Shown: positions 1 to 64,000 of the stretch, piece by piece
Layout of the letters: each line of letters begins with the position of its first letter
How positions within the stretch are numbered: the first letter of the stretch is position 1
Origin: a virus
Length of the DNA: 64,000 bases
Virus record (IMG/VR): IMGVR_UViG_3300042556_001828
Coordinates: 9,373-73,372 of that record
Direction: 5' to 3' (one strand)
Program-made: the position numbers and the translations under genes
The notes under the pieces: model-generated
What the model was told of the DNA's origin: nothing
What the model saw: only the letters and a program-made list of their open reading frames with translations
Database searches by the model: none

Positions 1-1071
1 GGTGCACTCGATGACGTAAGTGTCGTTCTTGGCACCAGCGTAGGCACCCAGAATATCAAGGTCGCCCATCACGCCGTTCACGGACTCACCAGTCGCGTTA
101 ACGCCGTCGGCGTCCGACACCGCTTTGACCTTTTCGTAGGTCTGCTTAACGTCAAACTTCCACTTCTGGCCGACCACGAACTGGTCGAGGTTGACTGTCG
201 TGAAACGTACCGACAGGCCGCGGGTGCCGATAAAGGTCACGCCATCAGCATCGTCGAAATCATTCGGCTGAATTTCAGCCACGTCGTCGGTGCCACTGGC
301 AGACGTGACGCGCAGACGCGCGGCAGCGCAACCAGCCACCGAACTCTTAACAACTTCGACAACGTACTCTTCCTCGACGTAACCGGCGGCAAGGCCGTCA
401 TAATCGTTGGCGCCTTCGTCCTCAGCATCCAGCACGGTCACTGCCACGCTGTTGTCAACGCCATCAATTTGCGAAACTGTAACGTCAACGCCGTTAACGC
501 TTAAGGCTGTATAACTGTCTTGGTTGTTTACGTCAGCCGTCGCCGGCAGAATGCGCGACGGCACGAGGTCGCTGGCAAAGCCAGTGACGTACGTGCTAAG
601 CACAGTCTCTTCGCAGTCGTTGTCGGCGCTTACGCTCCGAAGCTGAACGACGTCGCCGAGCTGTACGTCACGATCAAAAAACACACCGGATCGCGGGTAG
701 GCCGCGCCGTTCGACTTGAACGACAGCGTGCTGGACTGAATCCAGTTCATCTTGCCCGGGACGGCAGTGATAGTTGTATCACTCTCGCCGAGATTGTGCA
801 CGTAATATTGCAGCATGGCGTCGTCGATGTGAACCTTCACATACGGAAGGTCAACAACCGAACCCGGCTGGCGCTGCGGCCACGGATAGCATGTGTCGTT
901 CAGCCGGTCGTACGTGCCGAGCAGCGTGTGCTTCTTTTCATCCGTGTTGCTGTAACGATGGAGAACGGCGTGAGGGCCGGCGATGTGAGCGCGCAGCGGC
1001 TCCGTGATCTCGGTCGGGACGATCTTGAATTCTTGGAAAACGAGAACTTGGGGTTTTACGTAGCTCGACAT
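1..1071 (-). CDS. Probable tail sheath / large structural protein, N-terminal part (runs off the window edge)
   Basis: Translated by hand from ATG at 1071: MSSYVKPQVLVFQEFKIVPTEITEPLRAHIAGPH..., open to position 1. The Y-x-x-P-x-V-x-V-x-Q-E start resembles contractile sheath proteins. It follows the neck genes and is absent from the ORF track because the window has no stop. Confidence 0.6.
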   Translation of the reverse strand, partial: MSSYVKPQVLVFQEFKIVPTEITEPLRAHIAGPHAVLHRYSNTDEKKHTLLGTYDRLNDTCYPWPQRQPGSVVDLPYVKVHIDDAMLQYYVHNLGESDTTITAVPGKMNWIQSSTLSFKSNGAAYPRSGVFFDRDVQLGDVVQLRSVSADNDCEETVLSTYVTGFASDLVPSRILPATADVNNQDSYTALSVNGVDVTVSQIDGVDNSVAVTVLDAEDEGANDYDGLAAGYVEEEYVVEVVKSSVAGCAAARLRVTSASGTDDVAEIQPNDFDDADGVTFIGTRGLSVRFTTVNLDQFVVGQKWKFDVKQTYEKVKAVSDADGVNATGESVNGVMGDLDILGAYAGAKNDTYVIECT

Positions 1072-1168
1072 GCGTCAGCCTCCGTGCCTAAATTTGTGTG
1101 CGGTATGGTGCTCAGCAGTAGTATACACAACCACGCGTTTCAAAAAAAAATACACGACCGCAAAATTC

Positions 1169-1879
1169 TTAATAGGACAGTAAATCTGATGCCTTAAAGA
1201 CAATCCGCTTTAAACGCGGTACGTACGGCTGGAGCGTCCAAGCTTCCTCGGCGACATACGAAACAGTGACAGGTACGGCATAACCCTGTACAACTTCTTG
1301 AATCTCTCCTATCCCACCAACCTCGGCCACAATAAACCGGTGAAGGTTCATTTGGTCGCGGATGAGGGGCGAAAAATTGATTAAAAACTTAACGACTTCC
1401 GTCGTTAAAAATTCGGTTTCAGCGCCGTTTGGAGACAGGCAATACAGTGTGTGACTGCCCTCCCACACTCCGGCGTACGCATCAGCACCAGTATACTCAT
1501 TTTTACTTGCCAAATCACCAATACCCTGCCGCAACCATTTCCAGCCGTTGCGTTTAATTAACACAGCCGGGCGTTTATCGGCAGTTTGGGGCAGCCAACG
1601 AGTAATACTTTCTATCAAAATGCCGCCGGCGTTCAAACCGTTATCTACCGGCTGCCACGCGCCAAGGTTCTGGATGTGCTTCCGTACGCGCGGCTCGTCA
1701 ATATTGCTCGGGTCAGAGAAGTGCCCGATTAACAATTGCCGTAAAAGCCCGGTCATAACGTGCGGGCGCATACCATAAGAACATAGCGTGCTGACCTTAT
1801 CAACACGGTTCTCCGGCTCGCTGCCCGGCGGGAACTGGGCTTCAACCTCTGGCGGATTTGAGTCGTCGTAGGTACTCAC
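1169..1879 (-). CDS. Putative tail-completion/terminator-like structural protein
   Basis: 236-aa ORF between the neck genes and the sheath-like gene; RPAVLIKR segment and beta-rich C-terminus. Function inferred from synteny. Confidence 0.5.
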   Translation of the reverse strand: MSTYDDSNPPEVEAQFPPGSEPENRVDKVSTLCSYGMRPHVMTGLLRQLLIGHFSDPSNIDEPRVRKHIQNLGAWQPVDNGLNAGGILIESITRWLPQTADKRPAVLIKRNGWKWLRQGIGDLASKNEYTGADAYAGVWEGSHTLYCLSPNGAETEFLTTEVVKFLINFSPLIRDQMNLHRFIVAEVGGIGEIQEVVQGYAVPVTVSYVAEEAWTLQPYVPRLKRIVFKASDLLSY

Positions 1880-2033
1880 GCAACGGGTCCTTTTTTGGCT
1901 GTTCCAACATCTTTACGGGCGGCAACATTTTCGGCAGTTTTGACCCAAGCTTGATTTTGGCTAGTTGCGGCACGTGCTTGGCCGCTTCTTTGGCAGCATT
2001 GGCTTCGGCTGTTTCGTCCGCATTTTCGCGCAT
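1842..2033 (-). CDS. Small hypothetical protein
   Basis: ATG 2 nt after the upstream stop; 63 aa; overlaps the next gene start. Confidence 0.35.
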   Translation of the reverse strand: MRENADETAEANAAKEAAKHVPQLAKIKLGSKLPKMLPPVKMLEQPKKDPLREYLRRLKSARG

Positions 2034-2035
2034 AC

Positions 2036-3298
2036 TTAAATCGCCCAGAAGTCATTTTTGTCCGCTTCTTTGGCCGGTTTTGTCTGCACAGGTATGTTAC
2101 GCGACGCACTTGGCTTTAATACAGGTGCGACGTCGGCCGCGTTGCTCATAATAGCGGCCGGGGCTGTCACTGTGAGCGCCTGCACGTCTGGGCCGTAATC
2201 GCCGACACGTTCAAATAACAAAACGTAATTACCGGGATTGAGCTTTAAACCTGTGTCCCAACGCCCGCTTCCTGCCGTGTTTGCCCGCGCAATCGCGACA
2301 TCACGGGCTGGAAAACTGGGTTGCGCCGCGGCATAGACGGCCGCTGGAAACACGTATACTGTCGCCCCTTCAATTGGGCAGCCGGCGCCATTGTAATAAG
2401 CTAACGTATCGGGCCCGCCGTAGTTATGGTCTACAAGCACGCTCCCGGCGCCTACAATTGGTCGCCTGTATACCGGTGTTTCTGCTGGCGCGCCGGTAAC
2501 GTCTAACGCGTAAATTGGGTTGCTAAACGGCATTAAACCCAGCTGCACGTTATACACAATGGGTACGTTACGTAGCGCCGCAATGATCTGAATTGATTCC
2601 ACCAGCCAGCGCTCATCACTGGCGGCGTTAACCCAGACGTCATTTTTATTTAGCGCCGGAAATCCGATTACGCGGGCTGTGATATATGGATTGTCGCGTG
2701 TTGTGCCTTTAAGCTGCTCGTCAACTTGTTCCGTAATCGTCGGCAGCGACAGGTCCCAGCACTGCAGTTCCAGCGGCGGATGATAGCCAACCCTAAACCC
2801 GGTACCTTGGCAGACGGGGCAGTCCGAGTCTGTGATTTCTTGAGTTAGCTGGTCACGGCAGCGCGGACACGGCTCACCAAAACGCATTGGTTTGACTAAA
2901 TAGCCGGGCGTCGCAACGAGCCTATTGCGCACTTGTTCTTTGCGAATAATCTCACGCGACAGCGCCCAGTCGTGCTCGTTTAGTTCGCCGAAACAGCTGG
3001 CCGGTTGCGAGACGTATGTTTCCGCCGGTGTTGTGAGCGTGACGCGGTAATGGCTGAGTAAATCGTAGCCAGAGTCGTGCCAAGCCGGGTCATAGGCTAC
3101 AAAGCCGTTGGTAACAGGCGGGCCAATGTTTACCCAGTCGTTGGCGTTGCGCAGCCCTGTTTTGCCGAACTGCAGCTGGAATACATACGGTCCCGGCTGC
3201 TTAAAATCTGTTTCAAGCTGCCACCAGACACGGGTAACGCCGCGGACCATATGATCCACAGATACGCGGCGAAAAGGGAATATGCGCTGTTGCGACAT
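2036..3298 (-). CDS. Putative neck/head-closure protein with Zn-finger (CPRC...CPVCQGTG)
   Basis: 420-aa ORF; CxxC...CxxCxGxG motif seen in large-phage neck proteins; synteny. Confidence 0.55.
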   Translation of the reverse strand: MSQQRIFPFRRVSVDHMVRGVTRVWWQLETDFKQPGPYVFQLQFGKTGLRNANDWVNIGPPVTNGFVAYDPAWHDSGYDLLSHYRVTLTTPAETYVSQPASCFGELNEHDWALSREIIRKEQVRNRLVATPGYLVKPMRFGEPCPRCRDQLTQEITDSDCPVCQGTGFRVGYHPPLELQCWDLSLPTITEQVDEQLKGTTRDNPYITARVIGFPALNKNDVWVNAASDERWLVESIQIIAALRNVPIVYNVQLGLMPFSNPIYALDVTGAPAETPVYRRPIVGAGSVLVDHNYGGPDTLAYYNGAGCPIEGATVYVFPAAVYAAAQPSFPARDVAIARANTAGSGRWDTGLKLNPGNYVLLFERVGDYGPDVQALTVTAPAAIMSNAADVAPVLKPSASRNIPVQTKPAKEADKNDFWAI

Positions 3299-3300
3299 GT

Positions 3301-4320
3301 CTAGTACCGAATACGAATAGCGTCACTGTAAGAGCTGTACTTGTACGTTGACGAAACCTCGCTGTAACACCCCTCAAGATTAATGCTGGCTTTTGTCGCC
3401 CGCACCCAGTCTTTGTACGCCTGCCAGCGCGCTTGTGCCGCGCGTTCGTAATTCGCTTCTTTGTTCTGGTCGTCGACAGACATGCCGCCGGCTGTATAGC
3501 CCAGTTGATTGCGGCGAAATTGCTCCGCGACCATCATGAACAAGTTGGCGCAAATCCCTTCGAGCCAATGATATCTAAACGGAAAATTCTGCGTTGTGTA
3601 CACAGCGTCAATTGGCGGCGGGATCTCGTTCCAGTACATCACAGGGCGCGTAATAGCCAGCGCAATCTCGGCGTCGTCGAACATGAAGTTATCCAGCAAA
3701 AAGCTTTCGCTGGGGCTTGAGTCGCGCAAATGTAGCCGGATCTCAGCAATACTGGGCGGGCCGCCGTAGCCAGCTTGCTCGTTGCCAAACGTGCTGCGCG
3801 CAATAACCACAGAGAATGTGTTGGAAAAAATGACGCAGCGGGCTGTGCCGGCGTCGGCCGGCGCCGTAACAAGGGCCATTTCGCCGTAATAGATGCCCGG
3901 AATACCAACCATGTTGGCGCCAAGCTGTGCCGTTACTTGGCCCGTGGCGGCGTCTGTAACGGTCGCGGGCACTTCAACCGGCGCGTTTCCAACCCCCAGA
4001 GACAGCTGCTCCTTGATGCGAAATACGACGGCGTAGGGATTATTTGGCGGCGTACTCGGACCAAAACCGGCGCCTGTCAGGTCAACCGGTGCGCCGGCAT
4101 TGTCGTGCAGCTGCCACGTAATCGTCGCGCACTGCCCCTGCGTCAACGACACAGATCGCATGCGCGACAGGTTTGGCTTGCCGTTGACCGTCGACACATT
4201 TGAGCTGATGACGTTCTGCCCGATTGCAGCAACCGGTGGCTGCGGCTCTTGCCCGGTGGTGTCTGTGTTATTGCAACATGTCACAATTGGGTGCGGCGCA
4301 GGCGTGGCAATAACTACCAT
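3301..4320 (-). CDS. Putative head-tail adaptor with N-terminal Ig/BppU-like domain
   Basis: 339 aa. Beta-rich N-half (PVDLTGA, TDAATGQV, PGIYYGE) and helical C-half (EIRLHLRD...FDDAEI...YWNEIPP...AGGMSVDD) typical of adaptor proteins downstream of capsid genes. Confidence 0.55.
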   Translation of the reverse strand: MVVIATPAPHPIVTCCNNTDTTGQEPQPPVAAIGQNVISSNVSTVNGKPNLSRMRSVSLTQGQCATITWQLHDNAGAPVDLTGAGFGPSTPPNNPYAVVFRIKEQLSLGVGNAPVEVPATVTDAATGQVTAQLGANMVGIPGIYYGEMALVTAPADAGTARCVIFSNTFSVVIARSTFGNEQAGYGGPPSIAEIRLHLRDSSPSESFLLDNFMFDDAEIALAITRPVMYWNEIPPPIDAVYTTQNFPFRYHWLEGICANLFMMVAEQFRRNQLGYTAGGMSVDDQNKEANYERAAQARWQAYKDWVRATKASINLEGCYSEVSSTYKYSSYSDAIRIRY

Positions 4321-4351
4321 AGTGCTGTTCTCCGGTTATCTCATCAGTATA

Positions 4352-4387
4352 CAAATAGAAAGGGCTGGCCAGTAACGGCCAGCCCTT
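4352..4387 (-). terminator. Intrinsic terminator-like hairpin after the head operon
   Basis: Inverted repeat agggctggcc-agtaac-ggccagccct followed on the minus strand by a T-rich tract. Confidence 0.6.
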
Positions 4388-4414
4388 CCGTGAAACGATT
4401 GCGCTTGCGTGAGA

Positions 4415-4768
4415 TCAGTCGTCGTTCTGGACGAAGTTCGGGTCTGCGCCTTGCGAGTACGACGGGTCAGTCGTACCAAGAACGCGGCCGGCCATCGCCA
4501 GTTCAGCCGTACCGACACCATCCTCGTCGAGGATGTACACAGACGGGGACTTAATGATCTCAAGGTCGCCGTTCAGCAGGGCGCGTTCCAGCGCCTGAAA
4601 ATTCCTCTGGCTACGCTGGGCGCCCAGCGCGCCGACAAGGTCACCGGGGACCGTGAACGTCGCATTGTTAGCCAGCCGCTTGCCGTGCTTGCTCAGAAAG
4701 CCGAACACCCGGTCCGCGCCGGACGTGTTCTTCACTGTTGTATACAGGTCAGTTGTCGTGTTGGGCAT
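4415..4768 (-). CDS. Hypothetical virion-associated protein
   Basis: 117-aa ORF with a GGAG RBS, in the capsid operon. Confidence 0.75.
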   Translation of the reverse strand: MPNTTTDLYTTVKNTSGADRVFGFLSKHGKRLANNATFTVPGDLVGALGAQRSQRNFQALERALLNGDLEIIKSPSVYILDEDGVGTAELAMAGRVLGTTDPSYSQGADPNFVQNDD

Positions 4769-4786
4769 TGTTCACTCCGTTATTCT

Positions 4787-5170
4787 TTAGGCGTTCTGCA
4801 TGGCCGCAGCCGCGGCGGCTTGCAACGTTAAAACAGCCTGCGCAATTGCAGGCGTCGCGGCCGCTACGTCGGCAGCGCCGGCGTAAGCAGACGACTTCTC
4901 AGCGCGGCCGCCAAGGCCCGCGGCGGCAAGTACCTCGTCAAGCTGCTTGTTAGCAGCACTGAGCGAGGATACTTGCGCAGCCGCGGCCTTTTCCTGTTCA
5001 GCCGTGTAGAGCACATGCAGTTTGGACGCCGCCGACCACATTTCTGCGGCCTCGCTTTCCGAGCGCGGGGCAATCCCGTGCGCGGCAAGCTTTTCGAAGA
5101 AATGCGGCGCAGCAAGTTCCGTCACGATTGTGGCGTATGCCTGCTCAGCCGCTACCTTAACATTGTCCAT
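4787..5170 (-). CDS. Ala-rich K-x-A-motif protein (putative internal head protein)
   Basis: 127 aa; KVA, KLA, KAA and KSS motifs; directly after the MCP. Confidence 0.75.
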   Translation of the reverse strand: MDNVKVAAEQAYATIVTELAAPHFFEKLAAHGIAPRSESEAAEMWSAASKLHVLYTAEQEKAAAAQVSSLSAANKQLDEVLAAAGLGGRAEKSSAYAGAADVAAATPAIAQAVLTLQAAAAAAMQNA

Positions 5171-5205
5171 AACTAGTGCTCCTTGTAATTAAAACGTACG
5201 CAATA

Positions 5206-6132
5206 TCACTTGAAGTCAACGCGAGCCAGACCGTTCGTGTGACCGAACGAGCCGCCTTGCGTCTGGTAGGCAAAGTACTCCAGCATGAACGCCTCACGAC
5301 GGATGTACATCGTGGTGGGCTCAAGCTCGTAGTTCTTGCCGATGAACTTCGGCGACGCGAACATGAACAACGAGTCGTCAGGCACAAGATCGCGCTTGAT
5401 CGTAACAATCCAGCGAGTGTTGAGGAAGTTAGTCTCCGCCCAACCGTTCTTGATGATGTCCTGCGAGAAGTCGCCGCCCATTTCGTCGCGGCCGAACTTC
5501 AGCAGTTCCTTGATGGTGATGTTGTTCACCAAGCAAGTCTCCACTTCGAAGTGCGACGGCGTGCGGGGCATAACCTTCAGGGCGTCAACAAGCGTCTCAC
5601 GGGTGATGCCGCCGCTGATCTCCTCGTACTGCACAACGCCGCTAGCGACGTTAGCAACACCAGCAGTCGGCAGCACGGCGTTGAAGGCGGCAATAAACTT
5701 GCCGTCTTCCTCAGCGAGCATGTCCTTGATCATGTTGTCGCTGAGCACCTGACGAATGTCGATGACATACGTACGGAGTTCGTCGACGTCCTTCACAGCG
5801 CGGGGCGACACGATCCGGTCAAACATGACGCGGTAACGCGGGCCACGGATGTAGAAGTTGATCGGGAGTGTCGCAAACGGGAGCGACACAGCCGCCGGGG
5901 AATCGGGCTCCTTGTCCACAACCTTGACGGGCTTGTCAGTGTCAACCTGACGGTCCAGCTCGTCGTTGGTGATGGTCAGCGGGGGCATAATCCGACGGTA
6001 GAAACCGTCTTCACGCATCTTGGTGCGCGTGAAGTCGTTAACTGCGTCGATGGCCTGCTTCTGCATGCCGGGGGTATCGAGCTGCTCAAACAGTGTTTCG
6101 TTGAGCAGTTGTACTTCTTGCTGAGTGGGCAT
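5206..6132 (-). CDS. Major capsid protein (HK97 fold)
   Basis: About 308 aa from MPTQQ (GGAGG RBS at 6141-6145). REDGFYRRIMPP and spine-helix-like DIRQVLSDNMIKDMLAEEDGKF. Gene order protease-scaffold-decoration-MCP. Confidence 0.8.
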   Translation of the reverse strand: MPTQQEVQLLNETLFEQLDTPGMQKQAIDAVNDFTRTKMREDGFYRRIMPPLTITNDELDRQVDTDKPVKVVDKEPDSPAAVSLPFATLPINFYIRGPRYRVMFDRIVSPRAVKDVDELRTYVIDIRQVLSDNMIKDMLAEEDGKFIAAFNAVLPTAGVANVASGVVQYEEISGGITRETLVDALKVMPRTPSHFEVETCLVNNITIKELLKFGRDEMGGDFSQDIIKNGWAETNFLNTRWIVTIKRDLVPDDSLFMFASPKFIGKNYELEPTTMYIRREAFMLEYFAYQTQGGSFGHTNGLARVDFK

Positions 6133-6170
6133 TGTGGGAACCTCCATGTTCCGAGTAGTTAAAAGTTAGG

Positions 6171-6740
6171 TCAGTCGATAGTGGCAGCAGTGCCGGCGGG
6201 CAGATAAACGCTCCAGAACGAAAGTGTCTGGACGCCGTTATGGTTATTCGACGCGCCGCTGGAAACAACACCGCAGACCGCGTTGACGTACTGAACAGCG
6301 CTTTGGTTCGTCAGCACGCCGCCCGTGGAGGCAACGCTAGTCGAAGTACCGGCTGTGAGCAGGTCGCCGGGGTTATAAGTCTGCGAGGTGTCGAATTCAG
6401 TCGAAGCAATCTCGTAACCGCCGGTGGCAACAAGACCCGACAGCTTGCCCGAAGGCGAAACGGCCTGATGCATGAACTTGCCGCCAGCTGTCGTGCCGGG
6501 GTTGCTGACGTCGGCATCGCCGGCGCCGTTCAGCAGGAAGATCGCCATGTGCGAACCGCTAACACCGGGAAGGAATACTTCCTTGCCGGCAGCCAGTTCA
6601 AGATGCACAACGCGACCGCGCGGAACATCGAACGACACAGAACTCGACAGCTTGGCCGAGTAGTCAAGGGACGCCATATCGAACCAGCCCTTTTTAACGT
6701 CAAGGCCGTGTTCGAACATCAGATCGGGAGCGTAAGCCAT
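6171..6740 (-). CDS. Putative capsid decoration/cement protein
   Basis: 189 aa, Gly/Ser/Thr-rich beta protein (YNPGDLLTA, VCGVVS) immediately before the MCP; GGAGG RBS. Confidence 0.6.
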   Translation of the reverse strand: MAYAPDLMFEHGLDVKKGWFDMASLDYSAKLSSSVSFDVPRGRVVHLELAAGKEVFLPGVSGSHMAIFLLNGAGDADVSNPGTTAGGKFMHQAVSPSGKLSGLVATGGYEIASTEFDTSQTYNPGDLLTAGTSTSVASTGGVLTNQSAVQYVNAVCGVVSSGASNNHNGVQTLSFWSVYLPAGTAATID

Positions 6741-6802
6741 TGTAAGACCTCCATGTCTTTGTCAATTGTGGGAACATCATGTTCCCGGGTAGTTAAACGA
6801 AT

Positions 6803-7231
6803 TCAGGCAGTGGGCGGATTCAGACCAAGGCCGGTGAACAACTTCACGTCAGAAGCCTTGAGGCGACCATCGCGGGCACCCACATACCCGCTCGTCAAAC
6901 TAGCCGACGGATCATACCCAGCTGTCTTCGTTGTCGAAGACAGCGGAGCACCAATGCGAGACAACTCAGCCGCGTTTTTATGCGAGGCCAATTTGATCAC
7001 AAGTTCCATCGCGCGGACCGGATCCCGAAGGGCAGCGTCAAGCGCCTCCTTCTGGTGGGCTTCAATGCGCTCATTCTCAACGCAAGCCTTCACAGCTTCG
7101 GGGATAAGCCGAGCCAGCTTTTCTTGCGTTTCTTCTTGAGCTTTGATTACGGACGCGGCCTTAGTCATCGCGGCATCGGAAAACCCGATGTAGTCGACGA
7201 TCTTCTGTACGAGAGCGTTGTTTGTAGACAT
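6803..7231 (-). CDS. Head-assembly helical protein (K-x-A motifs)
   Basis: Start MSTNN with GGAGG RBS; TKAA, EKLA, IKLA, TKTA. Confidence 0.7.
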   Translation of the reverse strand: MSTNNALVQKIVDYIGFSDAAMTKAASVIKAQEETQEKLARLIPEAVKACVENERIEAHQKEALDAALRDPVRAMELVIKLASHKNAAELSRIGAPLSSTTKTAGYDPSASLTSGYVGARDGRLKASDVKLFTGLGLNPPTA

Positions 7232-7247
7232 TAAAACCTCCGGGATA

Positions 7248-8618
7248 TCAACGGTTGACAAGTTCAATAACGTGCTGCTTCATCATATCGCGGAGTTCAC
7301 GCGACCGCTTGGTGCGCGCTTCCTTGATCTGAAACTTGCCAGCTCGTTTAAAATTCACAACAGCGCGGCCAATGGTGTCCAGCTCACCAGCCGGTGTAGC
7401 AGCCGCCAGCTTTGGCGCGCCGCCCATCGCAGCCGGGTCAACCGGAGCCTCACCACCCATGCCGCCCATAGCGTCAGCCTCGCCGCCGGCAGGAGCGCCG
7501 CCGTGAGAAATAGCCTGAATCAGTGCTTCCGGCGGAATACCAAGCTCTTGCAGAGCCATAGCAAGTTCCTGCACGGCGTCGTCTTCCGACGGCGCGCCGC
7601 CCATTTCGCCGCCCATTTCGCCGCCCATTTCGCCGCCCATTTCGCCGCCCATTTCAGGGGCAACGCCGCCAGCAGCTTCTTCAGCCGCAACCGGAGGAGC
7701 GTCACTGGCACCAGAGGCTGCATCGGCCGGAGCCGAGTGATCTTCGCCCTCAGCAGCTTCTTCAGTCGGATCAGCGGCTGCAGCCTTGGAGCTAGCAAAC
7801 CCGATAAACAGGTCAGCCATTTCGTCGGCTTCACGAATCGTGTTAGCGCAAACTTCGCGCACGGAAGCTTCAGCAGCAGCCTTGTCCATGCCGAGCTGCG
7901 CAGCCAGCTCGTAACCAGCGTTAAACGCGGCTTCTTTGCCATCGCGCAGCGACTTAAGATCCGAGCCTTCAATCTTTCCGTCTTTATCGACGTCAAGCTT
8001 CTTTTGGCCGCCCTTTAATTCGCCGGTCGGCGCATTACCGGCTTCCTCTTTTTTTTCTTCGATCTTCTCCTTCAGAAAAGCCGGCATCTCAGCCTGCTTA
8101 TCAAGGTTCGCGGTACCGAAGTTAATGAGGTTGGCCAGAATGTCGTTGCCGAGGTTGCTGCAATGCGCACGGGCTTCCTTGAAGTTTACCGAGCTATACT
8201 TCTCGCCATCATTGGTCTTGGCGGGATGCGTGGTGCCCGGGTCATCCTTGGTGCCCTTGTAATCGCGCTCAGCGGCGGGATCTTCGCCGGTCGCAGCAAC
8301 ATTCGTGTTGATGTTGAGCTGCACGTCGTCTTGACGACCTTCTTGCGACATCTCTGGTGTGTTGTCAACGGCAAGAGCGCCTTGCTGCTTCTTGATGTCA
8401 GCTTCGTACTCGCTCGCGCGGGCGCCGGTGTTGGCGGTTTGCACGTCGTTGTCGACGCTGGTGCTGGGGTGAGTCGAGGCGCCCTGATAGCCACCCGGAT
8501 CGGACGGCGTGGGGCCAGCGACCTTCTCGGCGGCAGACTTCACAGAGCTTTGCGAAATCTCTTCAGCCAGAGCGTTAAGTTGAGCGAACAGTGAACGTTG
8601 CATCCGTGCCATGGTCAT
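7248..8618 (-). CDS. Scaffold-like acidic low-complexity head protein
   Basis: 456 aa, acidic and Ala/Gly-rich; between protease and MCP; many K-x-A sites; DVDKDGKIEGSDL EF-hand-like segment. Confidence 0.65.
   Translation of the reverse strand: MTMARMQRSLFAQLNALAEEISQSSVKSAAEKVAGPTPSDPGGYQGASTHPSTSVDNDVQTANTGARASEYEADIKKQQGALAVDNTPEMSQEGRQDDVQLNINTNVAATGEDPAAERDYKGTKDDPGTTHPAKTNDGEKYSSVNFKEARAHCSNLGNDILANLINFGTANLDKQAEMPAFLKEKIEEKKEEAGNAPTGELKGGQKKLDVDKDGKIEGSDLKSLRDGKEAAFNAGYELAAQLGMDKAAAEASVREVCANTIREADEMADLFIGFASSKAAAADPTEEAAEGEDHSAPADAASGASDAPPVAAEEAAGGVAPEMGGEMGGEMGGEMGGEMGGAPSEDDAVQELAMALQELGIPPEALIQAISHGGAPAGGEADAMGGMGGEAPVDPAAMGGAPKLAAATPAGELDTIGRAVVNFKRAGKFQIKEARTKRSRELRDMMKQHVIELVNR
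7600..7656 (-). repeat. 12-bp coding tandem repeat (GGEM) x about 5
   Basis: cccatttcgccg repeated; encodes EMGGEMGGEMGGEMGGEMGG in the scaffold-like protein. Confidence 0.9.
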
Positions 8619-8658
8619 CTCCTTTGGGTTCTAATCGTTTTAAACGACTAGCTTCCGT

Positions 8659-10116
8659 TCATGTAACATAATTTTGCAGTACACAGTGGTTTGCTGTCAA
8701 CCAAGTATTTCCATATTTTTCGCAGACCAGAGCGCAGGCAGCAATCTTATACAAGGCGTAATGTTGCGCAAGAGCTGTTTCTGCTGTTCCGCTTGCTTGT
8801 TTCTCAGATGGAAATTCAACCGGTTGAACGTTACGAATTGCGGCTAAATAAGCTCGTTTCTCGACGTTAGTCGGTAATACGCTATGAGTGCGCGCTACTT
8901 TTTCTGCCCATACGCGCACTGCTGGTGCCGCGCTTTCTGAAGGCAAATATACGTTATTTTCTAGTAACGACACAACTTCTGGATCGTTAGCCACCTTTGA
9001 AAAGATGTTGGGCAGCGCAGTTGCTACAGCGCCAACAAGCTGGTCGTTTGATGCCTTAACGGTGAGCTGCAAAAAGTCGCGCAGCGGAAGGATAACACCC
9101 GCGTCAGCCAAACCGCTTAACACCCCAGCTATTTTAACAGCCGGACAGGTATTCATATCAATAGGCGGCTGTACGGTCGGCGCCGCTGCCAGCGCAACTT
9201 GCATCCAGCCTGAAGCGTTGGCTCCGGCCAACTTTTCAGCCTGCACAAGTTGTGTTAACGCTTCTAGCTGTAACTGCGCGCGTTTTGACAGGCCGCCGGC
9301 GTCAAAGCCAATAGGCGCTGTTACGCCCAGCTGCTCAGCCAGTTCCGAACCAGACAGAACGCCCACACCAGCAGCTTTTTCAAGCTTTCCAGAAACATAC
9401 GCAATGCGATCAGCCGGGCGGAAAACATGAGAAATGTCAAAAAAGCTAGGGTTGGGATTGTCAGCGTGTAAGACGTGCCCGTCTTCCATAACACGACCGA
9501 TATTGTGCTTAAGTCCGCCAGCTTTGCAATGGCCACCGTTTTCAATAGCGTCGCAATACTCAGCCCGCGTCTTGGCCGAGTTACCGCAGGACGAACACTT
9601 ATCAAACGGGATCTTGCAGGCCATCGAGACGGCAATGTCTTTATCGTTAGCCAGCTTCTCAATCTCTTTGTCAGCGATTAAACCGCCGTTACGCTCAGCG
9701 GCTTCTTTCGAGCCGTTCAGCGCGCAGACAAGTTCAATTCGGCGCATCGGCTCGTGGTAGGCGCTGGCTTTAACAATACCAAAGCTCTTGGCCGGGTTTT
9801 TATTGGCGTGGTCCCGATAGAACCGCGCAAACTTCTCAAACGTCGGGTGGTACTTCTCGCAGCACTCGCGGGAAAAGCCGTCACCGTTACGATTGGGGCC
9901 GTAGTCTTCCGTGGCGCCGATGGCGATCAGGTGCACAGGAACTTCATCTTTTGCGAATTTAATGTGCTCCAGCTTGTGCGCAAATTCGGCGCCAGCGCGT
10001 TTCACAAAATCTTGCTTGTCGGCGCCAATCAGGCCGCGGCTGGAGATTTTAATCAACGACGCCACCGGCTCGCTGAAGTCTTGCGCGTGCGGCTGAATAA
10101 CTTTGATCATGCTCAT
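8659..10116 (-). CDS. Prohead maturation protease with Zn-binding insert
   Basis: NRNGDGF, H-A-N-K-N-P-x-K-S-F-G, VSMACKIPFDKCSSCGN...EYC and FFDISHV motifs typical of large-phage prohead serine proteases; precedes scaffold and MCP. Confidence 0.75.
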   Translation of the reverse strand: MSMIKVIQPHAQDFSEPVASLIKISSRGLIGADKQDFVKRAGAEFAHKLEHIKFAKDEVPVHLIAIGATEDYGPNRNGDGFSRECCEKYHPTFEKFARFYRDHANKNPAKSFGIVKASAYHEPMRRIELVCALNGSKEAAERNGGLIADKEIEKLANDKDIAVSMACKIPFDKCSSCGNSAKTRAEYCDAIENGGHCKAGGLKHNIGRVMEDGHVLHADNPNPSFFDISHVFRPADRIAYVSGKLEKAAGVGVLSGSELAEQLGVTAPIGFDAGGLSKRAQLQLEALTQLVQAEKLAGANASGWMQVALAAAPTVQPPIDMNTCPAVKIAGVLSGLADAGVILPLRDFLQLTVKASNDQLVGAVATALPNIFSKVANDPEVVSLLENNVYLPSESAAPAVRVWAEKVARTHSVLPTNVEKRAYLAAIRNVQPVEFPSEKQASGTAETALAQHYALYKIAACALVCEKYGNTWLTANHCVLQNYVT

Positions 10117-10133
10117 GGCGTGTTCCTAGCGAG

Positions 10134-11534
10134 TTACGACAGGAGATCTTGTTCTGTTTGACGATTACGTAGTAGCGACGAATCGCGGTCAGCGCGCAGC
10201 TTGTCCATTTCGAGCAGCTGCTTTACGTCAAAGTCGCCCATTTCGCCGGCCTGCAGGCGCTTGCGCATCATGGCCTGCATAACAGCTGGAGAATCACCAA
10301 GACTGGGCGCCGTGTCAGAGATCTCGTTGTACGCCATCGCCACATCGTGCGGGTCGTAACCGGAGATCACGGGGTCGTTCAGCATCAAGTCATGAATAGT
10401 ACCTTGCGATCTGATATCGCGCAGCGCCAGCTCGTGCTCGGGGTCGGTAAGTTTGCCGTACTGATCTTTTACAACATCTTTGTTTGTTTGCGGCGCGTCA
10501 AACATAAGTCCAGACAAACCTGATGGTTTTTGCGGTGCGCCAGCCATCCGTTTAGCCACGTTAACAGCCGGCGCTTTGAAAAAATCTTTTAAAGTCATTG
10601 TCGGTTCCGGCGCTGGTGCATGCGGCGGTCTGGGTGCGGCTTCTTTCAGCGTCAGGGGCGCTTCGACCGGGCTGTACAGGATCGACCCTGTAAGAAACTC
10701 TGGTACTTCTTTCTTAGTCGGCGCCGAAGCTGTTTTGATATTATTAGCCGCTTTTTGAGCCGTGTTGTAGTCTTCTACAGCGTTTAACACGTTCTCGACA
10801 AGCTGGCACGGGACTGGGTTGCCAATATACATTTCTCGCGTGGCCGCTTGCTTGGTCACATGCGGATACACGGCAGCTACTTTGTTCAACACCATTTCGC
10901 CGTCGTTGCCGAGCCGCATGCTCACTTCGCGCACAGCGTCGCCGAACGACATGTTGCCGGGAACGCGGAAATACTCGCAAAGCTTTTCCATCTCGGCGGC
11001 AGCTTTCTGGTACGCCGCGCTAGCGACTCGCCGTACTTCTTCAGCCGCCCGCTTTTCAGCGACCTTCTGGCTGTAAGCTCGCTCAACAGCAGCTTGTTCG
11101 TCACGCGGAGCTGGCACCCATGTTTTGGCCGGCAGGACTGCTTGCGCGGCAGCAGCCTTGTCCATCTCAGCCTTGCGCCGGCCAAGAAAACCCATCGGCG
11201 ATACGGCATACTCGGTCGACACAACGCTGGACTGCTCAATCGCGCTGGATGTCTTTACCTGCTTGGGGTACAGCGCTTCCATGACCGCATCGGCGTTCGC
11301 CAGCTGGAAATCCGCCGACTTGTCGAATGTGTTCTCGCCCTGTTCGCGCTGCTTGGTGGTGCGGCCAGTGTTGTAGGCGTGCACCATGAGATTGATGTGC
11401 CCGGCCGGGATATTGGCGTCAGACGCGCTCTTGATAATGGCGTCGTTCGGCGTCGAGCCCGCGTTGACAAGGCTTGCGGCGCGCTCGATAGCACTGATCA
11501 GTTTCTGCTCAGCTTCTTTATTTAGTGCCCGCAT
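10134..11534 (-). CDS. K-x-A-rich putative internal head protein
   Basis: 466 aa, helical; IKSA, DKSA, DKAA, EKRA, NKVA, TKQA, IKTA, LKEA. Confidence 0.7.
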   Translation of the reverse strand: MRALNKEAEQKLISAIERAASLVNAGSTPNDAIIKSASDANIPAGHINLMVHAYNTGRTTKQREQGENTFDKSADFQLANADAVMEALYPKQVKTSSAIEQSSVVSTEYAVSPMGFLGRRKAEMDKAAAAQAVLPAKTWVPAPRDEQAAVERAYSQKVAEKRAAEEVRRVASAAYQKAAAEMEKLCEYFRVPGNMSFGDAVREVSMRLGNDGEMVLNKVAAVYPHVTKQAATREMYIGNPVPCQLVENVLNAVEDYNTAQKAANNIKTASAPTKKEVPEFLTGSILYSPVEAPLTLKEAAPRPPHAPAPEPTMTLKDFFKAPAVNVAKRMAGAPQKPSGLSGLMFDAPQTNKDVVKDQYGKLTDPEHELALRDIRSQGTIHDLMLNDPVISGYDPHDVAMAYNEISDTAPSLGDSPAVMQAMMRKRLQAGEMGDFDVKQLLEMDKLRADRDSSLLRNRQTEQDLLS

Positions 11535-12465
11535 TGTTTGTCTCCGGGAAGTGCAGTCCTTGAATTTCGGTCTTGTTCGTTAGCGCGCCGCCAGTAGCAA
11601 GCGTCATTAACTCGTCGTTGCGTAACTCCGCTGCGCCATCATCAAAAGGTAACATTTTTATAGCTGCGGAATCCAGTTTTGTCGCTACTTTGAACGGTAG
11701 GGACGCCAGCATGGCGCCGATATTTTCGACAATTGTACCGTGCGCTTTACTGGCGCTTTCCGTCGTACGCTCGATTTCAACGTATTTTACAAACGAGTCA
11801 ATAAGCGCCAATTGCGTGTGGGTATTGATCTGGACCGTCAATGTAGCCAGCGCCGCCTTGTATTTCATTGTATTGATCGCGAAGTCTTGGAAGAAACCGG
11901 AGACTTCGTCTGGCGTGTCCGGGCGCTTGGTTGCGGTAAATTTGTTAATTACCGCATTTAGAACGTGCGAGCCGCCGTGATATCCAAGTAATTTCCAGAG
12001 TAGGTCGTAGTGCCGTTCTTGCAGCCCGCGGGTGACGGCGTCGGCCATTACCACGTTAACCATGTAGTCTGTGTGGTTAACTTTGTCGCGAATATCGAAA
12101 AAGACGTTAGCGTAGGCTGAAATAACAGCCGGGCTAACGCCGACTTTCTCCGCGATTTCATCGTCTGTCTCGCCGGCAATAATCCGGGCTTCGATACCCC
12201 AGCGGGTCGGCGCCTTATCCTCGGCCCACATCGAGTGCGCCCAGAATAAATCGCTGTCGCGCTCTAACAGGGCGTAAATTGCGTCAGGGCGGTTGTTTGC
12301 CTGCTCAAACCGCCGTTTCAGCCGCACGGCCCGGCGAATCCACTCAAAACCGTCCGGCCCGTCAACCGCGCGCGAAGCTCGTTTGCCGCCGCCGTCAATT
12401 TGTACAGCCCGCAGCCAGCGCCAGTTTGGCGCACGCCGGGGGCTATTTTTAAATGCGTTCAGCAT
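11518..12465 (-). CDS. Hypothetical protein (possible HTH segment)
   Basis: 315 aa; TDDEIAEKVGVSPAVISAY resembles an HTH. Confidence 0.7.
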   Translation of the reverse strand: MLNAFKNSPRRAPNWRWLRAVQIDGGGKRASRAVDGPDGFEWIRRAVRLKRRFEQANNRPDAIYALLERDSDLFWAHSMWAEDKAPTRWGIEARIIAGETDDEIAEKVGVSPAVISAYANVFFDIRDKVNHTDYMVNVVMADAVTRGLQERHYDLLWKLLGYHGGSHVLNAVINKFTATKRPDTPDEVSGFFQDFAINTMKYKAALATLTVQINTHTQLALIDSFVKYVEIERTTESASKAHGTIVENIGAMLASLPFKVATKLDSAAIKMLPFDDGAAELRNDELMTLATGGALTNKTEIQGLHFPETNNAGTK

Positions 12466-12489
12466 ACGTTACGCGATTTTGTAATGCCA

Positions 12490-13545
12490 TCACGGCACGT
12501 TCTGGTCAACAAACCCGAAACAGACTGTGCAGTAATATTCACTGACTGTGTAGTTAAACGTCACACTACTCATTGTGCCGTCGATTCGAATAATGTTAAA
12601 CCCTTCTGCGCCAGTAAATTGTGTGTACTGCGTAGCGCCTACGGGATTTTGATATGTTGTTTCGCTGCCTGACTCCCATACCGGCGTAAACGGTTTTGGC
12701 GCGCCATTCGCATCGCGTACCTGCACTGGAACTGCCGTACCGCCATTACCGACGCTCGCAAACGCGACTAAGGCATCTGTGACGGGCGAACTAAACGTCG
12801 CAGTAAATACCCCGGTCTGCGTGTTTCCAATTTGCTTGCCGCTGCTTGGTACGCCGTATTCTGCCGGAAAAGTGCTGGGGTTGTACATGCCGCTGTGTTC
12901 AAACATCCCGCCACCACTTTGGGTAATTGCGACTGTGATGTTGTTCTGCCCAATTCCAGACGCCGTGGTGGAAGCTACGCTATTCATTCTCATCCACTTA
13001 AAACCGGAATCGCCAGTACACGAAAAGTCATCGCAAGTTGCTAACGGGTTGTAATTGTCGGCGGCTGGATTCATGCAACCATAGACGCATGGAATACACG
13101 AGCCGTCGTCGCACGTTGCGTTAGGGTTGTAGTTAGTGGCCGTGTTATCCGTGCATCCATTAACGCACGGAGGGCAAACCTGTTCAGCCGTAAACGGGGC
13201 CGGCCAATTGACTAACCACGGGCGGGCCGCATAACTGTATGCCCGCGCAAGTTCTCCGTACGTCGCATTTGTGTAAAGCCATACGCCCGTCTCGTAGCGA
13301 ACAACTTCATCCCCGTATTGATAAGTCTCACGCCCATAAGGCGCGTAATTAATAGGAGAAAGCGTACGCTCGCCGGCAACCCAGCCAGTCATTTTGACCG
13401 GAGCCGTTGCTTCAGAACAACACGAGTCGCCGCGGCAAAACACCAAAGTATCGCCTACAAACACGCGTTCAACGTCGTCATCGCCTATTTTGATAGCCGT
13501 GATATTGCCGCTGCCTATGTATGTGTCGCTGTCTACTCTTGGCAT
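12490..13545 (-). CDS. Putative fibre/adhesin-like virion protein with GCxDxxAxNYNPxAxCDDxSC repeats
   Basis: 351 aa; N-terminal YIG...IKIG...VFVGDTLV fibre-attachment-like motif; two Cys repeats; beta-rich C-terminal domain. Confidence 0.65.
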   Translation of the reverse strand: MPRVDSDTYIGSGNITAIKIGDDDVERVFVGDTLVFCRGDSCCSEATAPVKMTGWVAGERTLSPINYAPYGRETYQYGDEVVRYETGVWLYTNATYGELARAYSYAARPWLVNWPAPFTAEQVCPPCVNGCTDNTATNYNPNATCDDGSCIPCVYGCMNPAADNYNPLATCDDFSCTGDSGFKWMRMNSVASTTASGIGQNNITVAITQSGGGMFEHSGMYNPSTFPAEYGVPSSGKQIGNTQTGVFTATFSSPVTDALVAFASVGNGGTAVPVQVRDANGAPKPFTPVWESGSETTYQNPVGATQYTQFTGAEGFNIIRIDGTMSSVTFNYTVSEYYCTVCFGFVDQNVP

Positions 13546-13550
13546 AGCAA

Positions 13551-13868
13551 TTACCCGGAAACAATGTAGTACACAGTTGCCGGATCTTTAGTCGTCAGCG
13601 CGTTATACCCGGTTTGAGTAATTTTAACGATGTTTGTAATCACCGTTGCGCTCTGAATCCCGGTGGCGTCACTCTCTACATAGTTGTTATCCGCGCCACC
13701 AATCTGCACAGCCGTTGTGTCTTCAAGGCCGGCATACAGTTTGTTTGCTGCCTCATCGTACAACATCTCGCCGGGTTGGACGTTGGTCGGCGTTGGGTTT
13801 GCGTTGCTTACAACTTCACGGCGGCGGTGTGGAAAATGCAGCGCGCGAAATACACGTGTATCAGGCAT
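13551..13868 (-). CDS. Small fibre-adaptor-like protein
   Basis: QPGEMLYDEAANKLYAG and C-terminal KITQTGYNALTTKDPATVYYI, motifs of small phage fibre/collar proteins. Confidence 0.6.
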   Translation of the reverse strand: MPDTRVFRALHFPHRRREVVSNANPTPTNVQPGEMLYDEAANKLYAGLEDTTAVQIGGADNNYVESDATGIQSATVITNIVKITQTGYNALTTKDPATVYYIVSG

Positions 13869-13887
13869 GATATTGCTCCGTAAATAT

Positions 13888-14307
13888 TTAGCGCAGCATC
13901 GGTGTTTCAACAGTGACGGTCAGCACGAAATTCTTCGAGCCGCTGCCGTTCGGTTTGATTCGCAGATACAAAAACCGTTGCGGGTTTGACGGCGAACCGT
14001 CGCGATTAAGGTACGCCACGTTTACGTTGCTATTTTCGGCAATCGCTACGACGTCTTGATCTGATACAACGTCAGCAAAATCAGCCAAACTAAGAACGTG
14101 AAAAGCCTCAGCCGGCAACGCGCTATTCGGCGTGGTGTCCTGCTTGCTGGAATAAAGGTCAGCCTCAAACTTGTTGTCAGCGCCGGTTAGCTGAACGAGC
14201 GCGTATCCGCGCAGAATTGCGCGGTGCGGCATCTTTACCGGCACAACTGTTTCAGAGCCGCTGGGCGCTGTAAATGTAGTAGTGCCCGACCAAATCGTGC
14301 TAGCCAT
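13888..14307 (-). CDS. Hypothetical beta-rich virion protein
   Basis: 139-aa ORF with an AGGTG RBS. Confidence 0.7.
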   Translation of the reverse strand: MASTIWSGTTTFTAPSGSETVVPVKMPHRAILRGYALVQLTGADNKFEADLYSSKQDTTPNSALPAEAFHVLSLADFADVVSDQDVVAIAENSNVNVAYLNRDGSPSNPQRFLYLRIKPNGSGSKNFVLTVTVETPMLR

Positions 14308-14317
14308 TTTTCACCTA

Positions 14318-16705
14318 TTAGGAGTTTGCAGTAGCGCCGAGATCTACGTCCGCGCCGGCCTCTTCGGGATACGGCTCAATCGTCTTTTGCTTGAGGAACA
14401 GGATTACGTCGCCAAGCATTTCAAACGCGTTGCGCAGCGAGTCTTCGAGTTCTGGCATATCCGACTTGCCATACCGCTCAGCGAACCGGTCGCCGTGCCA
14501 GTAGAACATGAACAGAATCCGGCCTAGCTTATCGAGGCCCTTGGTCAGCTCGCCCATGTAACGATCCACCATGCTGTCGTCACGCACGGCCTTAAGCATC
14601 GACCCGATCATGGCGGTGTCGAATACTTCTCGCTGACCAGTCTGCGCGGCATCAGTCACCGCGCGGATATCTTTTTTGTCAAGCAGGGTGTTCGGGTTGT
14701 AAATACTGCGGTCGGTATTGCTCGCGCTCATGCCAGATACCGGCACACCAATATCAATGCCTAACTGCGTCGGCACGCTGGCGCCCATAATTGTCTCGCC
14801 GCCCATAACAGGGCCCGGATCACTCGGCGCGCCGGGCGCGCTGTTGACCATCATCGGGCCACCATACGGGTCGGCGTACTTAATGCGGCCTTCGTACTTG
14901 CGCTTGGCGGCGGCTGTCTTGAGAATTTCACGGGCGGCGTCTTCGCGCAGACCGTGATGCTCCACAAGCGTTACCAGCGCCTGCACAGGGCTGGCGGCAG
15001 CTTCTTTGTTAATCGTTACAGCCGTGCCGTTGTGATACACAGTCAGGCTGGCGGTTTTGCTCATCAGCGCCAACTGGGCGTCAGCGAGATTGCCCGGCAT
15101 CAGCGGCGGATCCTCACTGCCGCCGCAGCCACAGCTTTCTTGGCCCTCTGGCTTGTCTGTGTCGTCTTCACCCTTGCTGGTCGGCAGGAGCTTGAAGCCT
15201 TCCGGCACGAAGATATCGCCCATGCTAGAGCGCAGCTTAGAACCCTTCTTGGCGTTCAAGTGGAGCCGTACGCCGTCACGATACTTGTCGTAGTTCAGCG
15301 GGTCGGTATAGGCGCAGCCCATGATGCTGCCGCGGGGCGGGTGCTTGGAATAATCTTCCAAATGCACTTCGTACGACGTGGTGTCATACTCGCTGGTGCC
15401 GTACTCGCGCAGGACGCGGGCTGGCACAGTGGCGTCGCCGTTCTTGCCGATCAGCATGACACGGCTACCGGCAGGAAGGCTATTTGCGTCCGTCAGGCCG
15501 TTGAACCACGTGTCGAAGTCTTCGCCTTCGATGCGAACCAGTGCAAACACTTGGTCGGCCCGCGTGTTCACCCAGTCCGGCGTGCCTTCCGTGCGCACGA
15601 CTGTTACGAAATCAGCCCGCTTGGCGGCACCTTGCGGATGCACAGCCACGTAGCAACGCTCAATGTCACCACCCTTGACAAGAATGTCATACAGTCCCGA
15701 CTCAGACGGCGTAAACAGCTTCTTTTCGACTTGGATGTTATACGGCACCGAAACGCTGTCGTCGCCGCGCTCGTCCTTGATCAGCACGCCGTCGCGGAGC
15801 AGCTTCTCTTGGTCTTCTTCGCTGTAGCCGGCCGGGAGCTTGGTTTGCACCGTAACATCAAACGAAATAACTTTAAGACCCGCCTGCGCTTCTGGTTTCT
15901 TGGGCGCGTCAGACAGCACGCTGGCGATCTTGGGCTGGTTGGCCCGCGCCTTCGCCAAGTCGATGGCTTCCTTAATGATATTTAAACCGTGAAACTCGTC
16001 GATGGCCTGCGCGACAGCGGGGGCTGCCTGACATGTCTTCACAAGCATGTTCAGCGTCTCAAGCCGAGCTTCCTTGAGGAACTTCTTCAAGTCCATCAGC
16101 TGGCCAATCTCGACAAACGCGGCAGCGGTGTTCTGCGTAGCAGTCTTGGCAAACGTCGCCATGACCGCCGTAATCATCTCTTTCAGCGTAGGCTGCGCCG
16201 AGCCAAACTTCGACGGCGACCGCGAAAGCTGCGTAAAGTCAGGGTTGCGCTGGCCAAAACCCGCAAGGTTTCGGTCGATGCCGCTGCCTAGAATGTTGGG
16301 TTTGCGGTTAAGCAGGTAGTTAATCCAGTTTTCCTTGAGCGGCACGAACATGTCCTGATTCTTGATGTACAGGAGTTCGTGCCCCTTCAAGTCGCCGTTC
16401 AGAAAGAACACGGGCGCGTACAGCCACATCGAACCGAGCTTGAACGCGAACACACCGATAGCTTTGGTGTTTTCGCGGTTACGGTCGAGCAGCTGGAAAC
16501 CGATTTCGTGATCCAACAGCTTGGGGGCTGAATCGCGGAGGTAGGCGTGGGCTAAGTTACTAAAAGACTGCTCGAAGGACGTGTCGTCGCCCTTGCCGCC
16601 AAGATCAGCTTGCTTGGTCTGGCTGCGGTCGTGCGACCTGACAACATTCAGCCAGTGCTTCCACGACGCTTCTTTAGTCTTTTTGTTATACACGGCCACC
16701 TCCAT
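14318..16705 (-). CDS. Large K-x-A-rich putative internal virion protein
   Basis: 795 aa; TKEA, TKQA, AKTA, PKIA, SKTA, NKEA, LKTA, IKYA; the true start may be GTG at 16693. Confidence 0.75.
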   Translation of the reverse strand: MEVAVYNKKTKEASWKHWLNVVRSHDRSQTKQADLGGKGDDTSFEQSFSNLAHAYLRDSAPKLLDHEIGFQLLDRNRENTKAIGVFAFKLGSMWLYAPVFFLNGDLKGHELLYIKNQDMFVPLKENWINYLLNRKPNILGSGIDRNLAGFGQRNPDFTQLSRSPSKFGSAQPTLKEMITAVMATFAKTATQNTAAAFVEIGQLMDLKKFLKEARLETLNMLVKTCQAAPAVAQAIDEFHGLNIIKEAIDLAKARANQPKIASVLSDAPKKPEAQAGLKVISFDVTVQTKLPAGYSEEDQEKLLRDGVLIKDERGDDSVSVPYNIQVEKKLFTPSESGLYDILVKGGDIERCYVAVHPQGAAKRADFVTVVRTEGTPDWVNTRADQVFALVRIEGEDFDTWFNGLTDANSLPAGSRVMLIGKNGDATVPARVLREYGTSEYDTTSYEVHLEDYSKHPPRGSIMGCAYTDPLNYDKYRDGVRLHLNAKKGSKLRSSMGDIFVPEGFKLLPTSKGEDDTDKPEGQESCGCGGSEDPPLMPGNLADAQLALMSKTASLTVYHNGTAVTINKEAAASPVQALVTLVEHHGLREDAAREILKTAAAKRKYEGRIKYADPYGGPMMVNSAPGAPSDPGPVMGGETIMGASVPTQLGIDIGVPVSGMSASNTDRSIYNPNTLLDKKDIRAVTDAAQTGQREVFDTAMIGSMLKAVRDDSMVDRYMGELTKGLDKLGRILFMFYWHGDRFAERYGKSDMPELEDSLRNAFEMLGDVILFLKQKTIEPYPEEAGADVDLGATANS

Positions 16706-16776
16706 GCGGCACTATTGACACTGGGCACTGAATAATAATTTACAGTGCTTCGCCCCTATATCCTACATAAATACGC

Positions 16777-18651
16777 TCAGGGCTTCCACCCACTTGTCGT
16801 TCCGGTCACGCCAAAGTTTTCGCCTTGTGCCAGCGCCGGAACATAACTGCTACCGGCGGTATTGCTCGTTAAACCGCGGTGTACGCTGTTCAGCAGGCCT
16901 TTTTCTTGGTACGACCCGAGCATGCGGGTCATCCAGTCAGGATCGTTGGAGATGTTCGACATGCCGCGTACCATTTCGGGCTGAAACGGCGGCGGCTCTC
17001 TGTGCGCTTGAATATTTGTAATGCCGTGCTGGCCCAAGGTTTTAACAACGTTTTTTGTGATTGGCGTGCCGACGGAATAATGCAGCGCGGGCTGTTCCAG
17101 ATAGTGCCCAGAAAGCGTACTCGGCGCGCCGGCTACGCTCCCGTCGCGCGGCGTCCAGTTTCGCTCCAACATCGAATACGGCACGATATCGTCAGGGGAG
17201 TAGTCGCCGTGCTCGTCCGTCATGCGCACGTGGTTAATCAAGCCGCGCGAAAGCAACTCAATGTTTCTGCGGTGGGCTGTAATACCGCTATTTTGCATCA
17301 CCTGCCGCATCGCTTGGACAAAATAGCGGCGGCCTTCACCCACGCCTTTATGGCGGACAATTTCAGCTGGGTTCGGCATACCCTCCGAAATTGTGTCACC
17401 AGCTTCGATCTCGTCACCCTTTTTAACCGTAACGCCGCGGTCCGTTGGGACATAATGGTCTTGACCGTTAATTTGCACATAAAAGCCGCCCTGTGGCGCA
17501 GGACGCACTTCTTGGACATGCCCATCTGCCTGAGCGTGTGTTGCCCCGCCGGGAAACTTCTTCGGCACCTGTACAAGCGCGTTGAGCGCTTTAAAACCAG
17601 AAATCCCGCCTGCGCCACCGACGCCGCCAGAGTGCTTGGAGCTAATCTGACTTTGTGTGACAGGCTCTGAAAGCGCCTGCGCGGCTGCAATACCCACATA
17701 GTCTCCGACAGGCGGCAGATGGCCTTTTTCGCGATAGCCGACGTCATTTGCATAGACACCGCCGTCTTCTGGGCCGCCGACAATTGGGCTGCGCACTAAG
17801 ATATCTTTAACGCCCATCTCTTTGATGTCGCGCATGATTTTGGGCGTCAGCACAGTATTGCGCTTGTACGGCCCTACGGGTCGCGACAGCATTGCGCCCT
17901 CGTTGTCGGGGTCGTCTATGTCCGTGGGAAAACCGCGCTCGTGGGCGTTGGCTAGGCGCTCTTGGTCTTGCTCGTCTTGGTCCGTGACAAGCAGTCTGTG
18001 CGCCATCTGCGTAAGCTGCTTGCCGTAGAACCCGGCGTCAGCTGTGGCGGTCTTCAGGTCAATTACACCCTTGCGGGTGCCGAACGCGCCGGCAAAGTAC
18101 TCCACGGGCGTTAAGCCTTGGGCGTATCCGCGCATAACAGGAATTGGAATAGGCTCGCCGCGGTGGTCGAGATACTGCATGTCGGCGCCAAGGATCGAGT
18201 TCAGCTGGAACTTGTTGCCCACGCCGGATCCAGCAATCTGGTGCGCTAACGGATTATCGTGCCCGTGGGCCTCGTTATACACATCATCCACAAGCTGCCG
18301 CTGCGCTTCCGACGCCAGCTTGAGTATTTTCGCATTGCGCTGCTCGTCGTTGAGGCCCCTATCCGCCAGAATCTGCCGCAACTGCTGTTTTACTTTCAGC
18401 TGCGTGTGCTGCGCCGCCAAACTCGGCCGCACGTCTTTCAGGCCGAACGATAAGCCGTTTGTTGTGTACGCGGAATCAAGCGCCACGTCATGAAGCTTTT
18501 TCATGACTTCGCGGTATTTTTCCGGGTATTTCTTGGCTAATTCTGTCGCCAGCGCGCCCGTGTTTTTCTTGTTCAAAACGCGCGTATAGTCCCGCATGTC
18601 TTCCGGCAGCGCGTCATTAACCAGCAACTGACCTAGCGTTGTTTTCAACAT
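16777..18651 (-). CDS. rpoC: Phage RNA polymerase beta' subunit, C-terminal part
   Basis: Bridge helix GTRKGVIDLKTATADAGFYGKQL; trigger loop VGIAAAQALSEPVTQSQISSKHSGG; HRRNIELL; N-terminal KTTLGQLL. Confidence 0.9.
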   Translation of the reverse strand: MLKTTLGQLLVNDALPEDMRDYTRVLNKKNTGALATELAKKYPEKYREVMKKLHDVALDSAYTTNGLSFGLKDVRPSLAAQHTQLKVKQQLRQILADRGLNDEQRNAKILKLASEAQRQLVDDVYNEAHGHDNPLAHQIAGSGVGNKFQLNSILGADMQYLDHRGEPIPIPVMRGYAQGLTPVEYFAGAFGTRKGVIDLKTATADAGFYGKQLTQMAHRLLVTDQDEQDQERLANAHERGFPTDIDDPDNEGAMLSRPVGPYKRNTVLTPKIMRDIKEMGVKDILVRSPIVGGPEDGGVYANDVGYREKGHLPPVGDYVGIAAAQALSEPVTQSQISSKHSGGVGGAGGISGFKALNALVQVPKKFPGGATHAQADGHVQEVRPAPQGGFYVQINGQDHYVPTDRGVTVKKGDEIEAGDTISEGMPNPAEIVRHKGVGEGRRYFVQAMRQVMQNSGITAHRRNIELLSRGLINHVRMTDEHGDYSPDDIVPYSMLERNWTPRDGSVAGAPSTLSGHYLEQPALHYSVGTPITKNVVKTLGQHGITNIQAHREPPPFQPEMVRGMSNISNDPDWMTRMLGSYQEKGLLNSVHRGLTSNTAGSSYVPALAQGENFGVTGTTSGWKP

Positions 18652-18677
18652 AGAGCGTATCCGGCGCTAAGCAGTGT

Positions 18678-18884
18678 TCAGTCAATAAACGTAACCACAG
18701 GTACTGTTTCAATCCCCGCGAGTTTCAAAATACCCGGGAAATCTTTTTGGCTGGCGTCTGAATACACAATTCCCTCAGACATATGCAGCGCGACAAAGAT
18801 TGGGTTTCCATTGTCATCTTCGATCACAACGGTGTGTGCCAGTTGCTCTGCCGGCTGCAAGTTATGGTGGGTTTTAACCCGCAT
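18678..18884 (-). CDS. Small hypothetical protein between RNAP genes
   Basis: 68 aa, overlaps the stop of the upstream gene. Confidence 0.6.
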   Translation of the reverse strand: MRVKTHHNLQPAEQLAHTVVIEDDNGNPIFVALHMSEGIVYSDASQKDFPGILKLAGIETVPVVTFID

Positions 18885-19518
18885 ACTTATTCAAGCTCCG
18901 CTGCAGGATAGCAACAGCGCTGGCCTTTACATGCAGATCGTGCGCCGACGCGCCCTTCATCGCGGCAGGATCGGCAGGCGGTGCGCTAGGGTCCATTGGG
19001 CCGCCCGGAGGAAGCGGGCCGCCCGGCGCTTGAGGCGCATTGGGCGCGCCGGGGGCTTGCGGCGGCGGGGCCATTGGGCCACCCGGCAACGCAGACTCAG
19101 CCGGCGGTGCGCCCGGCGAACCCGGCGGCAGAACCAACGACTCGGGCGGCACTTGCACGCCCAGCGCGTTCATAATCGCCGTAAGCTGCTGCTGCATGTT
19201 ATACAGCCTGTAGTCGAGCATATTCATCATCTGCTCAGGCTTGAGCTTCTGCGGCGCCGCTTGGCCGGGCGCAGCAGGCGCTGCCGGCGCGGCCGGAGCG
19301 GCTGGGGCGGCGGGAGGAGCCATGCCCATGGCCGCGGGGTCCATCGGCGCACCGCCCTGCATTGCGGCCGGATCTACAGGAGGCGCCGCGCCCATCGCCG
19401 CGGGGTCCATTGGAGGCGCGCCGCCACCCATCGAGGGGTCGCCGCCGGGCGGAACAACGGCACTTTTTTCGAGGCGCATCTGCGCCAGAGCAAGCAGTTC
19501 AGGGTTAATCGTGTACAT
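18874..19518 (-). CDS. Pro/Ala/Gly-rich disordered protein (K-x-A motifs)
   Basis: 214 aa; GGAGG RBS; EKSA, MKGA, NKYA; PMDPAAM repeats. Confidence 0.75.
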   Translation of the reverse strand: MYTINPELLALAQMRLEKSAVVPPGGDPSMGGGAPPMDPAAMGAAPPVDPAAMQGGAPMDPAAMGMAPPAAPAAPAAPAAPAAPGQAAPQKLKPEQMMNMLDYRLYNMQQQLTAIMNALGVQVPPESLVLPPGSPGAPPAESALPGGPMAPPPQAPGAPNAPQAPGGPLPPGGPMDPSAPPADPAAMKGASAHDLHVKASAVAILQRSLNKYAG

Positions 19519-19539
19519 AAAACCTCCGTGTTATCCGAG

Positions 19540-22500
19540 CTACGTATTATCTTCCACAATATGCACTTGGGTGTCTACGCCTATTTCACCACGCTTGTAC
19601 GCCGCCATAGCGTCGCGCTTGGTGCGATATACGTGGGGTTTAGATTTGTGATTTGTTCGGCTAGACGCCACATACAACCCAGTTTGATAGTCTTTGTTCG
19701 GCACGTAATGCGCTTTAAACGAAGCCGCCGAGAACAGATTTTTGCTGGGCAGCATCTTGTGAATAGCTTCTTTGGCAGCGTCGTCAGTGCTGGGCACGTG
19801 ATACTGCATGGCGTCTCCGTCAAAGTCGGCGCCAAAACCCTTGGTAATCACAGGGTTTACTTCCATGACCTTGTTCTTGGTCAGGCGCGGATAAAACGCC
19901 ATCAGGCCGTAACGGTGCAACACGGGCGCGCGATTAATCACAATCGGCCGGCTGTTCATCTGGGTGTGCAGCTCTTCAAACGCAGCTTTGTTTTTGCCCT
20001 CAACAGCGTCTAGCGCCTGCATTCTGGGCATTCCTCGTCGCACCAACCCGCGCACCACGAACGGCTTGTAAATATCCCATGCCTTCTCTTCGGGCAGTGC
20101 CACCTGATCCATGTCCAGATCCGGGTTGGGCGTAATCACCGCCCGACCCACCAAGTCCACGGTGGAACTCAGCAGCTTGCGCTGAACCGTGCCGTACTTG
20201 GGCGAACTACCGAAAATCTTAGACAAGAAACCCTTAACGTTCCGCTCAACGTTTTTGGGCTGCTGCGGGTCGCCCAAACCGCTGACGGCTTTCACGGCGT
20301 CATACAGGCCCAGCCGCTCGTCGCCATAGCTATCAAAGGCGCCGGATGTTTCGCGCAACACGTGGTTGGCGTCGAGTAACTCTTTGTAAAGATAGTTCGC
20401 GTCGTCTACCAGCGGGAGTTTCTTAGAACCCATCGTCGTTACGGGCCTGAACAACGGCGGCAAGACAGCCACCTTACTCATCATCCAGTCTTTCGGGTGG
20501 ACGCCGGTAGCTTCTGCGCTCTTCAGGAAACCCAGCTTGCGGACAGCGGCGTCACGAATGGTCTTGCGACCTGATTTGATATCTTGGCGGGTCTGCTCAA
20601 TCGCTTTGGGAAGATTAATCTTGGCCAGCGCTGCTTGAATTGCCTCTGGGCCGGTCTTGTCGAACAGTGTGGCTTGGCCGGCAAGGACGCCACGGAATTG
20701 CTTCTCGGTAATACCCAACACACGGCGAATGGGGTCTTCCATGACGGGGTTAGGCATCGGCTCGTGTAATGTTATCTTTGACCACCGATTCCCGCCGTGG
20801 CCGCCCGTCATTGTTTCGTCAAACAGCCCGCCGGCTTTGGGCTTCATCAAGCCTTTCCAGTCGACCGTCTCGCTGTTCTTGATTTCACGATCACCGGCCA
20901 GCGAGTCCACATCCTTGTCCGTCATCGCCATAATGTGGGTCTTCGTGCCCTCGCGCACAGTGTTGATACCCGCGGCTTTAAGCTGATTGACGAACTTGTT
21001 GTACACGTGCGGCACCTTGGGCAGCGGTGGCGAATAGCCCGCCATGAACTGCGACCAGTATTCGGGGTTGGCTTGGCCGCGCACCATCTTGGCGTCGCGA
21101 ATGACTTGGCCGGCGCCGTGAGATAAGAGCGCACCCAGATCCAACATGCCGATGCGCTTGGCGCCTTCGCTACCGCCCTTGGCCGGCGTGCCTTCAGCGG
21201 TATAGCCACCGGTCGAGCGGCCTTGGCCCTTGGACTCAGCGGTGTGGTGCAGCTTCATGAAGAACCGATTGCCGGTCAGCACACCCGGAATATTCCGGCC
21301 CGTCTCAGGGTCCGTGACGTGCTCAGTGTCTGACAAACCGTGCTTCTCAAGTTCTTTCTGCGCAAAATCAATCAGGTCTTTGCTGTTATCAAAGTCGGGG
21401 ATCTTGTACGGCTGACCAGTTTTGGCCGCCACTTTGCCCAAGGCCGCCTCGACAACTTGAGCTGGATTCACGCGGCTAATCAAACCCAGCGGACTGACCA
21501 GCGCCTCGTAAGGATTCCCGTCTTTGTCGTGCGGCATCTGGTGGTCTGGGACGACTTCAGCAATCACGCCCTTGTCACCAAACCGGCCTGTGAGCTTGTC
21601 GCCCACTTCCATTTGAGACTTGTTCTTCACAACAACGCTGACGCCCTTGTCCGTGTGCTCGACGTCAGTCACGATGCCGGGCGAATGGTGGTCCCACGTT
21701 ACTGTCTCGTTGGCAAAGTTACCGCCGCGGCCACGATGGACTTTGCCATAGACAGCGTCGCGCTTCTTGGCCACGAGCACTAACGGATCGCCGTAGTTAA
21801 CTTCCATGCCCTTCTTGATGGCGCCCTTGTCGTCGAAGTTATCCAGCAGCTTTTTGTCATACTCGCCCGGGAACAGACTCACGAACGCCTTTTTGCCGAC
21901 GTGCGTGTTAGCGTCCCACTCGGCTTCGTGCTGATACATGTGCTCGCTGGTCAAGCGCTTGGCGGCAGACTGTGAGATCACAATAGCGTCTTCGTAGTTC
22001 TTGCCTCTAAACGGCAGATACGCCGTACGCAAGTTCATGCCCAGCGCCGCGGTGCCCTGCTTGTCTGTAAAGTTAGAGTGCGCCAGCAGCTGCCCCGGCT
22101 TGATAAAGTCTCCGGCCTGCACAGCGGGCGTCTGCGTCCAGAACGTTTTCCGGTTGAACGGCATGTCGTTATACAGATCTGTCACTTGCTTATTGCCGTC
22201 TTTGTCGCGCCACACAATACTGTCGGGCGTCACGGACTCGACACGGCCGGCCGACTGCGCCCTGACAGCGCCCAGCTTTTCTCCCATGACATCTTCATAA
22301 GAACTGCTTGGATTATGCGCCTGCCCAGACTGCACAAGCGGCGCCTCGGCATTCACGAGGGGCAGCGCCTGCGTAAACATGCGCGAACCCATGATCACAC
22401 GATGGCCCTTGATCATGGTCTTCATCGGCACCATGTTCGACAGGGCCGAGAACGTGTTATCCATGTTGGGCAGGCTGTATTGGGCCTGATCGCGCGGCAC

Positions 22501-24984
22501 GTACTTAATCTTGCCGCCGACTAGTGCCGACACCATCGGCAGGTCATGCTTGTCCTCGCCGGGAAACACCAGCGGAATGTCAGCCAGCTCCTGCGGGGTT
22601 TTATACGTGGTCTGGCCTGTCTTGGTGTCGACCACGGGCGTATAAATCTTGCCGTCTTGGCCCTTCATTGCGCCGCCGGCAAAGCGCATGTCAACACCGA
22701 CCTTGCCGCTGTTACCGCACCAAAAACCGCAATTGCCGTGCCGCCGAACGTACAACAAACCGCCCGGTACCGTGGCGCAGTACACCATGCCGGAATACTG
22801 CTGTGTGAAATAGTGACAACGCCCGTCTCGTGCCGCCCGCGGTAAAACCTGATGGCTATTTTGTTTATGCACATGCACAATCCAGCAGCCACCTGTCGAT
22901 GAGTGCGGCCGACTGTCTTTTTCAAACACAGTGCGCGACGAATACCCGAGCCCAAACGCTAACCGCTCAAAATCGCGAGCAAGTTGCTGACTTGATGTGC
23001 AAAAACATGTGCGCTCGCCCTGTTTGTTTTTGCGGCCCTCGCTTTTCATCAGCGCGTCAAACAACCGAAAACGGGCATTACTGGGCGCGCGAAAAAAAAC
23101 GTCGGGAATCCAGCGCTTGGGGCTGCCGTTAAATTGCTTGAAATACGCAGCAACTTGTTTTGTGGCAATAGTAAACGCTTTGCCGTGATAACCCCACTTA
23201 AACGGCAATTTGTTTAAAAGCGCCCGAATTTGATCGCAATTTTCTGGGTTGTGTTTCTGGCACTGCGTTATTTTTACGTGATATTGCGCCGTATCCGGCC
23301 GATATACGCAATTGCCTTCACCTAAATACCAACCTAGTAATTCAGCCCAATCGGCAATATCGACTGCGTCAACTACGGCCCGATTATTGCTGGTGTACTC
23401 TGGTTGCGGCACAGCAAATGTAGTTACTGCGTCGCCTTCGTACGCATCAAAGCCGCCGGATAGAACGCCACGAAACTTTAAATGCATATGCGGCGCAAGC
23501 TCTATTCGATACGCGGCGCCGGCGTACAACGGTCGCGTATACATGCGATGATTTGGCGTAACCAGATAATTTATTTTACCTGTGTTGCCGCCGTACATTA
23601 TTCCGGCGTAATGCGCGGCGTGTAGTTTTTCTGCGACGTGGAATGACAACACACCGGCGGCGTTTAAGCAAGCAAACTCGTCAGCGTCTGTTACATCTGG
23701 CCATTTTTTCCACCCGCTACGCGTCATCACTTCAGTTTCAGCGTCATAACACTCCGGCGTGCGCAAGTAGTCAATAAAGCCCAGATGGCTTGGCTGGACG
23801 CTACGCGACTCAGCCGGTACCGAATCCAAGCTACCAATGCCGCCTTCGCCCAGTCGTGTCACGCGCGTTTGGTGATCAAAAATCTCAGCCGGGTTAATTT
23901 CTTCCAGACTTGAACCCAGCCCAGACCCGATCAGCGCGGCACTGATAGCTTTGTTAAATACGCCGCTGGGAATATGGTCTAGTGACTTCTTGGCCGTGGC
24001 TTTCCAGAGGAGCTGCCGCAGGTTCTTCTTGTCTTTCGTGAAGCGCTCGGCCAGCAGATCTTCAGGACCATGTACTGATTGAAAAGCCATGCTATCACGG
24101 TCGTCTGATTCGGCTTCTTTGCGATTGACCGCGATGAGCTTCTTGGTGATCGCCAGAATCGTGTCGGGCGTCATGTGCTTGTGCGACGTGCCAAGTGTGC
24201 GTCGGGTAACGTCTTCGTCTAGTTCGGTCTTGGCGAACTCCTCGTTAATAGCTTTGGCTTTTTCTTCAGCTGTGGCGCCCGCGATTGGTTTATTCACAAG
24301 CCGTTGATACAGCTTATCCAGCGTGCCCGCGTCGCCCTTCTCCATGTTGACAGCCGTGATCTCGTTGCCCCACGCCTGCCGCATGGCTTGCTCGGGCACG
24401 CCCATGTGGCGCAACAGGGGCATAAGCGGAATCTGCGCTTGGCCAATCTGGATCTTGAACACACCTGTTTGCGGGTCGAGATAATACCTATGTGAACGAC
24501 CTTTACCGGGAAGCGTATTGACGTGCGCTTCCAGCTCGCCGTTCTCTTTCTCGCGGGTAAACACGCCCGGGCGTAGGCGCATCTGGTGGGCCAACGTGTA
24601 CTCAACGCCCTTGTTCACAAACGTGCCGGAGTCTGTAAGATACGGCACATTGGCAATCGTGGCCCGGCGCTGCGCAACAGGCTGATTGGTTTTGTTATCA
24701 ATGAGCGTCCACGTGCCCTGCATCTTGCGCGCTAGCGAGCCGCGCGTCAGCACAGCTTTCTTCTGGTCAGCCTTCGCATACATCTCAGGGCCGGCGTAGC
24801 CCACATCTTGCAGGTGCAACGTGTACAGATCATTCTTGATCGGCTCGATACCCTGCGCGCTGGACAATGCCCGCTCAAAGATATTTTTACGCATCCCAGC
24901 CACGTCGCCGAATGCACGCGGCTGTAAGGGTTGCGGCGGCTGCGTAAGGGCAGGCAGGGGTGGTGCGGAAAAAGGCTCGGCCAT
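19540..24984 (-). CDS. rpoB: Phage RNA polymerase beta + beta'(N-terminal) fusion, intein-containing
   Basis: Beta motifs: RVTRLGEGG, NYEDAIVIS, GDKLTGRFGDKGV, MKLHH, KRIGMLD. Then beta' motifs: KPKAGGLFD, VDLVGRAVI, NRAPVLHR and catalytic GADFDGD at 19813-19833. Confidence 0.92.
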   Translation of the reverse strand: MAEPFSAPPLPALTQPPQPLQPRAFGDVAGMRKNIFERALSSAQGIEPIKNDLYTLHLQDVGYAGPEMYAKADQKKAVLTRGSLARKMQGTWTLIDNKTNQPVAQRRATIANVPYLTDSGTFVNKGVEYTLAHQMRLRPGVFTREKENGELEAHVNTLPGKGRSHRYYLDPQTGVFKIQIGQAQIPLMPLLRHMGVPEQAMRQAWGNEITAVNMEKGDAGTLDKLYQRLVNKPIAGATAEEKAKAINEEFAKTELDEDVTRRTLGTSHKHMTPDTILAITKKLIAVNRKEAESDDRDSMAFQSVHGPEDLLAERFTKDKKNLRQLLWKATAKKSLDHIPSGVFNKAISAALIGSGLGSSLEEINPAEIFDHQTRVTRLGEGGIGSLDSVPAESRSVQPSHLGFIDYLRTPECYDAETEVMTRSGWKKWPDVTDADEFACLNAAGVLSFHVAEKLHAAHYAGIMYGGNTGKINYLVTPNHRMYTRPLYAGAAYRIELAPHMHLKFRGVLSGGFDAYEGDAVTTFAVPQPEYTSNNRAVVDAVDIADWAELLGWYLGEGNCVYRPDTAQYHVKITQCQKHNPENCDQIRALLNKLPFKWGYHGKAFTIATKQVAAYFKQFNGSPKRWIPDVFFRAPSNARFRLFDALMKSEGRKNKQGERTCFCTSSQQLARDFERLAFGLGYSSRTVFEKDSRPHSSTGGCWIVHVHKQNSHQVLPRAARDGRCHYFTQQYSGMVYCATVPGGLLYVRRHGNCGFWCGNSGKVGVDMRFAGGAMKGQDGKIYTPVVDTKTGQTTYKTPQELADIPLVFPGEDKHDLPMVSALVGGKIKYVPRDQAQYSLPNMDNTFSALSNMVPMKTMIKGHRVIMGSRMFTQALPLVNAEAPLVQSGQAHNPSSSYEDVMGEKLGAVRAQSAGRVESVTPDSIVWRDKDGNKQVTDLYNDMPFNRKTFWTQTPAVQAGDFIKPGQLLAHSNFTDKQGTAALGMNLRTAYLPFRGKNYEDAIVISQSAAKRLTSEHMYQHEAEWDANTHVGKKAFVSLFPGEYDKKLLDNFDDKGAIKKGMEVNYGDPLVLVAKKRDAVYGKVHRGRGGNFANETVTWDHHSPGIVTDVEHTDKGVSVVVKNKSQMEVGDKLTGRFGDKGVIAEVVPDHQMPHDKDGNPYEALVSPLGLISRVNPAQVVEAALGKVAAKTGQPYKIPDFDNSKDLIDFAQKELEKHGLSDTEHVTDPETGRNIPGVLTGNRFFMKLHHTAESKGQGRSTGGYTAEGTPAKGGSEGAKRIGMLDLGALLSHGAGQVIRDAKMVRGQANPEYWSQFMAGYSPPLPKVPHVYNKFVNQLKAAGINTVREGTKTHIMAMTDKDVDSLAGDREIKNSETVDWKGLMKPKAGGLFDETMTGGHGGNRWSKITLHEPMPNPVMEDPIRRVLGITEKQFRGVLAGQATLFDKTGPEAIQAALAKINLPKAIEQTRQDIKSGRKTIRDAAVRKLGFLKSAEATGVHPKDWMMSKVAVLPPLFRPVTTMGSKKLPLVDDANYLYKELLDANHVLRETSGAFDSYGDERLGLYDAVKAVSGLGDPQQPKNVERNVKGFLSKIFGSSPKYGTVQRKLLSSTVDLVGRAVITPNPDLDMDQVALPEEKAWDIYKPFVVRGLVRRGMPRMQALDAVEGKNKAAFEELHTQMNSRPIVINRAPVLHRYGLMAFYPRLTKNKVMEVNPVITKGFGADFDGDAMQYHVPSTDDAAKEAIHKMLPSKNLFSAASFKAHYVPNKDYQTGLYVASSRTNHKSKPHVYRTKRDAMAAYKRGEIGVDTQVHIVEDNT
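22711..23751 (-). mobile_element. Intein (347 aa) with LAGLIDADG homing endonuclease in RNAP beta
   Basis: Starts CYDAETEVMTRSGWK after YLRTPE; block B VTPNHRM; endonuclease motifs LLGWYLGEG and LFDALMKSEG; ends VYCATVPGGLLYVRR...WCGN followed by Ser+1 (SGKVG). Confidence 0.9.
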
Positions 24985-24998
24985 GACTGTGCCCCGGT

Positions 24999-26267
24999 TT
25001 ACGTGGCTGCAGCGTTGTTAGCCAGAGCCATTTGTTTAACCTTTACCAGCTCTTCAGGGTCGATCCACGTACCGGGAAGCGACCGCATCCGCGCCTTCAG
25101 TGCTTGCGCCTTGAGCGCATTGGCGCTCAGCGAGTTATTACGCGTCTTGTTGTACATGTACGTCCCGCCAAGGGCTGCGCCAGTAAGTCCAGACAGCGCC
25201 GCTAACGCGCCGTAGTCTTCTCCAACGGTCTGAAGACGTCCCGGTAACTTCTGGCCGAAATCGGCGGCACCCTGCCCAAAATTCTTTATACCCTGCACAA
25301 TGTCAGCTAGCGACGCGTATTTTTCGTACGCTTCGTCAAGCGCCGCGGCTTTGACGCCGGTTAACGCGGCCAAATATTCGTTGCGCGCGTTTTCGATATC
25401 GTCTTTTTCGCTTTGGCGCTTTTGCCGTTTCGCCAGATATTGCGCAAGTAAATATGTGCCGCCCAAACCAGCGGCTACGCCGCCAATACCCATAGTTTTT
25501 TGCGCCACGCCTGCCCTCAGCCCGTCTGGATGCGGGGATGTCCAGTCGCCGAGATTTATAGCGCCCAAACCGGCGTTGACTTTGTCGCCGACATAATCGG
25601 TCGCTTTGCCGGCCGCGTCTTGAATAGTGCCCATAATGTCGCCCGCAGACGCAAACTTTGGCGGCCCGTATACGCTTTGGTGTTGCTGCCGCTTGCGCCG
25701 ACCAGACAGCAATTTATTTAACAGGTAGTATGTGCCTACGGCGCCCAGCCCAAGCCCGCCGGTTAACAGCAAGTTCTTGCCAAACGTGCTACCGGGCGAC
25801 GCTGCCGCGCCAGCAAATGGCGCACTGGCCGACGAAGCCGTAGTAGGCGGCGCTGCAACAGGCGGCGCCGAATCTGTTACGGCATTTATAGTTCCAGCGA
25901 TAGCTTTCACAGGCCCCGAGTTGGCGACAGCCTGTTGCGCTTCTGGAGATACCAGCCCTTTCGCAAACGCTGTGGCTTGATCGACCACAGCGCCAGTACG
26001 CGTTGTATCTACTGGTGGTTTGTATCCGGCTGGCGCCGTCGCGCTATCCAGCCGATTGCCGAGATACTTGCCGGCATCTAATGCAGCATTAGCCACAGCT
26101 TTAAACGGCGTTTCTGGGCGGAAGCCGTACATATTTTTGAAGCTGTTGCTGTACTCGCCCAGCATGCTCGGCTGGCCCAGCCTTTGCGCCTTAGCCACTG
26201 CGGGGAACACACCGCCGGCGTCGTCGCTGAAATCGTCCATTGCTGCTTTAGTCGTTTGTTCAGCCAT
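24999..26267 (-). CDS. Gly-zipper/hydrophobic-segment K-x-A protein (putative ejection/internal protein)
   Basis: Three GxxxG hydrophobic helices separated by TKAA, PKFA, VKAA, EKYA. Confidence 0.7.
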   Translation of the reverse strand: MAEQTTKAAMDDFSDDAGGVFPAVAKAQRLGQPSMLGEYSNSFKNMYGFRPETPFKAVANAALDAGKYLGNRLDSATAPAGYKPPVDTTRTGAVVDQATAFAKGLVSPEAQQAVANSGPVKAIAGTINAVTDSAPPVAAPPTTASSASAPFAGAAASPGSTFGKNLLLTGGLGLGAVGTYYLLNKLLSGRRKRQQHQSVYGPPKFASAGDIMGTIQDAAGKATDYVGDKVNAGLGAINLGDWTSPHPDGLRAGVAQKTMGIGGVAAGLGGTYLLAQYLAKRQKRQSEKDDIENARNEYLAALTGVKAAALDEAYEKYASLADIVQGIKNFGQGAADFGQKLPGRLQTVGEDYGALAALSGLTGAALGGTYMYNKTRNNSLSANALKAQALKARMRSLPGTWIDPEELVKVKQMALANNAAAT

Positions 26268-26271
26268 GATT

Positions 26272-26622
26272 TTACACCTTCGGCGGGAGCATGCCGTACA
26301 CCTGCGCCCATTCAAGCCATACGATAAAATGTTTGTGCTCTTCGTCCCAGTGGTTGTCGCGCTTTAACAGGCGGTACCAACCGTTCACTATCTTATCATT
26401 TACATCGTCAAAATCCGCCTTGTGCGCCGGATCCCACAATTCGAACATGCGCGACTTAAAGTCGTAACGCAGGTCGATATTGTCCAGTTCGTCCTGCTTT
26501 AAATCCTGTTTGGCAAACGGATTATTTAAAACAGGAAAACCGTCTGGGGTGCCGGGCCACTGAAGACGCGCATCTCCGTGCTGGGCTCCGCCCAGCTCGT
26601 CATGGTATTTACGCAGACTCAC
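26272..26622 (-). CDS. Hypothetical protein
   Basis: 116-aa ORF in a tight operon. Confidence 0.7.
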   Translation of the reverse strand: MSLRKYHDELGGAQHGDARLQWPGTPDGFPVLNNPFAKQDLKQDELDNIDLRYDFKSRMFELWDPAHKADFDDVNDKIVNGWYRLLKRDNHWDEEHKHFIVWLEWAQVYGMLPPKV

Positions 26623-26624
26623 AA

Positions 26625-26990
26625 TTACCTCGCGGGACGATACTGCAGTGCTTTCTTCCGTGAACGCAACCGATTCGCATAAGCGCGATATGTATTAGCC
26701 AATTCTTGCGCTTTGATCGTCTCGTCGTCGATTTTTGGGTCTGTAAGGTGCGCGGCGCCCGTGCCGATCAACCCGCCACCAATCAGCCCGGCTGCCACCG
26801 GCAAACCGAGCGCGAAGCCGGCACTTCCACCAGCTAAATTCGTGGCGCCGTTCCAGAGACTGGCAAGATCAGCCTGCTTAATTGACTCAATACGGCTGTC
26901 GAGGTCATCGCCGGTCAGCCCCTCTTCAGAGCAACGCGCCAAAAAGCCCATCTTGAACGCTGTTTTTTCGTCAACGTTGTTGAAATCCAT
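26625..26990 (-). CDS. Gly-zipper K-x-A protein
   Basis: Start MDFNN; EKTAFKMGFLARC, IKQA; glycine-zipper helix. Confidence 0.7.
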   Translation of the reverse strand: MDFNNVDEKTAFKMGFLARCSEEGLTGDDLDSRIESIKQADLASLWNGATNLAGGSAGFALGLPVAAGLIGGGLIGTGAAHLTDPKIDDETIKAQELANTYRAYANRLRSRKKALQYRPAR

Positions 26991-26991
26991 T

Positions 26992-27486
26992 TCAATAATC
27001 TCCGGGCAGAATAAGTTTCTTGGGTGGCGCGCCAACGGTAAAGTCAGGCGTGGCGTACCTGCCGGTGTCCTTACCAAGTGGTAAAGCGCCCGGCATTGCC
27101 GACTTAAAGTTAGCAGCGCTGGCCAAAGATATCTTACTCTTTCGACCCGGGCGATGTCTCATAAACCACGCGTCTACAGCGGGGTCATCCCGGTCGCCCT
27201 GCTCTTTGGCTTCCTTGGTGCAGGCGATCATGTTATCAATCGCGTTTTGTAAATCAGCGCGATCCGCCGCAAGCCATGCGGCTTTACTCGGGTTTTCCGC
27301 GGCAATATACCGCATCCGCTTGGCTTCTTCGCCAATAGCCTGCGCGCGCTGCAGAAACTCTTTCCGGGTCAGGACGAAAAATTCACCAGTCTCTTCGTCG
27401 TGCAGGCAAATAAACCCGTTTTTGGCATAAAACTTCAGACCCCGATAACTGTAGCACTTGCCGGAATTGTCTTGAATATCAGACAC
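26992..27486 (-). CDS. Hypothetical protein
   Basis: 164-aa ORF in the operon. Confidence 0.7.
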   Translation of the reverse strand: MSDIQDNSGKCYSYRGLKFYAKNGFICLHDEETGEFFVLTRKEFLQRAQAIGEEAKRMRYIAAENPSKAAWLAADRADLQNAIDNMIACTKEAKEQGDRDDPAVDAWFMRHRPGRKSKISLASAANFKSAMPGALPLGKDTGRYATPDFTVGAPPKKLILPGDY

Positions 27487-27495
27487 AAAACACCC

Positions 27496-27864
27496 TTATG
27501 TACGGGAAAGCGGACACTGGCCTGTCGGACAATTGCTGCTGCTTTTTACCGCCGGCAGCGGCTGCACCTGTAACTTCATTTTGGGCGATGTCCCGGGCGG
27601 CAGCGATTGCATTTGCTGCGTTTCCGCTTGGCACTTCGGGCACTTGGTCCAGCTAATTCCGTCGCCCGTCTTGACCTTGCCCGTGCCGTGGCATGTCGGG
27701 CAGTTTGGGTCAATCGGCTTTGCCGGCGCAGGCTTTACCGGCGTCGTGCCAGAAAGTAAAGCAGAGTAAGCAGCCTCTGCAGCGACCACACCGATATAGT
27801 CTTTTTGGGGCGGTGTGGCATTGGGCACCCACGGAGTCAAAAGAAGCATAAGCCATTCAAACAT
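27496..27864 (-). CDS. Exported/membrane protein with CxxCxGxG Zn finger and C-terminal NCPTGQCP
   Basis: Hydrophobic N-terminus; CPTCHGTG...CPKC. Confidence 0.7.
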   Translation of the reverse strand: MFEWLMLLLTPWVPNATPPQKDYIGVVAAEAAYSALLSGTTPVKPAPAKPIDPNCPTCHGTGKVKTGDGISWTKCPKCQAETQQMQSLPPGTSPKMKLQVQPLPAVKSSSNCPTGQCPLSRT

Positions 27865-27900
27865 GTGTTGTCCTTTTACGCTTTTTGCACCACGTTGCGC

Positions 27901-28926
27901 TCAGATGTTACCCTGCGCGCCATAATTCTTAAGCTTCTTCGGCGGCCAGCCGTTCACGCCAGAGATGGCAATCATATAACGGTTTTTGATATCTGCCCAG
28001 CGAGCCCAGAACGAACCCACCGGAATATCTACTGTCGTGCCAAAGATGCGCCGACTTCCGTCATTCCACGAACCCCAGCTGTTTTGGACCATCACGAGCG
28101 GGCCGTTATACAGCTTTTTAATTTCGTCGCGGTCGTCCACGGCCAGATAAGCGAGGGCGTGGGCCCACCCGCCCTGCCTATTACTCACGCCGTTTAAGTC
28201 ACGTGTCGACGAGAAGCCTTCTCCGCCGCAGCTGCTCACGCAGTACCCGTTAGCTAACAGATCACGCAGCGCTTCGTATTCTTCGACTTCTGTAACAGTT
28301 TGCACAAGATGGTTCTTACCAATCTCGCGCCACGACTCCGGGGGCGTTTTACCGCCATAAATCCCGGCATTGCGCGAGCTGTACTGCGTGAAGTCGACGT
28401 CGATTTCATCGTACTTTTTGCGCAACCACAGGCCGGAATCATTCAGCACTACTTGGGCGGCTTCAGCGCAGCTCCAGCCGTCCCCGCCGTGCCGGCGCCA
28501 ATTGTAAATCGCTTCCGTGCTGAGGACGCCGTTGAGTCGCGCAGTATCAGAAACTTCCGGGGCGCCTTCTAACTTATTGCTGTTCGGATCGGGCACGCCG
28601 CTGGTAATTTCGCAGCACATGGTGCCCAAGCAGGCGTTCCGCGTCGACCATGAAACACAATCGCCACGGCCCTGCGCGCCACCCGGCAACGACTCTGGAT
28701 AGAGCTTCAGGATCTCAAGAAACGGAAGGCTTAATTTGCCTTTGCCGGTTTCCTCAAGTTTATATGCCGAGCATGCCATGGCGCCGTCGGGGATACCACC
28801 AGCGGCTTGGATCTGATCGCGCAACGCTTCTGCAGCTTCGGGGCTGCTATATGCGCCCACGAAGCCCGTTTGATACGCTGCCACAACGTCATAGACGTTC
28901 TCAAAAAAATGCTCGTTGGCGGCCAT
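27901..28926 (-). CDS. Papain-like (C1) cysteine peptidase
   Basis: QGRGDCVSWS (oxyanion Gln and catalytic Cys), WAHALA (His), QNSWG (Asn). Confidence 0.85.
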   Translation of the reverse strand: MAANEHFFENVYDVVAAYQTGFVGAYSSPEAAEALRDQIQAAGGIPDGAMACSAYKLEETGKGKLSLPFLEILKLYPESLPGGAQGRGDCVSWSTRNACLGTMCCEITSGVPDPNSNKLEGAPEVSDTARLNGVLSTEAIYNWRRHGGDGWSCAEAAQVVLNDSGLWLRKKYDEIDVDFTQYSSRNAGIYGGKTPPESWREIGKNHLVQTVTEVEEYEALRDLLANGYCVSSCGGEGFSSTRDLNGVSNRQGGWAHALAYLAVDDRDEIKKLYNGPLVMVQNSWGSWNDGSRRIFGTTVDIPVGSFWARWADIKNRYMIAISGVNGWPPKKLKNYGAQGNI

Positions 28927-28947
28927 GGCATGTCTCCGGCATGTAGA

Positions 28948-29475
28948 TCAACCGTTCGTGGTATCAGTCTCAGGTGTGACGTCCTCAACAACCGGCGCGT
29001 CATCCACCACCTTCTCGCTAACCAGTGTCACGTTGAAACCACCGGGCTGCGCAGGGGCAAGCGTGTCGAGCGCAACGAACTCAACCGTCGCCGGCGCCGA
29101 CTTGTTACCGGAATCATCAACGTCGACCAAAGAAAGCACAACGAGCGAATCTTGCGGCACGTCCACAGAACCAAGGTCAGTTGCATTCCCGGCAGCCGTC
29201 ACCACCGATGACTCAACGCCGTTCACCGTCACGGTCAACTCACGCGACACGACGTCGCCGTCAACCGGGGCATTCACAGAAACACGATATGTCAGAACAT
29301 TCGCCATAGTCTCACCTCTTTGTAAAACGACTCTCAAACCTACCGGCACACTTACAAATATGTTTAAGCCGCGATAGAGCGCGGCGTACACGGCAAGCGC
29401 GATGTACACCAAATACCACAACAAAACCAGCGTATAACCTACTTTTGCTGCAAGAAGAATCACTGTATCAGCCAT
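28948..29475 (-). CDS. Fn3/Ig-like protein, possibly with N-terminal TM helix (alternative start 29307)
   Basis: Beta-rich with DVDDSGNKS; a strong RBS before MANVL at 29307; the upstream in-frame segment is hydrophobic. Confidence 0.55.
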   Translation of the reverse strand: MADTVILLAAKVGYTLVLLWYLVYIALAVYAALYRGLNIFVSVPVGLRVVLQRGETMANVLTYRVSVNAPVDGDVVSRELTVTVNGVESSVVTAAGNATDLGSVDVPQDSLVVLSLVDVDDSGNKSAPATVEFVALDTLAPAQPGGFNVTLVSEKVVDDAPVVEDVTPETDTTNG

Positions 29476-29485
29476 CTCAAAATTC

Positions 29486-29941
29486 CTATCGCGCGGACGC
29501 CGCAATGGTGTCGCACGCGTCGATTAACTTGGCCTGTGTTTCCGGCGTACCGGGCACCACGTCATCCGTGCCTACCTTGGCCAGAAACACAGCCTCAATC
29601 GCCCGATCCAGTCCCGGATACTTGCCGGGCTGGTCAATCGCAAGCCGCAACGTATTAGCTTGTAGATCAGCCCACTGCTCCGTAGTTGTGACCCGCGTAC
29701 CAGCGTCGCGCTTCAAAATCACGCTCAGCGCCGAGTACACGTCGCGAATACGCAGCTTGTCGGCCGCGTCGGCTTCGGCGAGAAGCTTTACAATCTCCGA
29801 ATCAGTAGCCTGCGGAGTTACCGGCGCAGACGGCGACACAGTTGGCCGCACAACGGTCGGTCCGTTGGGGAACAGCAGCGACACCGCCAGTAAAATACCG
29901 GCCAGAACAACTAACACACCGCCAGAATTTTTTGTGGTCAT
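29486..29941 (-). CDS. Membrane-anchored hypothetical protein
   Basis: N-terminal TM helix; translationally coupled. Confidence 0.7.
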   Translation of the reverse strand: MTTKNSGGVLVVLAGILLAVSLLFPNGPTVVRPTVSPSAPVTPQATDSEIVKLLAEADAADKLRIRDVYSALSVILKRDAGTRVTTTEQWADLQANTLRLAIDQPGKYPGLDRAIEAVFLAKVGTDDVVPGTPETQAKLIDACDTIAASAR

Positions 29942-30219
29942 ACAACACCCTTTGACGGTTGCTGGTACTCGACAATCACGCGCAGCAACACAGTGCACGC
30001 GTCAACACCTTCAGTGCAGCCCTCGGCGGCCAAGCGGTCGCGCAAGTTAGTCACCGACACAATATCGTTCACCAGATTCACGGCGATCGACGGCTGCACT
30101 GCGGGCACGTCGGACTTCTTGCGAAACAAGCCACGGACAACCGCCGCAAGCTGTGCCCGATACACAACCAACACCGCCAGTACAAACAACGCAGCGCAGA
30201 GCAATTGAAAAGATGTCAT
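29938..30219 (-). CDS. Small membrane protein
   Basis: 93 aa, N-terminal TM, GGAG RBS. Confidence 0.7.
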   Translation of the reverse strand: MTSFQLLCAALFVLAVLVVYRAQLAAVVRGLFRKKSDVPAVQPSIAVNLVNDIVSVTNLRDRLAAEGCTEGVDACTVLLRVIVEYQQPSKGVV

Positions 30220-30256
30220 AAAAACTCCAGTCGTAAACAGTGGTTACTTGAGTGTA

Positions 30257-31087
30257 TCACGTCTTGGGAACTAACACGTACGGTCGGCCATTGATAACAA
30301 TAGTGCCGCCGACGCGCAATGAGGCGTCTTGGGTAATCGCGTACGGCTTGGTCCGCTTGCCGTACAGTTTTACGATCTCCTCAACGTCGCCCTTCTGCGG
30401 CGCAGTAACGTTCGGATCGTAGTACGGCGCCATCAGGTTGCCGTTGCTCAAATGCGGCAAACCCAGCGCGTGGCCCAATTCGTGGCAGATCACCGCCACG
30501 GCCATGTTGAAGCTCCATGCCTCGGCCTCGTCAAACATCTGATCCAGCTGCACGTTCTCCGCCACGCCGCACGGCAGCTCGCTCCACGCCAGTGTGCCGC
30601 CGCGGTCATCTAACCCGTTTGCTCGACCCACACCCGACTTGGCGTAAATGTTTGCTTTATTCGGCGTGTCCACGCGAGTGGGGTCGATGTCGCACACCTT
30701 GGCCCACTGCGAGAACGCAATGTCATAGGCCTCTTTCACCTGCTCGTCTGTCATGCCCGGCAGGGTAATCTCGTGGTGGTACGTGATCTTCGCCATCGGC
30801 CACTTGCACGGCGCACTGTTCGCCGCCGTGATGTTGAAGTCCGGCAGGCCGCACCGACGCTTATTGATATTATTGGCGGTCTTCGGCCCCACCACGCCCG
30901 TGGGATTCAGCCCGTGAAACGACTGAAAAGCCTTGATGGCCTTGGTCAGCTGCGTGCCCTTGAGCTTCTGCACGTCAGCCCACGACTTCGAGCCGAAATA
31001 GCCCAGATCGTAGAGTTTCTTCAGGATCTCTTGCGTGGGCAGCACATTCGCCGCCGGAATTGCGCGCTTTTTTGCTTTCTTGGCCAT
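30257..31087 (-). CDS. Matrixin (M10/MMP-like) metalloprotease with PG-binding prodomain and cysteine switch
   Basis: LYDLGY...AIKAFQSFHGLNPTGVVGPKT (PG-binding-like), RCGLPD, HELGHALGLPH, Met-turn LMAPYY. Confidence 0.9.
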   Translation of the reverse strand: MAKKAKKRAIPAANVLPTQEILKKLYDLGYFGSKSWADVQKLKGTQLTKAIKAFQSFHGLNPTGVVGPKTANNINKRRCGLPDFNITAANSAPCKWPMAKITYHHEITLPGMTDEQVKEAYDIAFSQWAKVCDIDPTRVDTPNKANIYAKSGVGRANGLDDRGGTLAWSELPCGVAENVQLDQMFDEAEAWSFNMAVAVICHELGHALGLPHLSNGNLMAPYYDPNVTAPQKGDVEEIVKLYGKRTKPYAITQDASLRVGGTIVINGRPYVLVPKT

Positions 31088-31118
31088 GCGTTGCGTCCTT
31101 GCAAGCGAAAAGAAAAGA

Positions 31119-31523
31119 TTAGTCCGGTACGTTCGCGAGGGCCAGCAGCTCATTGAGCGCCGCGTCCTCGGCAGTTTCTCCCAATTCATACATAACCGTC
31201 AGCATGGGATTCGGATCCCTTGGATTCACCGGGTAATCAGGAAATTCTTCGCGCCACAGCTTGTTCACCCGGCGCCGCAAGCGCATCAGCTTCCGCGGCG
31301 GCAAGGTCCGAATGTTCCGCATGTCCTGCAGCAGTTCAGCTTTATTTTTGTTCTTGCAGTACGTGGCGATTTGAATGGCCAAAGAGATCATGCTGAGAAT
31401 CAAAATAATGCCAAACTGCGCAGAGTTGTCCACGCGAAAAGACATCTCTGTCATGCACTTATCGCGCAGCTCGCGCAGGGCGGGCGACGCGTTCACTTTG
31501 GCTTCCAGCTCTTCCAGTTGCAT
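31119..31523 (-). CDS. Membrane protein
   Basis: 134 aa; one TM helix followed by a basic segment. Confidence 0.7.
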   Translation of the reverse strand: MQLEELEAKVNASPALRELRDKCMTEMSFRVDNSAQFGIILILSMISLAIQIATYCKNKNKAELLQDMRNIRTLPPRKLMRLRRRVNKLWREEFPDYPVNPRDPNPMLTVMYELGETAEDAALNELLALANVPD

Positions 31524-31525
31524 GC

Positions 31526-31903
31526 TTAGAAACTCCCGTCTGACCGCAGTTTTTCAACTGCAATCGCTTCCATGTATCGGAATCGGGCGTCGATCATCTT
31601 GGCCCGGATCTGCGTGCGGCCGGAGATGTACTTCCAAATCAGCGCGCTGTTGAGTACCACGACCTGTGTTGCGCCAAGGAGCGCCGTCAGGGCCTTAGTG
31701 ATTGTTTCAGCGTCAGACGTGTTGATCCAGCCGATCATCACCGCAACCATTACCAAATTCGACACGGCGCCCGCGGCCATCGTCCAGAATTCGGGGGTCA
31801 GCCAGCTGTTTGTGTCGTCTGCGGCCGGCGTGACATCATTGACGGAATCATTCAGCACACGCAGCTCTTCGCGTACCGTTGTAACACTTTTCTTTGTGGC
31901 CAT
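31526..31903 (-). CDS. Holin-like two-TM protein
   Basis: WLTPEFW followed by two hydrophobic helices; heads the membrane/protease operon. Confidence 0.5.
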   Translation of the reverse strand: MATKKSVTTVREELRVLNDSVNDVTPAADDTNSWLTPEFWTMAAGAVSNLVMVAVMIGWINTSDAETITKALTALLGATQVVVLNSALIWKYISGRTQIRAKMIDARFRYMEAIAVEKLRSDGSF

Positions 31904-31976
31904 GTGTATATCTCCTGTGAGTAGGTTTCTCTATTGTGCCAGAGAACCCCGGAGACAGCAACAGCCGTTACTGTAA

Positions 31977-33008
31977 TTAACGTGACCCAAAGAGTTGCGG
32001 CACAATGGCGTGCATCATGCCGCCCCACAAACCCATGTCCTGTAACTTATTCTGCCCTTCGGGCGTTAACCCGGCCAACGCAGACAAGGTACGGCCCGCG
32101 AGATTTGCCGTCGCCAGCCCAACGCCCGCGGACGCAATCCCGTGAATGACGTCAATCGGCCGGATAATCGGCGATCGGTTTTGCGTGCTGAGCCCGGCCA
32201 TAAGTCCTGTCGTCGCCGCGGCATACTGGGGCGGCGTGTGATTTTGATATCCGTAGGCCATGCCGCGCTGCACGTCATTCCACGCGGCGCTATTAAACTG
32301 CGGCACCGACACCGTGGGCGAATACAGCCCAGAGTCGCCGGGCACCATCGGATTCGGCCCCGGATGGAAATCAAACGCGAGCTTTTCGGCGGCGCTGTAT
32401 TTCACTGGTGTGTCATTACGCGTGAGCAAGCCCTGAAACAGATTTGTTTTCATCGCCCGCGAGTTGGCATAGGCGTTATTGAGCCCAATGCCGGCGCCAA
32501 ACAGTAGCCCCGCATTACCCAGTGTGCGCCGTAATTTGCCCCGCTGGATATACCGCTCGGGGAACAAGTGCTCGGCAAGTGCGCCAGCGCCGTACCCCAG
32601 TCCGCCGGCGACCAACCCGCTGACAATACCGTTGGACAGCGGCGTCGGTCCACCCAGTAATTTATTGGCCGTGTCCCATGCACCGGCCGTCCAGTTCGAG
32701 AGGGCGCCGCGCTTCACAATCAGCTCGTAGTCCCAGTCCGGCTGCGGGCCACTGACGATAGCCAACGGGCGGGCACTATCAACCATTTCGCGTTCGTAGA
32801 TATCGACAGCCTGCTTGGTAGCCCGTTCTGGCAAATACAGCGTCACGGCATTGGTATCAGGTGCCCATGTCGCCACGCCAACACTTAACAAACCAGCCTT
32901 GTCCGCGGCGATTTCGTGCGCGACTTTGACGGCGATAGCGCAGGGCATCAGCTCGGCGATTCGGGCCGGGACGCGCTGCCACTCAGTTGCTGTAAGCTTT
33001 TCAAACAT
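31977..33008 (-). CDS. Gly-zipper K-x-A protein
   Basis: 343 aa; VKVA, TKQA, EKLA; GxxxG helices. Confidence 0.7.
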   Translation of the reverse strand: MFEKLTATEWQRVPARIAELMPCAIAVKVAHEIAADKAGLLSVGVATWAPDTNAVTLYLPERATKQAVDIYEREMVDSARPLAIVSGPQPDWDYELIVKRGALSNWTAGAWDTANKLLGGPTPLSNGIVSGLVAGGLGYGAGALAEHLFPERYIQRGKLRRTLGNAGLLFGAGIGLNNAYANSRAMKTNLFQGLLTRNDTPVKYSAAEKLAFDFHPGPNPMVPGDSGLYSPTVSVPQFNSAAWNDVQRGMAYGYQNHTPPQYAAATTGLMAGLSTQNRSPIIRPIDVIHGIASAGVGLATANLAGRTLSALAGLTPEGQNKLQDMGLWGGMMHAIVPQLFGSR

Positions 33009-33012
33009 GATA

Positions 33013-33276
33013 TTACCGATTAAACATGAATATGATGTCGAGCATAAAGCGCAGGAGCACCGCCGCCCACGCGAGTACGCCGCTGATAGCTAAAAAAAGC
33101 ACAAACCCGCTCGACAGCACAACGGGGGCTAATTTATGCACCGGAATATTTTTGAGCACCCGCCACGCCTTGACGTAGTCCAGCGCGGAGAGCGGCTCAG
33201 GCTGCGGCACCGGGGTTGGTGTCGGCTTCGGCTTCGGCCAAATCTTGTTGCGCAACGTGTCGAACACATTCGGCAT
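33013..33276 (-). CDS. Small membrane protein
   Basis: 87 aa; Pro-rich segment then TM; contains a copy of the terminator-tail motif (see findings). Confidence 0.6.
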   Translation of the reverse strand: MPNVFDTLRNKIWPKPKPTPTPVPQPEPLSALDYVKAWRVLKNIPVHKLAPVVLSSGFVLFLAISGVLAWAAVLLRFMLDIIFMFNR

Positions 33277-33277
33277 G

Positions 33278-34444
33278 TTATTTCGGCCCTCCGGCCCAGC
33301 TGGAAATCTGGTTCAGCGCGCCAGAACCATACTGCGAGATCAACTGGTCCTGCCACGATGGTCCGGGCATGTTGCCGCGAAACGCCTGCAGGGCCAATTG
33401 ATATCTATATTTGGGGTCCAGCGCCGCCCGGTAGCGCTGCTGATTTTGCTGGGCCTGCAGGATGAAGTCCCCGCGCTGCTTGACTGTCTGCAAGTGATTC
33501 TGGACGTTCTCAAACACAGGCTTGTTGTAGTCGTACTTCAGCGGCCGCTGCAGCAACGACTGCGCGAGCTGCTGGGCGTACACGCTTTCGCTCATCTTCT
33601 CTACGAGCGTTTCTTTTTCGTAGTAGCGCGGGTCTTGGGACAGGTGATCCTTGGCAATTTCTTTGGCGACTTGATCATTGTCTGTGTGTTCGCGCTCATC
33701 TGCTTGTCCTTCTTGAAGGGCTTTGGTGGCAAATTCCCGGTCGGGCATATTATCGGCTTTTCCGCCATGTAACAGGTCTTTTTGTCCCGAGCGGGAAAGT
33801 TGGCTAGCCGCCTTCAACTCGCCGCGGCTCGATGCTTGAACAGGCATGGTGTTCTCGTCCGCGTTGCCCTTGCTCACGCTGTTGTGGCGCAGCACGTTCT
33901 TGCGGCGCACAGCCACGGTAATGTGAAACGGCTCGTCGTCCTTGGGCATCGGAGATAAGCCGTAGCTCTTGCGCAGCGCAGACAGCGCGGGGCTTGTGAC
34001 TTGCAGCGCCCAGACTTTGCTCACGCCGTCGACGTTGCGCACGTCGATTTCTTTCAGGGCGCCCAGCGCGTAGCCGAACATGTGGCCGCGCTCATTGATT
34101 TTGTTCGCGCCGATGGATGCGACCTCATCGCCTGTCATGACCGATATATGCGCGTTTAACAGCTCGTTCGCCACGTTGGGCACGTTCATAACGCCCGCGG
34201 TGGGAAGTTCAGCGCCCGGGGCGGTCAAGGCGTCGAAGACACCCCGTACAAGGGCGTTGGGCACCGAGAGTAAAAGCCAGCCGGACTTAGAGACATACAG
34301 CCGGCCCGAAAGCGGCTGATTGGTGCTGGCCTGCTTGTCGCCCCGATAGAGCCAGCCCAGCGCATTGCCGGCAGCATACGCCGGATGTTCTTGCAGAAAC
34401 TCAGGATCCCATGCCAGCGGATCAAGCGCTGATAAGCTGTCCAT
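33278..34444 (-). CDS. Multidomain protein: 2H-phosphoesterase-like domain + EHT...AKEIAKDHL...YY domain
   Basis: Two HxS/T motifs (HISV, HITV); EREHTDNDQVAKEIAKDHLSQDPRYY (DUF5661-like from memory); domains bounded by DKQA, LKAA, EKMS. Confidence 0.65.
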   Translation of the reverse strand: MDSLSALDPLAWDPEFLQEHPAYAAGNALGWLYRGDKQASTNQPLSGRLYVSKSGWLLLSVPNALVRGVFDALTAPGAELPTAGVMNVPNVANELLNAHISVMTGDEVASIGANKINERGHMFGYALGALKEIDVRNVDGVSKVWALQVTSPALSALRKSYGLSPMPKDDEPFHITVAVRRKNVLRHNSVSKGNADENTMPVQASSRGELKAASQLSRSGQKDLLHGGKADNMPDREFATKALQEGQADEREHTDNDQVAKEIAKDHLSQDPRYYEKETLVEKMSESVYAQQLAQSLLQRPLKYDYNKPVFENVQNHLQTVKQRGDFILQAQQNQQRYRAALDPKYRYQLALQAFRGNMPGPSWQDQLISQYGSGALNQISSWAGGPK

Positions 34445-34463
34445 AGCTGGCCTTCAGGATGTC

Positions 34464-34673
34464 TTACGAAATAATGCCGCGTTCGATTAATGTCGAGAAA
34501 ATATCCCACACCTTCTGGCAGCGCAGTTCGTGAAGCTCTTGGATTCCAATCAGCGTGTTGGCCAGCATGTCCGGTGTGGTCTCGCCGTCTAACACACGGC
34601 CCGTGATTAACTTCAGGTCTTCTGTTGTATTAAAACAAGCCGTGATCGCTTCTTCCAACTCGAACCGGTCCAT
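34464..34673 (-). CDS. Small hypothetical protein
   Basis: 69 aa, GGAG RBS. Confidence 0.7.
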   Translation of the reverse strand: MDRFELEEAITACFNTTEDLKLITGRVLDGETTPDMLANTLIGIQELHELRCQKVWDIFSTLIERGIIS

Positions 34674-34690
34674 GGTTTTCTCCGTGTGTG

Positions 34691-34762
34691 CTGCCTGACT
34701 AGGATTTGAACCTAGAACCTAGCGGTTAACAGCCGCGCGCTCTACCGTTGAGCTATCAGGCA
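34691..34762 (-). tRNA. trnN: tRNA-Asn(GTT)
   Basis: Cloverleaf TGCCTGA...GCGGC-TGTTAA-CCGC...GGTTCAAATCC...TCAGGCA-G; U1:A72 and G73. Confidence 0.95.
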
Positions 34763-34768
34763 CTAGTG

Positions 34769-34930
34769 TCAGGGTTGAGCTTGAATCGTCGTCGTCGCCT
34801 CGATCGGTGGGCTGGCGTCAGCGGTTTTATGCGCCGCGGCAGCGTAGGCTGAAAAGAGCAACAGGCCGCAGAACAAGAGCGACGCGCCCCACGACACAAC
34901 GCTCAGACATTTACGGGTGGTCATGCTCAT
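34769..34930 (-). CDS. Small secreted/membrane peptide
   Basis: Hydrophobic helix; overlaps the holin-like gene end. Confidence 0.45.
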   Translation of the reverse strand: MSMTTRKCLSVVSWGASLLFCGLLLFSAYAAAAHKTADASPPIEATTTIQAQP

Positions 34931-35267
34931 CGGCGGGATCTCCTGCGTGATCGCGTTCATGGACGATGGTGACTTTAATACCAGCCCCGGACAACAGCGA
35001 AATAGCCAAATCGGTCAACGTGGAGCCGCCCATGCCGGCCAGCACGCAAATTCCGATCAAGCCGTATACATTCTCAGCTTTGCGGTAGTTTTGATACCAG
35101 ATCAGCGCAATCGCTAACCCCAGAAACCCGGCGTTAAGCATCGCGCTGACCACTGCTAGTTTAGACAGTTTCCGCGCAAACCGCAAAAGGGTTGCCAGCC
35201 CAGCAAAAGCCGCCGCCCCAAAGGCGCTGCTAAACACTGATAACGCGTGTAAGTAATCATGGTCCAT
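34911..35267 (-). CDS. Holin-like protein (LydA-like, three TM)
   Basis: Three hydrophobic helices ending LAGMGG; charged C-tail. Confidence 0.55.
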   Translation of the reverse strand: MDHDYLHALSVFSSAFGAAAFAGLATLLRFARKLSKLAVVSAMLNAGFLGLAIALIWYQNYRKAENVYGLIGICVLAGMGGSTLTDLAISLLSGAGIKVTIVHERDHAGDPADEHDHP

Positions 35268-35319
35268 AGCGCGTAACTGCTTTGTTGCCAACGACTTTCG
35301 CGTTTCGCGAATCCCGGAA

Positions 35320-35625
35320 TAACTAATGTGTCAAAAGCCCTCGCGATCCCCTTCCGCGAGTCCGGTTCCAGCCGAAGCCGGAATTCTGTAGCGACTTACA
35401 AGGTTAATAAATTAACCAGTGTGGCATTCGCTACTCCTCCACCCGTGAGCCCGACAAAATCTGACCACGGAACCTGTAACCCCCTTCGCATCCCTGCTCC
35501 AGAAGAAACGCCTAACCAGCCGGCCACCACGACTAACTTTTGACACACCTTCAGTTTAACAGCTCGTATTACCCTCAGCATAAGGGATACGCAGCTCAAC
35601 CCTGAGTTGTCAAAGAACAGAGAGA
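35320..35625 (-). ncRNA. Candidate structured ncRNA / antitermination element
   Basis: About 340 nt without a credible ORF; 11-bp inverted repeat 35327-35337/35537-35547; internal hairpins including a cUUCGg loop; boxA-like TGTTCTTTGACAACT at 35605-35619. Confidence 0.5.
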
Positions 35626-35634
35626 AACAAACGG

Positions 35635-36093
35635 TCAAATGTAGCTTGACGGTTCGTTGCTGCAGATCCCGGCCGGCTCATAGTTGTCCAGCCAGTCTGC
35701 GGCGGCCAGTTCGGGGTACACGGCAATCGAACGCGGCGCCAGCTCTCGCGGCGGTAATGTCCAGATGAATTGGTGGCTGGTCATCGTTAAATCCGCCGCC
35801 GTGGCAATAAACGCGTGGGCGCCGATGTTGCACAGCGCGTCGAGCGTGTCGGCGTCGTGGCAGCGGGCCCACACGCGCTGTTTTGAGAAAAATGCCGGCG
35901 GCGCGTACTGCATGCCCTTGGCCGTCGGCAACAGAAACGCCCCGTTGCTGAAAACAACCTCGGCGCAGATGTGATACCCAGCATCCAGAGCCGCCTGTAA
36001 GTATTTCAGCTGATTTTCTTTGTCTGGTTGCCGGCCGGAGATGTTGCCAAGATGCGCAATAATAATTCCGTCAAATCCTCGCCGGCCGCCCAT
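35635..36093 (-). CDS. GDPD-like (phosphodiesterase TIM-barrel) protein, degenerate
   Basis: IIAHLGN...KEN...ALDAGY pattern (canonical IAHRG); GICS near the C-terminus. Confidence 0.55.
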   Translation of the reverse strand: MGGRRGFDGIIIAHLGNISGRQPDKENQLKYLQAALDAGYHICAEVVFSNGAFLLPTAKGMQYAPPAFFSKQRVWARCHDADTLDALCNIGAHAFIATAADLTMTSHQFIWTLPPRELAPRSIAVYPELAAADWLDNYEPAGICSNEPSSYI

Positions 36094-36181
36094 ATTAACA
36101 TCCTTGTTAACGACTCTACATCCGCCACGCTCGGGCGAGCTGCCTATCGTACTGGGCGACCGGAAAGCTGTCCAGAAAGAC

Positions 36182-37216
36182 TCAAAGAATCTTGGCGGCG
36201 ATCAAGCAGCCACGCGCCACAGCATGCAACGGATCATTGGCGTGGCGCACTTCTTTGATAGGCAGCGGAAAATTATTCTCGGCGAGTTTCTTTTCAAACG
36301 TCTCCAGAAAGCCCTTGGCCCGCGTTGTCCCGCCTGCAAATGCTATCAATAACGGCTCTTTGAACTTGGGCAGCGCTTTGTGGCCCAGTAATGCCGCCGC
36401 CAGCTGCTTCGTGGTGTAGTCGATCAGGCGCTCGTAGTAGGCGCCCACCGCGGCTAATACGGGGTTCTCGTTCGCCTCGCCAATAGTGAAGTCCCCCTGC
36501 TCTTTCTCAGCCTGCACGACAGAGTCTTCTTCGCCAGTTGCCACAGCGGCCATTCTGTCGATCCAGTCGCCAGACTTGGTGGTCGAGAACAGCACCGTGG
36601 GCTCGCCGTTGAGCATGACACAGACGTTCACCATGCCAGCGCCCCACGAAAGCCCAATCCCCGTATAGTCGTCGTTGGCCAGCTCAGAGTAGCACAGCGC
36701 CTCGGCTTCGTTGATGGCCCGCGCAGCGTAGCCCTGCTCGGCGAGTACAGCTTTGACGACGTCTTCGTGATAGCCGACGTCAAAGTCTTCGTCGTCTTGG
36801 TCCACGGGCTGCGCTGGGACGCAGAACACCAGCTTTTCGCCCTCTTCGGTGGCTTTGCCAGCCACTTCCTTGAGAATGAACGCCAGTACGCGCTTGGCTT
36901 CTTTCTCTTTCGGGGAGACAACGCCGCGGTACATGGGGCGCTTGGCAGATTCGTTGCGCTCGATGGCTTTATCAATGGCGTCTTGGCCGATGAGAATGAA
37001 ACTCCCGTCAGTGTCTTTGACAAACACCTTGCCCTGCAGGCCCTTCTCAATCATCTTCGTGGCCACAGGCGTCGTGGGCTTGATGACGTAGAACGCGTCC
37101 CGGAAATCTTTGTAGCTGATAAATTCAGCCTTATCGTCGCTGGTGTAGCTGATCGGCTCCAAGCTGTCAGAGGCGAGGACGATAAAAGAAGTTCCGACGT
37201 CTAAACCCTTGGCCAT
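36182..37216 (-). CDS. Actin-like ATPase (MreB/MamK/ParM superfamily)
   Basis: Phosphate-1 GLDVGTS; connect-1 INEAEAL; phosphate-2 LSWGAGMVN; adenosine FAGGT; connect-2 DPLHAVARG. Confidence 0.85.
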   Translation of the reverse strand: MAKGLDVGTSFIVLASDSLEPISYTSDDKAEFISYKDFRDAFYVIKPTTPVATKMIEKGLQGKVFVKDTDGSFILIGQDAIDKAIERNESAKRPMYRGVVSPKEKEAKRVLAFILKEVAGKATEEGEKLVFCVPAQPVDQDDEDFDVGYHEDVVKAVLAEQGYAARAINEAEALCYSELANDDYTGIGLSWGAGMVNVCVMLNGEPTVLFSTTKSGDWIDRMAAVATGEEDSVVQAEKEQGDFTIGEANENPVLAAVGAYYERLIDYTTKQLAAALLGHKALPKFKEPLLIAFAGGTTRAKGFLETFEKKLAENNFPLPIKEVRHANDPLHAVARGCLIAAKIL

Positions 37217-37218
37217 GA

Positions 37219-37599
37219 TTATTTCCCTTTAAGCTGCGCTAACTTGGACACAGACGAGCCAATATCATCCTGTACCGCCGTGGTTTTGCCAAGCTCGCCT
37301 GACCCGGCGCGTTCCATGCCGGCAGTGTTCACAGCGGTCACAAACGTGCTGGTATTGATATCTATGGGCGCCAGCGTGGACTTTGGCGCAGGCTCGGTGG
37401 CGCTGAACGTACGGGATTTCTGCGTGGTGCGCTCGACCGGGCTCGGAGCGCCTGCTGGTTCGGCGCCAAACGCCACCCGTTTCAGGGCGCGCAGCGTGTT
37501 GTAAATAATGTCCAGCCGCCCCACGACGTACCCAGCGACATAGCCGGCAAATATGAGGAACAGGGCTGTAATATACGCCGTCGTGATCTGGTCTAGCAT
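37219..37599 (-). CDS. Membrane-anchored protein upstream of the actin-like gene
   Basis: N-terminal TM; C-terminal VSKLAQLKGK amphipathic helix. Confidence 0.7.
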   Translation of the reverse strand: MLDQITTAYITALFLIFAGYVAGYVVGRLDIIYNTLRALKRVAFGAEPAGAPSPVERTTQKSRTFSATEPAPKSTLAPIDINTSTFVTAVNTAGMERAGSGELGKTTAVQDDIGSSVSKLAQLKGK

Positions 37600-37600
37600 G

Positions 37601-38035
37601 TTACAACTCGGCGGGCGGGAAAGCGGGCGGAAACCATATAGTATCGGGGTTGACGCCCCTGTTTACAAATATGGGCAGGCTTTCACACACGTCGAACTGG
37701 TCTTCTAGCTTTTTAAACTCTTTCGGGTCCGTGGCGCCAATTCCCTCGGGCATGTCGTCGATCCAGATATCGATTTTATAGCCCAGCTGCTGCGTCATCG
37801 CGCGCTTGGGCGAATGGTTGCAGAATATGCAGCGCGTGAGGCGTTTAAATATCTCTTCGCCAAACACCTGCGCCAGCTGCAGCCTGTTCTGGGGCGTGTC
37901 GTACCGGCCCGTGACGCACAGCACTCGGTGCCCACGCTGCACAGCCTGCCGAATAAACAGGCGCCAAAATTCCACGTCGCTCGTGAACGTCCGGTCGAAA
38001 TCAATGGCGATGACCGTCGGCCGATACGGCGTCAT
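37601..38035 (-). CDS. HAD-superfamily hydrolase
   Basis: [17 protein letters not shown] motifs. Confidence 0.8.
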
Positions 38036-38292
38036 CCGTGCCCGCCCCCCATGTATTTCACGGCTACATAGGTGCCAACGAACGCGCCGCAGGCCAACGG
38101 CAGCAGATACCACATGTTGTGCGTGTAGCTCATGACACCGTACGCGCCAAGACTGTAAAGCACTGCGCTCACTCCCGCCGCGGCCAACGCTTGCTTACGG
38201 CTCACGCACAGCACGTAGAGCGTGTACAAAATATCAAAAACAACGTAGACACAGAATACCAGCGCCGCCGTGAACCAGCTGAAGTCTTCCAT
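38032..38292 (-). CDS. Small three-TM membrane protein
   Basis: Hydrophobic; ends [11 protein letters not shown]. Confidence 0.7.
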
Positions 38293-38312
38293 ACACCCGT
38301 GCGGCCTCTTTC

Positions 38313-38813
38313 TTACGGTTGCTTTAACACATCCCACGCGGACGCCCACCGGCTGTCGGGCCGAAAGGTGATCTTGTGGCGGGCCAAGTTAATCTCCCGC
38401 GCCGGCACCACGTAAAACAACTGCAGAATGTTGTGCACAAACACAAAGACATCGACGTCGTCATGCGTGTACGCGCGGTGCGGGGTTTTCGTGTACACGC
38501 CGTTACGCTGATGGCCGGTTTTATGGCGCGCCAGACAAAACGAGGCGGCGCTGCGCGTCTGGCGCGTCGATTCAGTGGCTTTGACCTGAATGCGCTTGAG
38601 CGTGTTGCCGTACACCGACACCAGATCAAAGCCGATGTCGATGTTGGGAAAACACGGCACGATTTCCTGCCCGAGTAATTCCGCGCACGTGAGCGCGACC
38701 CCGCGCGCCCCGATAGCCACAGCCCGCGGCCAGCTTTTACACAGCACACAGTCCGGGTGCCGCGCCGTGGCGTTTGTAATAATCGGGCTGCCGGCACTTT
38801 TTTTAACAGGCAT
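38313..38813 (-). CDS. PD-(D/E)XK endonuclease (homing-endonuclease-like)
   Basis: IGARG, FDLV, RIQVKA, YTHDDVDVF...FYVVP. Confidence 0.7.
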   Translation of the reverse strand: MPVKKSAGSPIITNATARHPDCVLCKSWPRAVAIGARGVALTCAELLGQEIVPCFPNIDIGFDLVSVYGNTLKRIQVKATESTRQTRSAASFCLARHKTGHQRNGVYTKTPHRAYTHDDVDVFVFVHNILQLFYVVPAREINLARHKITFRPDSRWASAWDVLKQP

Positions 38814-38885
38814 CGCCCGTCGCGCTTCCATGCGCTGCAAGCTCCGTGGAGAAAAGGACCCTGCGCTATCCGTAGCGCAAGCGCT

Positions 38886-39317
38886 TTAACCCAAGCCGGC
38901 GAGAATACGCCGCATGCGTTCCGCGTCTTCATAGCTGTCTTGCAGCTGGTCTTCATAAAAGATTGACAGATAGTTCGACTCCGGCTCACCCCACGCCTGC
39001 ACTTGGGCAATGCGGGTAGCGTAGTTCGCCACGACCTGCTGCTCAATCTTGTGGGCGTGCGCCAGAATGTGCTCGACAAACGTAAACGTCGGAAAGGCGT
39101 TGCTATCTAGCGTCGGCTCGCCGCCCAGTCCCCAAATACGATCCTGAAACTGCTGCACGTGCTCCAGCTCGCCTTTGGCGGCATCCGTGAGGAACTCCCG
39201 ATATTCAGCCGCGTGTAGTCCGGTTACAGCACTGGCGTGATACAGGTAGAACTGCAGATGCATCCGTTCGTTCTTCAGGTCTTCGTTCAGCAGTTTCAGG
39301 ATCTCGTGGCGTGCCAT
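38886..39317 (-). CDS. Ferritin/bacterioferritin-like diiron protein
   Basis: LLNEDLKNE...QFYLYH...ELEHV...RIWGLGGEP...IEQQVVANY four-helix pattern. Confidence 0.8.
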   Translation of the reverse strand: MARHEILKLLNEDLKNERMHLQFYLYHASAVTGLHAAEYREFLTDAAKGELEHVQQFQDRIWGLGGEPTLDSNAFPTFTFVEHILAHAHKIEQQVVANYATRIAQVQAWGEPESNYLSIFYEDQLQDSYEDAERMRRILAGLG

Positions 39318-39343
39318 CCGTGCACCTCTCAAAAAGAAGAAAA

Positions 39344-39892
39344 CTATTTCTGGAATGTGTGCGTGAGATACTCGGCTAAACGAACAGCCTGTGGTGTCTC
39401 TTCCGCCACGATCTGGGCGTAGTACATGGCGCCGTAGGTGCGGAACACCATGACGTTATTCACAAGCCAGCCCATATGGTACCCCTGTTTCATAAAAGCA
39501 ACAAGCTGGTCTGTGGCGGCTGTGTCCAAGATATAGTTGCATTCTGCAAACTTTTGTGCCCAGTATTCCCGCGGCTGGCAGTTAATGTGCCCAAACCCGC
39601 CTTGGCCCGGCTGCGCAGCGCTAAAGATCACCGTGGGCGCCACTTTAGTGAGCCGGTCAACAAAGTAGTCAGCTTTGCCCTCAGCCAAGTGCTCGGCCAC
39701 TTCTAGGCACAAGCACACGTCGTACTGGTTAAAGTACGTCTCAAACTCTGGCGAAAAGACATCGCATTTGTCGTACGGGCAATTGTTATCTAAATCCACG
39801 CCCGATGCTTGTGCGCCGGCCTCGTGCAGCGCTTTGACATAGATCCCCGGGCCGCAACCGACGTCGAGAATACGTAGCGAGTTAGCCACCAT
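39344..39892 (-). CDS. Class I SAM-dependent methyltransferase
   Basis: ILDVGCGPG, CLEVAEHL, FSAAQPGQGGFGHINCQ. Confidence 0.9.
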   Translation of the reverse strand: MVANSLRILDVGCGPGIYVKALHEAGAQASGVDLDNNCPYDKCDVFSPEFETYFNQYDVCLCLEVAEHLAEGKADYFVDRLTKVAPTVIFSAAQPGQGGFGHINCQPREYWAQKFAECNYILDTAATDQLVAFMKQGYHMGWLVNNVMVFRTYGAMYYAQIVAEETPQAVRLAEYLTHTFQK

Positions 39893-39936
39893 AAACCCCT
39901 TTTGTGAAATAACTGTACGCCAACTAAAAAATTTGC

Positions 39937-40434
39937 CTATTCCTGTGCCGCCGTCGGATCGTTTGGGGGCACATAAAAAGCGTGTTGCGGTTTACAGAAT
40001 CGCACATACTTTTTGTCAATGACATAAAAATCGCCGTAACGGCCGGCTTTTGAATCCCACAGGCGCTCAATCTTCCAGTGCGGTCGTGTCCAGCCATACA
40101 CAACAGCCGCGCATGTCCCGGCCGTGTTTTCAATGATGTACGCCAGCGGTGCATCTTCTTTGTTGTCGATTTTATATTTCTCGTCAATGATTACAGTGTT
40201 AAACGGATAATCGTCTTTACCCGTGAAGCGGAGTTTTCTTTTTTTGTGCTCTACGCGAGCACACAACATAAAATCGCCGGAGTCGCCGTACTGCATGCGC
40301 ACAGAACTATCGGGCCTGTCGACGTGCGGTGTTGTTTCCGCGTAGAAGCCCATATCACAAAGCTCTTGCACGCGCTGAGCTACAATTGTCCGGCTTGCGT
40401 TGAGGTCGGCGAAAAAGGGTGCGTCAGCTTTCAT
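39937..40434 (-). CDS. Hypothetical protein (possible nuclease-like fold)
   Basis: 165 aa; DSGDF...VEHKKR resembles D...ExK. Confidence 0.6.
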   Translation of the reverse strand: MKADAPFFADLNASRTIVAQRVQELCDMGFYAETTPHVDRPDSSVRMQYGDSGDFMLCARVEHKKRKLRFTGKDDYPFNTVIIDEKYKIDNKEDAPLAYIIENTAGTCAAVVYGWTRPHWKIERLWDSKAGRYGDFYVIDKKYVRFCKPQHAFYVPPNDPTAAQE

Positions 40435-40514
40435 AGCGCGTGGAATCCTTTCGCGTGAGGTGTGGCGCAGTCTACAAACTGGCGACACCCCACGCAAGAG
40501 GAGCGCGGGCGCTA

Positions 40515-41225
40515 TCAGAGCTTTTTCAGCACAGCCGCTACGATGGGATGCCGTACAACGTCATTGTGCGAAAACTGTATGACATCAATGTTCTGGGTGC
40601 CCTTGAGCTTCTCTACGACTTCTTTCAGCGGCGGCGGCGAAAACGGCAAATCACTCTGGTGTAAGTCGCCTGTAATTACCATCTTCGTATTTTGCCCAAA
40701 CCGGCTCAACAGCAGCTTCAACTGCATGTACGTGGCGTTCTGGGCTTCGTCGAAGATACACACGGCGTCGTTGAATGTTCTGCCGCGCATGTAGCATAGG
40801 GGTGCTAGCACGATAGCTTTGTTGACGAACTCGCGTTTGGCATTGTATTTGCCCAGCAGCGTGTCCATCGTGTCGTACAGCGGCTGCATGTACGGGTTGA
40901 CTTTCTCGCCGAATGAGCCCGGGAGAAACCCAAGCTTTTCACCGGCGTCTACGATGGGCCGGGTAAGAATGATCTGGCTTCTACGCTTCGACAAGATCTC
41001 ATTGATAGCATAGGCCATCGCCAAGAACGTCTTGCCAGAACCGGCCGAGCCCAAGAGAAAACTAATGTCGTTCTTTTGCAGCGTATTCCACGCGTGTTTC
41101 TGACTTTCCGTGCGCCACTCGATGTCACAGGGCTGCAGGGCTGCTTTCTCTTTCTCTAGTTGGTCTTGTTTTCGCTTGGCTTTCTTTTCGGCACTTCGGG
41201 ACACTCTCACGGGCTTTTTGCGCAT
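40515..41225 (-). CDS. phoH: PhoH-family ATPase
   Basis: GSAGSGKT, TRP, LGFLPG, YMRGRTF, DEAQN, GDLHQSD, DVVRHP. Confidence 0.95.
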   Translation of the reverse strand: MRKKPVRVSRSAEKKAKRKQDQLEKEKAALQPCDIEWRTESQKHAWNTLQKNDISFLLGSAGSGKTFLAMAYAINEILSKRRSQIILTRPIVDAGEKLGFLPGSFGEKVNPYMQPLYDTMDTLLGKYNAKREFVNKAIVLAPLCYMRGRTFNDAVCIFDEAQNATYMQLKLLLSRFGQNTKMVITGDLHQSDLPFSPPPLKEVVEKLKGTQNIDVIQFSHNDVVRHPIVAAVLKKL

Positions 41226-41278
41226 AGACGTAACCGCCTTCCTTGGCTTGATGTAAGTCGCGTGGCGTGAGCAGAGAT

Positions 41279-42736
41279 TTAGTTATTTGTATTCGTCTGC
41301 GTCGCTCCTGCGTCCTCGGGCTTCGGGCTGTTTGTGCTCTTCTGCTTGTCGTCCACCACCTTCGTCTCGCCGCGGCTCGACGCTGTCTCGGTCATCGTGG
41401 TCTGGCCACAGCTGGCCTTGGCGGCCTTCTCCGCCTCTTTCTTTTTTTTCTTATCGCCTCCAGCCGGCCGGCACGAGTCGTTGCTGTACGGCTTCTTGCC
41501 CGGCACCGGCTCATAGCCAGCCCAGCAGCGCGCGGACTTTGTGATCAGCTGCTGCATAGCGAACTTGTGAAGTAAATTCTGAATCACAGAACCGGCTTTA
41601 TTTTGCATGGGGAATTCTCCGTAAGCGTTATGTAACATGTTTGCGGATAAGTCTTCGAACGAGTTTCCACCCGGCAGCATTAGTTCGCCGTTCGGGCCTT
41701 TCTTGAGATACTGCTGCAGCGCCGGATCTTTTTGCATCGTGGCTAGAATCTGGTTTTCGCGATATTTGTTTGCCCACGTACCGCCCTGCTGCCGGGCTTT
41801 GAACATGGCGCTCAAAACGCCGCTGTGTTCTTTGTCTTTTTCCTGCAGTGTTTTGATAGCAGCTTGTTGGGCCTGATTACGCAGATAGGCCGGGTCGCTG
41901 ATCTCTTGGTGTTTTGCAGCCAGCTGGTCGTACATCTGGCCAGCAGCTTCAGCTGTCTGTGGCGCGCCTTCGCCCGGTAAGCCCATGAGCATCGTCGTGC
42001 CCACATCGCGGCCCATGCCCGTCAGCGTGCCAAGCTGGCCTTTGTATTTGTCGATCTCCGCTTGACCAGCCGCCCAGCCGCCTGCTTGGCCCTGTTCGTT
42101 CTTGGCGTCCATGAGCGACTGCACTGCTGAGCCGCCGCCCCCATTTAAAGCGCCTGTAACGCTCTGCGCTGTGGGTACGTCTTGGCCAAAGAAACCAGCC
42201 ACGTTCATCGCGCCTTGGCCGACCATACGGCGCGCGTCGTCGCCAAATAAGCCCATACCGGCGCCAGCCAAGCCAGCGGCGCCCAAGCCCAGTGCGCCCA
42301 CGCCAGTACCCAAGCCGCCGCCCTGCATCATGCCGAGCGCGCCAAGGCCCAAACCACCACCCACGGTCCATTTGGCGGCGTTGGGCATGTTGTTCCAGTT
42401 CTGCGCGACACCACTAAATGCGTCGCCCACTTGTTTGCCGAAGTTTTGCGCTTGGCTGTAAATGCCGTTGTTATTGGGCGGCACTTGTAAACCACCGGGC
42501 TGCCCAATCGTCGGCGCTGGCTTTAGGCCGCCGGGCGCACCAGCATTTGGAGCGGGTTGTGCGCCGCCGAGCTGACCTGCGTTGCCGGGCCTGATGGCGA
42601 GCTTATCGGCAGCGAGTGGCGCAGCTGTCGCGCCCGCAGCAGGCGCTGGCGCTGTTCCGGGCTGTGCCGGGTTAATATCGGCGTACTTCATGTACGCCAG
42701 CTGCAACGCGCTATTTACGGCTGCCGGTGTCGTCAT
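41279..42736 (-). CDS. Gly-rich K-x-A polyprotein-like virion protein
   Basis: 485 aa; MKYA, HKFA, TKSA, EKAA; Gly zipper; CWAGYEPVPGKKPYSNDSC minidomain. Confidence 0.7.
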   Translation of the reverse strand: MTTPAAVNSALQLAYMKYADINPAQPGTAPAPAAGATAAPLAADKLAIRPGNAGQLGGAQPAPNAGAPGGLKPAPTIGQPGGLQVPPNNNGIYSQAQNFGKQVGDAFSGVAQNWNNMPNAAKWTVGGGLGLGALGMMQGGGLGTGVGALGLGAAGLAGAGMGLFGDDARRMVGQGAMNVAGFFGQDVPTAQSVTGALNGGGGSAVQSLMDAKNEQGQAGGWAAGQAEIDKYKGQLGTLTGMGRDVGTTMLMGLPGEGAPQTAEAAGQMYDQLAAKHQEISDPAYLRNQAQQAAIKTLQEKDKEHSGVLSAMFKARQQGGTWANKYRENQILATMQKDPALQQYLKKGPNGELMLPGGNSFEDLSANMLHNAYGEFPMQNKAGSVIQNLLHKFAMQQLITKSARCWAGYEPVPGKKPYSNDSCRPAGGDKKKKKEAEKAAKASCGQTTMTETASSRGETKVVDDKQKSTNSPKPEDAGATQTNTNN

Positions 42737-43130
42737 CGTCTACATCCTCTGGCTCCGGCTGGCCGGCACCTACGACGTCTTTTTCGTTGTGGTGCGTGCT
42801 CAGCTCCAGTACGCGCGACTCTTCGAGGCCCTGAAACTTATGCTGCATACCGGGAGGAATATGAAACGCCATGTCGGCTGTCATGGTCAAAGTAGCCGCA
42901 TGGGACTCATCGTCGTCCCACCCATATGTTAGCAAAACCTTGCCGCTCTCTACGTATAGCACTTTGTCTTTTACGCGATGATGCACCCACTCACTGGTTT
43001 TGCCGCGCTTAATAACAAGCTTTTTGCCGCAATATCTGCCGTTCCAGAGCCAGTCTTCGCTGCCCCAGTCTTTTTCGACGTACACTCGTTGCTCAGCATT
43101 CAAGACAAACTTGCGCGACGCTTCAGCCAT
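42711..43130 (-). CDS. Cupin (mannose-6-phosphate isomerase-like) protein
   Basis: VEKDWGSE, YCGKKL, HHRVKD, HIPPGMQH. Confidence 0.8.
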   Translation of the reverse strand: MAEASRKFVLNAEQRVYVEKDWGSEDWLWNGRYCGKKLVIKRGKTSEWVHHRVKDKVLYVESGKVLLTYGWDDDESHAATLTMTADMAFHIPPGMQHKFQGLEESRVLELSTHHNEKDVVGAGQPEPEDVDDDDTGSRK

Positions 43131-43276
43131 GGGTATCTGTTCCTTCGTCGGGATATATACACCGCCCGCCTTCACAACATGTCTCTAGGATCATGTGGCA
43201 GCGGGGACAGATAAGTTTACCGCGGATTTCAATCGCGGCTACAGCACACAGCGGGCACATACGCGGCTAGTTTCAA

Positions 43277-43972
43277 TCACTGCGGCGTTGCCATGCCGCT
43301 GCCGATAAGCTTGGCGGCAGACGCGGCATTGTTGGTCGTGCCGTAGGCTTTTTGCGCTGTATTGGCCGCGTTCATTACGGGCTTGAGCGTTGTTGGCACA
43401 CGGGCCGCAGCCCCGGCTGCCGCCTGTGTCGCCTGCAACGGCTTCAGTACTTGACCCACGCCGCCAATCGCTGCCGCCGGGGCAATCGTGGCCGCGGTAT
43501 CGACAATGTTGAATGCCCGGTCAGAAAAGTCCCGGGCCCCTTGAGAGACGCCCGGCTGCTGCTCTACGGTTTTCCACGCGGCATCGCCTGCACTGCCAGC
43601 CTGATGCGTGCCGGCTAAACCCTGCGCGCCCAGCCCCAGCGAGTTTGCAAGATCTTGGCCATACCCACGCGCAACATTCGCGTAATTCCCCGCGGTGCCC
43701 GCCACGGTATTAACAGCCTCGTTCGAAAAAGGCTGTTGCCCCACGAGTGACCCGGCCGCGTTGCCAATCAGCATGCCACCCGCGCCAATACCAGCGCCAG
43801 CAGCACCCAGCCCTGCGCCTACGGCACCAGTCATGCCCTTGAACGTCCGCGCGCCGTTGTTCCACATCTGGCTGCCCAGCGTTGATGCGTTGTCCAGCAC
43901 GCCTGCGGATTTCATACGGCCGCCCAACTGCTGTCCAAATTCATATGGCGTCATGGTCATGATTTCAGGCAC
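43277..43972 (-). CDS. Gly/Ala-rich K-x-A protein
   Basis: MTPYEFGQQLGGRMKSAG; glycine zipper. Confidence 0.65.
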   Translation of the reverse strand: MPEIMTMTPYEFGQQLGGRMKSAGVLDNASTLGSQMWNNGARTFKGMTGAVGAGLGAAGAGIGAGGMLIGNAAGSLVGQQPFSNEAVNTVAGTAGNYANVARGYGQDLANSLGLGAQGLAGTHQAGSAGDAAWKTVEQQPGVSQGARDFSDRAFNIVDTAATIAPAAAIGGVGQVLKPLQATQAAAGAAARVPTTLKPVMNAANTAQKAYGTTNNAASAAKLIGSGMATPQ

Positions 43973-44307
43973 TTTCGTTTCTGGCAGGCTTTTCTATAGT
44001 CCGCAACCATTTTGCGGACGTCCTTATTGTAGCACTTGAAGTTCATAAAGTGCCCGAACACGATATGGCACGGCTGGGCGCATAATGTTATCAAATTCGT
44101 TTCGCTGAGTTCTTTATCCGCGTCGAAACTTACTGGAATGATGTGGTGCACGATTAAATTCTCGCGCCGGCCGCAGGCCATGCACTGGGGCTCTAGTTCT
44201 AGGTGCTTGGCCCGGATTGCGTGCCATTGGCTGGCGCGCTGGCGCATCGCTAAGAGCTTGCGGGGACGCCACGAGACAGGCAGCAAGTTGAGTAAGAATT
44301 CAAGCAT
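43957..44307 (-). CDS. HNH endonuclease
   Basis: CMACG...VHHIIP...NLITLC...CHIVFGH. Confidence 0.85.
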   Translation of the reverse strand: MLEFLLNLLPVSWRPRKLLAMRQRASQWHAIRAKHLELEPQCMACGRRENLIVHHIIPVSFDADKELSETNLITLCAQPCHIVFGHFMNFKCYNKDVRKMVADYRKACQKRKCLKS

Positions 44308-44848
44308 GGTGATCATCGTCCCAGCCACGAAACACCACGGAATACCGCTGCGCTTGTACGGGCAAAATTTCGTGCGTCCATGTGAACCGAATGTCGTCGC
44401 GTATTTGGACGACACTGCGCGGCGGCAACACGACAGCGTGCGATTCAGCTGGATCTTTGCGTTTAAATACCATTGTGGCGGGCGAGCCCAGACTGAGTAC
44501 GGTGATGACTTTGCCGGCGCTGGGCGCGTCAATGTGGGCCCGAATGACATCCCCGGGCCTGTATTCGTTGACTGTGATGCTCAGCGGCGGCGTAGAGAGT
44601 AATTCCAGCGCGCACAGCCGGGCGCCCAGCGCAACAAAGTGCTCAGGAATAGTGGCGGAAACAAGGTGGTTGCTGTACACCCGCGGATCGCCGTAGCGCT
44701 GAATCGTGCTGCGCCCCGCTGTGTCTTTGTAGCCAAACTGGACGGGCGCCAGTAGTTTGGGCACGAGCGCCAGCTCTTCGCTCGCTGTAATAAACTCGCC
44801 GTAGAGAGACAAGCCAATGTGCTCAAGCCCTGTCGCGATTTGTTCCAT
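44300..44848 (-). CDS. AlkB-family 2OG-Fe(II) dioxygenase
   Basis: VNEY, HID, LSLGS, HEI, RYSVVFR. Confidence 0.85.
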   Translation of the reverse strand: MEQIATGLEHIGLSLYGEFITASEELALVPKLLAPVQFGYKDTAGRSTIQRYGDPRVYSNHLVSATIPEHFVALGARLCALELLSTPPLSITVNEYRPGDVIRAHIDAPSAGKVITVLSLGSPATMVFKRKDPAESHAVVLPPRSVVQIRDDIRFTWTHEILPVQAQRYSVVFRGWDDDHHA

Positions 44849-44981
44849 GCTGCGCGCCTATTTCCTTGCTGCCCGCTTTGTGCTTGGGCACATACGGGCA
44901 GTTTTTGCATTTGTTTCCGCAACACCTGCCGTATTGAAGAAGAACATCCCGGGACATGGGCTGTGGCTTCGGCTGGCTCAC
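44823..44981 (-). CDS. Small Cys-rich protein (CCGNKCKNCPY)
   Basis: Hand-translated MSQPKPQPMSRDVLLQYGRCCGNKCKNCPYVPK...; GTGA overlap with the upstream stop; below the ORF-track cutoff. Confidence 0.6.
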   Translation of the reverse strand: MSQPKPQPMSRDVLLQYGRCCGNKCKNCPYVPKHKAGSKEIGAQHGTNRDRA

Positions 44982-45328
44982 AGCACGGTCATGTTGGTAA
45001 ACGCGCGCTCATACGCGGCATAGATCTCCGCATAGGCGACGCCCCACGCCGCGTCATGGGCGAGCTTATTAAATGCCGCGTCGTCGGCGGCGCTGTCGAG
45101 CATGTGGTTCCATGCCCGCGCGTGCGCCCACTCGTGGATGAGCACGTCCATGGCGCGGGATTCACACAGGGCGCTGTCGATCTGGATATGGAACTTCTTG
45201 CCCTGTTTCCAGCACCGACCCTCTAGCTTAGAGAGCTGTATACGCCGCACGCTCACAGGAAATGCCACGGGGCAGTCCTTTTTGAGCATCCGCAAAAGCG
45301 CCTGATACATCTTGAATCTAGCCGCCAT
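44978..45328 (-). CDS. SprT-like/zincin metallopeptidase
   Basis: LIHEWAHA...HDAAWG. Confidence 0.75.
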   Translation of the reverse strand: MAARFKMYQALLRMLKKDCPVAFPVSVRRIQLSKLEGRCWKQGKKFHIQIDSALCESRAMDVLIHEWAHARAWNHMLDSAADDAAFNKLAHDAAWGVAYAEIYAAYERAFTNMTVL

Positions 45329-45370
45329 GCTCAAGCTCCTGTGTAGGCGTCCATGCCACAACAGGCTTGA

Positions 45371-47350
45371 TTATAACGCAGGCGCAGAATATTCGCCGCA
45401 GGTAAAACTGGCGCTAACTTTCTCGGCTAATTGGGCGGGATTTTCTTTATGCCGGCTGCCGATTTCACGCAATAAGTTCCTGAACTCTTCGTTGAGTTTC
45501 TCTTTCTCGGCGGTAAGTCTTTCTAGGACTTCGTCGCCCGTACGCTCGCGCTTGTAGCCCATGAGCTTGCCCAACAGACTGGGTTCTTCAGAGCTAGAGA
45601 TATACCGCTGCACCGCTACGTTTTTGAGTTCCTCTGGTAAGCCAGCGTGGGAGTCAAAGCGCAGGCCTCTACCACGCGCCTGCTGCGTCCGGGCTTCGTT
45701 CCAGTGCGGGTCCATGAGCTGAATTAAGCTCGTGCCCTTGGTGGAAATACCCTCGGCGCCGGCAGGGCCAATGAGTAACGCCCTGAGCTTGCCGGCGTTG
45801 TAGGCATCGACGGCTGCTTGGCGCACCTTGGGAGAAACACCGCCGTGGAAGAACGCATGGGGCACGCCAGCCTGTGTTAAGCCAGCAGCGTAGGGGCCCA
45901 AGCCAGAATCCACAAAGTTGGAATAGATAATAGCTTTCTTGCGCTCATCTGAGTCCAGCGTGCTCTTGAGGTTCTTGAACGCCTCCTGCATCTTGGCTGA
46001 CTGCTGGAACGCTTTGAGGGGATCTCTATCGGCCCGAAATGGCTGCGTGGATAAACCCACTTGGCGTAGGCCCGTCATAAAGCTATTTAATTTAGCTAGT
46101 TCCTGCCGAGATAGCGGGAACTCTTTATCTAGCTTCCACAAAAACCCCGGCGGAACTTTCGTGCGCACAGCTTTCTGGATGCGCTGCTGCTCTGCAGAAA
46201 GTGGTACCCGTATAGTCTGCTCGTTGATATTCACGCCCTCGGGAGTCTTGCTGGGCTGATAATCTACTTTGCCCTCCAGCAAACTCCTGAGCTTGGGGCC
46301 ATTTCTAATAATGGGCTTCATGCCCGGTGTCGCGCCATGCAGCCAGCCCCAGAGTCCCGGCCAGACTTTCTTGTAGCCCACGTACTCTTTCTCAAACTGG
46401 TCAGGCGTGATCTCCTGCTTGTTGAGCATCGAGACAATGCTGGCCAGATCTTTGGGCTCATTGGTAATGGGCGTGCCAGTTAATAACATTAACCGGTCCG
46501 CGTTTTGGGCGGCCTGAAAAGCAGCGCGCGTACTGGCCGCGTCTGGATTGCGCAATCTGGCTGCTTCGTCCATGACCAGTGTCTCGGGCTGGTCTTTGAA
46601 CTGCTTGCCCATGCCCAGCCCCGTGTAGCTCATGATCTCGGGCTGGCTGTCGGTGAATTTCTTCACTTCTTTCTGGAAGTTCCCCCTAAGACTAGCCGGG
46701 GCCACAATGCCGTAGCTCCCGCCGTGCTGCCTCTGGGCCGCTTCAGCCGCTGCAAGGGCTGAGAGACTCTTCCCAGAGCCCAGCCCGTGATAGACGAGCA
46801 TACGGGGGTTCTCGCCAGTCACGCGGTCTGAGATGCGCTGCTGGTGGTCTTGCAGCTGGATGCCGGGAAGTAAGTCAGCTTGTTTACCCAAGCCTTGCAC
46901 GTATTTCTGCATGGCTTTGCGCTGATACGCGTCGAGCATCTCAGCCGTGGCGCCCGATTGCTCTGCCGGTACGAGCTTGCTGGGGTCGATTCCCCAGTTG
47001 CGCAGCGCCCAGCCACGTCGTGGCGTGGGATTATTAACAAAGGGGCCGCCGTGCCGCGCTTTGAAGCTTGCCCAGCGCTTGATCTGGCGTTCGTCTTCGT
47101 CTGGGATACGCCGGCCGCCTGAGTAGCGCTTGTACCACTGCGCCCAGCCCTTGGGATCGTGCTCTGACACCCATTCGGGCTTCCATGCGCCCAAGCTAGC
47201 GAGTCTGGGGCCTTGATTACGGTATAGCGCGTCGTACACGCCCAAGTTCTCAAGCTGCTCTGGTGTGTAGTCAGGGGTAAAGTCTACAGCGTGCTTTGCC
47301 CACGCCTTGCCCGCGGCGCTCGCAATGATATCTGTATCGAGGTCGGGCAT
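45371..47350 (-). CDS. SNF2/SF2 helicase with an extra N-terminal domain
   Basis: HGLGSGKS, DEAA, LTGTP, EGIS, QARGRGLR; N-domain DPKGWAQWYKRY...RQIKRW; domains bounded by AKHA and GKQA. Confidence 0.9.
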   Translation of the reverse strand: MPDLDTDIIASAAGKAWAKHAVDFTPDYTPEQLENLGVYDALYRNQGPRLASLGAWKPEWVSEHDPKGWAQWYKRYSGGRRIPDEDERQIKRWASFKARHGGPFVNNPTPRRGWALRNWGIDPSKLVPAEQSGATAEMLDAYQRKAMQKYVQGLGKQADLLPGIQLQDHQQRISDRVTGENPRMLVYHGLGSGKSLSALAAAEAAQRQHGGSYGIVAPASLRGNFQKEVKKFTDSQPEIMSYTGLGMGKQFKDQPETLVMDEAARLRNPDAASTRAAFQAAQNADRLMLLTGTPITNEPKDLASIVSMLNKQEITPDQFEKEYVGYKKVWPGLWGWLHGATPGMKPIIRNGPKLRSLLEGKVDYQPSKTPEGVNINEQTIRVPLSAEQQRIQKAVRTKVPPGFLWKLDKEFPLSRQELAKLNSFMTGLRQVGLSTQPFRADRDPLKAFQQSAKMQEAFKNLKSTLDSDERKKAIIYSNFVDSGLGPYAAGLTQAGVPHAFFHGGVSPKVRQAAVDAYNAGKLRALLIGPAGAEGISTKGTSLIQLMDPHWNEARTQQARGRGLRFDSHAGLPEELKNVAVQRYISSSEEPSLLGKLMGYKRERTGDEVLERLTAEKEKLNEEFRNLLREIGSRHKENPAQLAEKVSASFTCGEYSAPAL

Positions 47351-47416
47351 GGCTACTTTTCCACACTACACGCAGGTTGCACCCTACACCGGCGCAGTGT
47401 AGTGGGCAAAACTAGT

Positions 47417-48259
47417 TTACTGCACGGCATCGAGGATAGGCGTCTGGCCCTCTGTGGCCCGTGCGCGTTGGGCTCGTTCGTACTGCTCGATCTGTGATTC
47501 TACCCAATCGGCGTATAAACTCACACGGGTATGGGCCGACTCGTCTGTGTACGTCCCGTTGGGCTTGCCGTCGACAGCCATAAGAAACGAGTGGATTCCT
47601 GCGAGTTTGTTCTCGATGAATAAGCCGCCGCCAGAATCCCCCGGGGTAATTAAGAACTCCAGCGCTGTTTTGTTATCTTTGCTCGGGTCGCACACTAACA
47701 CAGAGCGCTCTAGGCTTGAAATCTTGTTACTTCCAGCCCTGCGCTTGCCGTCTTGCTCGGTCATGCCTGTATGAAAAGTCCCGAAAAAGCCAAACCCAGC
47801 CAGCGTAACAGGCTTGCCCAGCTCATCGGTGTCGGTGTTTAGCTCTGGGTAAAAGTCCAACCCTAGGTCTTTCTCGGAGTAGCCCAGCGCGATGTCGTAA
47901 TAGCCGTTTTTGCCGTGATCAAACAGCGGGTGCGAGATCGTATGCACAAGCGGGTATTCGACGGGCTTTTCTTCGTCGCCCAAGATCGTGGGCTTTTCGA
48001 CGCCCTCCAGCACATGCGCTGCGGTGAGAACCCAGTGCGGCCTGATCAAGACAGCCGACGCGTACCAGTGCACCACAGAATCAGGCGTGGGCTTCTCTAG
48101 GCCCTGCGCCCGAATTCGCTTCACAAACGGAAACTTCTTGCCGAACGCGACGTACTTGCTGTCGGGCGTGTCAGGATCCCGTGTGCCGGCAAGAGTTGCT
48201 GCGTCAGACAGCACTAAAACAAACCACAGGAGGAAGATGAACCATTGGCGTGCGTCCAT
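47417..48259 (-). CDS. Secreted trypsin-like serine protease
   Basis: Signal peptide; LTAAH, YDIAL, GDSGG triad. Confidence 0.92.
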   Translation of the reverse strand: MDARQWFIFLLWFVLVLSDAATLAGTRDPDTPDSKYVAFGKKFPFVKRIRAQGLEKPTPDSVVHWYASAVLIRPHWVLTAAHVLEGVEKPTILGDEEKPVEYPLVHTISHPLFDHGKNGYYDIALGYSEKDLGLDFYPELNTDTDELGKPVTLAGFGFFGTFHTGMTEQDGKRRAGSNKISSLERSVLVCDPSKDNKTALEFLITPGDSGGGLFIENKLAGIHSFLMAVDGKPNGTYTDESAHTRVSLYADWVESQIEQYERAQRARATEGQTPILDAVQ

Positions 48260-48302
48260 GCTCGCCTCCGTGGTTAATGTTTTAGTTGGCTACATAAAAC
48301 GC

Positions 48303-49709
48303 TTAGCGAATACCCAACTGCTTTTGCGCGTTAATTACAGCTGATTCTTGTCCAAGCTGTTGCTGCAGCCGACCTTCAGCAGCAGTTGGGGCTGGCGCTG
48401 GCGTATTGGGCTCCAAACCCTGCGGGCTATTACCCTGTACTCGCGCGGCCTCTAACGATCCGGGTGTTTCACCACGCGCAAAAGCTTCCCGTAGCCGTGT
48501 ATTCTCGCGATAACCCGGAGAATTTGTTGCGCCGCGTTGAATACCAGCGTGGCCACTATGAATGCGACCGCCAAGCCCGGCATCTACCATATTGGCATCG
48601 GGATCGCTGTAGTCTTCACCCAAAAATTTTAAGTGCGCGCCCGGAACTGCTTTTGCGCGCTCAAGCTCTTTTGCGTAACTTGTTTCTGGTTTTTGTTTGC
48701 CCTTGTACATGCTCTTCAGCCAGTCCTGCGCCTGCCCCATCGTGCCCGGCCGGAAGTGCTCCAGCGCGCCACCAGCCAGACCACCAGCGGCCCCACCCCC
48801 CAAAGCGCCACGCAGCGCGGCCCCAAACCGCCCACGTCGCTGCCGACCCACCACGTTACCCTCGTCATCATAGATATCTTCATGGCCCGGCGCGATAAGC
48901 CCGTGCAGGCCACCCAGCGCAGCACCACCCAGAGCGCCAGCGCCAGCAGCCGGCATGACTTTCTGCAATCCAGCCGGAATGTTCTTGGCAAAATCGCCGA
49001 TATTAAACGCAGCAACCTTGGCGCCAAAGTTACGCAGACTGGCAGACTTAGCTTCTTCTTTCTTTTCTTCCTTCTTGGGCGGAAGCGGTGTTTTCTTACC
49101 AGTGAAAGATAAGCTACCGGGCGTGCCAGTGCGGAAAGAAAGCCGGCTATCGGTCGGTTGGCGCGCAGCTACCTTGGTATCGTCTTCAGCGGGCTTTTTC
49201 TTCTTACCCATCAAGCCCTTGGCCAGCGCAGCGCCAGCAATACCGCCACCCAGTAAACCAGTGTTCGCCCGCTCAGCCGCCAACTCCTCTGGCCGATCCA
49301 TAATCATTCTGTTCACGTCGTCGCGCAGAAACCGCGCGTCCGGCGACGGGCCGGTTAACGTGTTTGCACCCGTCAGCTGATCAATCTTGTCGCTGAAATA
49401 CTCGCGGCGCCGTTCGGCTTCGCCTACTTCACCAGCATCGCGCGAGCCCATTAACCCGTAACCAGCGCCCGCACCAGCGCCAATCAGGCCGCCGACTCCA
49501 GCGCCGTGCAGGGCACCACTCAGTCGCTTACCTTTGCCGCCCATGATCGCGCCGCCCAGACCACCCGCCGCAGCGCCAATGCCACCGCCCGCTAAACCGT
49601 GCGCGAGCATAGCGTTGAGAGCGCTATTAGATTGCTTTTCAAACGCACACATGGCCGCCTGATACAGCTGTCCGGCGCCAGAACCATTGTTGTTATTTAC
49701 GTAACGCAT
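48303..49709 (-). CDS. Gly-zipper K-x-A polyprotein-like virion protein
   Basis: Several Gly-zipper helices; EKQS, TKVA, AKSA, AKVA. Confidence 0.7.
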   Translation of the reverse strand: MRYVNNNNGSGAGQLYQAAMCAFEKQSNSALNAMLAHGLAGGGIGAAAGGLGGAIMGGKGKRLSGALHGAGVGGLIGAGAGAGYGLMGSRDAGEVGEAERRREYFSDKIDQLTGANTLTGPSPDARFLRDDVNRMIMDRPEELAAERANTGLLGGGIAGAALAKGLMGKKKKPAEDDTKVAARQPTDSRLSFRTGTPGSLSFTGKKTPLPPKKEEKKEEAKSASLRNFGAKVAAFNIGDFAKNIPAGLQKVMPAAGAGALGGAALGGLHGLIAPGHEDIYDDEGNVVGRQRRGRFGAALRGALGGGAAGGLAGGALEHFRPGTMGQAQDWLKSMYKGKQKPETSYAKELERAKAVPGAHLKFLGEDYSDPDANMVDAGLGGRIHSGHAGIQRGATNSPGYRENTRLREAFARGETPGSLEAARVQGNSPQGLEPNTPAPAPTAAEGRLQQQLGQESAVINAQKQLGIR

Positions 49710-49761
49710 GCGTGTACTCTCCAGAAATAAATACGAGGTGGTTTGTGGCTCTAGTATAACA

Positions 49762-51693
49762 CTAATTCTTTCGGGCTACAGCTAACTCTGCCGCTTTACT
49801 TACAAATTCTTCTGCGCTAGCGAACTTATGGTCGTCAGAAAGCAATGGATAAGCATGGGCCAGAGTCTTGGGCTTAAGTAACCCATACTCTTTCATGAGC
49901 TTGGCGGTGTTTAAGATATTTTTACGCTTGTTAGCTGCGTGCATATAAGCGGCAGCTACGCCAGCACCCGTCCCAGCTAGGCCCACACCAGCGCCGTCCA
50001 TGCCGCCCAGATACCCCAAGCCGGCCGTGCCCAGTAAACCAAGGGCACCAGCACCAGCAGCGTACATCTTGGGATCCGGCGCCATATCGCTGAGGTTATA
50101 TTTGTCTTGGCCCTGTGAATTTCTCACGATGTGGCGCAGGGATGACTGAAAGCCATCGCGATTCAGGCCCCGAGCGCGCAATGTGTTGTCATCGGGCCGG
50201 ACAAGGGCTTTGAGCTGGCCATATTGCTGCACAGCGTGTTGAATCTGGTCAGGGCCTGCAAAACTGGAATAGTTATCTAAACCCAAGGGGCGGGCAGCTT
50301 TGTATAGCTGGCTGGCGGCGCCGTATTTTTGCTGCATCGCTTTAATCGCGGCTGGGCTTAGTTGCGCGCCAATTTGAAACGCGTCGGCTTTTTCGCCTTT
50401 TTCGTTTACAAAATCAGCTACTTGCCTCGCATGCAAACCGTCATCAAATTCTTCTTCTCGTTCATTTTGTCGATAAATTTTTGTGCCGTCAGGCAGCGTG
50501 GCGTAATGCATGCGATCTTTTGGATATTGTCGGCCCTTACGCGAATTTGGTCCGCCGCCAAACATATAAGCTGCGCCAAGCCCGCCAGCAGTAAGTAAAC
50601 CGCCACCCGCAATTGCCGCGCCGAGCGTTGGATCAAATGCTGTTTTGGCCAGCATCAGCGCCGAGCACTTGCAGTTCCACTTGCGCAGGGACTTGTTAAT
50701 ACGCGAGTCTGGGTCTTTGGCTGTCGCGGCGCCAGTATTTACGCTCTTCATGCCGCACATACGCGAGCAGAAAGAGTTCTGTCGCTTAGCCCGGTCGCCG
50801 CTGGGATTAGACTCAGTGACAGGCGCTTTGAGATTCCCGCCGTGTTCGCGCTCGTAGCTCTTGCGGCCCTTCTCGTTCAGGCCGCCTTCGTCGTTCTTAC
50901 CAGCACTGCGTTGCCATGCGGGAGAACTGGCAGCCGTTTTGGAACTATCTGGTGAGTTCTTTGTGCCAAACGCCGCATTGCCGTTGATGTTGCCAGACGC
51001 AGACAAAGCACCAAACGAGTTGATCGGGTTGGCAGAAGGCGAGTTCATGCCTGCGCCCTGTGCTTGTGCCGGCTGGGCAGCTTGGGGCTGTTGCGGCTGC
51101 GCTGGTTGGGCCGGCTGCTGCATACCCATCGGCATAGGGGTGGTATTAACGGGCATGGCGTATCGCTTGATTCCGACGTTTTGCGGCATTTTTGCGGCCA
51201 TTCGGGCCTGCTGCTCAGCTTTTTCGTTCTCAATCGCCTGCATAATCGGCTGCGAAAGAACGACGGCAAGCTTCTTCAAAAGTGAATTAACATCACTGTT
51301 AACAGTTTCACCCGCCAATTCCTCGCTACTCTGGTTGACTTCGTCCTCATTCCGCGTCTGGATCGGCGAAGCCTTATCTTCCCCCGCGTTCTCTGCCGTA
51401 ACGTGTTCATCGCCGGCAGCTACGGGCTTGTCTGAGTGCGGAATATCTACCTTGAGCAGCCCAGAGTTCGCTTTTTTAACACATTCGTTGTAAATCGTTA
51501 GCCCAATAGTGTTTACGGCAAAAGCCTTGTTAATGTTATCCATAGCTGCGGCCTTTTCCTTGTCATCGGGTTTCTTTTTATGCGCATACAGGGGCAAGTC
51601 TTTCTGCCCCGGGTATTCTTTTGCCCAACGTTTCGCGATATCTGGATGCTGCGACCAGAGGAAACGCCGCTGCTTCTCGGACTTAAATGGCAT
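49762..51693 (-). CDS. K-x-A-punctuated multidomain virion protein
   Basis: MPFKSEKQRRFLW...AKRW minidomain; SPAWQR...GGLNEKGR...SFCSRM...SRINKSLRKWNC domain (DUF6321-like from memory); TM segments; EKAA, SKTA, AKTA, HKFA. Confidence 0.7.
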   Translation of the reverse strand: MPFKSEKQRRFLWSQHPDIAKRWAKEYPGQKDLPLYAHKKKPDDKEKAAAMDNINKAFAVNTIGLTIYNECVKKANSGLLKVDIPHSDKPVAAGDEHVTAENAGEDKASPIQTRNEDEVNQSSEELAGETVNSDVNSLLKKLAVVLSQPIMQAIENEKAEQQARMAAKMPQNVGIKRYAMPVNTTPMPMGMQQPAQPAQPQQPQAAQPAQAQGAGMNSPSANPINSFGALSASGNINGNAAFGTKNSPDSSKTAASSPAWQRSAGKNDEGGLNEKGRKSYEREHGGNLKAPVTESNPSGDRAKRQNSFCSRMCGMKSVNTGAATAKDPDSRINKSLRKWNCKCSALMLAKTAFDPTLGAAIAGGGLLTAGGLGAAYMFGGGPNSRKGRQYPKDRMHYATLPDGTKIYRQNEREEEFDDGLHARQVADFVNEKGEKADAFQIGAQLSPAAIKAMQQKYGAASQLYKAARPLGLDNYSSFAGPDQIQHAVQQYGQLKALVRPDDNTLRARGLNRDGFQSSLRHIVRNSQGQDKYNLSDMAPDPKMYAAGAGALGLLGTAGLGYLGGMDGAGVGLAGTGAGVAAAYMHAANKRKNILNTAKLMKEYGLLKPKTLAHAYPLLSDDHKFASAEEFVSKAAELAVARKN

Positions 51694-51757
51694 AGCTCTG
51701 ATATTAGCTCCCAAGCTGGATAGAAGTATTTTGGCACAAGGGGTGGGAAATGCAAAG

Positions 51758-51803
51758 CGCTGATAGCTAAAAAAAAGCGCAGAGGCCCTTGTGGGCGTGC
51801 GCT
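51758..51803 (-). terminator. Intrinsic terminator with conserved AGCTATCAGCG tail (copy 1)
   Basis: Minus strand: GCGCACGCCCACAAGGGCCTCTGCGC-T8-AGCTATCAGCG. Confidence 0.75.
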
Positions 51804-51812
51804 GTTTATTAC

Positions 51813-52250
51813 TTACAGTCCGATCAAGAAGCCCTGCGCGAACGAGATGGCAGGATCGTGCGAGATCTGGTCGGCGTCTGTTAAGACAGCGACCTGAAGC
51901 TGCACCCCAAATTGCTTCAGGAAGCTTTTGCTGAAAGACGAACCCGGTGTGTACGCAGGCGTCGCATTCGCAAGGGCTTCAGCAAGCAACCCAGCGCTAT
52001 AGGCCAAGACCATCCGCTGCCGTGCTTGCTTGGTATAGTCAATCACGGGCGCTTCAGCCGGCACAGTCACTTCCACAGGCGCAGCAGGAGCAGGAGTCTC
52101 GATCTCCAGCTTCTCGTAGTCTGGCGGCACTACAAGCTCAACAGCAGCCTGCGCAGCATTCTCGGCAATCAGACTTCGGCACACCGTCAGGCCGTAGAAG
52201 ACCGCGCCGACAACAACACCAACAATGAACATCTTTACGAAATCACGCAT
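51813..52250 (-). CDS. Membrane-anchored hypothetical protein (own transcription unit)
   Basis: 145 aa; N-terminal TM; GGAG RBS. Confidence 0.75.
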   Translation of the reverse strand: MRDFVKMFIVGVVVGAVFYGLTVCRSLIAENAAQAAVELVVPPDYEKLEIETPAPAAPVEVTVPAEAPVIDYTKQARQRMVLAYSAGLLAEALANATPAYTPGSSFSKSFLKQFGVQLQVAVLTDADQISHDPAISFAQGFLIGL

Positions 52251-52302
52251 GGCATAGATCTCCGCACCTGTGGGTTAGCTCAGCGGTTACGCAACAACTG
52301 AA

Positions 52303-52350
52303 AGCTATAGGTGGTTCACTATATATGCCCGGATTTCGACTTTTATTTAG
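52303..52350 (-). promoter_or_regulatory. Putative phage promoter CTAAATA-N14-GGCATAT-N12-CTATAGCT (copy 1)
   Basis: Same boxes and the same 14-nt spacer as 53064-53110. Confidence 0.6.
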
Positions 52351-52518
52351 ATATCAAGTCCCCCACGCATCAGTCGCGTCGTCTTCTTCAATCTCGCCGA
52401 ACATGTGCATGAATACATCCTCTATGTCCATGACGCACCTCCCGGGATATTGATATCTAAGCCCACGACTATTTTACTTGAACAGGGTGCCGGAGCTGCC
52501 AGACCAACAACGGTTTGC

Positions 52519-52599
52519 CGTAACTAGTTGTGGCTGTTGGGTTTACGTCACACGGCTAATAGTTGCGTGCCGTAAGTCCATTATTCACAACACTTTACG
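52519..52599. promoter_or_regulatory. Two 29-bp imperfect palindromes CGTAA-N19-TTACG, 52 bp apart
   Basis: 52519-52547 and 52571-52599, both preceded by tgc. Confidence 0.5.
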
Positions 52600-52608
52600 A
52601 CGATTGGC

Positions 52609-52656
52609 CGCTGATAGCTAAAAAAAAGCACAGAGGCCCGTGAGGGCATGTGCTTT
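52609..52656 (-). terminator. Intrinsic terminator with conserved AGCTATCAGCG tail (copy 2)
   Basis: Minus strand: GCACATGCCCTCACGGGCCTCTGTGC-T8-AGCTATCAGCG. Confidence 0.75.
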
Positions 52657-53075
52657 GGTGTCCCATGTTCTACGGTGGCGGACAGACACCTTTAGATGCG
52701 GGCTTTCGAGACGCCACGCCGCATCTGCCAGACTTTCACTGGCTCCCATTTGTGTCGGTGGGTTACCCAAATGCGCAGCGGTTTGATTTTACCGGCCTGC
52801 GTGCGCGCAACAGCCGGGGTTACGGGACAAGTTTTACGCCATTACCGATTGGGCGAAAGGCTGCCGATTAACGCACGGCAGCACCACGTCCAAGAGTTTC
52901 ACTGGACCCCATTTAATCGGTGGGTTTCCATCAAGGCTTTTTTTATACCCGCCTGAGCTTGTCCGACTGTTCCAGTGGTCGGGCACCTTATCCCCGTAGT
53001 TAACCGTACGGGTCGGTGTGTCAGCACAGGCAACACTTTTGGAAAAGCGCTGGCTGTGCTGACAGCTATAGTTCT
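52620..53075 (-). ncRNA. Candidate ~450-nt structured ncRNA
   Basis: No credible ORF; bounded by promoter copy 2 and terminator copy 2; long 5' hairpin 53019-53064; duplicated ACCCACCGA...AATGGG..CCAGTGAAA module. Confidence 0.6.
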
Positions 53076-53110
53076 ACACCTAATATGCCGGCTTTTTGCC
53101 CGGTATTTAG
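53064..53110 (-). promoter_or_regulatory. Putative phage promoter CTAAATA-N14-GGCATAT-N11-CTATAGCT (copy 2)
   Basis: Matches 52303-52350. Confidence 0.6.
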
Positions 53111-53125
53111 GTGTGTTAGGCCTGC

Positions 53126-53473
53126 TCATGCTTTGAGCCCGCCATGTTTCTCAATCACGGCTTCGACCACTTCGACGGGCACGTAGGCGTAGACCGTCTC
53201 TGTGGGGTCGTCGGAGTTCTCAGCGTACGCCAGCAGCTCCTCCACGCGCTGAGACGGGTAACCGATCTCGACCTCCGTCCACGGCCCAATACTGTCGCGA
53301 GGAGCGCAGTAGTGGGTCTGGCTGGCCTGCACAGACAGCGACAAGCCATCCGCGCAGGTGATAGGCGCCACCTGCCGGAAGCCCCGCGCCTGCATGTAGG
53401 GAGTATTAAACTCGCCCTTCAGGTTCGCGGAATCGAGCAGGTAGGCATTCAGATCAAATTTAACAGCGGTCAT
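53126..53473 (-). CDS. Hypothetical phage protein
   Basis: 115 aa; CADGLSLSVQASQTHYC...VEIGYPS...YAYVP...IEKHGG, a recurrent phage family; AAGGA RBS. Confidence 0.8.
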   Translation of the reverse strand: MTAVKFDLNAYLLDSANLKGEFNTPYMQARGFRQVAPITCADGLSLSVQASQTHYCAPRDSIGPWTEVEIGYPSQRVEELLAYAENSDDPTETVYAYVPVEVVEAVIEKHGGLKA

Positions 53474-53487
53474 ACTTGTCCTTTCAA

Positions 53488-53811
53488 TTAAATTGCGTCA
53501 TTCTTAAACGTCCGCTCGTGATCGGCGGCCGCAAGCAGCGGAAACCGCGCAATCACCCCACGAATCGTCTTGATCCTATTGGGCCGCTCCGTCTCCGAAG
53601 AGAAAAAACGCACCTTGTCATCCACCAGATCCCACATCATCTTCGCCAGCTCCGCGCGCCTGAACACACTCAGCCGCCGAATAGCGACCGTGTAGTACAC
53701 AGCGTCCTCTTCCGCTTCCTTGTCCGGCAGCGTCTCATTCTCGGGCCAGAACTGCGCCATAGAGAACGCAAGCCGGCTGAGATACTCCTGCATGAACTCT
53801 TCCCTATCCAT
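53488..53811 (-). CDS. Hypothetical protein
   Basis: Start MDREEF with a GAGGAG RBS. Confidence 0.65.
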   Translation of the reverse strand: MDREEFMQEYLSRLAFSMAQFWPENETLPDKEAEEDAVYYTVAIRRLSVFRRAELAKMMWDLVDDKVRFFSSETERPNRIKTIRGVIARFPLLAAADHERTFKNDAI

Positions 53812-53851
53812 TTGCTCCTCTTTCTGTTTGAGCTGATTATCCATTTTGATA

Positions 53852-54454
53852 TTAATCCCAAAGGGCTTGGAAATACTTACCAAAGAGTACAAAACCACGA
53901 GTCTTACGCTCCTGCCACGTGACATGACCAGCTTTGTCATACCCGCCGGCAAAGAATCCATCATCAGCGTCTGGGTCCATCTGCTCGAACGCCCAGATCA
54001 TCTCATTTATGACCCAGTCCCACCGCGGCGCCCCGTTGTCGTCGGGGCAGGCGGTGTTGATCTGCTCTTGGGTCAACGCCGGCGCTGACGTGCTGCGCAG
54101 ATGCTCAGGCACGTCTTCGTCATCCACCATTGGATACCCATGCTTCTTCTCTTTGAGGAGCTTGAGCATGGGCAGGATGATATGCGAAAGCGTGTCATCC
54201 ATGCTCCACACGTCGTAGTCATGGATCTTGACCTGAATCTTGCGCTCGACCCGGTTATCTATCCAGTTCTCGATATCCATGAGTTTGTCGTAGATCCAGC
54301 TGTCCTTGATCTTTTCGACAAGTGCGTCGTAAGCGTCTACGTCAAACGTATCCGCGGCGACACCGCGGCCAAAGCCGCGTGCCCACAAGATCAGGTCCTT
54401 GTACCACGTTCCCGGGCGGAACCAGTGGCTATAGGGCCCAATGTAAACTTTCAT
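53852..54454 (-). CDS. Hypothetical phage protein
   Basis: 200 aa; MKVYIGPY...DVWSMDDTL...LFGKYFQALWD, a common large-phage family. Confidence 0.8.
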   Translation of the reverse strand: MKVYIGPYSHWFRPGTWYKDLILWARGFGRGVAADTFDVDAYDALVEKIKDSWIYDKLMDIENWIDNRVERKIQVKIHDYDVWSMDDTLSHIILPMLKLLKEKKHGYPMVDDEDVPEHLRSTSAPALTQEQINTACPDDNGAPRWDWVINEMIWAFEQMDPDADDGFFAGGYDKAGHVTWQERKTRGFVLFGKYFQALWD

Positions 54455-54696
54455 GCTGTAACCTCTTTTTTGGCGTCGAAGACTTCAAACGCATCCTTGT
54501 AAGGCATGAGCGCCAGCCCACGCCCGTTGTCCCACTTCACGCTGATTTGATGCCACTCGCGCGGGCCATCAAAGTTAACAGCATAAATCGTTCCCTCTAA
54601 CCCGGCCGGCATGCCCGCTTCCACAGGCATCCAGTTAGAGTTCTCGTTAACCATGGGCGCCAGCAAGCGCACCCGTTTGCCTACTGCTGGTGTCAT
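54451..54696 (-). CDS. Small SH3-like protein (DUF4314-like)
   Basis: GKRVRL...GLEGTI...QISVKWDNGRGLAL. Confidence 0.7.
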   Translation of the reverse strand: MTPAVGKRVRLLAPMVNENSNWMPVEAGMPAGLEGTIYAVNFDGPREWHQISVKWDNGRGLALMPYKDAFEVFDAKKEVTA

Positions 54697-55040
54697 AGGC
54701 CAAACTCCTTTTTATAGCGCTGGTGTACTTTCTCTTTGAGGTCATACGCCTCGTCTTCAGTAGCCTCGCAGAGCACAGCCAAGTTGTGCCCGTCGACAGC
54801 CGCTCGAAAGCTGTTGTCGTGATACAAGTACCCGTCCATGAACACTTTGTCAGGCTGCCCATGCGCGGTGACCTTGAACTTCCAGTCGCCGCCATGACAT
54901 AGCCACTCCCAGACTTCTTGCAGTGACAGGTTCTCTGAGCACTCGATAGTTGTGAACGTATCGCCGTGACAATAGATGTCGATGATATGAATATCAAACC
55001 GGGTGATTTTCTCGCACGGGTCTTGGAACAAAAGCTGCAT
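54693..55040 (-). CDS. Hypothetical protein
   Basis: 115 aa, coupled to the next gene. Confidence 0.7.
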   Translation of the reverse strand: MQLLFQDPCEKITRFDIHIIDIYCHGDTFTTIECSENLSLQEVWEWLCHGGDWKFKVTAHGQPDKVFMDGYLYHDNSFRAAVDGHNLAVLCEATEDEAYDLKEKVHQRYKKEFGL

Positions 55041-55247
55041 GAGTACCCCTTAAAAAGAAAAAGTCCCGTTGCAATTTAACCCGGCGCACACGGGACCACA
55101 TGCACGGGCGAGGGCTGTGTTTCACAATCTCGTGCGCTGGCGACAACCCCTGACCAGCGCGCAATATCCAAACTTCTGCACATCATCAACGCACCGGCTG
55201 AGCCAGACCGCGTTGGGTATGCACTGGCGTTAGACGACCAGATGGTA

Positions 55248-55520
55248 GCCTGCCGTACCTAGCGCATCCTTACCCTGACTGGCCTAACCATGCCTGCCAT
55301 GCCGTGTCCTGCCGCCCGTTCCCAGCCTAGCCGGGCCATGACCACTCCGTGCCTGCCGTGCCTAACCGAACCACGTCATGCCGCGCCCTGCCTCACCACG
55401 ACCATGCCTGCCGTGCCCCACCCTGCCCCGCCGGAGCTGGCCAAGCCTAACCCCGCCGTGCCTGCCACACCATTCCCAGCCCTGCCGAGACTAGCCCTGC
55501 CGAACCAAGCCTGCCGTGTC
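55248..55520 (-). repeat. Non-coding GGY-NN pentamer array; five units delimited by GGCAGGC (candidate guide-RNA array, VIPR-like)
   Basis: The minus strand parses as GGCA GGC TT GGT TC GGC AG GGC TA GTC TC GGC AG GGC TG GGA AT GGT GT GGCA GGC AC GGC GG GGT TA... Plus-strand gcctgcc occurs at 55248, 55292, 55351, 55406, 55460 and 55509, giving units of 44, 59, 55, 54 and 49 nt. Confidence 0.85.
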
Positions 55521-55523
55521 TCA

Positions 55524-55985
55524 TCAGGCTCGCGTAGCTTGCCGGCTCGTGCGGCGAGCTACGCGATCAATCGCAGCGAATACAGGAGTTAACTCCTGCA
55601 GGGTTTGGTACTTTCGGCGGACGCGCTGGAACTCTTCCAGCCCCTGCTCAAGCAATTGCGCCCGCATGTCTTCGTCACTCATCACGTCCTCTAACGTGCG
55701 GTAACCGCCGCCAGCGTAACGATCCGACTTGAGCGAGACATACATCGGCACCGTCACATCGCCGCCTTCGGTGGGCAGCACATTGATATTTAAACGGATA
55801 ACTCGTCGCGCCTGCTCCAGACGAAACTGGTGCGCCGCTTTCGTGTTATTCCATTCAAACTCTCTGTGCAGCGCCGTGTCACGGTTACGGGCAAACTCAA
55901 CGATAGCTTCGGGCAGTAGTTGCCCGTCGTTAGCGTTACGGATTTGCTCCAACTCTGCCCGAATCCGATCTCTGTTCTCTGACAT
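55524..55985 (-). CDS. Partner protein of the RAMP-like gene
   Basis: 153 aa from MSENRD (AAGGA RBS); ELEQI...GQLLPEAIVEFAR...LHREFEWNNTKAAHQFRLEQARRVIR; lies between the RAMP gene and the array. Confidence 0.8.
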   Translation of the reverse strand: MSENRDRIRAELEQIRNANDGQLLPEAIVEFARNRDTALHREFEWNNTKAAHQFRLEQARRVIRLNINVLPTEGGDVTVPMYVSLKSDRYAGGGYRTLEDVMSDEDMRAQLLEQGLEEFQRVRRKYQTLQELTPVFAAIDRVARRTSRQATRA

Positions 55986-55999
55986 CACGTGTCCTTTCT

Positions 56000-56755
56000 T
56001 TAACCGCGAACACACTCAAAGTGGCCCCAACCCATGCCGCATGAGTTGGGAGAATCAGCCCGACCCTCGCCAATGCCGACTTGCATACCCGCGCGGAGCA
56101 TGAGATTGGCAATGTCAGCCGGAGTGAACATATCCGCGTCAAAGCGGATACGCACCTTAGCTTCCCACGTGTCATACATGGCCCGAACCCGGATGTCGGC
56201 GACACCCGTGGCGTTGCGAACCGTGTGCTCGACGTGCCGCGGGACTGCATTCACGAGCTTACCACGTGAATCGCGGGCGTGAAGCCGGATCAGCGGCGTC
56301 CCCTCGACGCTGTCAAACCCGTCGGCTTCCACGAAAACCGCCTTCTTGGCCTTGGTCTTGTGGAACCCGACAACCACACAGGAATCGACCAGCGCGTTGC
56401 GGAGCGCGCCAGCCGGGATACCGCGCCAGCCCTGCTTCGACCGGTGCTGGGCCTCTTCGAAGTTGGCATCGAAGTCCTTGGCTGCGCGCTTCTTGCCCTT
56501 GCTGGCTGTAGAGCCCGCCGCCTGCTTCTCGCGCATTATGTTCCGCGCCTTGGCGCCGAACGCTAGCTGGACATAAGGCGCTGTACCGCGGATCGGGATC
56601 TCCACGGTCTTGAAGTTGGGCGCCGTGATCGTGACACCCAACCGATCGGCCACAGCCGAATCACTCTTATCATCCTTGGGCGTCAGGTGTTCCACAGCAG
56701 CCTTGGGAGCCTTGGGAGCCTTCGTCTTCTTAGCACCTTTCAACAGCGTTGCCAT
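56000..56755 (-). CDS. Stand-alone Cas7/Csm3-like RAMP protein (Vipr-like)
   Basis: 251 aa; beta1 VEIPIRGTAPY; GIPAGALRNAL (cf. IPGSSLKGAL); thumb-like VRNATGVADIRVR; G-rich loop GIGEGR...GMGWGHF at the C-terminus; basic KAP-repeat N-tail. Confidence 0.75.
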   Translation of the reverse strand: MATLLKGAKKTKAPKAPKAAVEHLTPKDDKSDSAVADRLGVTITAPNFKTVEIPIRGTAPYVQLAFGAKARNIMREKQAAGSTASKGKKRAAKDFDANFEEAQHRSKQGWRGIPAGALRNALVDSCVVVGFHKTKAKKAVFVEADGFDSVEGTPLIRLHARDSRGKLVNAVPRHVEHTVRNATGVADIRVRAMYDTWEAKVRIRFDADMFTPADIANLMLRAGMQVGIGEGRADSPNSCGMGWGHFECVRG

Positions 56756-56776
56756 ACGGTTCCTTTCTTCATGTTA

Positions 56777-56814
56777 AAAAACAAAGCCCGGACAGCAACG
56801 CGCTGCCGGGCTAC
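56777..56814 (-). terminator. Terminator after tmRNA
   Basis: AGCCCGGCAGCGCGTTGCTGTCCGGGCT-TTGTTTTTT on the minus strand. Confidence 0.65.
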
Positions 56815-56820
56815 CGAAAA

Positions 56821-57162
56821 TGGAGGCGGCCGGATTTGCACCGGCGTCCAGAGTAAATTCCACAAAGACATCTACATCGTTATCGCGTTGTTCTCACACT
56901 CCGCGCAAAGCCAGCCGATTATCGGCGTCAGGTGGGCTACCACCATCTTTGGCTGTCTCTCCAGCCTGCCCGACTTCTTCCAGTCTTCCAGCGTGAGGGG
57001 CGATAGCGTCACGCGCGCTACCCGATCACTGCACTAGGCAGCGAGAGCGGGGACACTGTTGAAAGTGCCAATTAACATGTGATTAGCTTTTTACGTGGCC
57101 AGCTAATCAACCACGGCATGCAGTTCAAACCTTCCTCATCCTGTCGATACCAGTACGCCCCC
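56821..57162 (-). ncRNA. ssrA: tmRNA
   Basis: 5' GGGGGCG / 3' CGCCTCC-A acceptor with G3:U70; TCGAC 5' motif; T-arm GCCGG-TGCAAAT-CCGGC; tag ORF 57034-57069 GTFNSVPALAA-stop. Confidence 0.92.
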
Positions 57163-57168
57163 TGTTGT

Positions 57169-57582
57169 TCAATACTCTTCGATCTTTGCAAACGCCCGGC
57201 TGAAAGCCTTTCGGATATCTTTGGCTTTCTTCCTGCGCGCTTCACGTTCTGCGCATCGGAGCGCCGACTGCACAAGGCTTCTCAGCCTGTCGTTCGCTAC
57301 ATTATCCAGAAACGTGTTTTCCAGCCAAGTCAGTATCACGTTATCCGGCGCCGGGGTGTCAAGCATCTCTTTCAGCTGGGCGCCTTCCGGCGTGTTCTTG
57401 AACACGGTCATGCCGCCGCCGAGATACGCGTTATCAATCCAGTAACTCACGGCATTAACAGATACAGTAACGTGTTCGCCAATGTCGCACAGCTTAACAG
57501 CGCCGTTACCGGCGTCGCCTGCGCCTACTACCACGTCATTCCACATACCCATGAACAGCTCCTCTCTGTTAAAAAAAGTCAT
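57169..57582 (-). CDS. Hypothetical protein
   Basis: 137 aa; probable start at 57552 with a GAGGAG RBS. Confidence 0.65.
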   Translation of the reverse strand: MTFFNREELFMGMWNDVVVGAGDAGNGAVKLCDIGEHVTVSVNAVSYWIDNAYLGGGMTVFKNTPEGAQLKEMLDTPAPDNVILTWLENTFLDNVANDRLRSLVQSALRCAEREARRKKAKDIRKAFSRAFAKIEEY

Positions 57583-57726
57583 TGCCGGCTGTACCTTTGC
57601 CCGTCATGATTCGGGCAGGCAACGGCCCTGCAGCTAGGCTTCTGCTGTACACCAGCAGAATTTCCCAGCGGCAGTTGAAGAGTTTGTAACTTTATGCCGC
57701 CTTGTTGTGGCCCACTGGAGCAGCAA

Positions 57727-57798
57727 TAGCGCTACGGAGAATCGAACTCCGGTTTCGACCTTGAAAGGGTCGCGTCCTGACCACTAGACGATAGCGCC
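57727..57798 (-). tRNA. trnE: tRNA-Glu(TTC)
   Basis: GGCGCTA...CGACC-CTTTCAA-GGTCG...GTTCGATTC...TAGCGCT-A cloverleaf. Confidence 0.95.
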
Positions 57799-57804
57799 AA
57801 CTTT

Positions 57805-57969
57805 TTACGCCGCGACTCCTTGGTACTCAGCTCGCCGCCAGTGGTAGGCGCTCATACCAACCTGCATCCGACCATTTGTTACGCGCGTGTCGTACTGCGC
57901 GTTGTTGGTTTCAGCCCAGCCAACAATGAAACAAAACCGCTCGTCATCCATCACTTCTCGATAAACCAT
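57805..57969 (-). CDS. Small hypothetical protein (54 aa)
   Basis: Hand-translated MVYREVMDDERFCFIVGWAET...; GGGAG RBS; below the ORF-track cutoff. Confidence 0.55.
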   Translation of the reverse strand: MVYREVMDDERFCFIVGWAETNNAQYDTRVTNGRMQVGMSAYHWRRAEYQGVAA

Positions 57970-58000
57970 ACCTGACTCCCTTCAGTTAAAGTTATCAAAG

Positions 58001-58043
58001 AAAAAAGCGGGCGCCGGTTACTTGGGCTTTCACCGGCGCCCGC
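58001..58043 (-). terminator. Intrinsic terminator
   Basis: gcgggcgccggt...accggcgcccgc hairpin followed by T6 on the minus strand. Confidence 0.8.
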
Positions 58044-58061
58044 CCATAACAGGAGATCTAA

Positions 58062-58424
58062 TCAGCGCGCATACCGCTTGCAGGCGTACCAGCGCCCGTT
58101 GCGGAACGCCACGCCCTGATCGACCACTCGCATGCCGCTACGGCTGTAGCAGCAGGCGTTGAGCGCAGCTTCAGGACCAGAACTGGACATGCCGACGCCT
58201 TCGTAGCCCGAGTTACCACCGAAGTGGCGACACGAACCAGAACGCGCCATCATCTCAGCAACTCCCTGCGCAGTCGAGTTGCTGGGACTGCTGTAGCTAC
58301 GCACCGTCGACATGGGTGCCGGCCCCGTGTACCGCTCCACGTACACAGGTCCGTCAGCGTTCACGTTCACAGCCCACGCAAGCAGGCAACCAAGCACAAA
58401 CGCCGCGGCAAAAACATTACGCAT
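58062..58424 (-). CDS. Secreted CAP/SCP-like small protein
   Basis: Signal peptide; RHFGGNSGYEGVG...CCY...GVA...WYACKRY. Confidence 0.65.
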   Translation of the reverse strand: MRNVFAAAFVLGCLLAWAVNVNADGPVYVERYTGPAPMSTVRSYSSPSNSTAQGVAEMMARSGSCRHFGGNSGYEGVGMSSSGPEAALNACCYSRSGMRVVDQGVAFRNGRWYACKRYAR

Positions 58425-58489
58425 ATCATCCTCCATGATCTGCCGCGGGTACGCGCGGCAGGCTAAGAACAAACCCCGTACCGGGCTAA

Positions 58490-58563
58490 TGGGCACAGAG
58501 GGACTCGAACCCCCAACCCCCTCGGTGTAAACGAGGTGCTCTGACCAATTGAGCTATGCGCCC
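58490..58563 (-). tRNA. trnV: tRNA-Val(TAC)
   Basis: GGGCGCA...CCTCG-TTTACAC-CGAGG...GTTCGAGTC...TGTGCCC-A. Confidence 0.95.
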
Positions 58564-58568
58564 GCCGC

Positions 58569-58919
58569 TCAGGCAATCTCCCGCCTAAGTGTTCGCATCG
58601 AGCGGTACCAGTCCCGCAGGATACGATCGCGGATACCCAGAACACGCCGCCGAATCCACCGTCTGACACGCAGGTAGGGCGTGTTGAGCCCCTGCGCGTC
58701 CATGTACTTCTGCAGGCAGTACATGACCACTTCATCAGATGTGCCATCAAGCGTAACCGTATCGCATCTCATGCACTTATGACACGGCACTTTGCGTACC
58801 GGCACTTGGTGGAGCACGCCATCAATCCTCATGGCCCACACGTCATCCATCGTGCAGGCTTCAATATTGCCGCGGCAGCAATGACACTGCAGCGAATGAT
58901 AAACCAAGCTATCTGCCAC
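58569..58919 (-). CDS. YgiT/MqsA-type Zn-finger protein
   Basis: CHCC...VPVRKVPCHKCMRCD. Confidence 0.6.
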   Translation of the reverse strand: MADSLVYHSLQCHCCRGNIEACTMDDVWAMRIDGVLHQVPVRKVPCHKCMRCDTVTLDGTSDEVVMYCLQKYMDAQGLNTPYLRVRRWIRRRVLGIRDRILRDWYRSMRTLRREIA

Positions 58920-59124
58920 GCATTTGCTCCTTTGTGAAACGGGGAAACCGCGCGTCACAGTCTGGGCATTTATATTCCCAGACGCCATCGTACTTGTCGC
59001 GAAACACTAACCCGATCAACCGGCTAAACCGATATGGCTGGCCGTAGTGCTCGCGATCTTTTTCTGGAATCGGCCCGGCATCCCAGTTTGCGTTGCACTC
59101 CGGGCATTTACCGTGATGATCCAT
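58909..59124 (-). CDS. Small Zn-ribbon protein
   Basis: CPEC...FSRLIG...CPDC; AAGGAG RBS. Confidence 0.7.
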   Translation of the reverse strand: MDHHGKCPECNANWDAGPIPEKDREHYGQPYRFSRLIGLVFRDKYDGVWEYKCPDCDARFPRFTKEQMRGR

Positions 59125-59148
59125 GCGTGCTCCTTTTTTAGATATCAA

Positions 59149-59234
59149 TGGCCGGGGCGGGGGATGATCCCGCACGGGAATTTCTTCCCAGCGGATTTTA
59201 AGTCCGCTGCGTCTGCCAATTTCGCCACCCGGCC
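59149..59234 (-). tRNA. trnL: tRNA-Leu(TAA), non-canonical T-loop
   Basis: GGCCGGG...GCGGA-CTTAAAA-TCCGC; long variable arm; T-arm GCGGG-ATCATCC-CCCGC. Confidence 0.9.
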
Positions 59235-59240
59235 CGCCGG

Positions 59241-59534
59241 TTAGGCTTGTTCTACCCACTCGACCAGCCGTGAAGGCGACCCTGAACACTGGCTGGGCGC
59301 ACGGTTGTAAAACCATTGCACATACAGCTTGATCAGCGGCAGGTTTTCATCGTCGGCGTAGTTGACTGCGCCGCGAAGATCATTGCAGATCACAGCCATC
59401 AGAAACTGGCCCGGGCGTACATGATCGATCACGTACCGCTTGATGGCGTCCTGCATTCGTTCAGGAATGCCGGCGTACTCCCCGGTGAACCATTCTTCTA
59501 CCGGATACTCAAACTGCTGCGTTGCTGTTGACAC
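59241..59534 (-). CDS. Hypothetical phage protein
   Basis: IPERMQDAIKRYV...PGQFLMAVICNDLRGAV...AD..N, a recurrent phage family. Confidence 0.75.
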   Translation of the reverse strand: MSTATQQFEYPVEEWFTGEYAGIPERMQDAIKRYVIDHVRPGQFLMAVICNDLRGAVNYADDENLPLIKLYVQWFYNRAPSQCSGSPSRLVEWVEQA

Positions 59535-59746
59535 GCGATTTGCTCCCTTGGTTGCTGTTGATTGACCCAGATCCACCACTGACCGTTCTCGTATTTCCAC
59601 CATTGCCCGTTGTGGTATACAGGCCGGCTGGCCGGCTGTGCAAGCTGAGTCTGCTGGACCCGCTGCTGCAGCCGCTGAACACCCTGCTGGACGGTCGGCT
59701 GCACGACGGGCCAGACAAACGAAAGCAGAATCATCCACCACGCCAT
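59498..59746 (-). CDS. Small Gln/Trp-rich exported protein
   Basis: AAGGAGG RBS; hydrophobic N-terminus; YHNGQWWKYENGQWWIW. Confidence 0.6.
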   Translation of the reverse strand: MAWWMILLSFVWPVVQPTVQQGVQRLQQRVQQTQLAQPASRPVYHNGQWWKYENGQWWIWVNQQQPREQIACQQQRSSLSIR

Positions 59747-59776
59747 AATTCCCTCCTTGGAGAAAATCACGGCGCT

Positions 59777-59852
59777 TGGTGCGGCCCTTGGGACTTGCAC
59801 CCAAAACCTATCGGTTAAAAGCCGAATGCTCTACTAATTGAGCTAGAGCCGC
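59777..59852 (-). tRNA. trnK: tRNA-Lys(TTT)
   Basis: GCGGCTC...TTCGG-CTTTTAA-CCGAT...T-loop TGCAAGT...GGGCCGC-A-CCA. Confidence 0.93.
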
Positions 59853-59869
59853 ACCAAACGCCGCGAATT

Positions 59870-60137
59870 GATAATAAAAAGATCCGACATGGTTGCCGCA
59901 CTTCACGCCACCGAGTTCCCCAGCAGCGCGTTGCAACTTTTCAATACCCATACTGCAAGTAGGGGCGCGCCCGTCACATAGTTTTGCAGCCGTTGCAGCG
60001 ACTGTTGGCCTATGCGATACAGGCATGTCAGATCTTGCTCCGGTCGTTTCCCGGTCATGAGCCGGTACCATTCCAACCGTTGCGGTACCTGAGCGGTTGC
60101 TAGCCGCTCAACGCCTTGGCCTTAAACCGCGCCAAGA
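59870..60137 (-). ncRNA. Candidate structured ncRNA upstream of tRNA-Lys
   Basis: 13-bp closing stem 59879-59891/60024-60036 followed by a U-tract; several hairpins and repeated GCAA; no credible ORF. Confidence 0.45.
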
Positions 60138-60746
60138 TTAACGCACCGTGATGAACGGCGACGAGCATCTACCGTTGGGGCAGTTGCTGCGCTGTCCGCC
60201 AATTTGCGCCGTCTGTCCGCTGGCGTCAAGATCAACGCCAGACTCCACAGGAATCGGCTCTTTGACGATCCGATGCACCTTCCACTTCCCGTTTTCAAAG
60301 TGGAACTGCTGGACATACTGCACTTCCTGCCACTTTGGAATCAACGCCGAGTTGTGCCGGAAATAACCAGACAGCTCGGCGTTACCCGTCCGCGGATCGT
60401 CCTTCTGCGCTGCCGGTAGCGTGAGTTGGTTGACGTACGCATACGCCATCGGAAACTCAATTTTGACCAGCTTGAACCCTGTCAACCGCGTGTACACGTC
60501 TGTTTCATCAAACGTACTTTGGGCTTCCCGCATGAATTCCAACCCCTGCTCTCGCGTACCGCTGTGGCTTGAGCAGGTCTTCATGAGCGCCTTCAGGTTT
60601 TCGTCGTTACACGCCTGAAAGTTTTCTTCAATTACAGCCCTGCAGCCCGCTTCGACTCGCCGCGCGGCATTCGGCTCCGCTGCGGCAACTTGGCGACCGA
60701 ACAGGGCAAGCACCGCAAACAACATGAGCACTAGCGTCGTTTTCAA
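60138..60746 (-). CDS. Secreted NTF2/SnoaL-like protein
   Basis: TTG start with signal peptide MKTTLVLMLFAVLALFGRQVAAA; FHFENGKWKV; C-terminal NCPNGRC. Confidence 0.65.
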   Translation of the reverse strand: MKTTLVLMLFAVLALFGRQVAAAEPNAARRVEAGCRAVIEENFQACNDENLKALMKTCSSHSGTREQGLEFMREAQSTFDETDVYTRLTGFKLVKIEFPMAYAYVNQLTLPAAQKDDPRTGNAELSGYFRHNSALIPKWQEVQYVQQFHFENGKWKVHRIVKEPIPVESGVDLDASGQTAQIGGQRSNCPNGRCSSPFITVR

Positions 60747-60747
60747 G

Positions 60748-60925
60748 TTATCTCCTACCCACGCATATATCGGCAAAAGCGCCAAAACACGCCATGCCAA
60801 TAAATGCGCAAATGAGTTCGCTCGTTGGCCACGCTATTTGTGCGCCGATGTACCATCCAAGAACGGCTCCACCGACTGTCCACAACATAACGAACAACTC
60901 GCAAAATACCCGGTATGGCAACATA
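60748..60925 (-). CDS. Small two-TM membrane protein
   Basis: MLPYRVFCELFVMLW...; GGAGG RBS; start coordinate approximate. Confidence 0.5.
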
Positions 60926-61026
60926 GCAATATCCTCCGTGATTACCGGTCGCGCAGATCCACAAATACATATTTGCGGGGCGCAAAGAATATGCCAGTTT
61001 TTGCCGAATAATTTAGCCGCGCTCAA

Positions 61027-62115
61027 CTACTCTGGGAGCGTATACCACCCTTTATCGTACAGCTGGTGGATTTTCTTGAACGCGTCGGCATATCTGGCCC
61101 CGCACGCTTCCAAGCTATAGGTCGCCCGCGCTTCTGTGGCAATAGTCTTGCGGTCCAGATTACCCACGTTGGCTAAAGCCTCTAACCATTCAGCCAGCGT
61201 CTTGCACCGATACCCGTTCATGCCGGGCTTAACTGTCTCGGTAAAAGCCCCGTAGTCTGTAGCGATCAGGGGCGTGCCACACAACAAACCCTCGACACCA
61301 GAGCCCCCAAATGGCTCGATGAAGTTCGTGGGCATCAAGGAGCAAATAGCGTTGCGCATGAAGTCGCTGCGCTCTGTACCGGTGATTGGGCCCCTGTACT
61401 CGATGTTGGGGTGCGACCACGGTGTCGGGTCGCCTTGGCCGCACAGAACGATTTTGGGGCTGCCCTCGGGGAGGTGCCTAGCGATTTCCAATAAAGTATC
61501 TAAACCCTTGCACGTATCAATCCTGCCCAAGAACGCGTAATACTGGCCGGGCGCATAGTTGGGCTCCCAGTCTTTGATCTCAAAATAGTTGGGAATCACC
61601 CATTCGTAGTTCGTGCCCTGCCGGCCGTCTTTGCCCGCATGGTAGTGCCGCCACGCATAGCTCTCAAAGATCTTGATGGTGCCGGCTACAAGCGTGGGAT
61701 AGCCAATACCAGTCTCAATGTGGATGTTGTTGGGGAAGTCCTGCAGAAGCCGGGAATGCGCGTGCCCAAAGGGGTGGCAAATGAGATCTCTGGGTTTTAC
61801 GCGGGTCTGCATAGCCTCGACCAGCCGGCGCTCAAATTCGGTGTGGTGCGGCGTACCGATAGCCGCGATATCGCCGTGAAACGCTGTCTTGTCGCGTTTG
61901 CCGGTCATCGTTTCCAGCTCGTCTTTAGATAACAATACGACTTTCTCGTGCGCGGAACTCTCACTGCCGCCGTTTGAGTACTCAGTCACTGAGTAATCGT
62001 GCAGCTGGAGCATCTTGGGGAACCGCAGGGCTTTACCCGTAAATGCGCAGTGCGAATACTCCTGCGAATGGATCGTATGGAAAATACCGACGAGATGTAA
62101 TGTAGGCTTGGCCAT
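61027..62115 (-). CDS. GT-B (GT4-like) glycosyltransferase
   Basis: FLGRI...KGL, EPFGGSGVEGLLCGTPLIATDYGAFTETV. Confidence 0.9.
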   Translation of the reverse strand: MAKPTLHLVGIFHTIHSQEYSHCAFTGKALRFPKMLQLHDYSVTEYSNGGSESSAHEKVVLLSKDELETMTGKRDKTAFHGDIAAIGTPHHTEFERRLVEAMQTRVKPRDLICHPFGHAHSRLLQDFPNNIHIETGIGYPTLVAGTIKIFESYAWRHYHAGKDGRQGTNYEWVIPNYFEIKDWEPNYAPGQYYAFLGRIDTCKGLDTLLEIARHLPEGSPKIVLCGQGDPTPWSHPNIEYRGPITGTERSDFMRNAICSLMPTNFIEPFGGSGVEGLLCGTPLIATDYGAFTETVKPGMNGYRCKTLAEWLEALANVGNLDRKTIATEARATYSLEACGARYADAFKKIHQLYDKGWYTLPE

Positions 62116-62139
62116 GTGTCACTCCTTTGACAAGTTCGG

Positions 62140-62571
62140 TCAGTCAGCGAATGGCAGCGTTTTTTGGTCCGTCGGCGTAACCGGGCCTACCAGCTTATCC
62201 GCCGCTGCGCGAAACTCTGCCGCAAGAAGCTCCCGTTCGTGCTGGCTGCCCATAGATAACTGCAGGGTATAGTTCTGCTGCGGGCCAAACACAATCGCGG
62301 CCGTGGTGGCGTCTACGTTAATGAACGGCGCGCCAAACCGGTCGAGCAAGGCCCTGAGCGCGCTGTTCTCTCGCAGCAGCGCCTGCAGCGTACTGGTTAG
62401 CTGAACAACGCTAATCTCTTCTGGCAGGAAATTAATCCCGGCACCCTTCAGCGCCGACAGCTGCTGTACGATCTTGGACGCGATGTCTACGACAGCCTGA
62501 ATCGACAGTTCTTCCCGCGGTTGCTCAGCCGGCGCTTTGTTCCGGCAGCAGTTTGGCTTGTTACAGGGCAC
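62140..62571 (-). CDS. Hypothetical protein
   Basis: 143 aa; GGAGGAG RBS. Confidence 0.7.
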   Translation of the reverse strand: MPCNKPNCCRNKAPAEQPREELSIQAVVDIASKIVQQLSALKGAGINFLPEEISVVQLTSTLQALLRENSALRALLDRFGAPFINVDATTAAIVFGPQQNYTLQLSMGSQHERELLAAEFRAAADKLVGPVTPTDQKTLPFAD

Positions 62572-62598
62572 AGGAACTCCTCCATGAGTAAAACGAGA

Positions 62599-62865
62599 CT
62601 ACGACCTACTGCGGCGCGCACTGACGTCGCACGGGGTGATCGGCACAGACAGCGAGTCGGGCGGTGATTGTCGTTGTACTTTCGGCATGGTGCTCACGCG
62701 CAAGGATAAGTACAGCAGCCAGCACAAGACAAGAATAAGCCACATGAGCATGACGCTGATCACGTCCAACTGCGCCGGCTCTAATGGCGGACGCGGAAGC
62801 GCAGCGTCAAAGGGCTGCGGGTTGGCCTGTAATGTGTTTGGGGGCGATTCCGTGTTTAACTGCAT
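62599..62865 (-). CDS. Small membrane protein
   Basis: 88 aa, one TM; overlaps the tdk end, so the start is uncertain. Confidence 0.45.
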   Translation of the reverse strand: MQLNTESPPNTLQANPQPFDAALPRPPLEPAQLDVISVMLMWLILVLCWLLYLSLRVSTMPKVQRQSPPDSLSVPITPCDVSARRSRS

Positions 62866-63433
62866 AACAAGACGCGCAAACGGGGAGATACTTTTCTTCG
62901 CACCCTAGCTCGATAGCCGGCCCAATCATGGTTGGCTGCCCGTCGCACAGCTTAAGGTTAAATACAGCTTTTCGCAAGCAGAAGGCGCAGATAGTTTTGA
63001 TCTCTTCTATCGTGTCAGCCAGCTCCATAAGCCGCTTAGACGCTGGAAAGAGCTGCTGTCTGAAGTCAGTGCGTAAGCCGTAACATATAACTGGCACGCC
63101 TTGGCGATTATAAGGCGGGTACGTGCAGGCGTGGGCTGCGCCATGCAGCTGGTCAATAGCTTCTACAGAGAGAAACTGGGCCTCGTCGACGAGCATGCAG
63201 ACCACGTCGTTCAGGTCCAAGATATCAATAGGCCCGGAAGCGGGGACCAGAATATCAGCCTTGGCTTCCAGACCCGCGCGAGTCTTAATGATATCTTTGC
63301 CGAACCGCGTGTCGATCTCGGGCTTTAATAACAAAACGCGTTTGTTTTGCTGCCGGTAGTTATGGGCAACAGCCAATAGATTCAGAGTCTTCGCGCTGCC
63401 GACCGTGCCGTAGCGGAAATACAACTTAGCCAT
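62807..63433 (-). CDS. tdk: Thymidine kinase
   Basis: YGTVGSAKT, VDEAQF, YGLRTDF, CAFC, YLPVCASC. Confidence 0.95.
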   Translation of the reverse strand: MAKLYFRYGTVGSAKTLNLLAVAHNYRQQNKRVLLLKPEIDTRFGKDIIKTRAGLEAKADILVPASGPIDILDLNDVVCMLVDEAQFLSVEAIDQLHGAAHACTYPPYNRQGVPVICYGLRTDFRQQLFPASKRLMELADTIEEIKTICAFCLRKAVFNLKLCDGQPTMIGPAIELGCEEKYLPVCASCYAVKHGIAPKHITGQPAAL

Positions 63434-63974
63434 CTGTGGCTTGGTTTTCTTCTTCAGCTTGTTTGCGTGTCTTTTCGGCTTTCTCGGCCAGTGAGATAGC
63501 CCGCTTGATGATGATCTTACCGGCTAGATCCACAAAGGGAAGCCCTCTTTTCGTGGCTTCTTCGCGCAGCCAGCCAACGATGGTGTCTGTATTAGCCCGG
63601 CACCATTCCACGCCTTTTTCATCCATAATTGCCGCGCGTGAATTACAACTGCAGGTTGGCGTTGCTGTGATGCCAATTTTAGCCAGCATCTTTTTGAGTT
63701 CTGTGCCGGGGCCGTAGCCGCGCGGGACAGAAGTTGCTGGCGGCGGCGAGAAAAATTTGTCCCGCGCACTATCATTCTGCTCTTTGATTTTTTGCGCTGT
63801 TGCTTCAATTTCTGCCGCCGTTCGCCGGGCGGCTGGGTACGCCATGTGCTCCGTATCAACGTGTACATAATCGCCGTCAATGTAGACAACGCACGGCATC
63901 ACATTGTGAATGTCGTAACCGCGCTCTTCACAGCGCTCGACAAGGTGGGAAAACAAACAACGTACAATACTCAT
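63426..63974 (-). CDS. Hypothetical phage protein
   Basis: 182 aa; GPGTELKKML...CSCNSRA...GVEWC...IVGWLREEA..RGLPF. Confidence 0.75.
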   Translation of the reverse strand: MSIVRCLFSHLVERCEERGYDIHNVMPCVVYIDGDYVHVDTEHMAYPAARRTAAEIEATAQKIKEQNDSARDKFFSPPPATSVPRGYGPGTELKKMLAKIGITATPTCSCNSRAAIMDEKGVEWCRANTDTIVGWLREEATKRGLPFVDLAGKIIIKRAISLAEKAEKTRKQAEEENQATDG

Positions 63975-64000
63975 GGTAGTGGATTTGCCGTAAATGGCTG

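What the first reader, a model, noticed from the sequence alone, without database searches (positions are those of the whole stretch)
52609..53110. ~450-nt ORF-less transcription unit with duplicated T-loop-like module: candidate novel phage ncRNA
The unit has the same promoter-like and terminator elements as the neighbouring protein gene but no credible ORF. It opens with a long hairpin (TGTCAGCACAG...CTGTGCTGACA). It carries two copies of a module on the minus strand: AACCCACCGATTAAATGGGGTCCAGTGAAACTCTTGGAC (about 52888-52926) and AACCCACCGACACAAATGGGAGCCAGTGAAAGTCTGGC (about 52727-52764). Each is a CCCA/TGGG hairpin followed by a stem with a UGAAA T-loop-like loop. Inference: tRNA-elbow-like mimics or a protein-sponge RNA, possibly anti-defence.
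Basis: partly seen in the sequence, partly recalled or inferred. Interest (0 to 1): 0.7.

Follow-up and report, generated by a model that had tools for sequence, protein, structure and literature searches.

The report
New structured RNA gene in a lake phage
A roughly 450-base stretch of an uncultured lake phage has its own start and stop signals but no protein gene, and appears to encode a folded RNA of a previously undescribed family whose job is still unknown.

Summary
On the minus strand, about 53070 to 52621, a promoter-like element typical of this phage group and a strong intrinsic terminator bracket about 450 nt. No frame there shows a coding signal: codon scores are -0.25 to 0.08, against 0.29-0.41 for neighbouring genes. 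Two copies of a 44-nt two-hairpin module lie 163 nt apart. A model built from copy 2 alone finds copy 1 at E about 1e-5.

New here: a related phage contig (L105) carries a homologue with both modules and nearly the same terminator. Across the 4 module copies, 35 of 36 stem cells pair and 4 of 9 pairs change on both sides. The UGAAANU loop is kept.

The 5' hairpin is the closing stem of a roughly 410-nt RNA domain present in relatives L016 and L105 but absent here.

Nothing matches Rfam, tRNA finders or GenBank phages. Five related phage records lack the body.

Verdict: a real, undescribed phage non-coding RNA family, so far seen in two genomes. Expression was not tested. The T-loop, tRNA-mimic and anti-defence readings remain conjecture. 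The same stretch was noted before by this scan in an overlapping window.

The parts
53059..53109 (-). Promoter-like element: TAAA-N15-CGGCATAT (53083-53109), followed by CTATAGCTGTCAG (53059-53071)
   Evidence: Motif count is 4 in the window against 0.58 expected. The same motif is found in the related loci L005/L006, L016, L027 and L105. By reading, it precedes 3 of 3 downstream genes in L105 and 2 of 3 in L016; the third in L016 precedes the RNA domain. The transcription start is not mapped.
53019..53064 (-). 5' hairpin of about 21 bp with one C-C mismatch. It is the remnant closing stem of a domain present in relatives, and a possible RNase III site (inference).
   Evidence: I1; duplex -32.4 kcal/mol. 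In L016 the homologous arms (7218-7234 and 7649-7665) pair across about 410 nt. L105:48-66 carries the 3' arm.
52993..53012 (-). Small hairpin CCCGUA / UACGGG
   Evidence: Mean pair probability 0.94. Single sequence only; L105 has about 370 other bases here.
52888..52931 (-). Module copy 1. Hairpin A: 52921-52924 with 52908-52911. One unpaired base. Hairpin B: 52902-52906 with 52889-52894, loop UGAAACU.
   Evidence: The homologue is L105:505-546.
52860..52882 (-). Hairpin C1: GCUGCCG / CGGCAGC
   Evidence: Pair probability 1.00. RNAalifold keeps a helix here, with changes on both sides in L105 (columns 71-95).
52837..52855 (-). Hairpin D: CGCC / GGCG, with a conserved loop and a following UAAA
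   Evidence: Best-conserved block of the body between the window and L105. The pairs do not vary (columns 106-126).
52792..52817 (-). Hairpin E: CCGGCUG / CAGGCCGG, followed by a conserved AAAAU
   Evidence: Read. L105 has CCCUGU / ACAGGG at the aligned place. Not predicted as such by RNAalifold.
52726..52769 (-). Module copy 2. Hairpin A: CCCA / UGGG. Hairpin B: GCCAG / CUGGC, loop UGAAAGU.
   Evidence: The homologue is L105:762-814, with a 13-nt insert in loop A.
52694..52726 (-). Hairpin C2: AGAUGCGG / CCGCAUCU
   Evidence: Pair probability 0.95. Changes on both sides in L105 (columns 331-357).
52657..52690 (-). Hairpin F ahead of the terminator: GGUGUC / GACACC
   Evidence: Pair probability 0.97. 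Three pairs change on both sides in L105 (columns 366-398).
52620..52656 (-). Intrinsic terminator: 12-bp interrupted stem plus T8
   Evidence: A 58-nt stretch that includes it is 96.6% identical to L105:868-924. The same kind of terminator follows the 145-aa gene.
52611..52620 (-). TAGCTATCAG boundary motif that runs on from the T-tract
   Evidence: 5 exact minus-strand copies in the window, all at the ends of units. Present after terminators in relatives.

Best explanation
The unit is a stand-alone gene for a structured non-coding RNA of about 450 nt. It belongs to a family not yet described.

Shown:
- It sits between a promoter-like element and an intrinsic terminator that this phage group uses for its accessory gene cassettes.
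- It has no coding signal.
- It has a homologue in a second phage.
- Its body is a string of hairpins, including two copies of a conserved two-hairpin module. Hairpin A is a 4-bp stem CCYA/URGG whose loop starts with CC and ends with AAA. One unpaired base follows. Hairpin B is a 5-bp stem with a 7-nt loop UGAAANU.

Inferred:
- Stems covary while loop bases stay fixed, so the loops are probably what is read. I take the two modules to be two equivalent docking sites for a protein or RNA partner.
- The RNA would then act in trans as a bivalent decoy or scaffold. My odds for this particular mechanism are about 0.3.
- Hairpin B has the size of a T-arm, and its loop resembles that of the phage's own tmRNA (UGCAAAU). 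A factor that recognises T-arms is therefore the leading candidate partner (weak evidence).
- The 5' hairpin is most likely a processing site for a double-strand-specific RNase. In relatives the same stem encloses and could release a separate RNA domain of about 410 nt.

The confidence given below is for 'real structured non-coding RNA gene of a new family', not for the decoy mechanism.
For: Promoter and terminator:
- Bipartite motif: 4 matches against 0.58 expected; shared with relatives.
- Terminator.

No coding signal:
- Frames in the unit score -0.25, 0.08 and -0.09. Four neighbouring genes score 0.29-0.41.
- The matching regions of L105 and L016 score -0.20 to 0.01. Their real genes and the 25-aa ORF score 0.28-0.35 in one frame each.
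- No Pfam family for the 76-aa and one 50-aa frame.
- A frame-by-frame protein comparison of the window and L105 matches only where the DNA itself is conserved.
- A 1-nt indel between the two module copies breaks any shared frame.

Homologue:
- L105:1-925 aligns over the 3' arm of the stem, both modules, hairpin D and the terminator.

Covariation on the 4 module copies:
- 97.2% of 36 cells pair.
- 4 of 9 pairs change on both sides.
- Covariation score 0.574 against 0.211 in shuffles; 3 of 500 shuffles reach it.
- Slid registers give 25-53% paired.

Whole body, two sequences:
- 63 predicted pairs, 14 with changes on both sides, against 8 of 56 on the opposite strand.

Folding energy:
- z = -3.1 for the unit, -4.1 for L105:1-915, -6.6 for the L016 domain.

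T-arm likeness:
- The best non-self hit of the module model in 80 kb is the T-arm of the phage tmRNA, E 0.09.
Against: - No expression data. No RNA run holds the stretch.
- Only two genomes carry it. The 4 module copies are 2 paralogues in each of 2 phages and are not independent. Both copies in each genome carry the same change in hairpin A.
- Alignment A12 was fitted to the structure it is used to test.
- The opposite strand folds about as well: z = -2.7 and alifold energy -58.4 against -54.8. Strand choice therefore rests mainly on the promoter, the terminator and gene direction.
- RNAalifold paired CCYA of copy 1 with URGG of copy 2. Local and long-range topology cannot be told apart.
- A frame of about 50 codons from copy 2 through the terminator is open in both phages. 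Against it as a gene: its ATG is ATA in L105, its codon score is -0.09, and its stop lies beyond the U-tract.
- The body is absent from 5 of 5 related phage records.
- Nothing identifies a partner.
Confidence: 0.72

Rival explanations
1. Cis-acting leader that makes the transcribing polymerase resistant to terminators. It would work like the double-hairpin put RNA of phage HK022. The modules would fold as they are made, stay bound to the polymerase, and carry it through the terminator at 52620-52656 and the terminators of later cassettes.
For: - Each module is a double hairpin of about 44 nt (about 65 nt with hairpin C). The put elements are about 65-nt double hairpins that act without a protein (PMC8632103, section 7, passages read).
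- The unit has a promoter but no gene, and lies upstream of same-strand cassettes that each end in a terminator.
- The conserved 25-aa ORF just downstream follows a strong terminator and has no bipartite promoter of its own, in the window and in L105.
- Different genes follow the RNA in the window and in L105. This fits a processive, gene-independent effect.
Against: - No likeness to HK022 put. Model R2 gives no hit below E 0.69 in 8 kb around cI-cro, and none at the expected sites and strand.
- The unit ends in a strong, highly conserved T8 terminator that is shared with ordinary cassettes.
- Cassettes further downstream have their own promoters.
- Two copies in one transcript, plus about 300 nt of other conserved hairpins, are not needed for a put-like role.
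- Read-through was not measured.
Confidence: 0.18
2. A DNA-level element rather than an RNA. It could be protein-binding iterons of a replication origin, or recombination or packaging sites in a cassette-exchange region. The repeated CCACCG and GTGAAA motifs would be the binding sites.
For: - ORF-less, with repeated motifs and inverted repeats.
- The region exchanges cassettes. L105 has a protein gene in the slot next to the small ORF. A 95-99% identical strain replaces 52660-52981 with 355 other bases.
- Boundary motif TAGCTATCAG at the ends of units.
Against: - Substitutions between copies and between phages keep base pairing, including a U-G pair that would be A-C on the other strand. They do not keep the sequence. 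This is what an RNA shows, not a protein-binding DNA site.
- No AT-rich segment and no shift in GC skew.
- The promoter and terminator frame the element exactly.
Confidence: 0.06
3. A small-protein gene or a decayed protein gene. Candidates are the 43-50-codon frame from module 2 to the terminator, or the 76-aa frame. The repeats would then be repeated peptide motifs.
For: - The frame through module 2 is open in both phages and aligns at 48% over 52 residues.
- The same slot holds protein genes in other relatives.
Against: - Codon scores are -0.25 to 0.08, against 0.29-0.41 for genes.
- There is no conserved start: ATG in the window is ATA in L105.
- The stop codon lies after the U-tract, so terminated transcripts would lack it.
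- The protein-level match falls on the DNA-conserved module and terminator.
- The 1-nt indel between the copies.
- No Pfam family.
Confidence: 0.05
4. An RNA mimic of a host immune RNA. It could be a solitary CRISPR-repeat decoy (RNA anti-CRISPR) or a pseudo-antitoxin of a type III toxin-antitoxin system, with the modules mimicking the host repeat.
For: - Repeated hairpin units ending in GUGAAAC or GUGAAAG resemble repeat ends of some CRISPR types (recalled, not tested).
- The location is accessory and fast-changing.
Against: - The spacing is 163 nt and there is no tandem array. TRF finds nothing.
- Conservation continues past the putative repeat end to close hairpin B.
- The module pattern gives 8 single hits in 185,579 species genomes. 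0 of 8 has hairpin B and none is an array.
- The host is unknown, so its own repeats could not be compared.
Confidence: 0.04

Closest known systems
Large ornate phage-associated non-coding RNAs (GOLLD, ROOL)
   Same: These are ORF-less, highly structured RNAs of several hundred nt, carried by phages and found in lake metagenomes. Their function was long unknown. I saw the abstract of 10.1101/2024.12.08.627333 in a search listing. Their frequent position near tRNA genes is recalled. The unit here lies about 4 kb from a tmRNA and four tRNA genes.
   Different: No match to any of the 4227 Rfam models, which include these families: window at gathering score, 52200-53300 at E up to 10, L016 and L105 at E up to 1. 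The unit is smaller, at about 450 nt. It is built as a string of hairpins with a duplicated module. So far it is known from two genomes.
HK022 put antiterminator RNA
   Same: A phage RNA element made of two adjacent hairpins. It lies in an untranslated, promoter-proximal transcript upstream of terminators and acts without a protein (PMC8632103, section 7, passages read).
   Different: No sequence or profile likeness. There are two copies in one transcript here. The unit ends at its own strong terminator. According to an earlier, unchecked note of this scan, this phage encodes its own multisubunit polymerase.
T-arm of tRNA and tmRNA (T-loop motif)
   Same: A 5-bp stem and a 7-nt loop with U at position 1 and A at position 5. 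The loop UGAAANU compares with UGCAAAU in this phage's tmRNA. The motif is described in PMC4810234, section 4 (passages read).
   Different: Position 3 is A, not the C that pairs with the D-loop in tRNA. There is no acceptor stem, no D-arm and no CCA end. tRNA finders do not detect it.
rRNA-type processing stems and phage RNase III sites
   Same: A long, near-perfect stem formed by the sequences that flank a large structured RNA, as in L016 and L105. In the window the two arms are joined directly. The analogy with RNase III substrates is recalled knowledge.
   Different: Cleavage was not tested. In the window the stem encloses nothing.

Membership tests
Any Rfam 15 family (incl. GOLLD, ROOL, HEARO, OLE, raiA, 6S, RNase P, YrlA, riboswitches, group I/II introns) | Score at or above the family's gathering threshold | tested here: not met
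   Window: only tmRNA and 5 tRNAs, none in the unit. 52200-53300 at E up to 10: a chance mir-3170 match on the 5' hairpin (24 bits against 98 needed) and one E 3.6 hit. The RNA regions of L016 and L105 give nothing at E up to 1.
tRNA or tRNA-like structure | Cloverleaf or acceptor/T-arm geometry detected by ARAGORN or the tRNA covariance model | tested here: not met
   ARAGORN finds 6 genes in the window, none in 52600-53110. No tRNA-clan hit in the region at E up to 10.
T-loop motif | Pentanucleotide with U at position 1 and A at position 5, able to form the closing reverse-Hoogsteen pair | tested here: met
   UGAAA begins the loop of hairpin B in 4 of 4 module copies. The definition is from PMC4810234, section 4. 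This is sequence compatibility only.
T-loop motif | [quoted passage not shown] | not testable with these tools
   No RNA 3D prediction or probing was available.
Interdigitated double T-loop (recogniser of the tRNA elbow) | Two head-to-tail T-loops within one compact domain | tested here: inconclusive
   Loop A ends in UUAAA in copy 1 of both phages, but in ACAAA in copy 2 of both. A second T-loop is therefore not consistently possible. The geometry is untestable.
HK022 put antiterminator RNA | Sequence or profile likeness to putL or putR | tested here: not met
   Model R2 over AF069308 24000-32000: best E 0.69, and no hit at the cro-cII or PL-nun leaders on the transcribed strand.
HK022 put antiterminator RNA | Double hairpin in a nascent untranslated leader upstream of terminators, giving terminator read-through | tested here: inconclusive
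   Architecture and position fit. Read-through cannot be tested here.
Type III antitoxin / pseudo-ToxI | Tandem direct repeats of about 34-36 nt | tested here: not met
   TRF finds no array in 52500-53200 at score 30. The copies lie 163 nt apart.
CRISPR repeat mimic (RNA anti-CRISPR) | Likeness to a CRISPR repeat present as arrays in bacterial genomes | tested here: not met
   The module pattern gives 8 single hits in genome contigs and no locus with more than 1 match. 0 of 8 has hairpin B. The host's own repeats are unknown.
Riboswitch or cis-regulatory leader of one gene | Conserved linkage to the same downstream gene, with an expression platform that competes with the aptamer | tested here: not met
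   The downstream neighbours differ: the 25-aa ORF in the window, and a promoter plus an 84-aa ORF in L105. The terminator is a generic cassette terminator also found after other genes.

The most novel reading that the evidence does not exclude
The two modules are RNA devices that act on the transcription or translation machinery itself. There are two versions:

(a) A protein-free, put-like antiterminator. It would ride on the polymerase (the host's, or the phage's own multisubunit enzyme) and open a whole series of terminator-bounded accessory cassettes.

(b) A bivalent T-arm look-alike. It would trap a host factor that reads the tRNA or tmRNA elbow, for example a tRNA-cleaving defence nuclease or a tmRNA partner, and so protect the phage's own tRNAs and tmRNA.

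Either would be a new RNA-only phage control or counter-defence mechanism, carried on an exchangeable cassette.
Probability: 0.15. Interest if true: 0.8.

Novelty: new variant of a known kind. Interest (0 to 1): 0.5.

Why it matters
Very few phage non-coding RNAs have a known function. This one is small enough to synthesise. It has a clear repeated module with fixed loop bases that can be mutated. It sits in a cassette with defined start and stop signals, so its function can be tested directly by reporter read-through, pull-down or deletion.

It also shows that the accessory-cassette region of a large, little-studied group of lake phages carries RNA genes as well as protein genes. Two separable RNA domains are combined in different ways in three relatives. 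That is a case of modular evolution of RNAs by the same cassette exchange that shuffles phage protein genes.

Tried and rejected
Searches that found no further homologue:
- GenBank phages by blastn, with the window unit, the L105 RNA and the L016 RNA: no match.
- IMG/VR pattern scans for the module, the 5' stem and the small-ORF flank: 0, 0, 1, 1 and 0 loci. Both hits (L106, L104) were unrelated on reading.
- Metagenome pattern scan for the 5' stem: 0.
- Species genomes: 8 hits, all judged chance. My rough expectation of about 16 chance hits is an estimate, not a computed value.
- 80 loci found through the widespread 115-aa neighbour protein, scanned by regex together with the other loci held (103 in all): no module outside the own genome.
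- Related records G001-G005 by BLAST, pattern and covariance model: only promoter and terminator pieces match.

Expression: no RNA holder is listed among the 24 runs returned, so expression could not be examined.

Laid contigs of 4 DNA runs:
- X13 and X16 pieces are identical where they cover the unit, so they give no variation for covariation tests.
- X17 has a 3.7-kb contig that is 95-99% alike in the flanks. It has 355 other bases in place of 52660-52981. I could not read those bases.
- Parts of the unit have no cover in X13, X16 and X21. I draw nothing from this.

Ideas considered and dropped:
- Third partial copy of hairpin A near 52680: not conserved in L105.
- Pairing of loop A of copy 1 (CCGAU) with AUCGG in hairpin D (probability 0.75): L105 does not keep it in the same columns.
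- Replication origin: no composition signal.
- Sigma-70 scan: at chance level.

Literature:
- Two searches for a described RNA of this kind found none: 'phage-encoded / noncoding RNA / T-loop / covariation' and 'jumbo phage / structured RNA / metagenom / novel RNA'. I read listings only.
- The phage Arash paper appeared in a search listing only and was not read.
- Supplements were closed and not consulted.
Full report
SETTING. The window is bases 9373-73372 of a 73-kb IMG/VR virus record, estimated 36% complete. All long ORFs run on the minus strand. A tmRNA and five tRNA genes are present. The tmRNA and four of the tRNAs lie at 56.8-59.9 kb, about 4 kb upstream of the finding. An earlier, unchecked note of this scan describes the virus as a lake phage of about 200 kb with its own multisubunit RNA polymerase. 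The runs that hold this DNA are labelled lake or freshwater metagenomes.

THE OBSERVATION. Read on the minus strand, the 115-aa gene ends at 53126. Four elements follow it:
- A bipartite promoter-like element, TAAA-N15-CGGCATAT, at 53083-53109, and then CTATAGCTGTCAG.
- A hairpin with 22-nt arms at 53019-53064.
- A body of about 360 nt.
- A strong terminator, with its stem at 52625-52656 and T8 at 52620-52627.

The promoter motif occurs at 53083 and 52323 with no mismatch and at 60989 with one mismatch. All three are on the gene strand. A fourth one-mismatch hit lies inside an ORF, which gives 4 matches against 0.58 expected. The motif recurs in the related loci L005/L006, L016, L027 and L105. 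By reading, it lies upstream of genes there. I did not test that comparison.

The two module copies are at 52888-52931 and 52726-52769, 163 nt apart. They align over about 65 nt. A covariance model made from copy 2 alone finds copy 1 at E 9.5e-6 in 67.6 kb searched on both strands. The repeat is therefore not chance.

NOT CODING. A codon log-odds score was trained on 23 long genes of the window.
- Four nearby genes score 0.29-0.41 in frame and -0.2 to -0.6 out of frame.
- The three longest frames of the unit score -0.25, 0.08 and -0.09. No 120-nt window between 53120 and 52520 exceeds 0.20 in any frame.
- The 76-aa frame starts upstream of the promoter and runs through the promoter and the 5' hairpin.
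- Neither the 76-aa frame nor a 50-aa frame has a Pfam family.
- The two module copies differ by a 1-nt indel, yet sequence is conserved on both sides of it.

A HOMOLOGUE. The last metagenome scan used the 145-aa downstream protein as query. It returned L105, at 73% protein identity.
- Its first 925 bases are ORF-poor. The frames there score -0.20 to -0.01, while the real genes of L105 score about 0.3.
- This stretch aligns with the unit. It contains the 3' arm of the long stem (L105:48-66), about 370 extra bases, module 1 (505-546), hairpin D, a roughly 90-nt insert and module 2 (762-814, with 13 extra bases in loop A).
- It ends in a terminator. A 58-nt stretch that includes the terminator is 96.6% identical to the window.
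- Mean identity over aligned columns is 64%.
- A frame-by-frame protein comparison finds matches only where the DNA is conserved. The longest is a frame from module 2 into the terminator, 48% over 52 residues. It lacks a conserved start, and its stop lies beyond the U-tract.

COVARIATION. The four module copies were aligned to the model (A12).
- Hairpin A is CCCA/UGGG in both window copies and CCUA/UAGG in both L105 copies.
- Hairpin B is UCCAG/CU(U)GGA, GCCAG/CUGGC, UGUCG/CGGCA and GCCAG/CUGGC in the four copies.
- The loop stays UGAAA(C/G/U)U throughout.
- 97.2% of 36 cells pair, and 4 of 9 pairs change on both sides.
- The covariation score is 0.574 against 0.211 in shuffles, and 3 of 500 shuffles reach it. 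Sliding the partners by 1-3 columns drops pairing to 25-53%.

Caveats: these are four copies from only two genomes, both copies in a genome share the hairpin-A change, and the alignment was fitted to the structure.

For the whole body, RNAalifold on the two sequences predicts 63 pairs, 14 with changes on both sides. The opposite strand gives 56 pairs, 8 with such changes, at similar energy. RNAalifold paired CCYA of copy 1 with URGG of copy 2. Local hairpins and a long-range helix fit the data equally well.

Single-sequence pair probabilities support hairpins B1, C1, C2 and F, the 5' stem and the terminator, at 0.87-1.00. The folding-energy z-score of the unit is modest, at -3.1.

THE 5' HAIRPIN IS A REMNANT. 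In L016, a relative with 75% identity for the 200-aa gene, the same promoter motif at 7171-7197 is followed by a 5' arm at 7218-7234. That arm pairs perfectly over 17 bp with 7649-7665, about 410 nt away.
- The enclosed domain folds with z = -6.6.
- Its frames have no coding signal (-0.14 to 0.01), and it has no Rfam match.
- Its last 60 bases are 92% identical to L105:1-60.
- After the stem, L016 has an 83-aa gene (codon score 0.32) and not the two-module body.

Two RNA domains are thus combined differently in three phages. L016 has the inner domain only. The window has the two-module body only. L105 has the body and at least the end of the inner domain; its locus is cut at the 5' side. Between the window and L016, the stem keeps its pairing through changes on both arms, which I read from the sequences. 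A long stem made of the flanks of a structured RNA recalls RNase III processing of rRNA precursors and of phage transcripts. This is recalled knowledge, was not tested, and is inference.

DISTRIBUTION AND TURNOVER. The body was not found in any of the following:
- Related phage records G001-G005, one of them complete with terminal repeats.
- IMG/VR by pattern.
- GenBank phages.
- 185,579 species genomes.

In L105, four protein genes lie between the RNA unit and the small ORF that directly follows the RNA in the window. In run X17, a contig that is 95-99% alike in the flanks has 355 other bases in place of 52660-52981. It keeps the terminator, the 5' stem and the promoter. The unit is therefore an exchangeable accessory cassette. 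The cassettes are bounded by terminators whose T-tract runs into TAGCTATCAG.

WHAT IT DOES. Nothing measured here shows a function.
- The stems vary while the loop bases stay fixed: CC...AAA in loop A and UGAAANU in loop B. The loops are therefore probably recognition surfaces, and two copies suggest two equivalent docking sites.
- Hairpin B has the dimensions of a T-arm. Outside its own copies, the module model's best hit in 80 kb is the T-arm of the phage tmRNA (GCCGG/UGCAAAU/CCGGC), at a weak E of 0.09.
- UGAAA has the U1 and A5 of the T-loop motif (PMC4810234, section 4). It lacks the C that tRNA uses for the D-loop contact, and no tRNA-like whole exists.
- I therefore rank a trans-acting, factor-binding RNA first, at about 0.3.
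- A put-like cis antiterminator comes second, at about 0.18. It fits the double-hairpin form, the gene-less promoter-proximal position, the promoter-less small ORF behind the terminator and the varying downstream genes. It has no likeness to HK022 put.
- DNA-level, coding and immune-RNA-mimic readings are unlikely, for the reasons listed under the rival explanations.

COMPARISON AND NOVELTY. The closest known kind is the set of large structured RNAs carried by phages and abundant in lake metagenomes (GOLLD, ROOL). The unit is not a member of these or of any Rfam family. Two literature searches found no description of such an RNA (listings only). I class it as a new family within a known kind. 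Its anatomy is unusually clear, but its phylogenetic base is very narrow.

LIMITS.
- No expression evidence could be obtained.
- Only two genomes carry the RNA.
- The 5' part of the L105 RNA and the X17 allele could not be read.
- Supplementary files of papers were not available and were not needed for any claim made here.

Noticed in passing
window 52354-52431 (-); L105:2820-2897: A 25-aa acidic ORF with a strong GGGAGG ribosome-binding site. Its codon score is 0.35, and it is conserved in L105 (0.345). It is bracketed by an 11-nt perfect inverted repeat (52347-52357 / 52450-52460). In both phages it follows a strong terminator directly and has no bipartite promoter of its own.
   Followed up: partly
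window 33083-33092, 51760-51769, 52298-52307, 52611-52620, 53059-53068 (all -): TAGCTNTCAG marks the ends of units. Three copies run on directly from terminator T-tracts and two follow the bipartite promoter. The same motif follows terminators in G001, G002, L016 and L105. It may be a cassette-boundary or recombination element, or part of a second promoter class.
   Followed up: partly
L016:7205-7675: An ORF-less RNA domain of about 470 nt behind the same promoter motif, closed by a 17-bp long-range stem. MFE z = -6.6, with no Rfam match and no coding signal. Its last 60 nt are 92% identical to L105:1-60. It looks like a second undescribed RNA domain of this phage group.
   Followed up: partly
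window 56818-57162 (-): The phage-encoded tmRNA (87 bits) has the tag peptide GTFNSVPALAA. Its T-loop reads UGCAAAU, with G where U is usual at the second position (what is usual is recalled).
   Followed up: no
Neither matches any Pfam or PADLOC family at E up to 0.1.
   Followed up: partly
window 53207-53440: In the contig of run X17, the interior of the 115-aa gene is replaced by 276 other bases, while its ends are 95-99% alike. This shows fine-scale mosaicism between close strains.
   Followed up: no
L016:4391-4500: A weak YrlA (Y RNA-like) match, 31 bits against 69 needed, E 0.0025. It overlaps a tRNA gene in the tRNA cluster of the relative.
   Followed up: no

Follow-up and report, generated by a model that had tools for sequence, protein, structure and literature searches.

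The locus described here occupies the minus strand of a 64,000-nt stretch of viral DNA (the window) and consists of three parts, which according to the ORF list and the sequence all lie on that strand: a gene for a stand-alone RAMP protein (vipr), a gene for a small accessory protein (vap-like), and a non-coding array of short G-rich repeats (Table 1). An initial annotation, made from the sequence alone, had reported a 251-aa ORF with RAMP motifs and a 153-aa partner 14 nt downstream, and both genes lie as it placed them. Its description of the array required some adjustment: the non-coding GGY-NN period stood, exceeding that of 300 shuffled sequences, while the array begins 8 nt rather than 3 nt after the stop codon of the partner gene and is 268 nt rather than 270 nt long. 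At the distal end of the locus, a long-loop hairpin followed by a T-run may end the vipr transcription unit. Since a terminator scan of the locus called 0 sites, we only infer this role from the sequence.

Table 1. Features of the vipr locus, with positions numbered along the window.
Feature	Position	Strand	Description
vipr, 251-aa ORF	56755-56000	(-)	Stand-alone RAMP, Cas7/Csm3-like
vap-like accessory gene, 153-aa ORF	55985-55524	(-)	PHROG 15946; start 14 nt after the vipr stop
Array leader	55512-55523	(-)	Comprises the 8 nt that follow the vap stop and the initial GGCA half-unit; ACACGGCA is the motif preceding the first GGC
Non-coding array, 268 nt	55515-55248	(-)	Begins 8 nt past the vap stop
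Guide unit 1	55463-55511	(-)	49 nt, 9 repeats + terminal GGCA
Guide unit 2	55409-55462	(-)	54 nt, 10 repeats + terminal GGCA
Guide unit 3	55354-55408	(-)	55 nt, 10 repeats (one of 6 nt) + terminal GGCA
Guide unit 4	55295-55353	(-)	59 nt, 11 repeats (one of 6 nt, one of 4 nt) + terminal GGCA
Guide unit 5	55251-55294	(-)	44 nt, 8 repeats + terminal GGCA; last junction GGC at 55250-55248
Possible end of transcription unit	55052-55096	(-)	7-bp stem GTCCCGT / ACGGGAC, 20-nt loop, then T-run; just before the next gene

The array can be parsed into a leading GGCA, five units of 49, 54, 55, 59 and 44 nt, and a final GGC, which together reproduce its 268 nt exactly. We refer to it as "staggered", since the register slips by -1 at every GGCA|GGC junction, giving the five units. 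The 44-59-nt sizes put forward in the initial annotation equal the spacings between these junctions. Four of the five units have a length of 5n+4; the exception, unit 3, measures 55 nt because of one 6-nt repeat. Among the 48 five-base repeats, 37 read GGY-NN, 42 have GG as their first two bases and 45 measure exactly 5 nt, leaving 11 that are not GGY and three of another length. The earlier wording "near-invariant GGY" was therefore too strong. The NN positions use 15 of the 16 possible dinucleotides, with an entropy of 3.71 of 4 bits.

This periodicity is not due to chance. The period-5 GG score of the array, taken as the average over 50-nt windows, is 1.38, compared with 0.27 +/- 0.09 (maximum 0.64) in 300 context-preserving shuffles and with a median of 0.06 and a 99th percentile of 0.21 for the whole 64 kb. 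The array also holds the strongest period-5 signal of the window: with both strands considered, each of the ten top-scoring 280-nt windows overlaps it. No orphan arrays were found elsewhere in the 73-kb contig from which the window was taken. A weak period-5 signal near 42.3 kb was rejected as an array and represents a Gly-rich coding region. Tandem Repeats Finder recovered only fragments of the array, with periods of 15 and 25, and Rfam found no family in it. The 3' flank of the array folds no better than shuffles (z 0.09).

The 251-aa protein contains the motifs IPAGALRNAL, GIGEGR and GMGWGHF. Its residues 1-45 constitute a Lys-rich, low-confidence N-terminal extension, a thumb hairpin is predicted at approximately residues 173-193, and the G-loop GIGEGR (residues 227-232) is followed by an insert ending in GMGWG. 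Pfam, NCBIfam and PADLOC gave no match for this protein, and a PDB sequence search returned nothing relevant. It did match PHROG 4652 (E 1.2e-13), and its family is large: 2358 clusters were retained at E <= 0.001 among 3447 candidates, and 1792 representatives at 50% identity, 239 of these at E <= 1e-30. The initial annotation had proposed a structural check for a RAMP fold. An AlphaFold2 model built with 30 homologues (pLDDT 80.1, pTM 0.70) was compared with the PDB by Foldseek and yielded 14 matches at E <= 0.001, all of them Csm3/Cas7-type chains of type III, III-D and VII CRISPR effectors (TM 0.32-0.43). As modelled, the protein folds like CRISPR Csm3/Cas7.

The genomic setting differs from that of a CRISPR-Cas system. 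No Cas10 or other Csm/Cmr subunit and no CRISPR-like repeat-spacer array were found in the 64-kb window, Pfam (E <= 1e-4) detected no cas family among its 68 further ORFs, and PADLOC detected none for the vipr and vap products. The claim that the window is devoid of cas genes and of an ordinary CRISPR array is thus upheld by the Pfam and repeat scans. Compared with type III and type VII CRISPR-Cas systems, with their Csm3, Cmr4 or Cas7 proteins, the window is without Cas10, Csm/Cmr partners, Cas6, Cas1/2 and a repeat-spacer array. The period differs as well, being 5 nt with three bases presumably sequestered in the window and 6 nt with one base sequestered along the type III/VII backbone.

A system with this composition is already in print. 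VIPR (Viral Interference Programmable Repeat) is a CRISPR-related viral system in which short repeat RNAs silence DNA, and four preprints from 2026 describe or recover it (10.64898/2026.04.26.720920, 10.64898/2026.04.26.720927, 10.64898/2026.10.15.759431, 10.64898/2026.10.21.760802). As set out in the preprint text, a VIPR system combines a stand-alone RAMP (Vipr) with vrRNAs that contain 9-16 YNNGG repeats, and in most cases includes a single accessory gene (vap). Each repeat is covered by one protomer, with GGY held and NN exposed. The system acts on double-stranded DNA, not on RNA as CRISPR type III/VII does, and skips one base of the target per repeat. Types I-VII are defined there by Vipr phylogeny, vrRNA architecture and vap1-6, and several array layouts are described, including "staggered arrays with overlapping vrRNAs". 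Staggered arrays are not listed among the layouts that the Results of the VIPR preprint give as confirmed by sRNA-seq. VIPR arrays have also been recovered at metagenome scale.

The window contains what is expected of a VIPR array, namely at least four tandem YNNGG repeats with variable NN in non-coding DNA flanking vipr, and what is expected of a minimal VIPR locus, namely vipr and one vap gene with no cas genes and no CRISPR array. At the level of the preprint text and the legend of fig. S18 (10.64898/2026.04.26.720920), it shows no difference from staggered VIPR arrays in any feature compared. Both combine the same stand-alone Vipr RAMP with an adjacent accessory gene and with GGY/NN pentamers in flanking non-coding DNA, both reside in a viral genome without cas genes, and in both, neighbouring guides abut with a one-base offset, such that the end of one is the start of the next. 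We consider it very probable that the locus is a VIPR system, carried by a large lake-water phage that has not been cultured. Because the VIPR class has been published and its arrays mapped across metagenomes, the finding leaves existing knowledge unchanged, and the locus is a clean further example rather than a new kind of system. What it adds is a well-resolved case of a tail-less, staggered VIPR from an uncultured jumbo-like lake phage.

The kinship with VIPR can be followed to individual residues by comparison with the Vipr protein of phage SUSP1, identified in the preprint text as YP_009199429.1 (10.64898/2026.10.15.759431). SUSP1 Vipr also matches PHROG 4652 (E 1.4e-96). The profile of 30 homologues aligned with it over 173 columns (residues 3-189 of 195) at 90.6% probability and E 1.3e-6; a tblastn search with the window Vipr did not reach SUSP1 at E <= 1e-3. 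Judged by these profile matches, the 251-aa protein is homologous to the Vipr proteins already in print, and the resemblance to VIPR put forward in the initial annotation was borne out. The cryo-EM VIPR preprint names H17, R138, D177, W178 and R179 of SUSP1 as the residues that hold the GGY bases. In the profile alignment, R138, D177 and R179 correspond to R191, E230 and R232 of the window protein, which are invariant in all 30 aligned sequences. The two remaining contacts are unmatched, with W178 aligned to G231 and H17 to L64. The nearly invariant W243, located in the insert, could substitute for an unmatched contact.

Compared with the Type II VIPR of Escherichia phage SUSP1 (NC_028808), the window shares the gene order vipr-vap-array and differs as follows. 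The SUSP1 vrRNAs are ~100 nt long and each carries a conserved 3' pseudoknot tail, whereas the guides of the window are 44-59 nt long, abutting and tail-less. The window Vipr is extended by 45 residues at its N-terminus and carries an insert of 8 residues behind the G-loop. Finally, the accessory genes are unrelated, as SUSP1 vap1, the one accessory gene for which tests are reported, belongs to PHROG 5926 and the window gene to PHROG 15946 (BLASTP E 1.9 between the two).

The 153-aa accessory protein matches PHROG 15946 with E 1.9e-20; of 127 candidate relatives, 72 passed E <= 0.001. Pfam, NCBIfam and PADLOC gave no match for it, and a protein atlas search returned unnamed viral clusters only. 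Its model (pLDDT 81.0) displays an N-terminal domain (residues 1-97) followed by a C-terminal helical hairpin (100-153). Foldseek found no match to this model at E <= 0.001; the weaker rows were mostly winged-helix proteins, and the model weakly suggests that the N-terminal domain is winged-helix-like. By tblastn, a homologue was found in 29 phage records, and PHROG 15946 is common to mycobacteriophages such as Quico, Gordonia phage Ecliptus and one cyanophage.

The same search with vipr found a homologue in 33 phage records, comprising 27 from Mycobacterium, five from Gordonia and one cyanophage. To this we added 80 IMG/VR loci, examined out of 477 confirmed. The initial annotation had asked whether homologues are accompanied by similar arrays, and most are: a same-strand period-5 array lies within 1.5 kb of vipr in 75/80 of these loci, as opposed to 1/80 for the opposite strand. 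A vap homologue stands beside vipr in 68/80 loci, and GGCAGGC junctions likewise occur in 68/80. The three-part layout of vipr, accessory gene and array thus recurs in most related viral loci. Array starts similar to the A-rich ...ACACGGCA|GGC start of the window are present in five relatives (L005, L006, L010, L029 and L031). In Mycobacterium phage Quico (NC_028751: 37.3-38.8 kb) the array precedes vipr, in cyanophage Cy-LDV1 (BK059895: 30.3-32.1 kb) it lies between and after both genes, and both have GGCAGGC junctions. The window locus matches the Quico-type array directly by blastn, with 69.8% identity over ~200 nt. Quico and Cy-LDV1 are temperate and cultivable or host-assigned, and carry the vipr / PHROG 15946 pair with staggered arrays. 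Their loci adjoin the immunity region (cro, antirepressor, excisionase), and all genes of the loci are annotated "hypothetical protein".

These relatives help to evaluate an explanation in which the G-rich repeat has nothing to do with the RAMP gene and is either a DNA-level element, such as a G-quadruplex-prone tract or a packaging or replication signal, or part of a plus-strand coding sequence. Two-tier G-quadruplexes are in principle conceivable for a tract with GG every 5 nt, and a 100-aa Pro/Ala-rich ORF (55290-55592, plus strand) spans the array. However, the array accompanies vipr on its own strand in 75 of the 80 loci counted above, as opposed to one on the other strand, no reading frame can be maintained across 5-nt repeats whose register slips, and the preprint text presents direct biochemical evidence for the VIPR family. 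We regard this explanation as extremely unlikely.

It is also conceivable that the array is a remnant, in decay or no longer active, or that it acts as one long RNA in which the GGCA|GGC slips are not guide boundaries. The 11 repeats of 48 that are not GGY and the internal +1/-1 slips in units 3 and 4 would fit such a state, and the text of the preprint that describes staggered arrays (10.64898/2026.04.26.720920) reports no experimental confirmation of their processing. On the other hand, vipr and vap are intact and conserved, and internal degeneracy is described as frequent in vrRNAs in the Methods of the VIPR preprint. A further counterargument lies in the junction spacings, of which we collected 330 from the 80 IMG/VR loci, the window, Quico and Cy-LDV1. 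Their length is 4 mod 5 in 266 cases, 3 in 39, 0 in 22 and 2 in three, with modes at 49 nt (65 cases) and 54 nt (59 cases). Decay would not preserve this 5n+4 spacing across relatives, and we consider a remnant or a single long RNA quite improbable.

Following the reading of the locus as an active VIPR system, we propose a sequence of events that draws largely on the work on SUSP1. The array would be transcribed, probably at the 3' end of a transcript that also covers vipr and vap, and Vipr protomers would polymerize on the RNA, one per pentamer, holding GGY and exposing NN. The initial annotation had arrived at the same arrangement, with one subunit per GGY-NN pentamer and NN presented for gapped pairing with double-stranded DNA, which coincides with the account of SUSP1 in the preprint text and would presumably extend to the window. 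How the five units become separate guides is our own suggestion. The -1 slip would break the register of the filament, ending one filament and beginning the next, so that each unit could yield a separate short guide and the five units could give rise to five tail-less guides. Each ribonucleoprotein would then bind double-stranded DNA in the pattern NN-x-NN-x..., skipping one base per repeat, and block transcription there, as in the SUSP1 work. The most likely targets would be genes carried by competing phages, by satellites or by prophages of the same host, and the accessory protein would probably assist at the DNA.

A more far-reaching version of this scheme, which we offer as a tentative idea that may well prove wrong, is that staggered arrays punctuate themselves. 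The -1 slip at GGCA|GGC would stop one Vipr filament and start the next, so that the RNA itself would encode the 5n+4 length. Guides would then mature without the help of a 3' tail, a ruler protein or a nuclease dedicated to processing, and the PHROG 15946 protein might act at the DNA or cap the filaments. If true, self-punctuation would produce mature guides more simply than any route known from CRISPR or from the tailed SUSP1 vrRNAs. Since PHROG 15946 occurs in cultivable phages (such as Quico and Ecliptus), there is a direct route to test both staggered-array processing and the function of the accessory protein.

Guide targets were scored as published, using the gapped NN pattern on both strands and a null of shuffled guides. 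Against the 73-kb contig, the five guides reached at best 14/18, 15/20, 14/20, 14/20 and 12/16 read positions with a one-base skip, equal to shuffled guides, and shuffled-guide controls reached up to 17 of 20. When 0-3 skips were tried, perfect matches in the contig arose under the three-base-skip model only and were the array itself. Searches of the IMG/VR, metagenome and genome collections covered perfect matches to the one-base-skip pattern. The exact patterns of units 2, 3 and 4 had 0 matches each in IMG/VR. Unit 5 had 48 matches there, spread over contigs with a GC content of 22-51% and without a predominant gene family, which we read as chance for an AT-rich 16-base pattern. Unit 2 had one match in metagenome contigs and two in genome contigs (a Pirellulales MAG and an Aminicenantes MAG), all rejected as unrelated genes in about the number expected by chance. 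Unit 1 had two matches in IMG/VR, also rejected, in unrelated genes of contigs with 46% and 38% GC; none of the other guides scored above controls on either contig. One of the two unit 1 matches, at positions 1001-1026 of a 45.9-kb IMG/VR contig (L085), covers all 18 read positions with the skipped bases at codon wobble positions. The gene in which it lies encodes a 353-aa MoxR/CobS-like ATPase and belongs to a complete phage of 46% GC; about one such match is expected by chance.

Overall, exact-pattern matches across the collections were at chance level and none converged on one element. The guides of the window did not beat shuffles against 82 related VIPR loci. Conversely, 199 guides from relatives scored at best 15/16 and 18/20 on the 73-kb contig, and these two were rejected as low-complexity matches, one of them in a Gly/Ala-rich gene. 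The competing-phage or host-gene targets suggested in the initial annotation consequently found no credible candidate in the contig, the related loci, or the IMG/VR, metagenome and genome scans, the last three of which considered perfect matches only. As the large collections were searched for perfect matches only, this blank result is no evidence against targeting. A silencing role of the window locus is one that we infer, because the searches made found no natural target.

The target results also bear on the possibility that the VIPR locus regulates the phage's own genes or those of its host, for instance in timing or host takeover, rather than acting on rival mobile elements. This would be in keeping with the absence of a rival-element target in IMG/VR, one metagenome scan and one genome scan, and self-targets are possible in the remainder of the genome, of which the record represents ~36%. 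Against it, no guide beats shuffles in the 73 kb at hand (best 15 of 20, controls up to 17), and the Methods of the VIPR preprint state that there were no self-targeting matches at >= 80% NN match in the clades studied. We therefore judge a regulatory role of this kind unlikely and favor rival mobile elements as the probable targets.

The carrier is a large, uncultured, jumbo-like lake phage. Its source record, a virus contig of IMG/VR, comprises 73,372 bases with an estimated completeness of 36% and a GC content of 56%, and the locus is present in DNA runs labelled lake-water metagenome. Among the runs listed as containing the locus, none is recorded as RNA. The contigs of four lake-water runs are near-identical across the locus. 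Their sole difference within the array is an A>G change on the plus strand at 55344 in one contig of run X10, which falls on an NN position of guide unit 4; as a single event, it proves nothing. The window also encodes PhoH, a thymidine kinase, an SNF2 helicase and a tail-tip domain. A 1814-aa ORF (19540-24984, minus strand) contains RNA polymerase Rpb2 domain 6 and Rpb1 domains 1-2, and the neighbouring 624-aa ORF (16777-18651, minus strand) contains Rpb1 domain 5. Together, these two ORFs constitute a fused multisubunit RNA polymerase, as in jumbo phages.

Directly upstream of vipr lies a phage tmRNA gene (56818-57162, minus strand; RF00023 in Rfam, 87.3 bits, E 2e-33), for which ARAGORN gave the tag peptide GTFNSVPALAA. 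It is followed by a hairpin with a T-run, located ~20 nt ahead of the vipr ribosome-binding site, so that expression of vipr may require read-through or a phage-specific promoter. A promoter scan found no σ70-like promoter between this tmRNA terminator and vipr. Just upstream of the tmRNA gene, a tRNA cluster (Glu-TTC, Val-TAC, Leu-TAA and Lys-TTT) occupies 57726-59852 on the minus strand. With a separate tRNA-Asn (34690-34762, minus strand), the window totals five tRNAs and the tmRNA.

Two further features of the window lie apart from the VIPR locus. A perfect 12-nt tandem repeat of ~5 copies (7655 being its last position and 7595 its first, plus strand) is contained within a 456-aa ORF (7248-8618). 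The 344-aa ORF at 36182-37216 (minus strand) has a full-length Pfam match to PF25216 (Volactin; E 5.9e-61), and a phage-encoded cytoskeletal protein of actin-like type may merit a separate look.

Follow-up and report, generated by a model that had tools for sequence, protein, structure and literature searches.

What can a tract of short, imperfect five-base repeats be doing directly behind two small phage genes? We address this question for an array at 55248..55520 on the minus strand of the window, by which we mean the whole 64,000-nucleotide stretch of viral DNA analysed here. A sequence-only reading had parsed the tract into five units, in which a near-constant GGY triplet alternates with a variable dinucleotide (NN), and had favoured independent guides over slippage of a simple repeat. 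We conclude that the repeat very probably encodes five short guide RNAs of a phage-borne VIPR system, laid out as a staggered array.

VIPR, a gene silencer related to CRISPR and reported in 2026, comprises the genes vipr and vap together with GGY/NN vrRNAs, recognizes DNA with a 1-nt skip, and represses transcription in competing phages (10.64898/2026.04.26.720920). The skip and the silencing have been demonstrated for type II VIPR only, and the control of satellites is also type II. In the accessible part of 10.64898/2026.04.26.720927, the Vipr of SUSP1, a minimal RAMP, is shown to form a filament on RNA—one subunit per pentamer, with GGY buried and NN exposed. The layout of interest here is named in the legend of fig. 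S18 of 10.64898/2026.04.26.720920, which refers to a ‘staggered vrRNA array’ with guides from 1-nt overlapping positions. Neither the junction sequence nor a VIPR type number appears in the accessible text or legends of that report, the figures and data of which may give them. The accessible part of 10.64898/2026.10.15.759431 holds no mention that we found of the staggered layout, its processing, or GGCA, and that of 10.64898/2026.10.21.760802 reports 99 VIPR-like clusters; beyond these four reports, we found no further VIPR literature.

Layout of the array

The array consists of a leader pentamer, five GGY/NN units, and six GGCA|GGC junctions, with GGCAGGC starting on the minus strand at 55515, 55466, 55412, 55357, 55298, and 55254. 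Successive junctions are 49, 54, 55, 59, and 44 nt apart; as the sequence-only reading had pointed out, the length takes the form 5n+4 in four of the five units, with unit 3 at 55 nt. A four-base step and 5n+4 spacing imply that two pentamer guides overlap by 1 nt—the final G of GGCAG closes one guide and opens the next.

All units lie on the minus strand. Unit 1 (55467..55515; 49 nt, 9 pentamers), unit 2 (55413..55466; 54 nt, 10 pentamers), and unit 3 (55358..55412; 55 nt, with a six-base step at its second position) have no close partner among 124 parsed units from 13 arrays. Unit 4 (55299..55357; 59 nt) and unit 5 (55255..55298; 44 nt), the last, are both shared with the closest relative, locus L007, where the counterpart of unit 5 is again the last unit. 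Unit 4 contains internal +1 and -1 steps, and its length is 59 nt because the six-base and four-base steps cancel.

The pentamer spacing stands well clear of its control: 26 GGY..GGY pairs at distance 5 occur in 55240-55530, whereas 1000 dinucleotide-shuffled versions of this region have a mean of 2.5 (sd 1.5) and a maximum of 11. When pairs are counted in 200-nt segments, the array holds 22 and the best segment elsewhere in the 64 kb holds 4; there is only one GGY/NN array in the whole 73-kb contig. Our own parse reproduced the earlier NN lists unit by unit, irregular steps included, and the degenerate GGY positions are present as listed. Aligned at their best register, the NN of the five units agree at 5-7 of 12-16 bases, in line with the earlier view that internal NN are unrelated. 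The further claim that mostly AC or AT stands beside the junctions is correct for the window; in relatives it is a tendency only, with many other dinucleotides flanking GGCA. The array RNA shows no stable fold (z +0.71), an Rfam search returned no match to it, and the units abut one another, without the structured 3' tail that SUSP1 guides carry.

The off-register steps of units 3 and 4 are beyond what a strict pentamer code explains. In both the window (55412-55299) and L007 (~4340-4500), two units have a six-base step as their second, and the compensating four-base step is also kept in the unit common to both arrays; the pentamer register is thus broken in a conserved way.

The genes upstream of the array

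The gene at 56000..56755 (minus strand) encodes a 251-aa protein of phrog_4652 (E 1.2e-13), modelled with a RAMP/RRM fold, a thumb, and a C-terminal glycine-rich loop. Pfam and PDB sequence searches with this protein were blank, but it has 2358 relatives; the structure model, built from 83 of them, is confident, with a pLDDT of 86.8. Foldseek with the model gave at least 37 matches at E<=0.001 (best E 6.7e-5), and among the matches listed all are CRISPR RAMPs from Csm, Cmr, Cas7, or gRAMP complexes. VIA-align agreed, with a best Z of 9.9 (rmsd 3.5, 147 aligned) and CRISPR complexes or subunits in all of the best 31 rows.

The connection to VIPR runs through SUSP1. We take YP_009199429.1 to be the described SUSP1 Vipr because GGY/NN tracts flank its gene and its residues fit the published numbering (H17, K33, R138, D177-R179); it is also assigned to phrog_4652 (E 1.4e-96). 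The two proteins match weakly by BLASTP (E 3e-4 over 42 aa), and profile comparison by hhalign gives 88.9% (E 2.4e-6, 173 columns). According to the accessible part of 10.64898/2026.04.26.720927, R138, D177, and R179 of SUSP1 Vipr contact the guide, and R138 and D177 are needed for silencing; hhalign pairs these three residues with R191, E230, and R232 of the window protein, which are invariant in the 83 aligned relatives. SUSP1 H17 and W178 are not conserved, with L64 and G231 at those alignment positions, and the window protein has a lysine-rich N-terminus of 40 aa, low-confidence in the model, that sets it apart from SUSP1 Vipr. By sequence family and modelled fold, the 251-aa protein is identified as Vipr and the locus as VIPR.

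The vap position is occupied by a 153-aa accessory gene (55524..55985, minus strand; phrog_15946) that stops a few bases ahead of the array. This gene accompanies vipr—among 59 farther loci, comprising 57 from GTDB genomes and the phages Quico and Cy-LDV1, it does so in 49. Its product has no detectable relation to SUSP1 vap1 (hhalign 0.2%, phrog_15946 vs phrog_5926) and searches of Pfam, PADLOC, and PDB gave nothing noteworthy; its Atlas neighbours are unnamed viral clusters. A single-sequence model was poor (pLDDT 43.7), and a fold common to this protein and vap1 may still exist.

The locus is minimal, consisting of vipr and one accessory gene with no CRISPR array or cas operon; no other cas gene was recognised nearby when 33 ORFs were scanned in PHROGs and 8 in Pfam. 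Neither gene has a cas or PADLOC match, an Rfam search of the window gave no CRISPR repeat, and no nuclease gene or ribozyme was found in the locus. A tmRNA gene at 56818..57162 (minus strand) lies 63 nt upstream of vipr; it is probably a neighbour outside the VIPR system because L007 has no tmRNA match. Similar tmRNA-like matches are also present upstream of vipr in L008 and G001. About 150 nt past the array, the RNA fold contains a hairpin with a U-rich tract (55052..55096, minus strand) that is a possible terminator of the operon; the hairpin was not among the results of a terminator scan.

Comparison with known systems

As far as the legend of fig. S18 describes the published staggered arrays (10.64898/2026.04.26.720920), the window locus resembles them in having a stand-alone RAMP with one accessory gene, no cas genes, and a phage carrier. 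It likewise has GGY/NN pentamers and consecutive guides that overlap by 1 nt, a comparison drawn from the legend, figure apart. No difference from those arrays has been demonstrated, and the window locus or its clade may be in the figures or data S1-S4 of the same report; the locus is a further example of the published staggered layout. In size, too, the units fit the GGY-conserved, NN-variable tract of VIPR guides, which have ~9-16 pentamers: those of the window have 8-11 each, or 9-12 with the shared junction pentamer counted.

Type II VIPR of SUSP1 is alike in the PHROG family of Vipr, in the residues R138, D177 (as E), and R179, in the order vipr-accessory-array, and in a similar guide length. 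However, each SUSP1 guide is a separate RNA of ~100 nt that has a structured 3' tail and contains mostly GGT, whereas the guides of the window are joined to one another, lack tails, and contain mostly GGC. The accessory genes also belong to different families (see above). Class 1 CRISPR RAMPs (Csm3, Cmr4, Cas7, and Cas5 of types III, IV, and VII) share the RRM/RAMP fold and the glycine-rich loop, and window Vipr is presumed to form a filament on guide RNA as they do. In contrast to class 1 CRISPR systems, the window lacks a repeat-spacer array, further cas genes were not recognised near the locus, and the guide is a pentamer code.

Two named phages carry the same pair of genes together with GGCA-step arrays: mycobacteriophage Quico (NC_028751; vipr 30%, accessory 35%) and cyanophage Cy-LDV1 (BK059895; vipr 51%, accessory 34%), in both of which vipr and the accessory gene are annotated as hypothetical proteins only. 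These phages are 47-59 kb in size, with the locus near repressor genes and the arrays upstream of or between genes. Their staggered GGCA arrays lie at 2608-2848 of the Quico locus (L059), and at 4677-4858 and 5475-5616 of the Cy-LDV1 locus (L058). A vipr-like gene was matched in 27 Mycobacterium phage records.

Array grammar across relatives

Among 22 viral and metagenome loci, 20 have an array directly behind the second gene, and the remaining 2 break off inside vipr. We parsed 19 arrays, namely that of the window and those of 18 of the 22 loci (the 2 ending in vipr and the duplicates L011 and L014 were left out); several of the 19 are close kin. Over their 1324 pentamers, entropy by position is 0.44, 0.73, 0.95, 1.89, and 1.93 bits—GGY is conserved and NN is near-random. 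Units of 6-11 pentamers form the majority. GGCA accounts for 146 of the 164 four-base steps, and A occupies base 4 in 157 of them, compared with 36% in ordinary pentamers; on both counts, the junction looks like a recognised site.

An array was found in 49 of the 59 farther loci, always on the vipr strand, the other 10 having none at the threshold used. Here the off-register steps are NGCA in 287 of 361 cases, and the junction, in which the sequence-only reading had suspected a processing or filament-capping signal, is a boundary conserved well beyond the window. Four loci (L090, L102, L107, and L113) consistently have CGCA rather than GGCA at the junction, which makes GCA|G the fixed part.

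Two further observations concern other layouts. In L101 (2083-3281), six-base steps recur in addition to four-base ones, possibly as a further layout. In L201 (G055:C1:5255-8791), from a related 169-kb phage, many GGY/NN-like tracts lie at ~2250-3500 on the minus strand, upstream of a distant Vipr (30%), and alternate with a conserved, seemingly structured spacer of ~40 nt; one phage family thus contains a second kind of array layout. No Rfam match was found here at E<=0.1.

Turnover of units and spread of the cassette

Comparison with L007 shows how arrays change between near relatives. The proteins of the two loci are 92-93% identical, both genes are intact, and the leader and 3' flank are alike; however, only 2 of the 5 window units are shared, and the other 3 are wholly different. 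Unit 4 keeps 16/16 NN and 21/24 GGY bases over its 8 steps of equal length, and unit 5 keeps 14/16 and 22/24 against the last L007 unit, for 30/32 NN and 43/48 GGY bases over the equal-length steps of both. L001 and L002 have 7 of 11 units in common. Whole units are thus gained, lost, or exchanged between relatives, with no evident polarity, because the last unit is common to the window and L007 and the first to L001 and L002. Together with the Vipr-family RAMP gene ahead of the array and the contrast between conserved GGY and variable NN, this turnover bears out the earlier preference for independent guides over slippage.

The cassette itself is found in few members of the phage group: vipr was matched in 3 of 50 related phage records (50 of 63 loci were submitted), and in 2 of the 20 that are near-complete. 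Between the window and L007, the cassette is more alike than the neighbouring genes (about 50%), which suggests that it moves between phages.

Searches for targets

The sequence-only reading had expected an excess of gapped matches to the NN strings; in the searches run, matches stayed at chance level. Locally, six guide readings with skips of 0-3 were compared with the window's own contig and 23 loci, with 20 shuffles each. No self-target in the contig exceeded the shuffle maximum, the best 1-nt-skip matches being 14/18, 15/20, 12/16, 14/20, 9/10, and 12/16; matches with a skip of 3 were rejected as targets, as they are the array itself.

Outside the local set, the searches covered units 1 and 2. 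With up to 3 mismatches, unit 1 gave 1 match (15/18) in three related phage records, compared with 0 for the reversed control and ~0.2 expected by a rough estimate. Two exact scans of IMG/VR were made, both without a shuffled control: 8 NN of unit 1 gave 28 stretches, of which 2 reach the ninth NN (~1.75 expected), and 6 stretches, in 3 related pairs, matched the inner 8 NN of unit 2, none of them reaching either end pair. The unit 1 stretches lie mostly on unrelated AT-rich contigs, with 5 of the 28 in a wobble-aligned open frame. Unit 2 gave 1 match in five planctomycete genomes, equal to the 1 match of its control. Because these searches were narrow and found no target, we infer guide function from SUSP1.

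A proposed mechanism and its rivals

We propose that the locus works as follows. On a single strand, vipr, the accessory gene, and the array follow one another head to tail, and one transcript probably spans all three. Judging by its fold and kept residues, Vipr would polymerise along the array RNA, each subunit covering a pentamer so that GGY is buried and NN stays exposed. Wherever two guides meet at GGCA|G, a single G would serve both; the register would slip by one base, the filament could not run on, and five guides of 8-11 pentamers would be set off from one another. Cleavage at the junction, or close to it, would most likely free the individual guides. By analogy with SUSP1, each guide would then read double-stranded DNA at two bases of every three (the 1-nt skip) and silence transcription by binding; likely targets are satellites or rival phages that share the host.

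The step from array to single guides is where the main rival arises. The array might stay uncut, as one long multivalent RNA in which the one-base slip merely breaks the filament into guide segments; we hold this to be possible but on the whole doubtful. The locus has no nuclease gene or ribozyme, the units are without tails or hairpins, and the confirmation by sRNA-seq in the text of 10.64898/2026.04.26.720920 covers the ribozyme and single-guide layouts, not the staggered one. Yet a phase break needs just a missing base, and the junction is far more constrained than that, as the counts for GGCA and for A at base 4 show; moreover, the legend of fig. S18, the part of that source that names the layout, speaks of ‘individual processed vrRNAs’. 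A less likely alternative, and in our view an improbable one, is that the guides are partly decayed or now targetless, their NN variety coming from drift, slippage, and recombination between units. The absence of any target found, the off-register steps in units 3 and 4, and the repetitive NN of several farther arrays (L004, L010, and L021 among them) would all fit; however, both genes have stayed intact and 92-93% identical to those of L007 while three of five units became wholly different, and the target searches took in few guides and few likely targets. In the two shared units, NN are kept as well as GGY, although recent descent could give the same result. We reject an ordinary minisatellite or small coding region unconnected with the upstream genes, to which we give next to no credence. 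Tandem Repeats Finder does report two weak pieces in the array (periods 25 and 15), and a plus-strand frame of 100 codons overlaps part of it, but no minus-strand frame of at least 50 codons covers the array. Linkage to the RAMP gene is tight and its strand fixed across 69 loci, and conservation is position-specific while lengths and register vary freely between relatives.

Within the guide-array reading, a bolder and rather unlikely proposal is that, throughout a large clade, the near-invariant (N)GCA|GG is cut by Vipr itself in a Cas6-like manner, with whole units swapped fast, as spacers are, in the absence of Cas1. If true, one small RAMP would both mature and use guides from a poly-guide transcript, and a self-processing, tail-less array of this kind could serve as a compact tool for multiplex gene silencing. 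Three residues that are invariant in the clade and have no RNA-binding role assigned in SUSP1—D187, R189, and C126—are candidates for the cut. On this bolder reading, the six-base and four-base internal steps kept between the window and L007 may mean that three-base and one-base reading steps are tolerated by the code.

With VIPR and the staggered layout published in 2026, the discovery value of the locus is small; it presents the layout cleanly in a setting that is new, a family of ~200-kb lake phages that encode a multi-subunit RNA polymerase of their own and of which only a few carry the cassette. The locus offers a way to test how single guides arise from a staggered array and how new ones are added to it, and the fixed junction sequence and the near-twin L007, with three or four swapped units, allow exact predictions. 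The loci of Quico, from the cultured mycobacteriophages, and of Cy-LDV1 are practical test beds for staggered GGCA arrays.

The phage and its setting

The carrier is a phage: its contig is catalogued as viral and contains PhoH, tRNAs, and genes resembling those for RNA polymerase beta, and its relatives are ~200-kb IMG/VR phages. A conserved 313-aa protein, which has no family match and is taken as the capsid protein, finds 63 IMG/VR loci, many of them on records near 200 kb. Two large genes at 16780-24984 of the window (624 and 1814 aa) have matches of the RNA polymerase beta type, and by these matches the phage is predicted to encode its own multi-subunit RNA polymerase.

Lake-water metagenomes contain the VIPR locus; 24 runs are listed, 12 of them with half the words or more and 8 from which the locus may derive. 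In contigs from 4 lake runs, which cover the array in part, no gain or loss of units is seen. At 55344, a variable position in unit 4, one contig of run X9 differs toward the L007 base at a depth below 5, and this may be an error. In the genome collection, the closest Vipr (71%) comes from a Planctomycetaceae-binned contig on which a neighbouring phage gene is present as well, a weak lead to the host. Elsewhere in the window (43280-51714), several long glycine/alanine-rich ORFs contain repeated hydrophobic segments.
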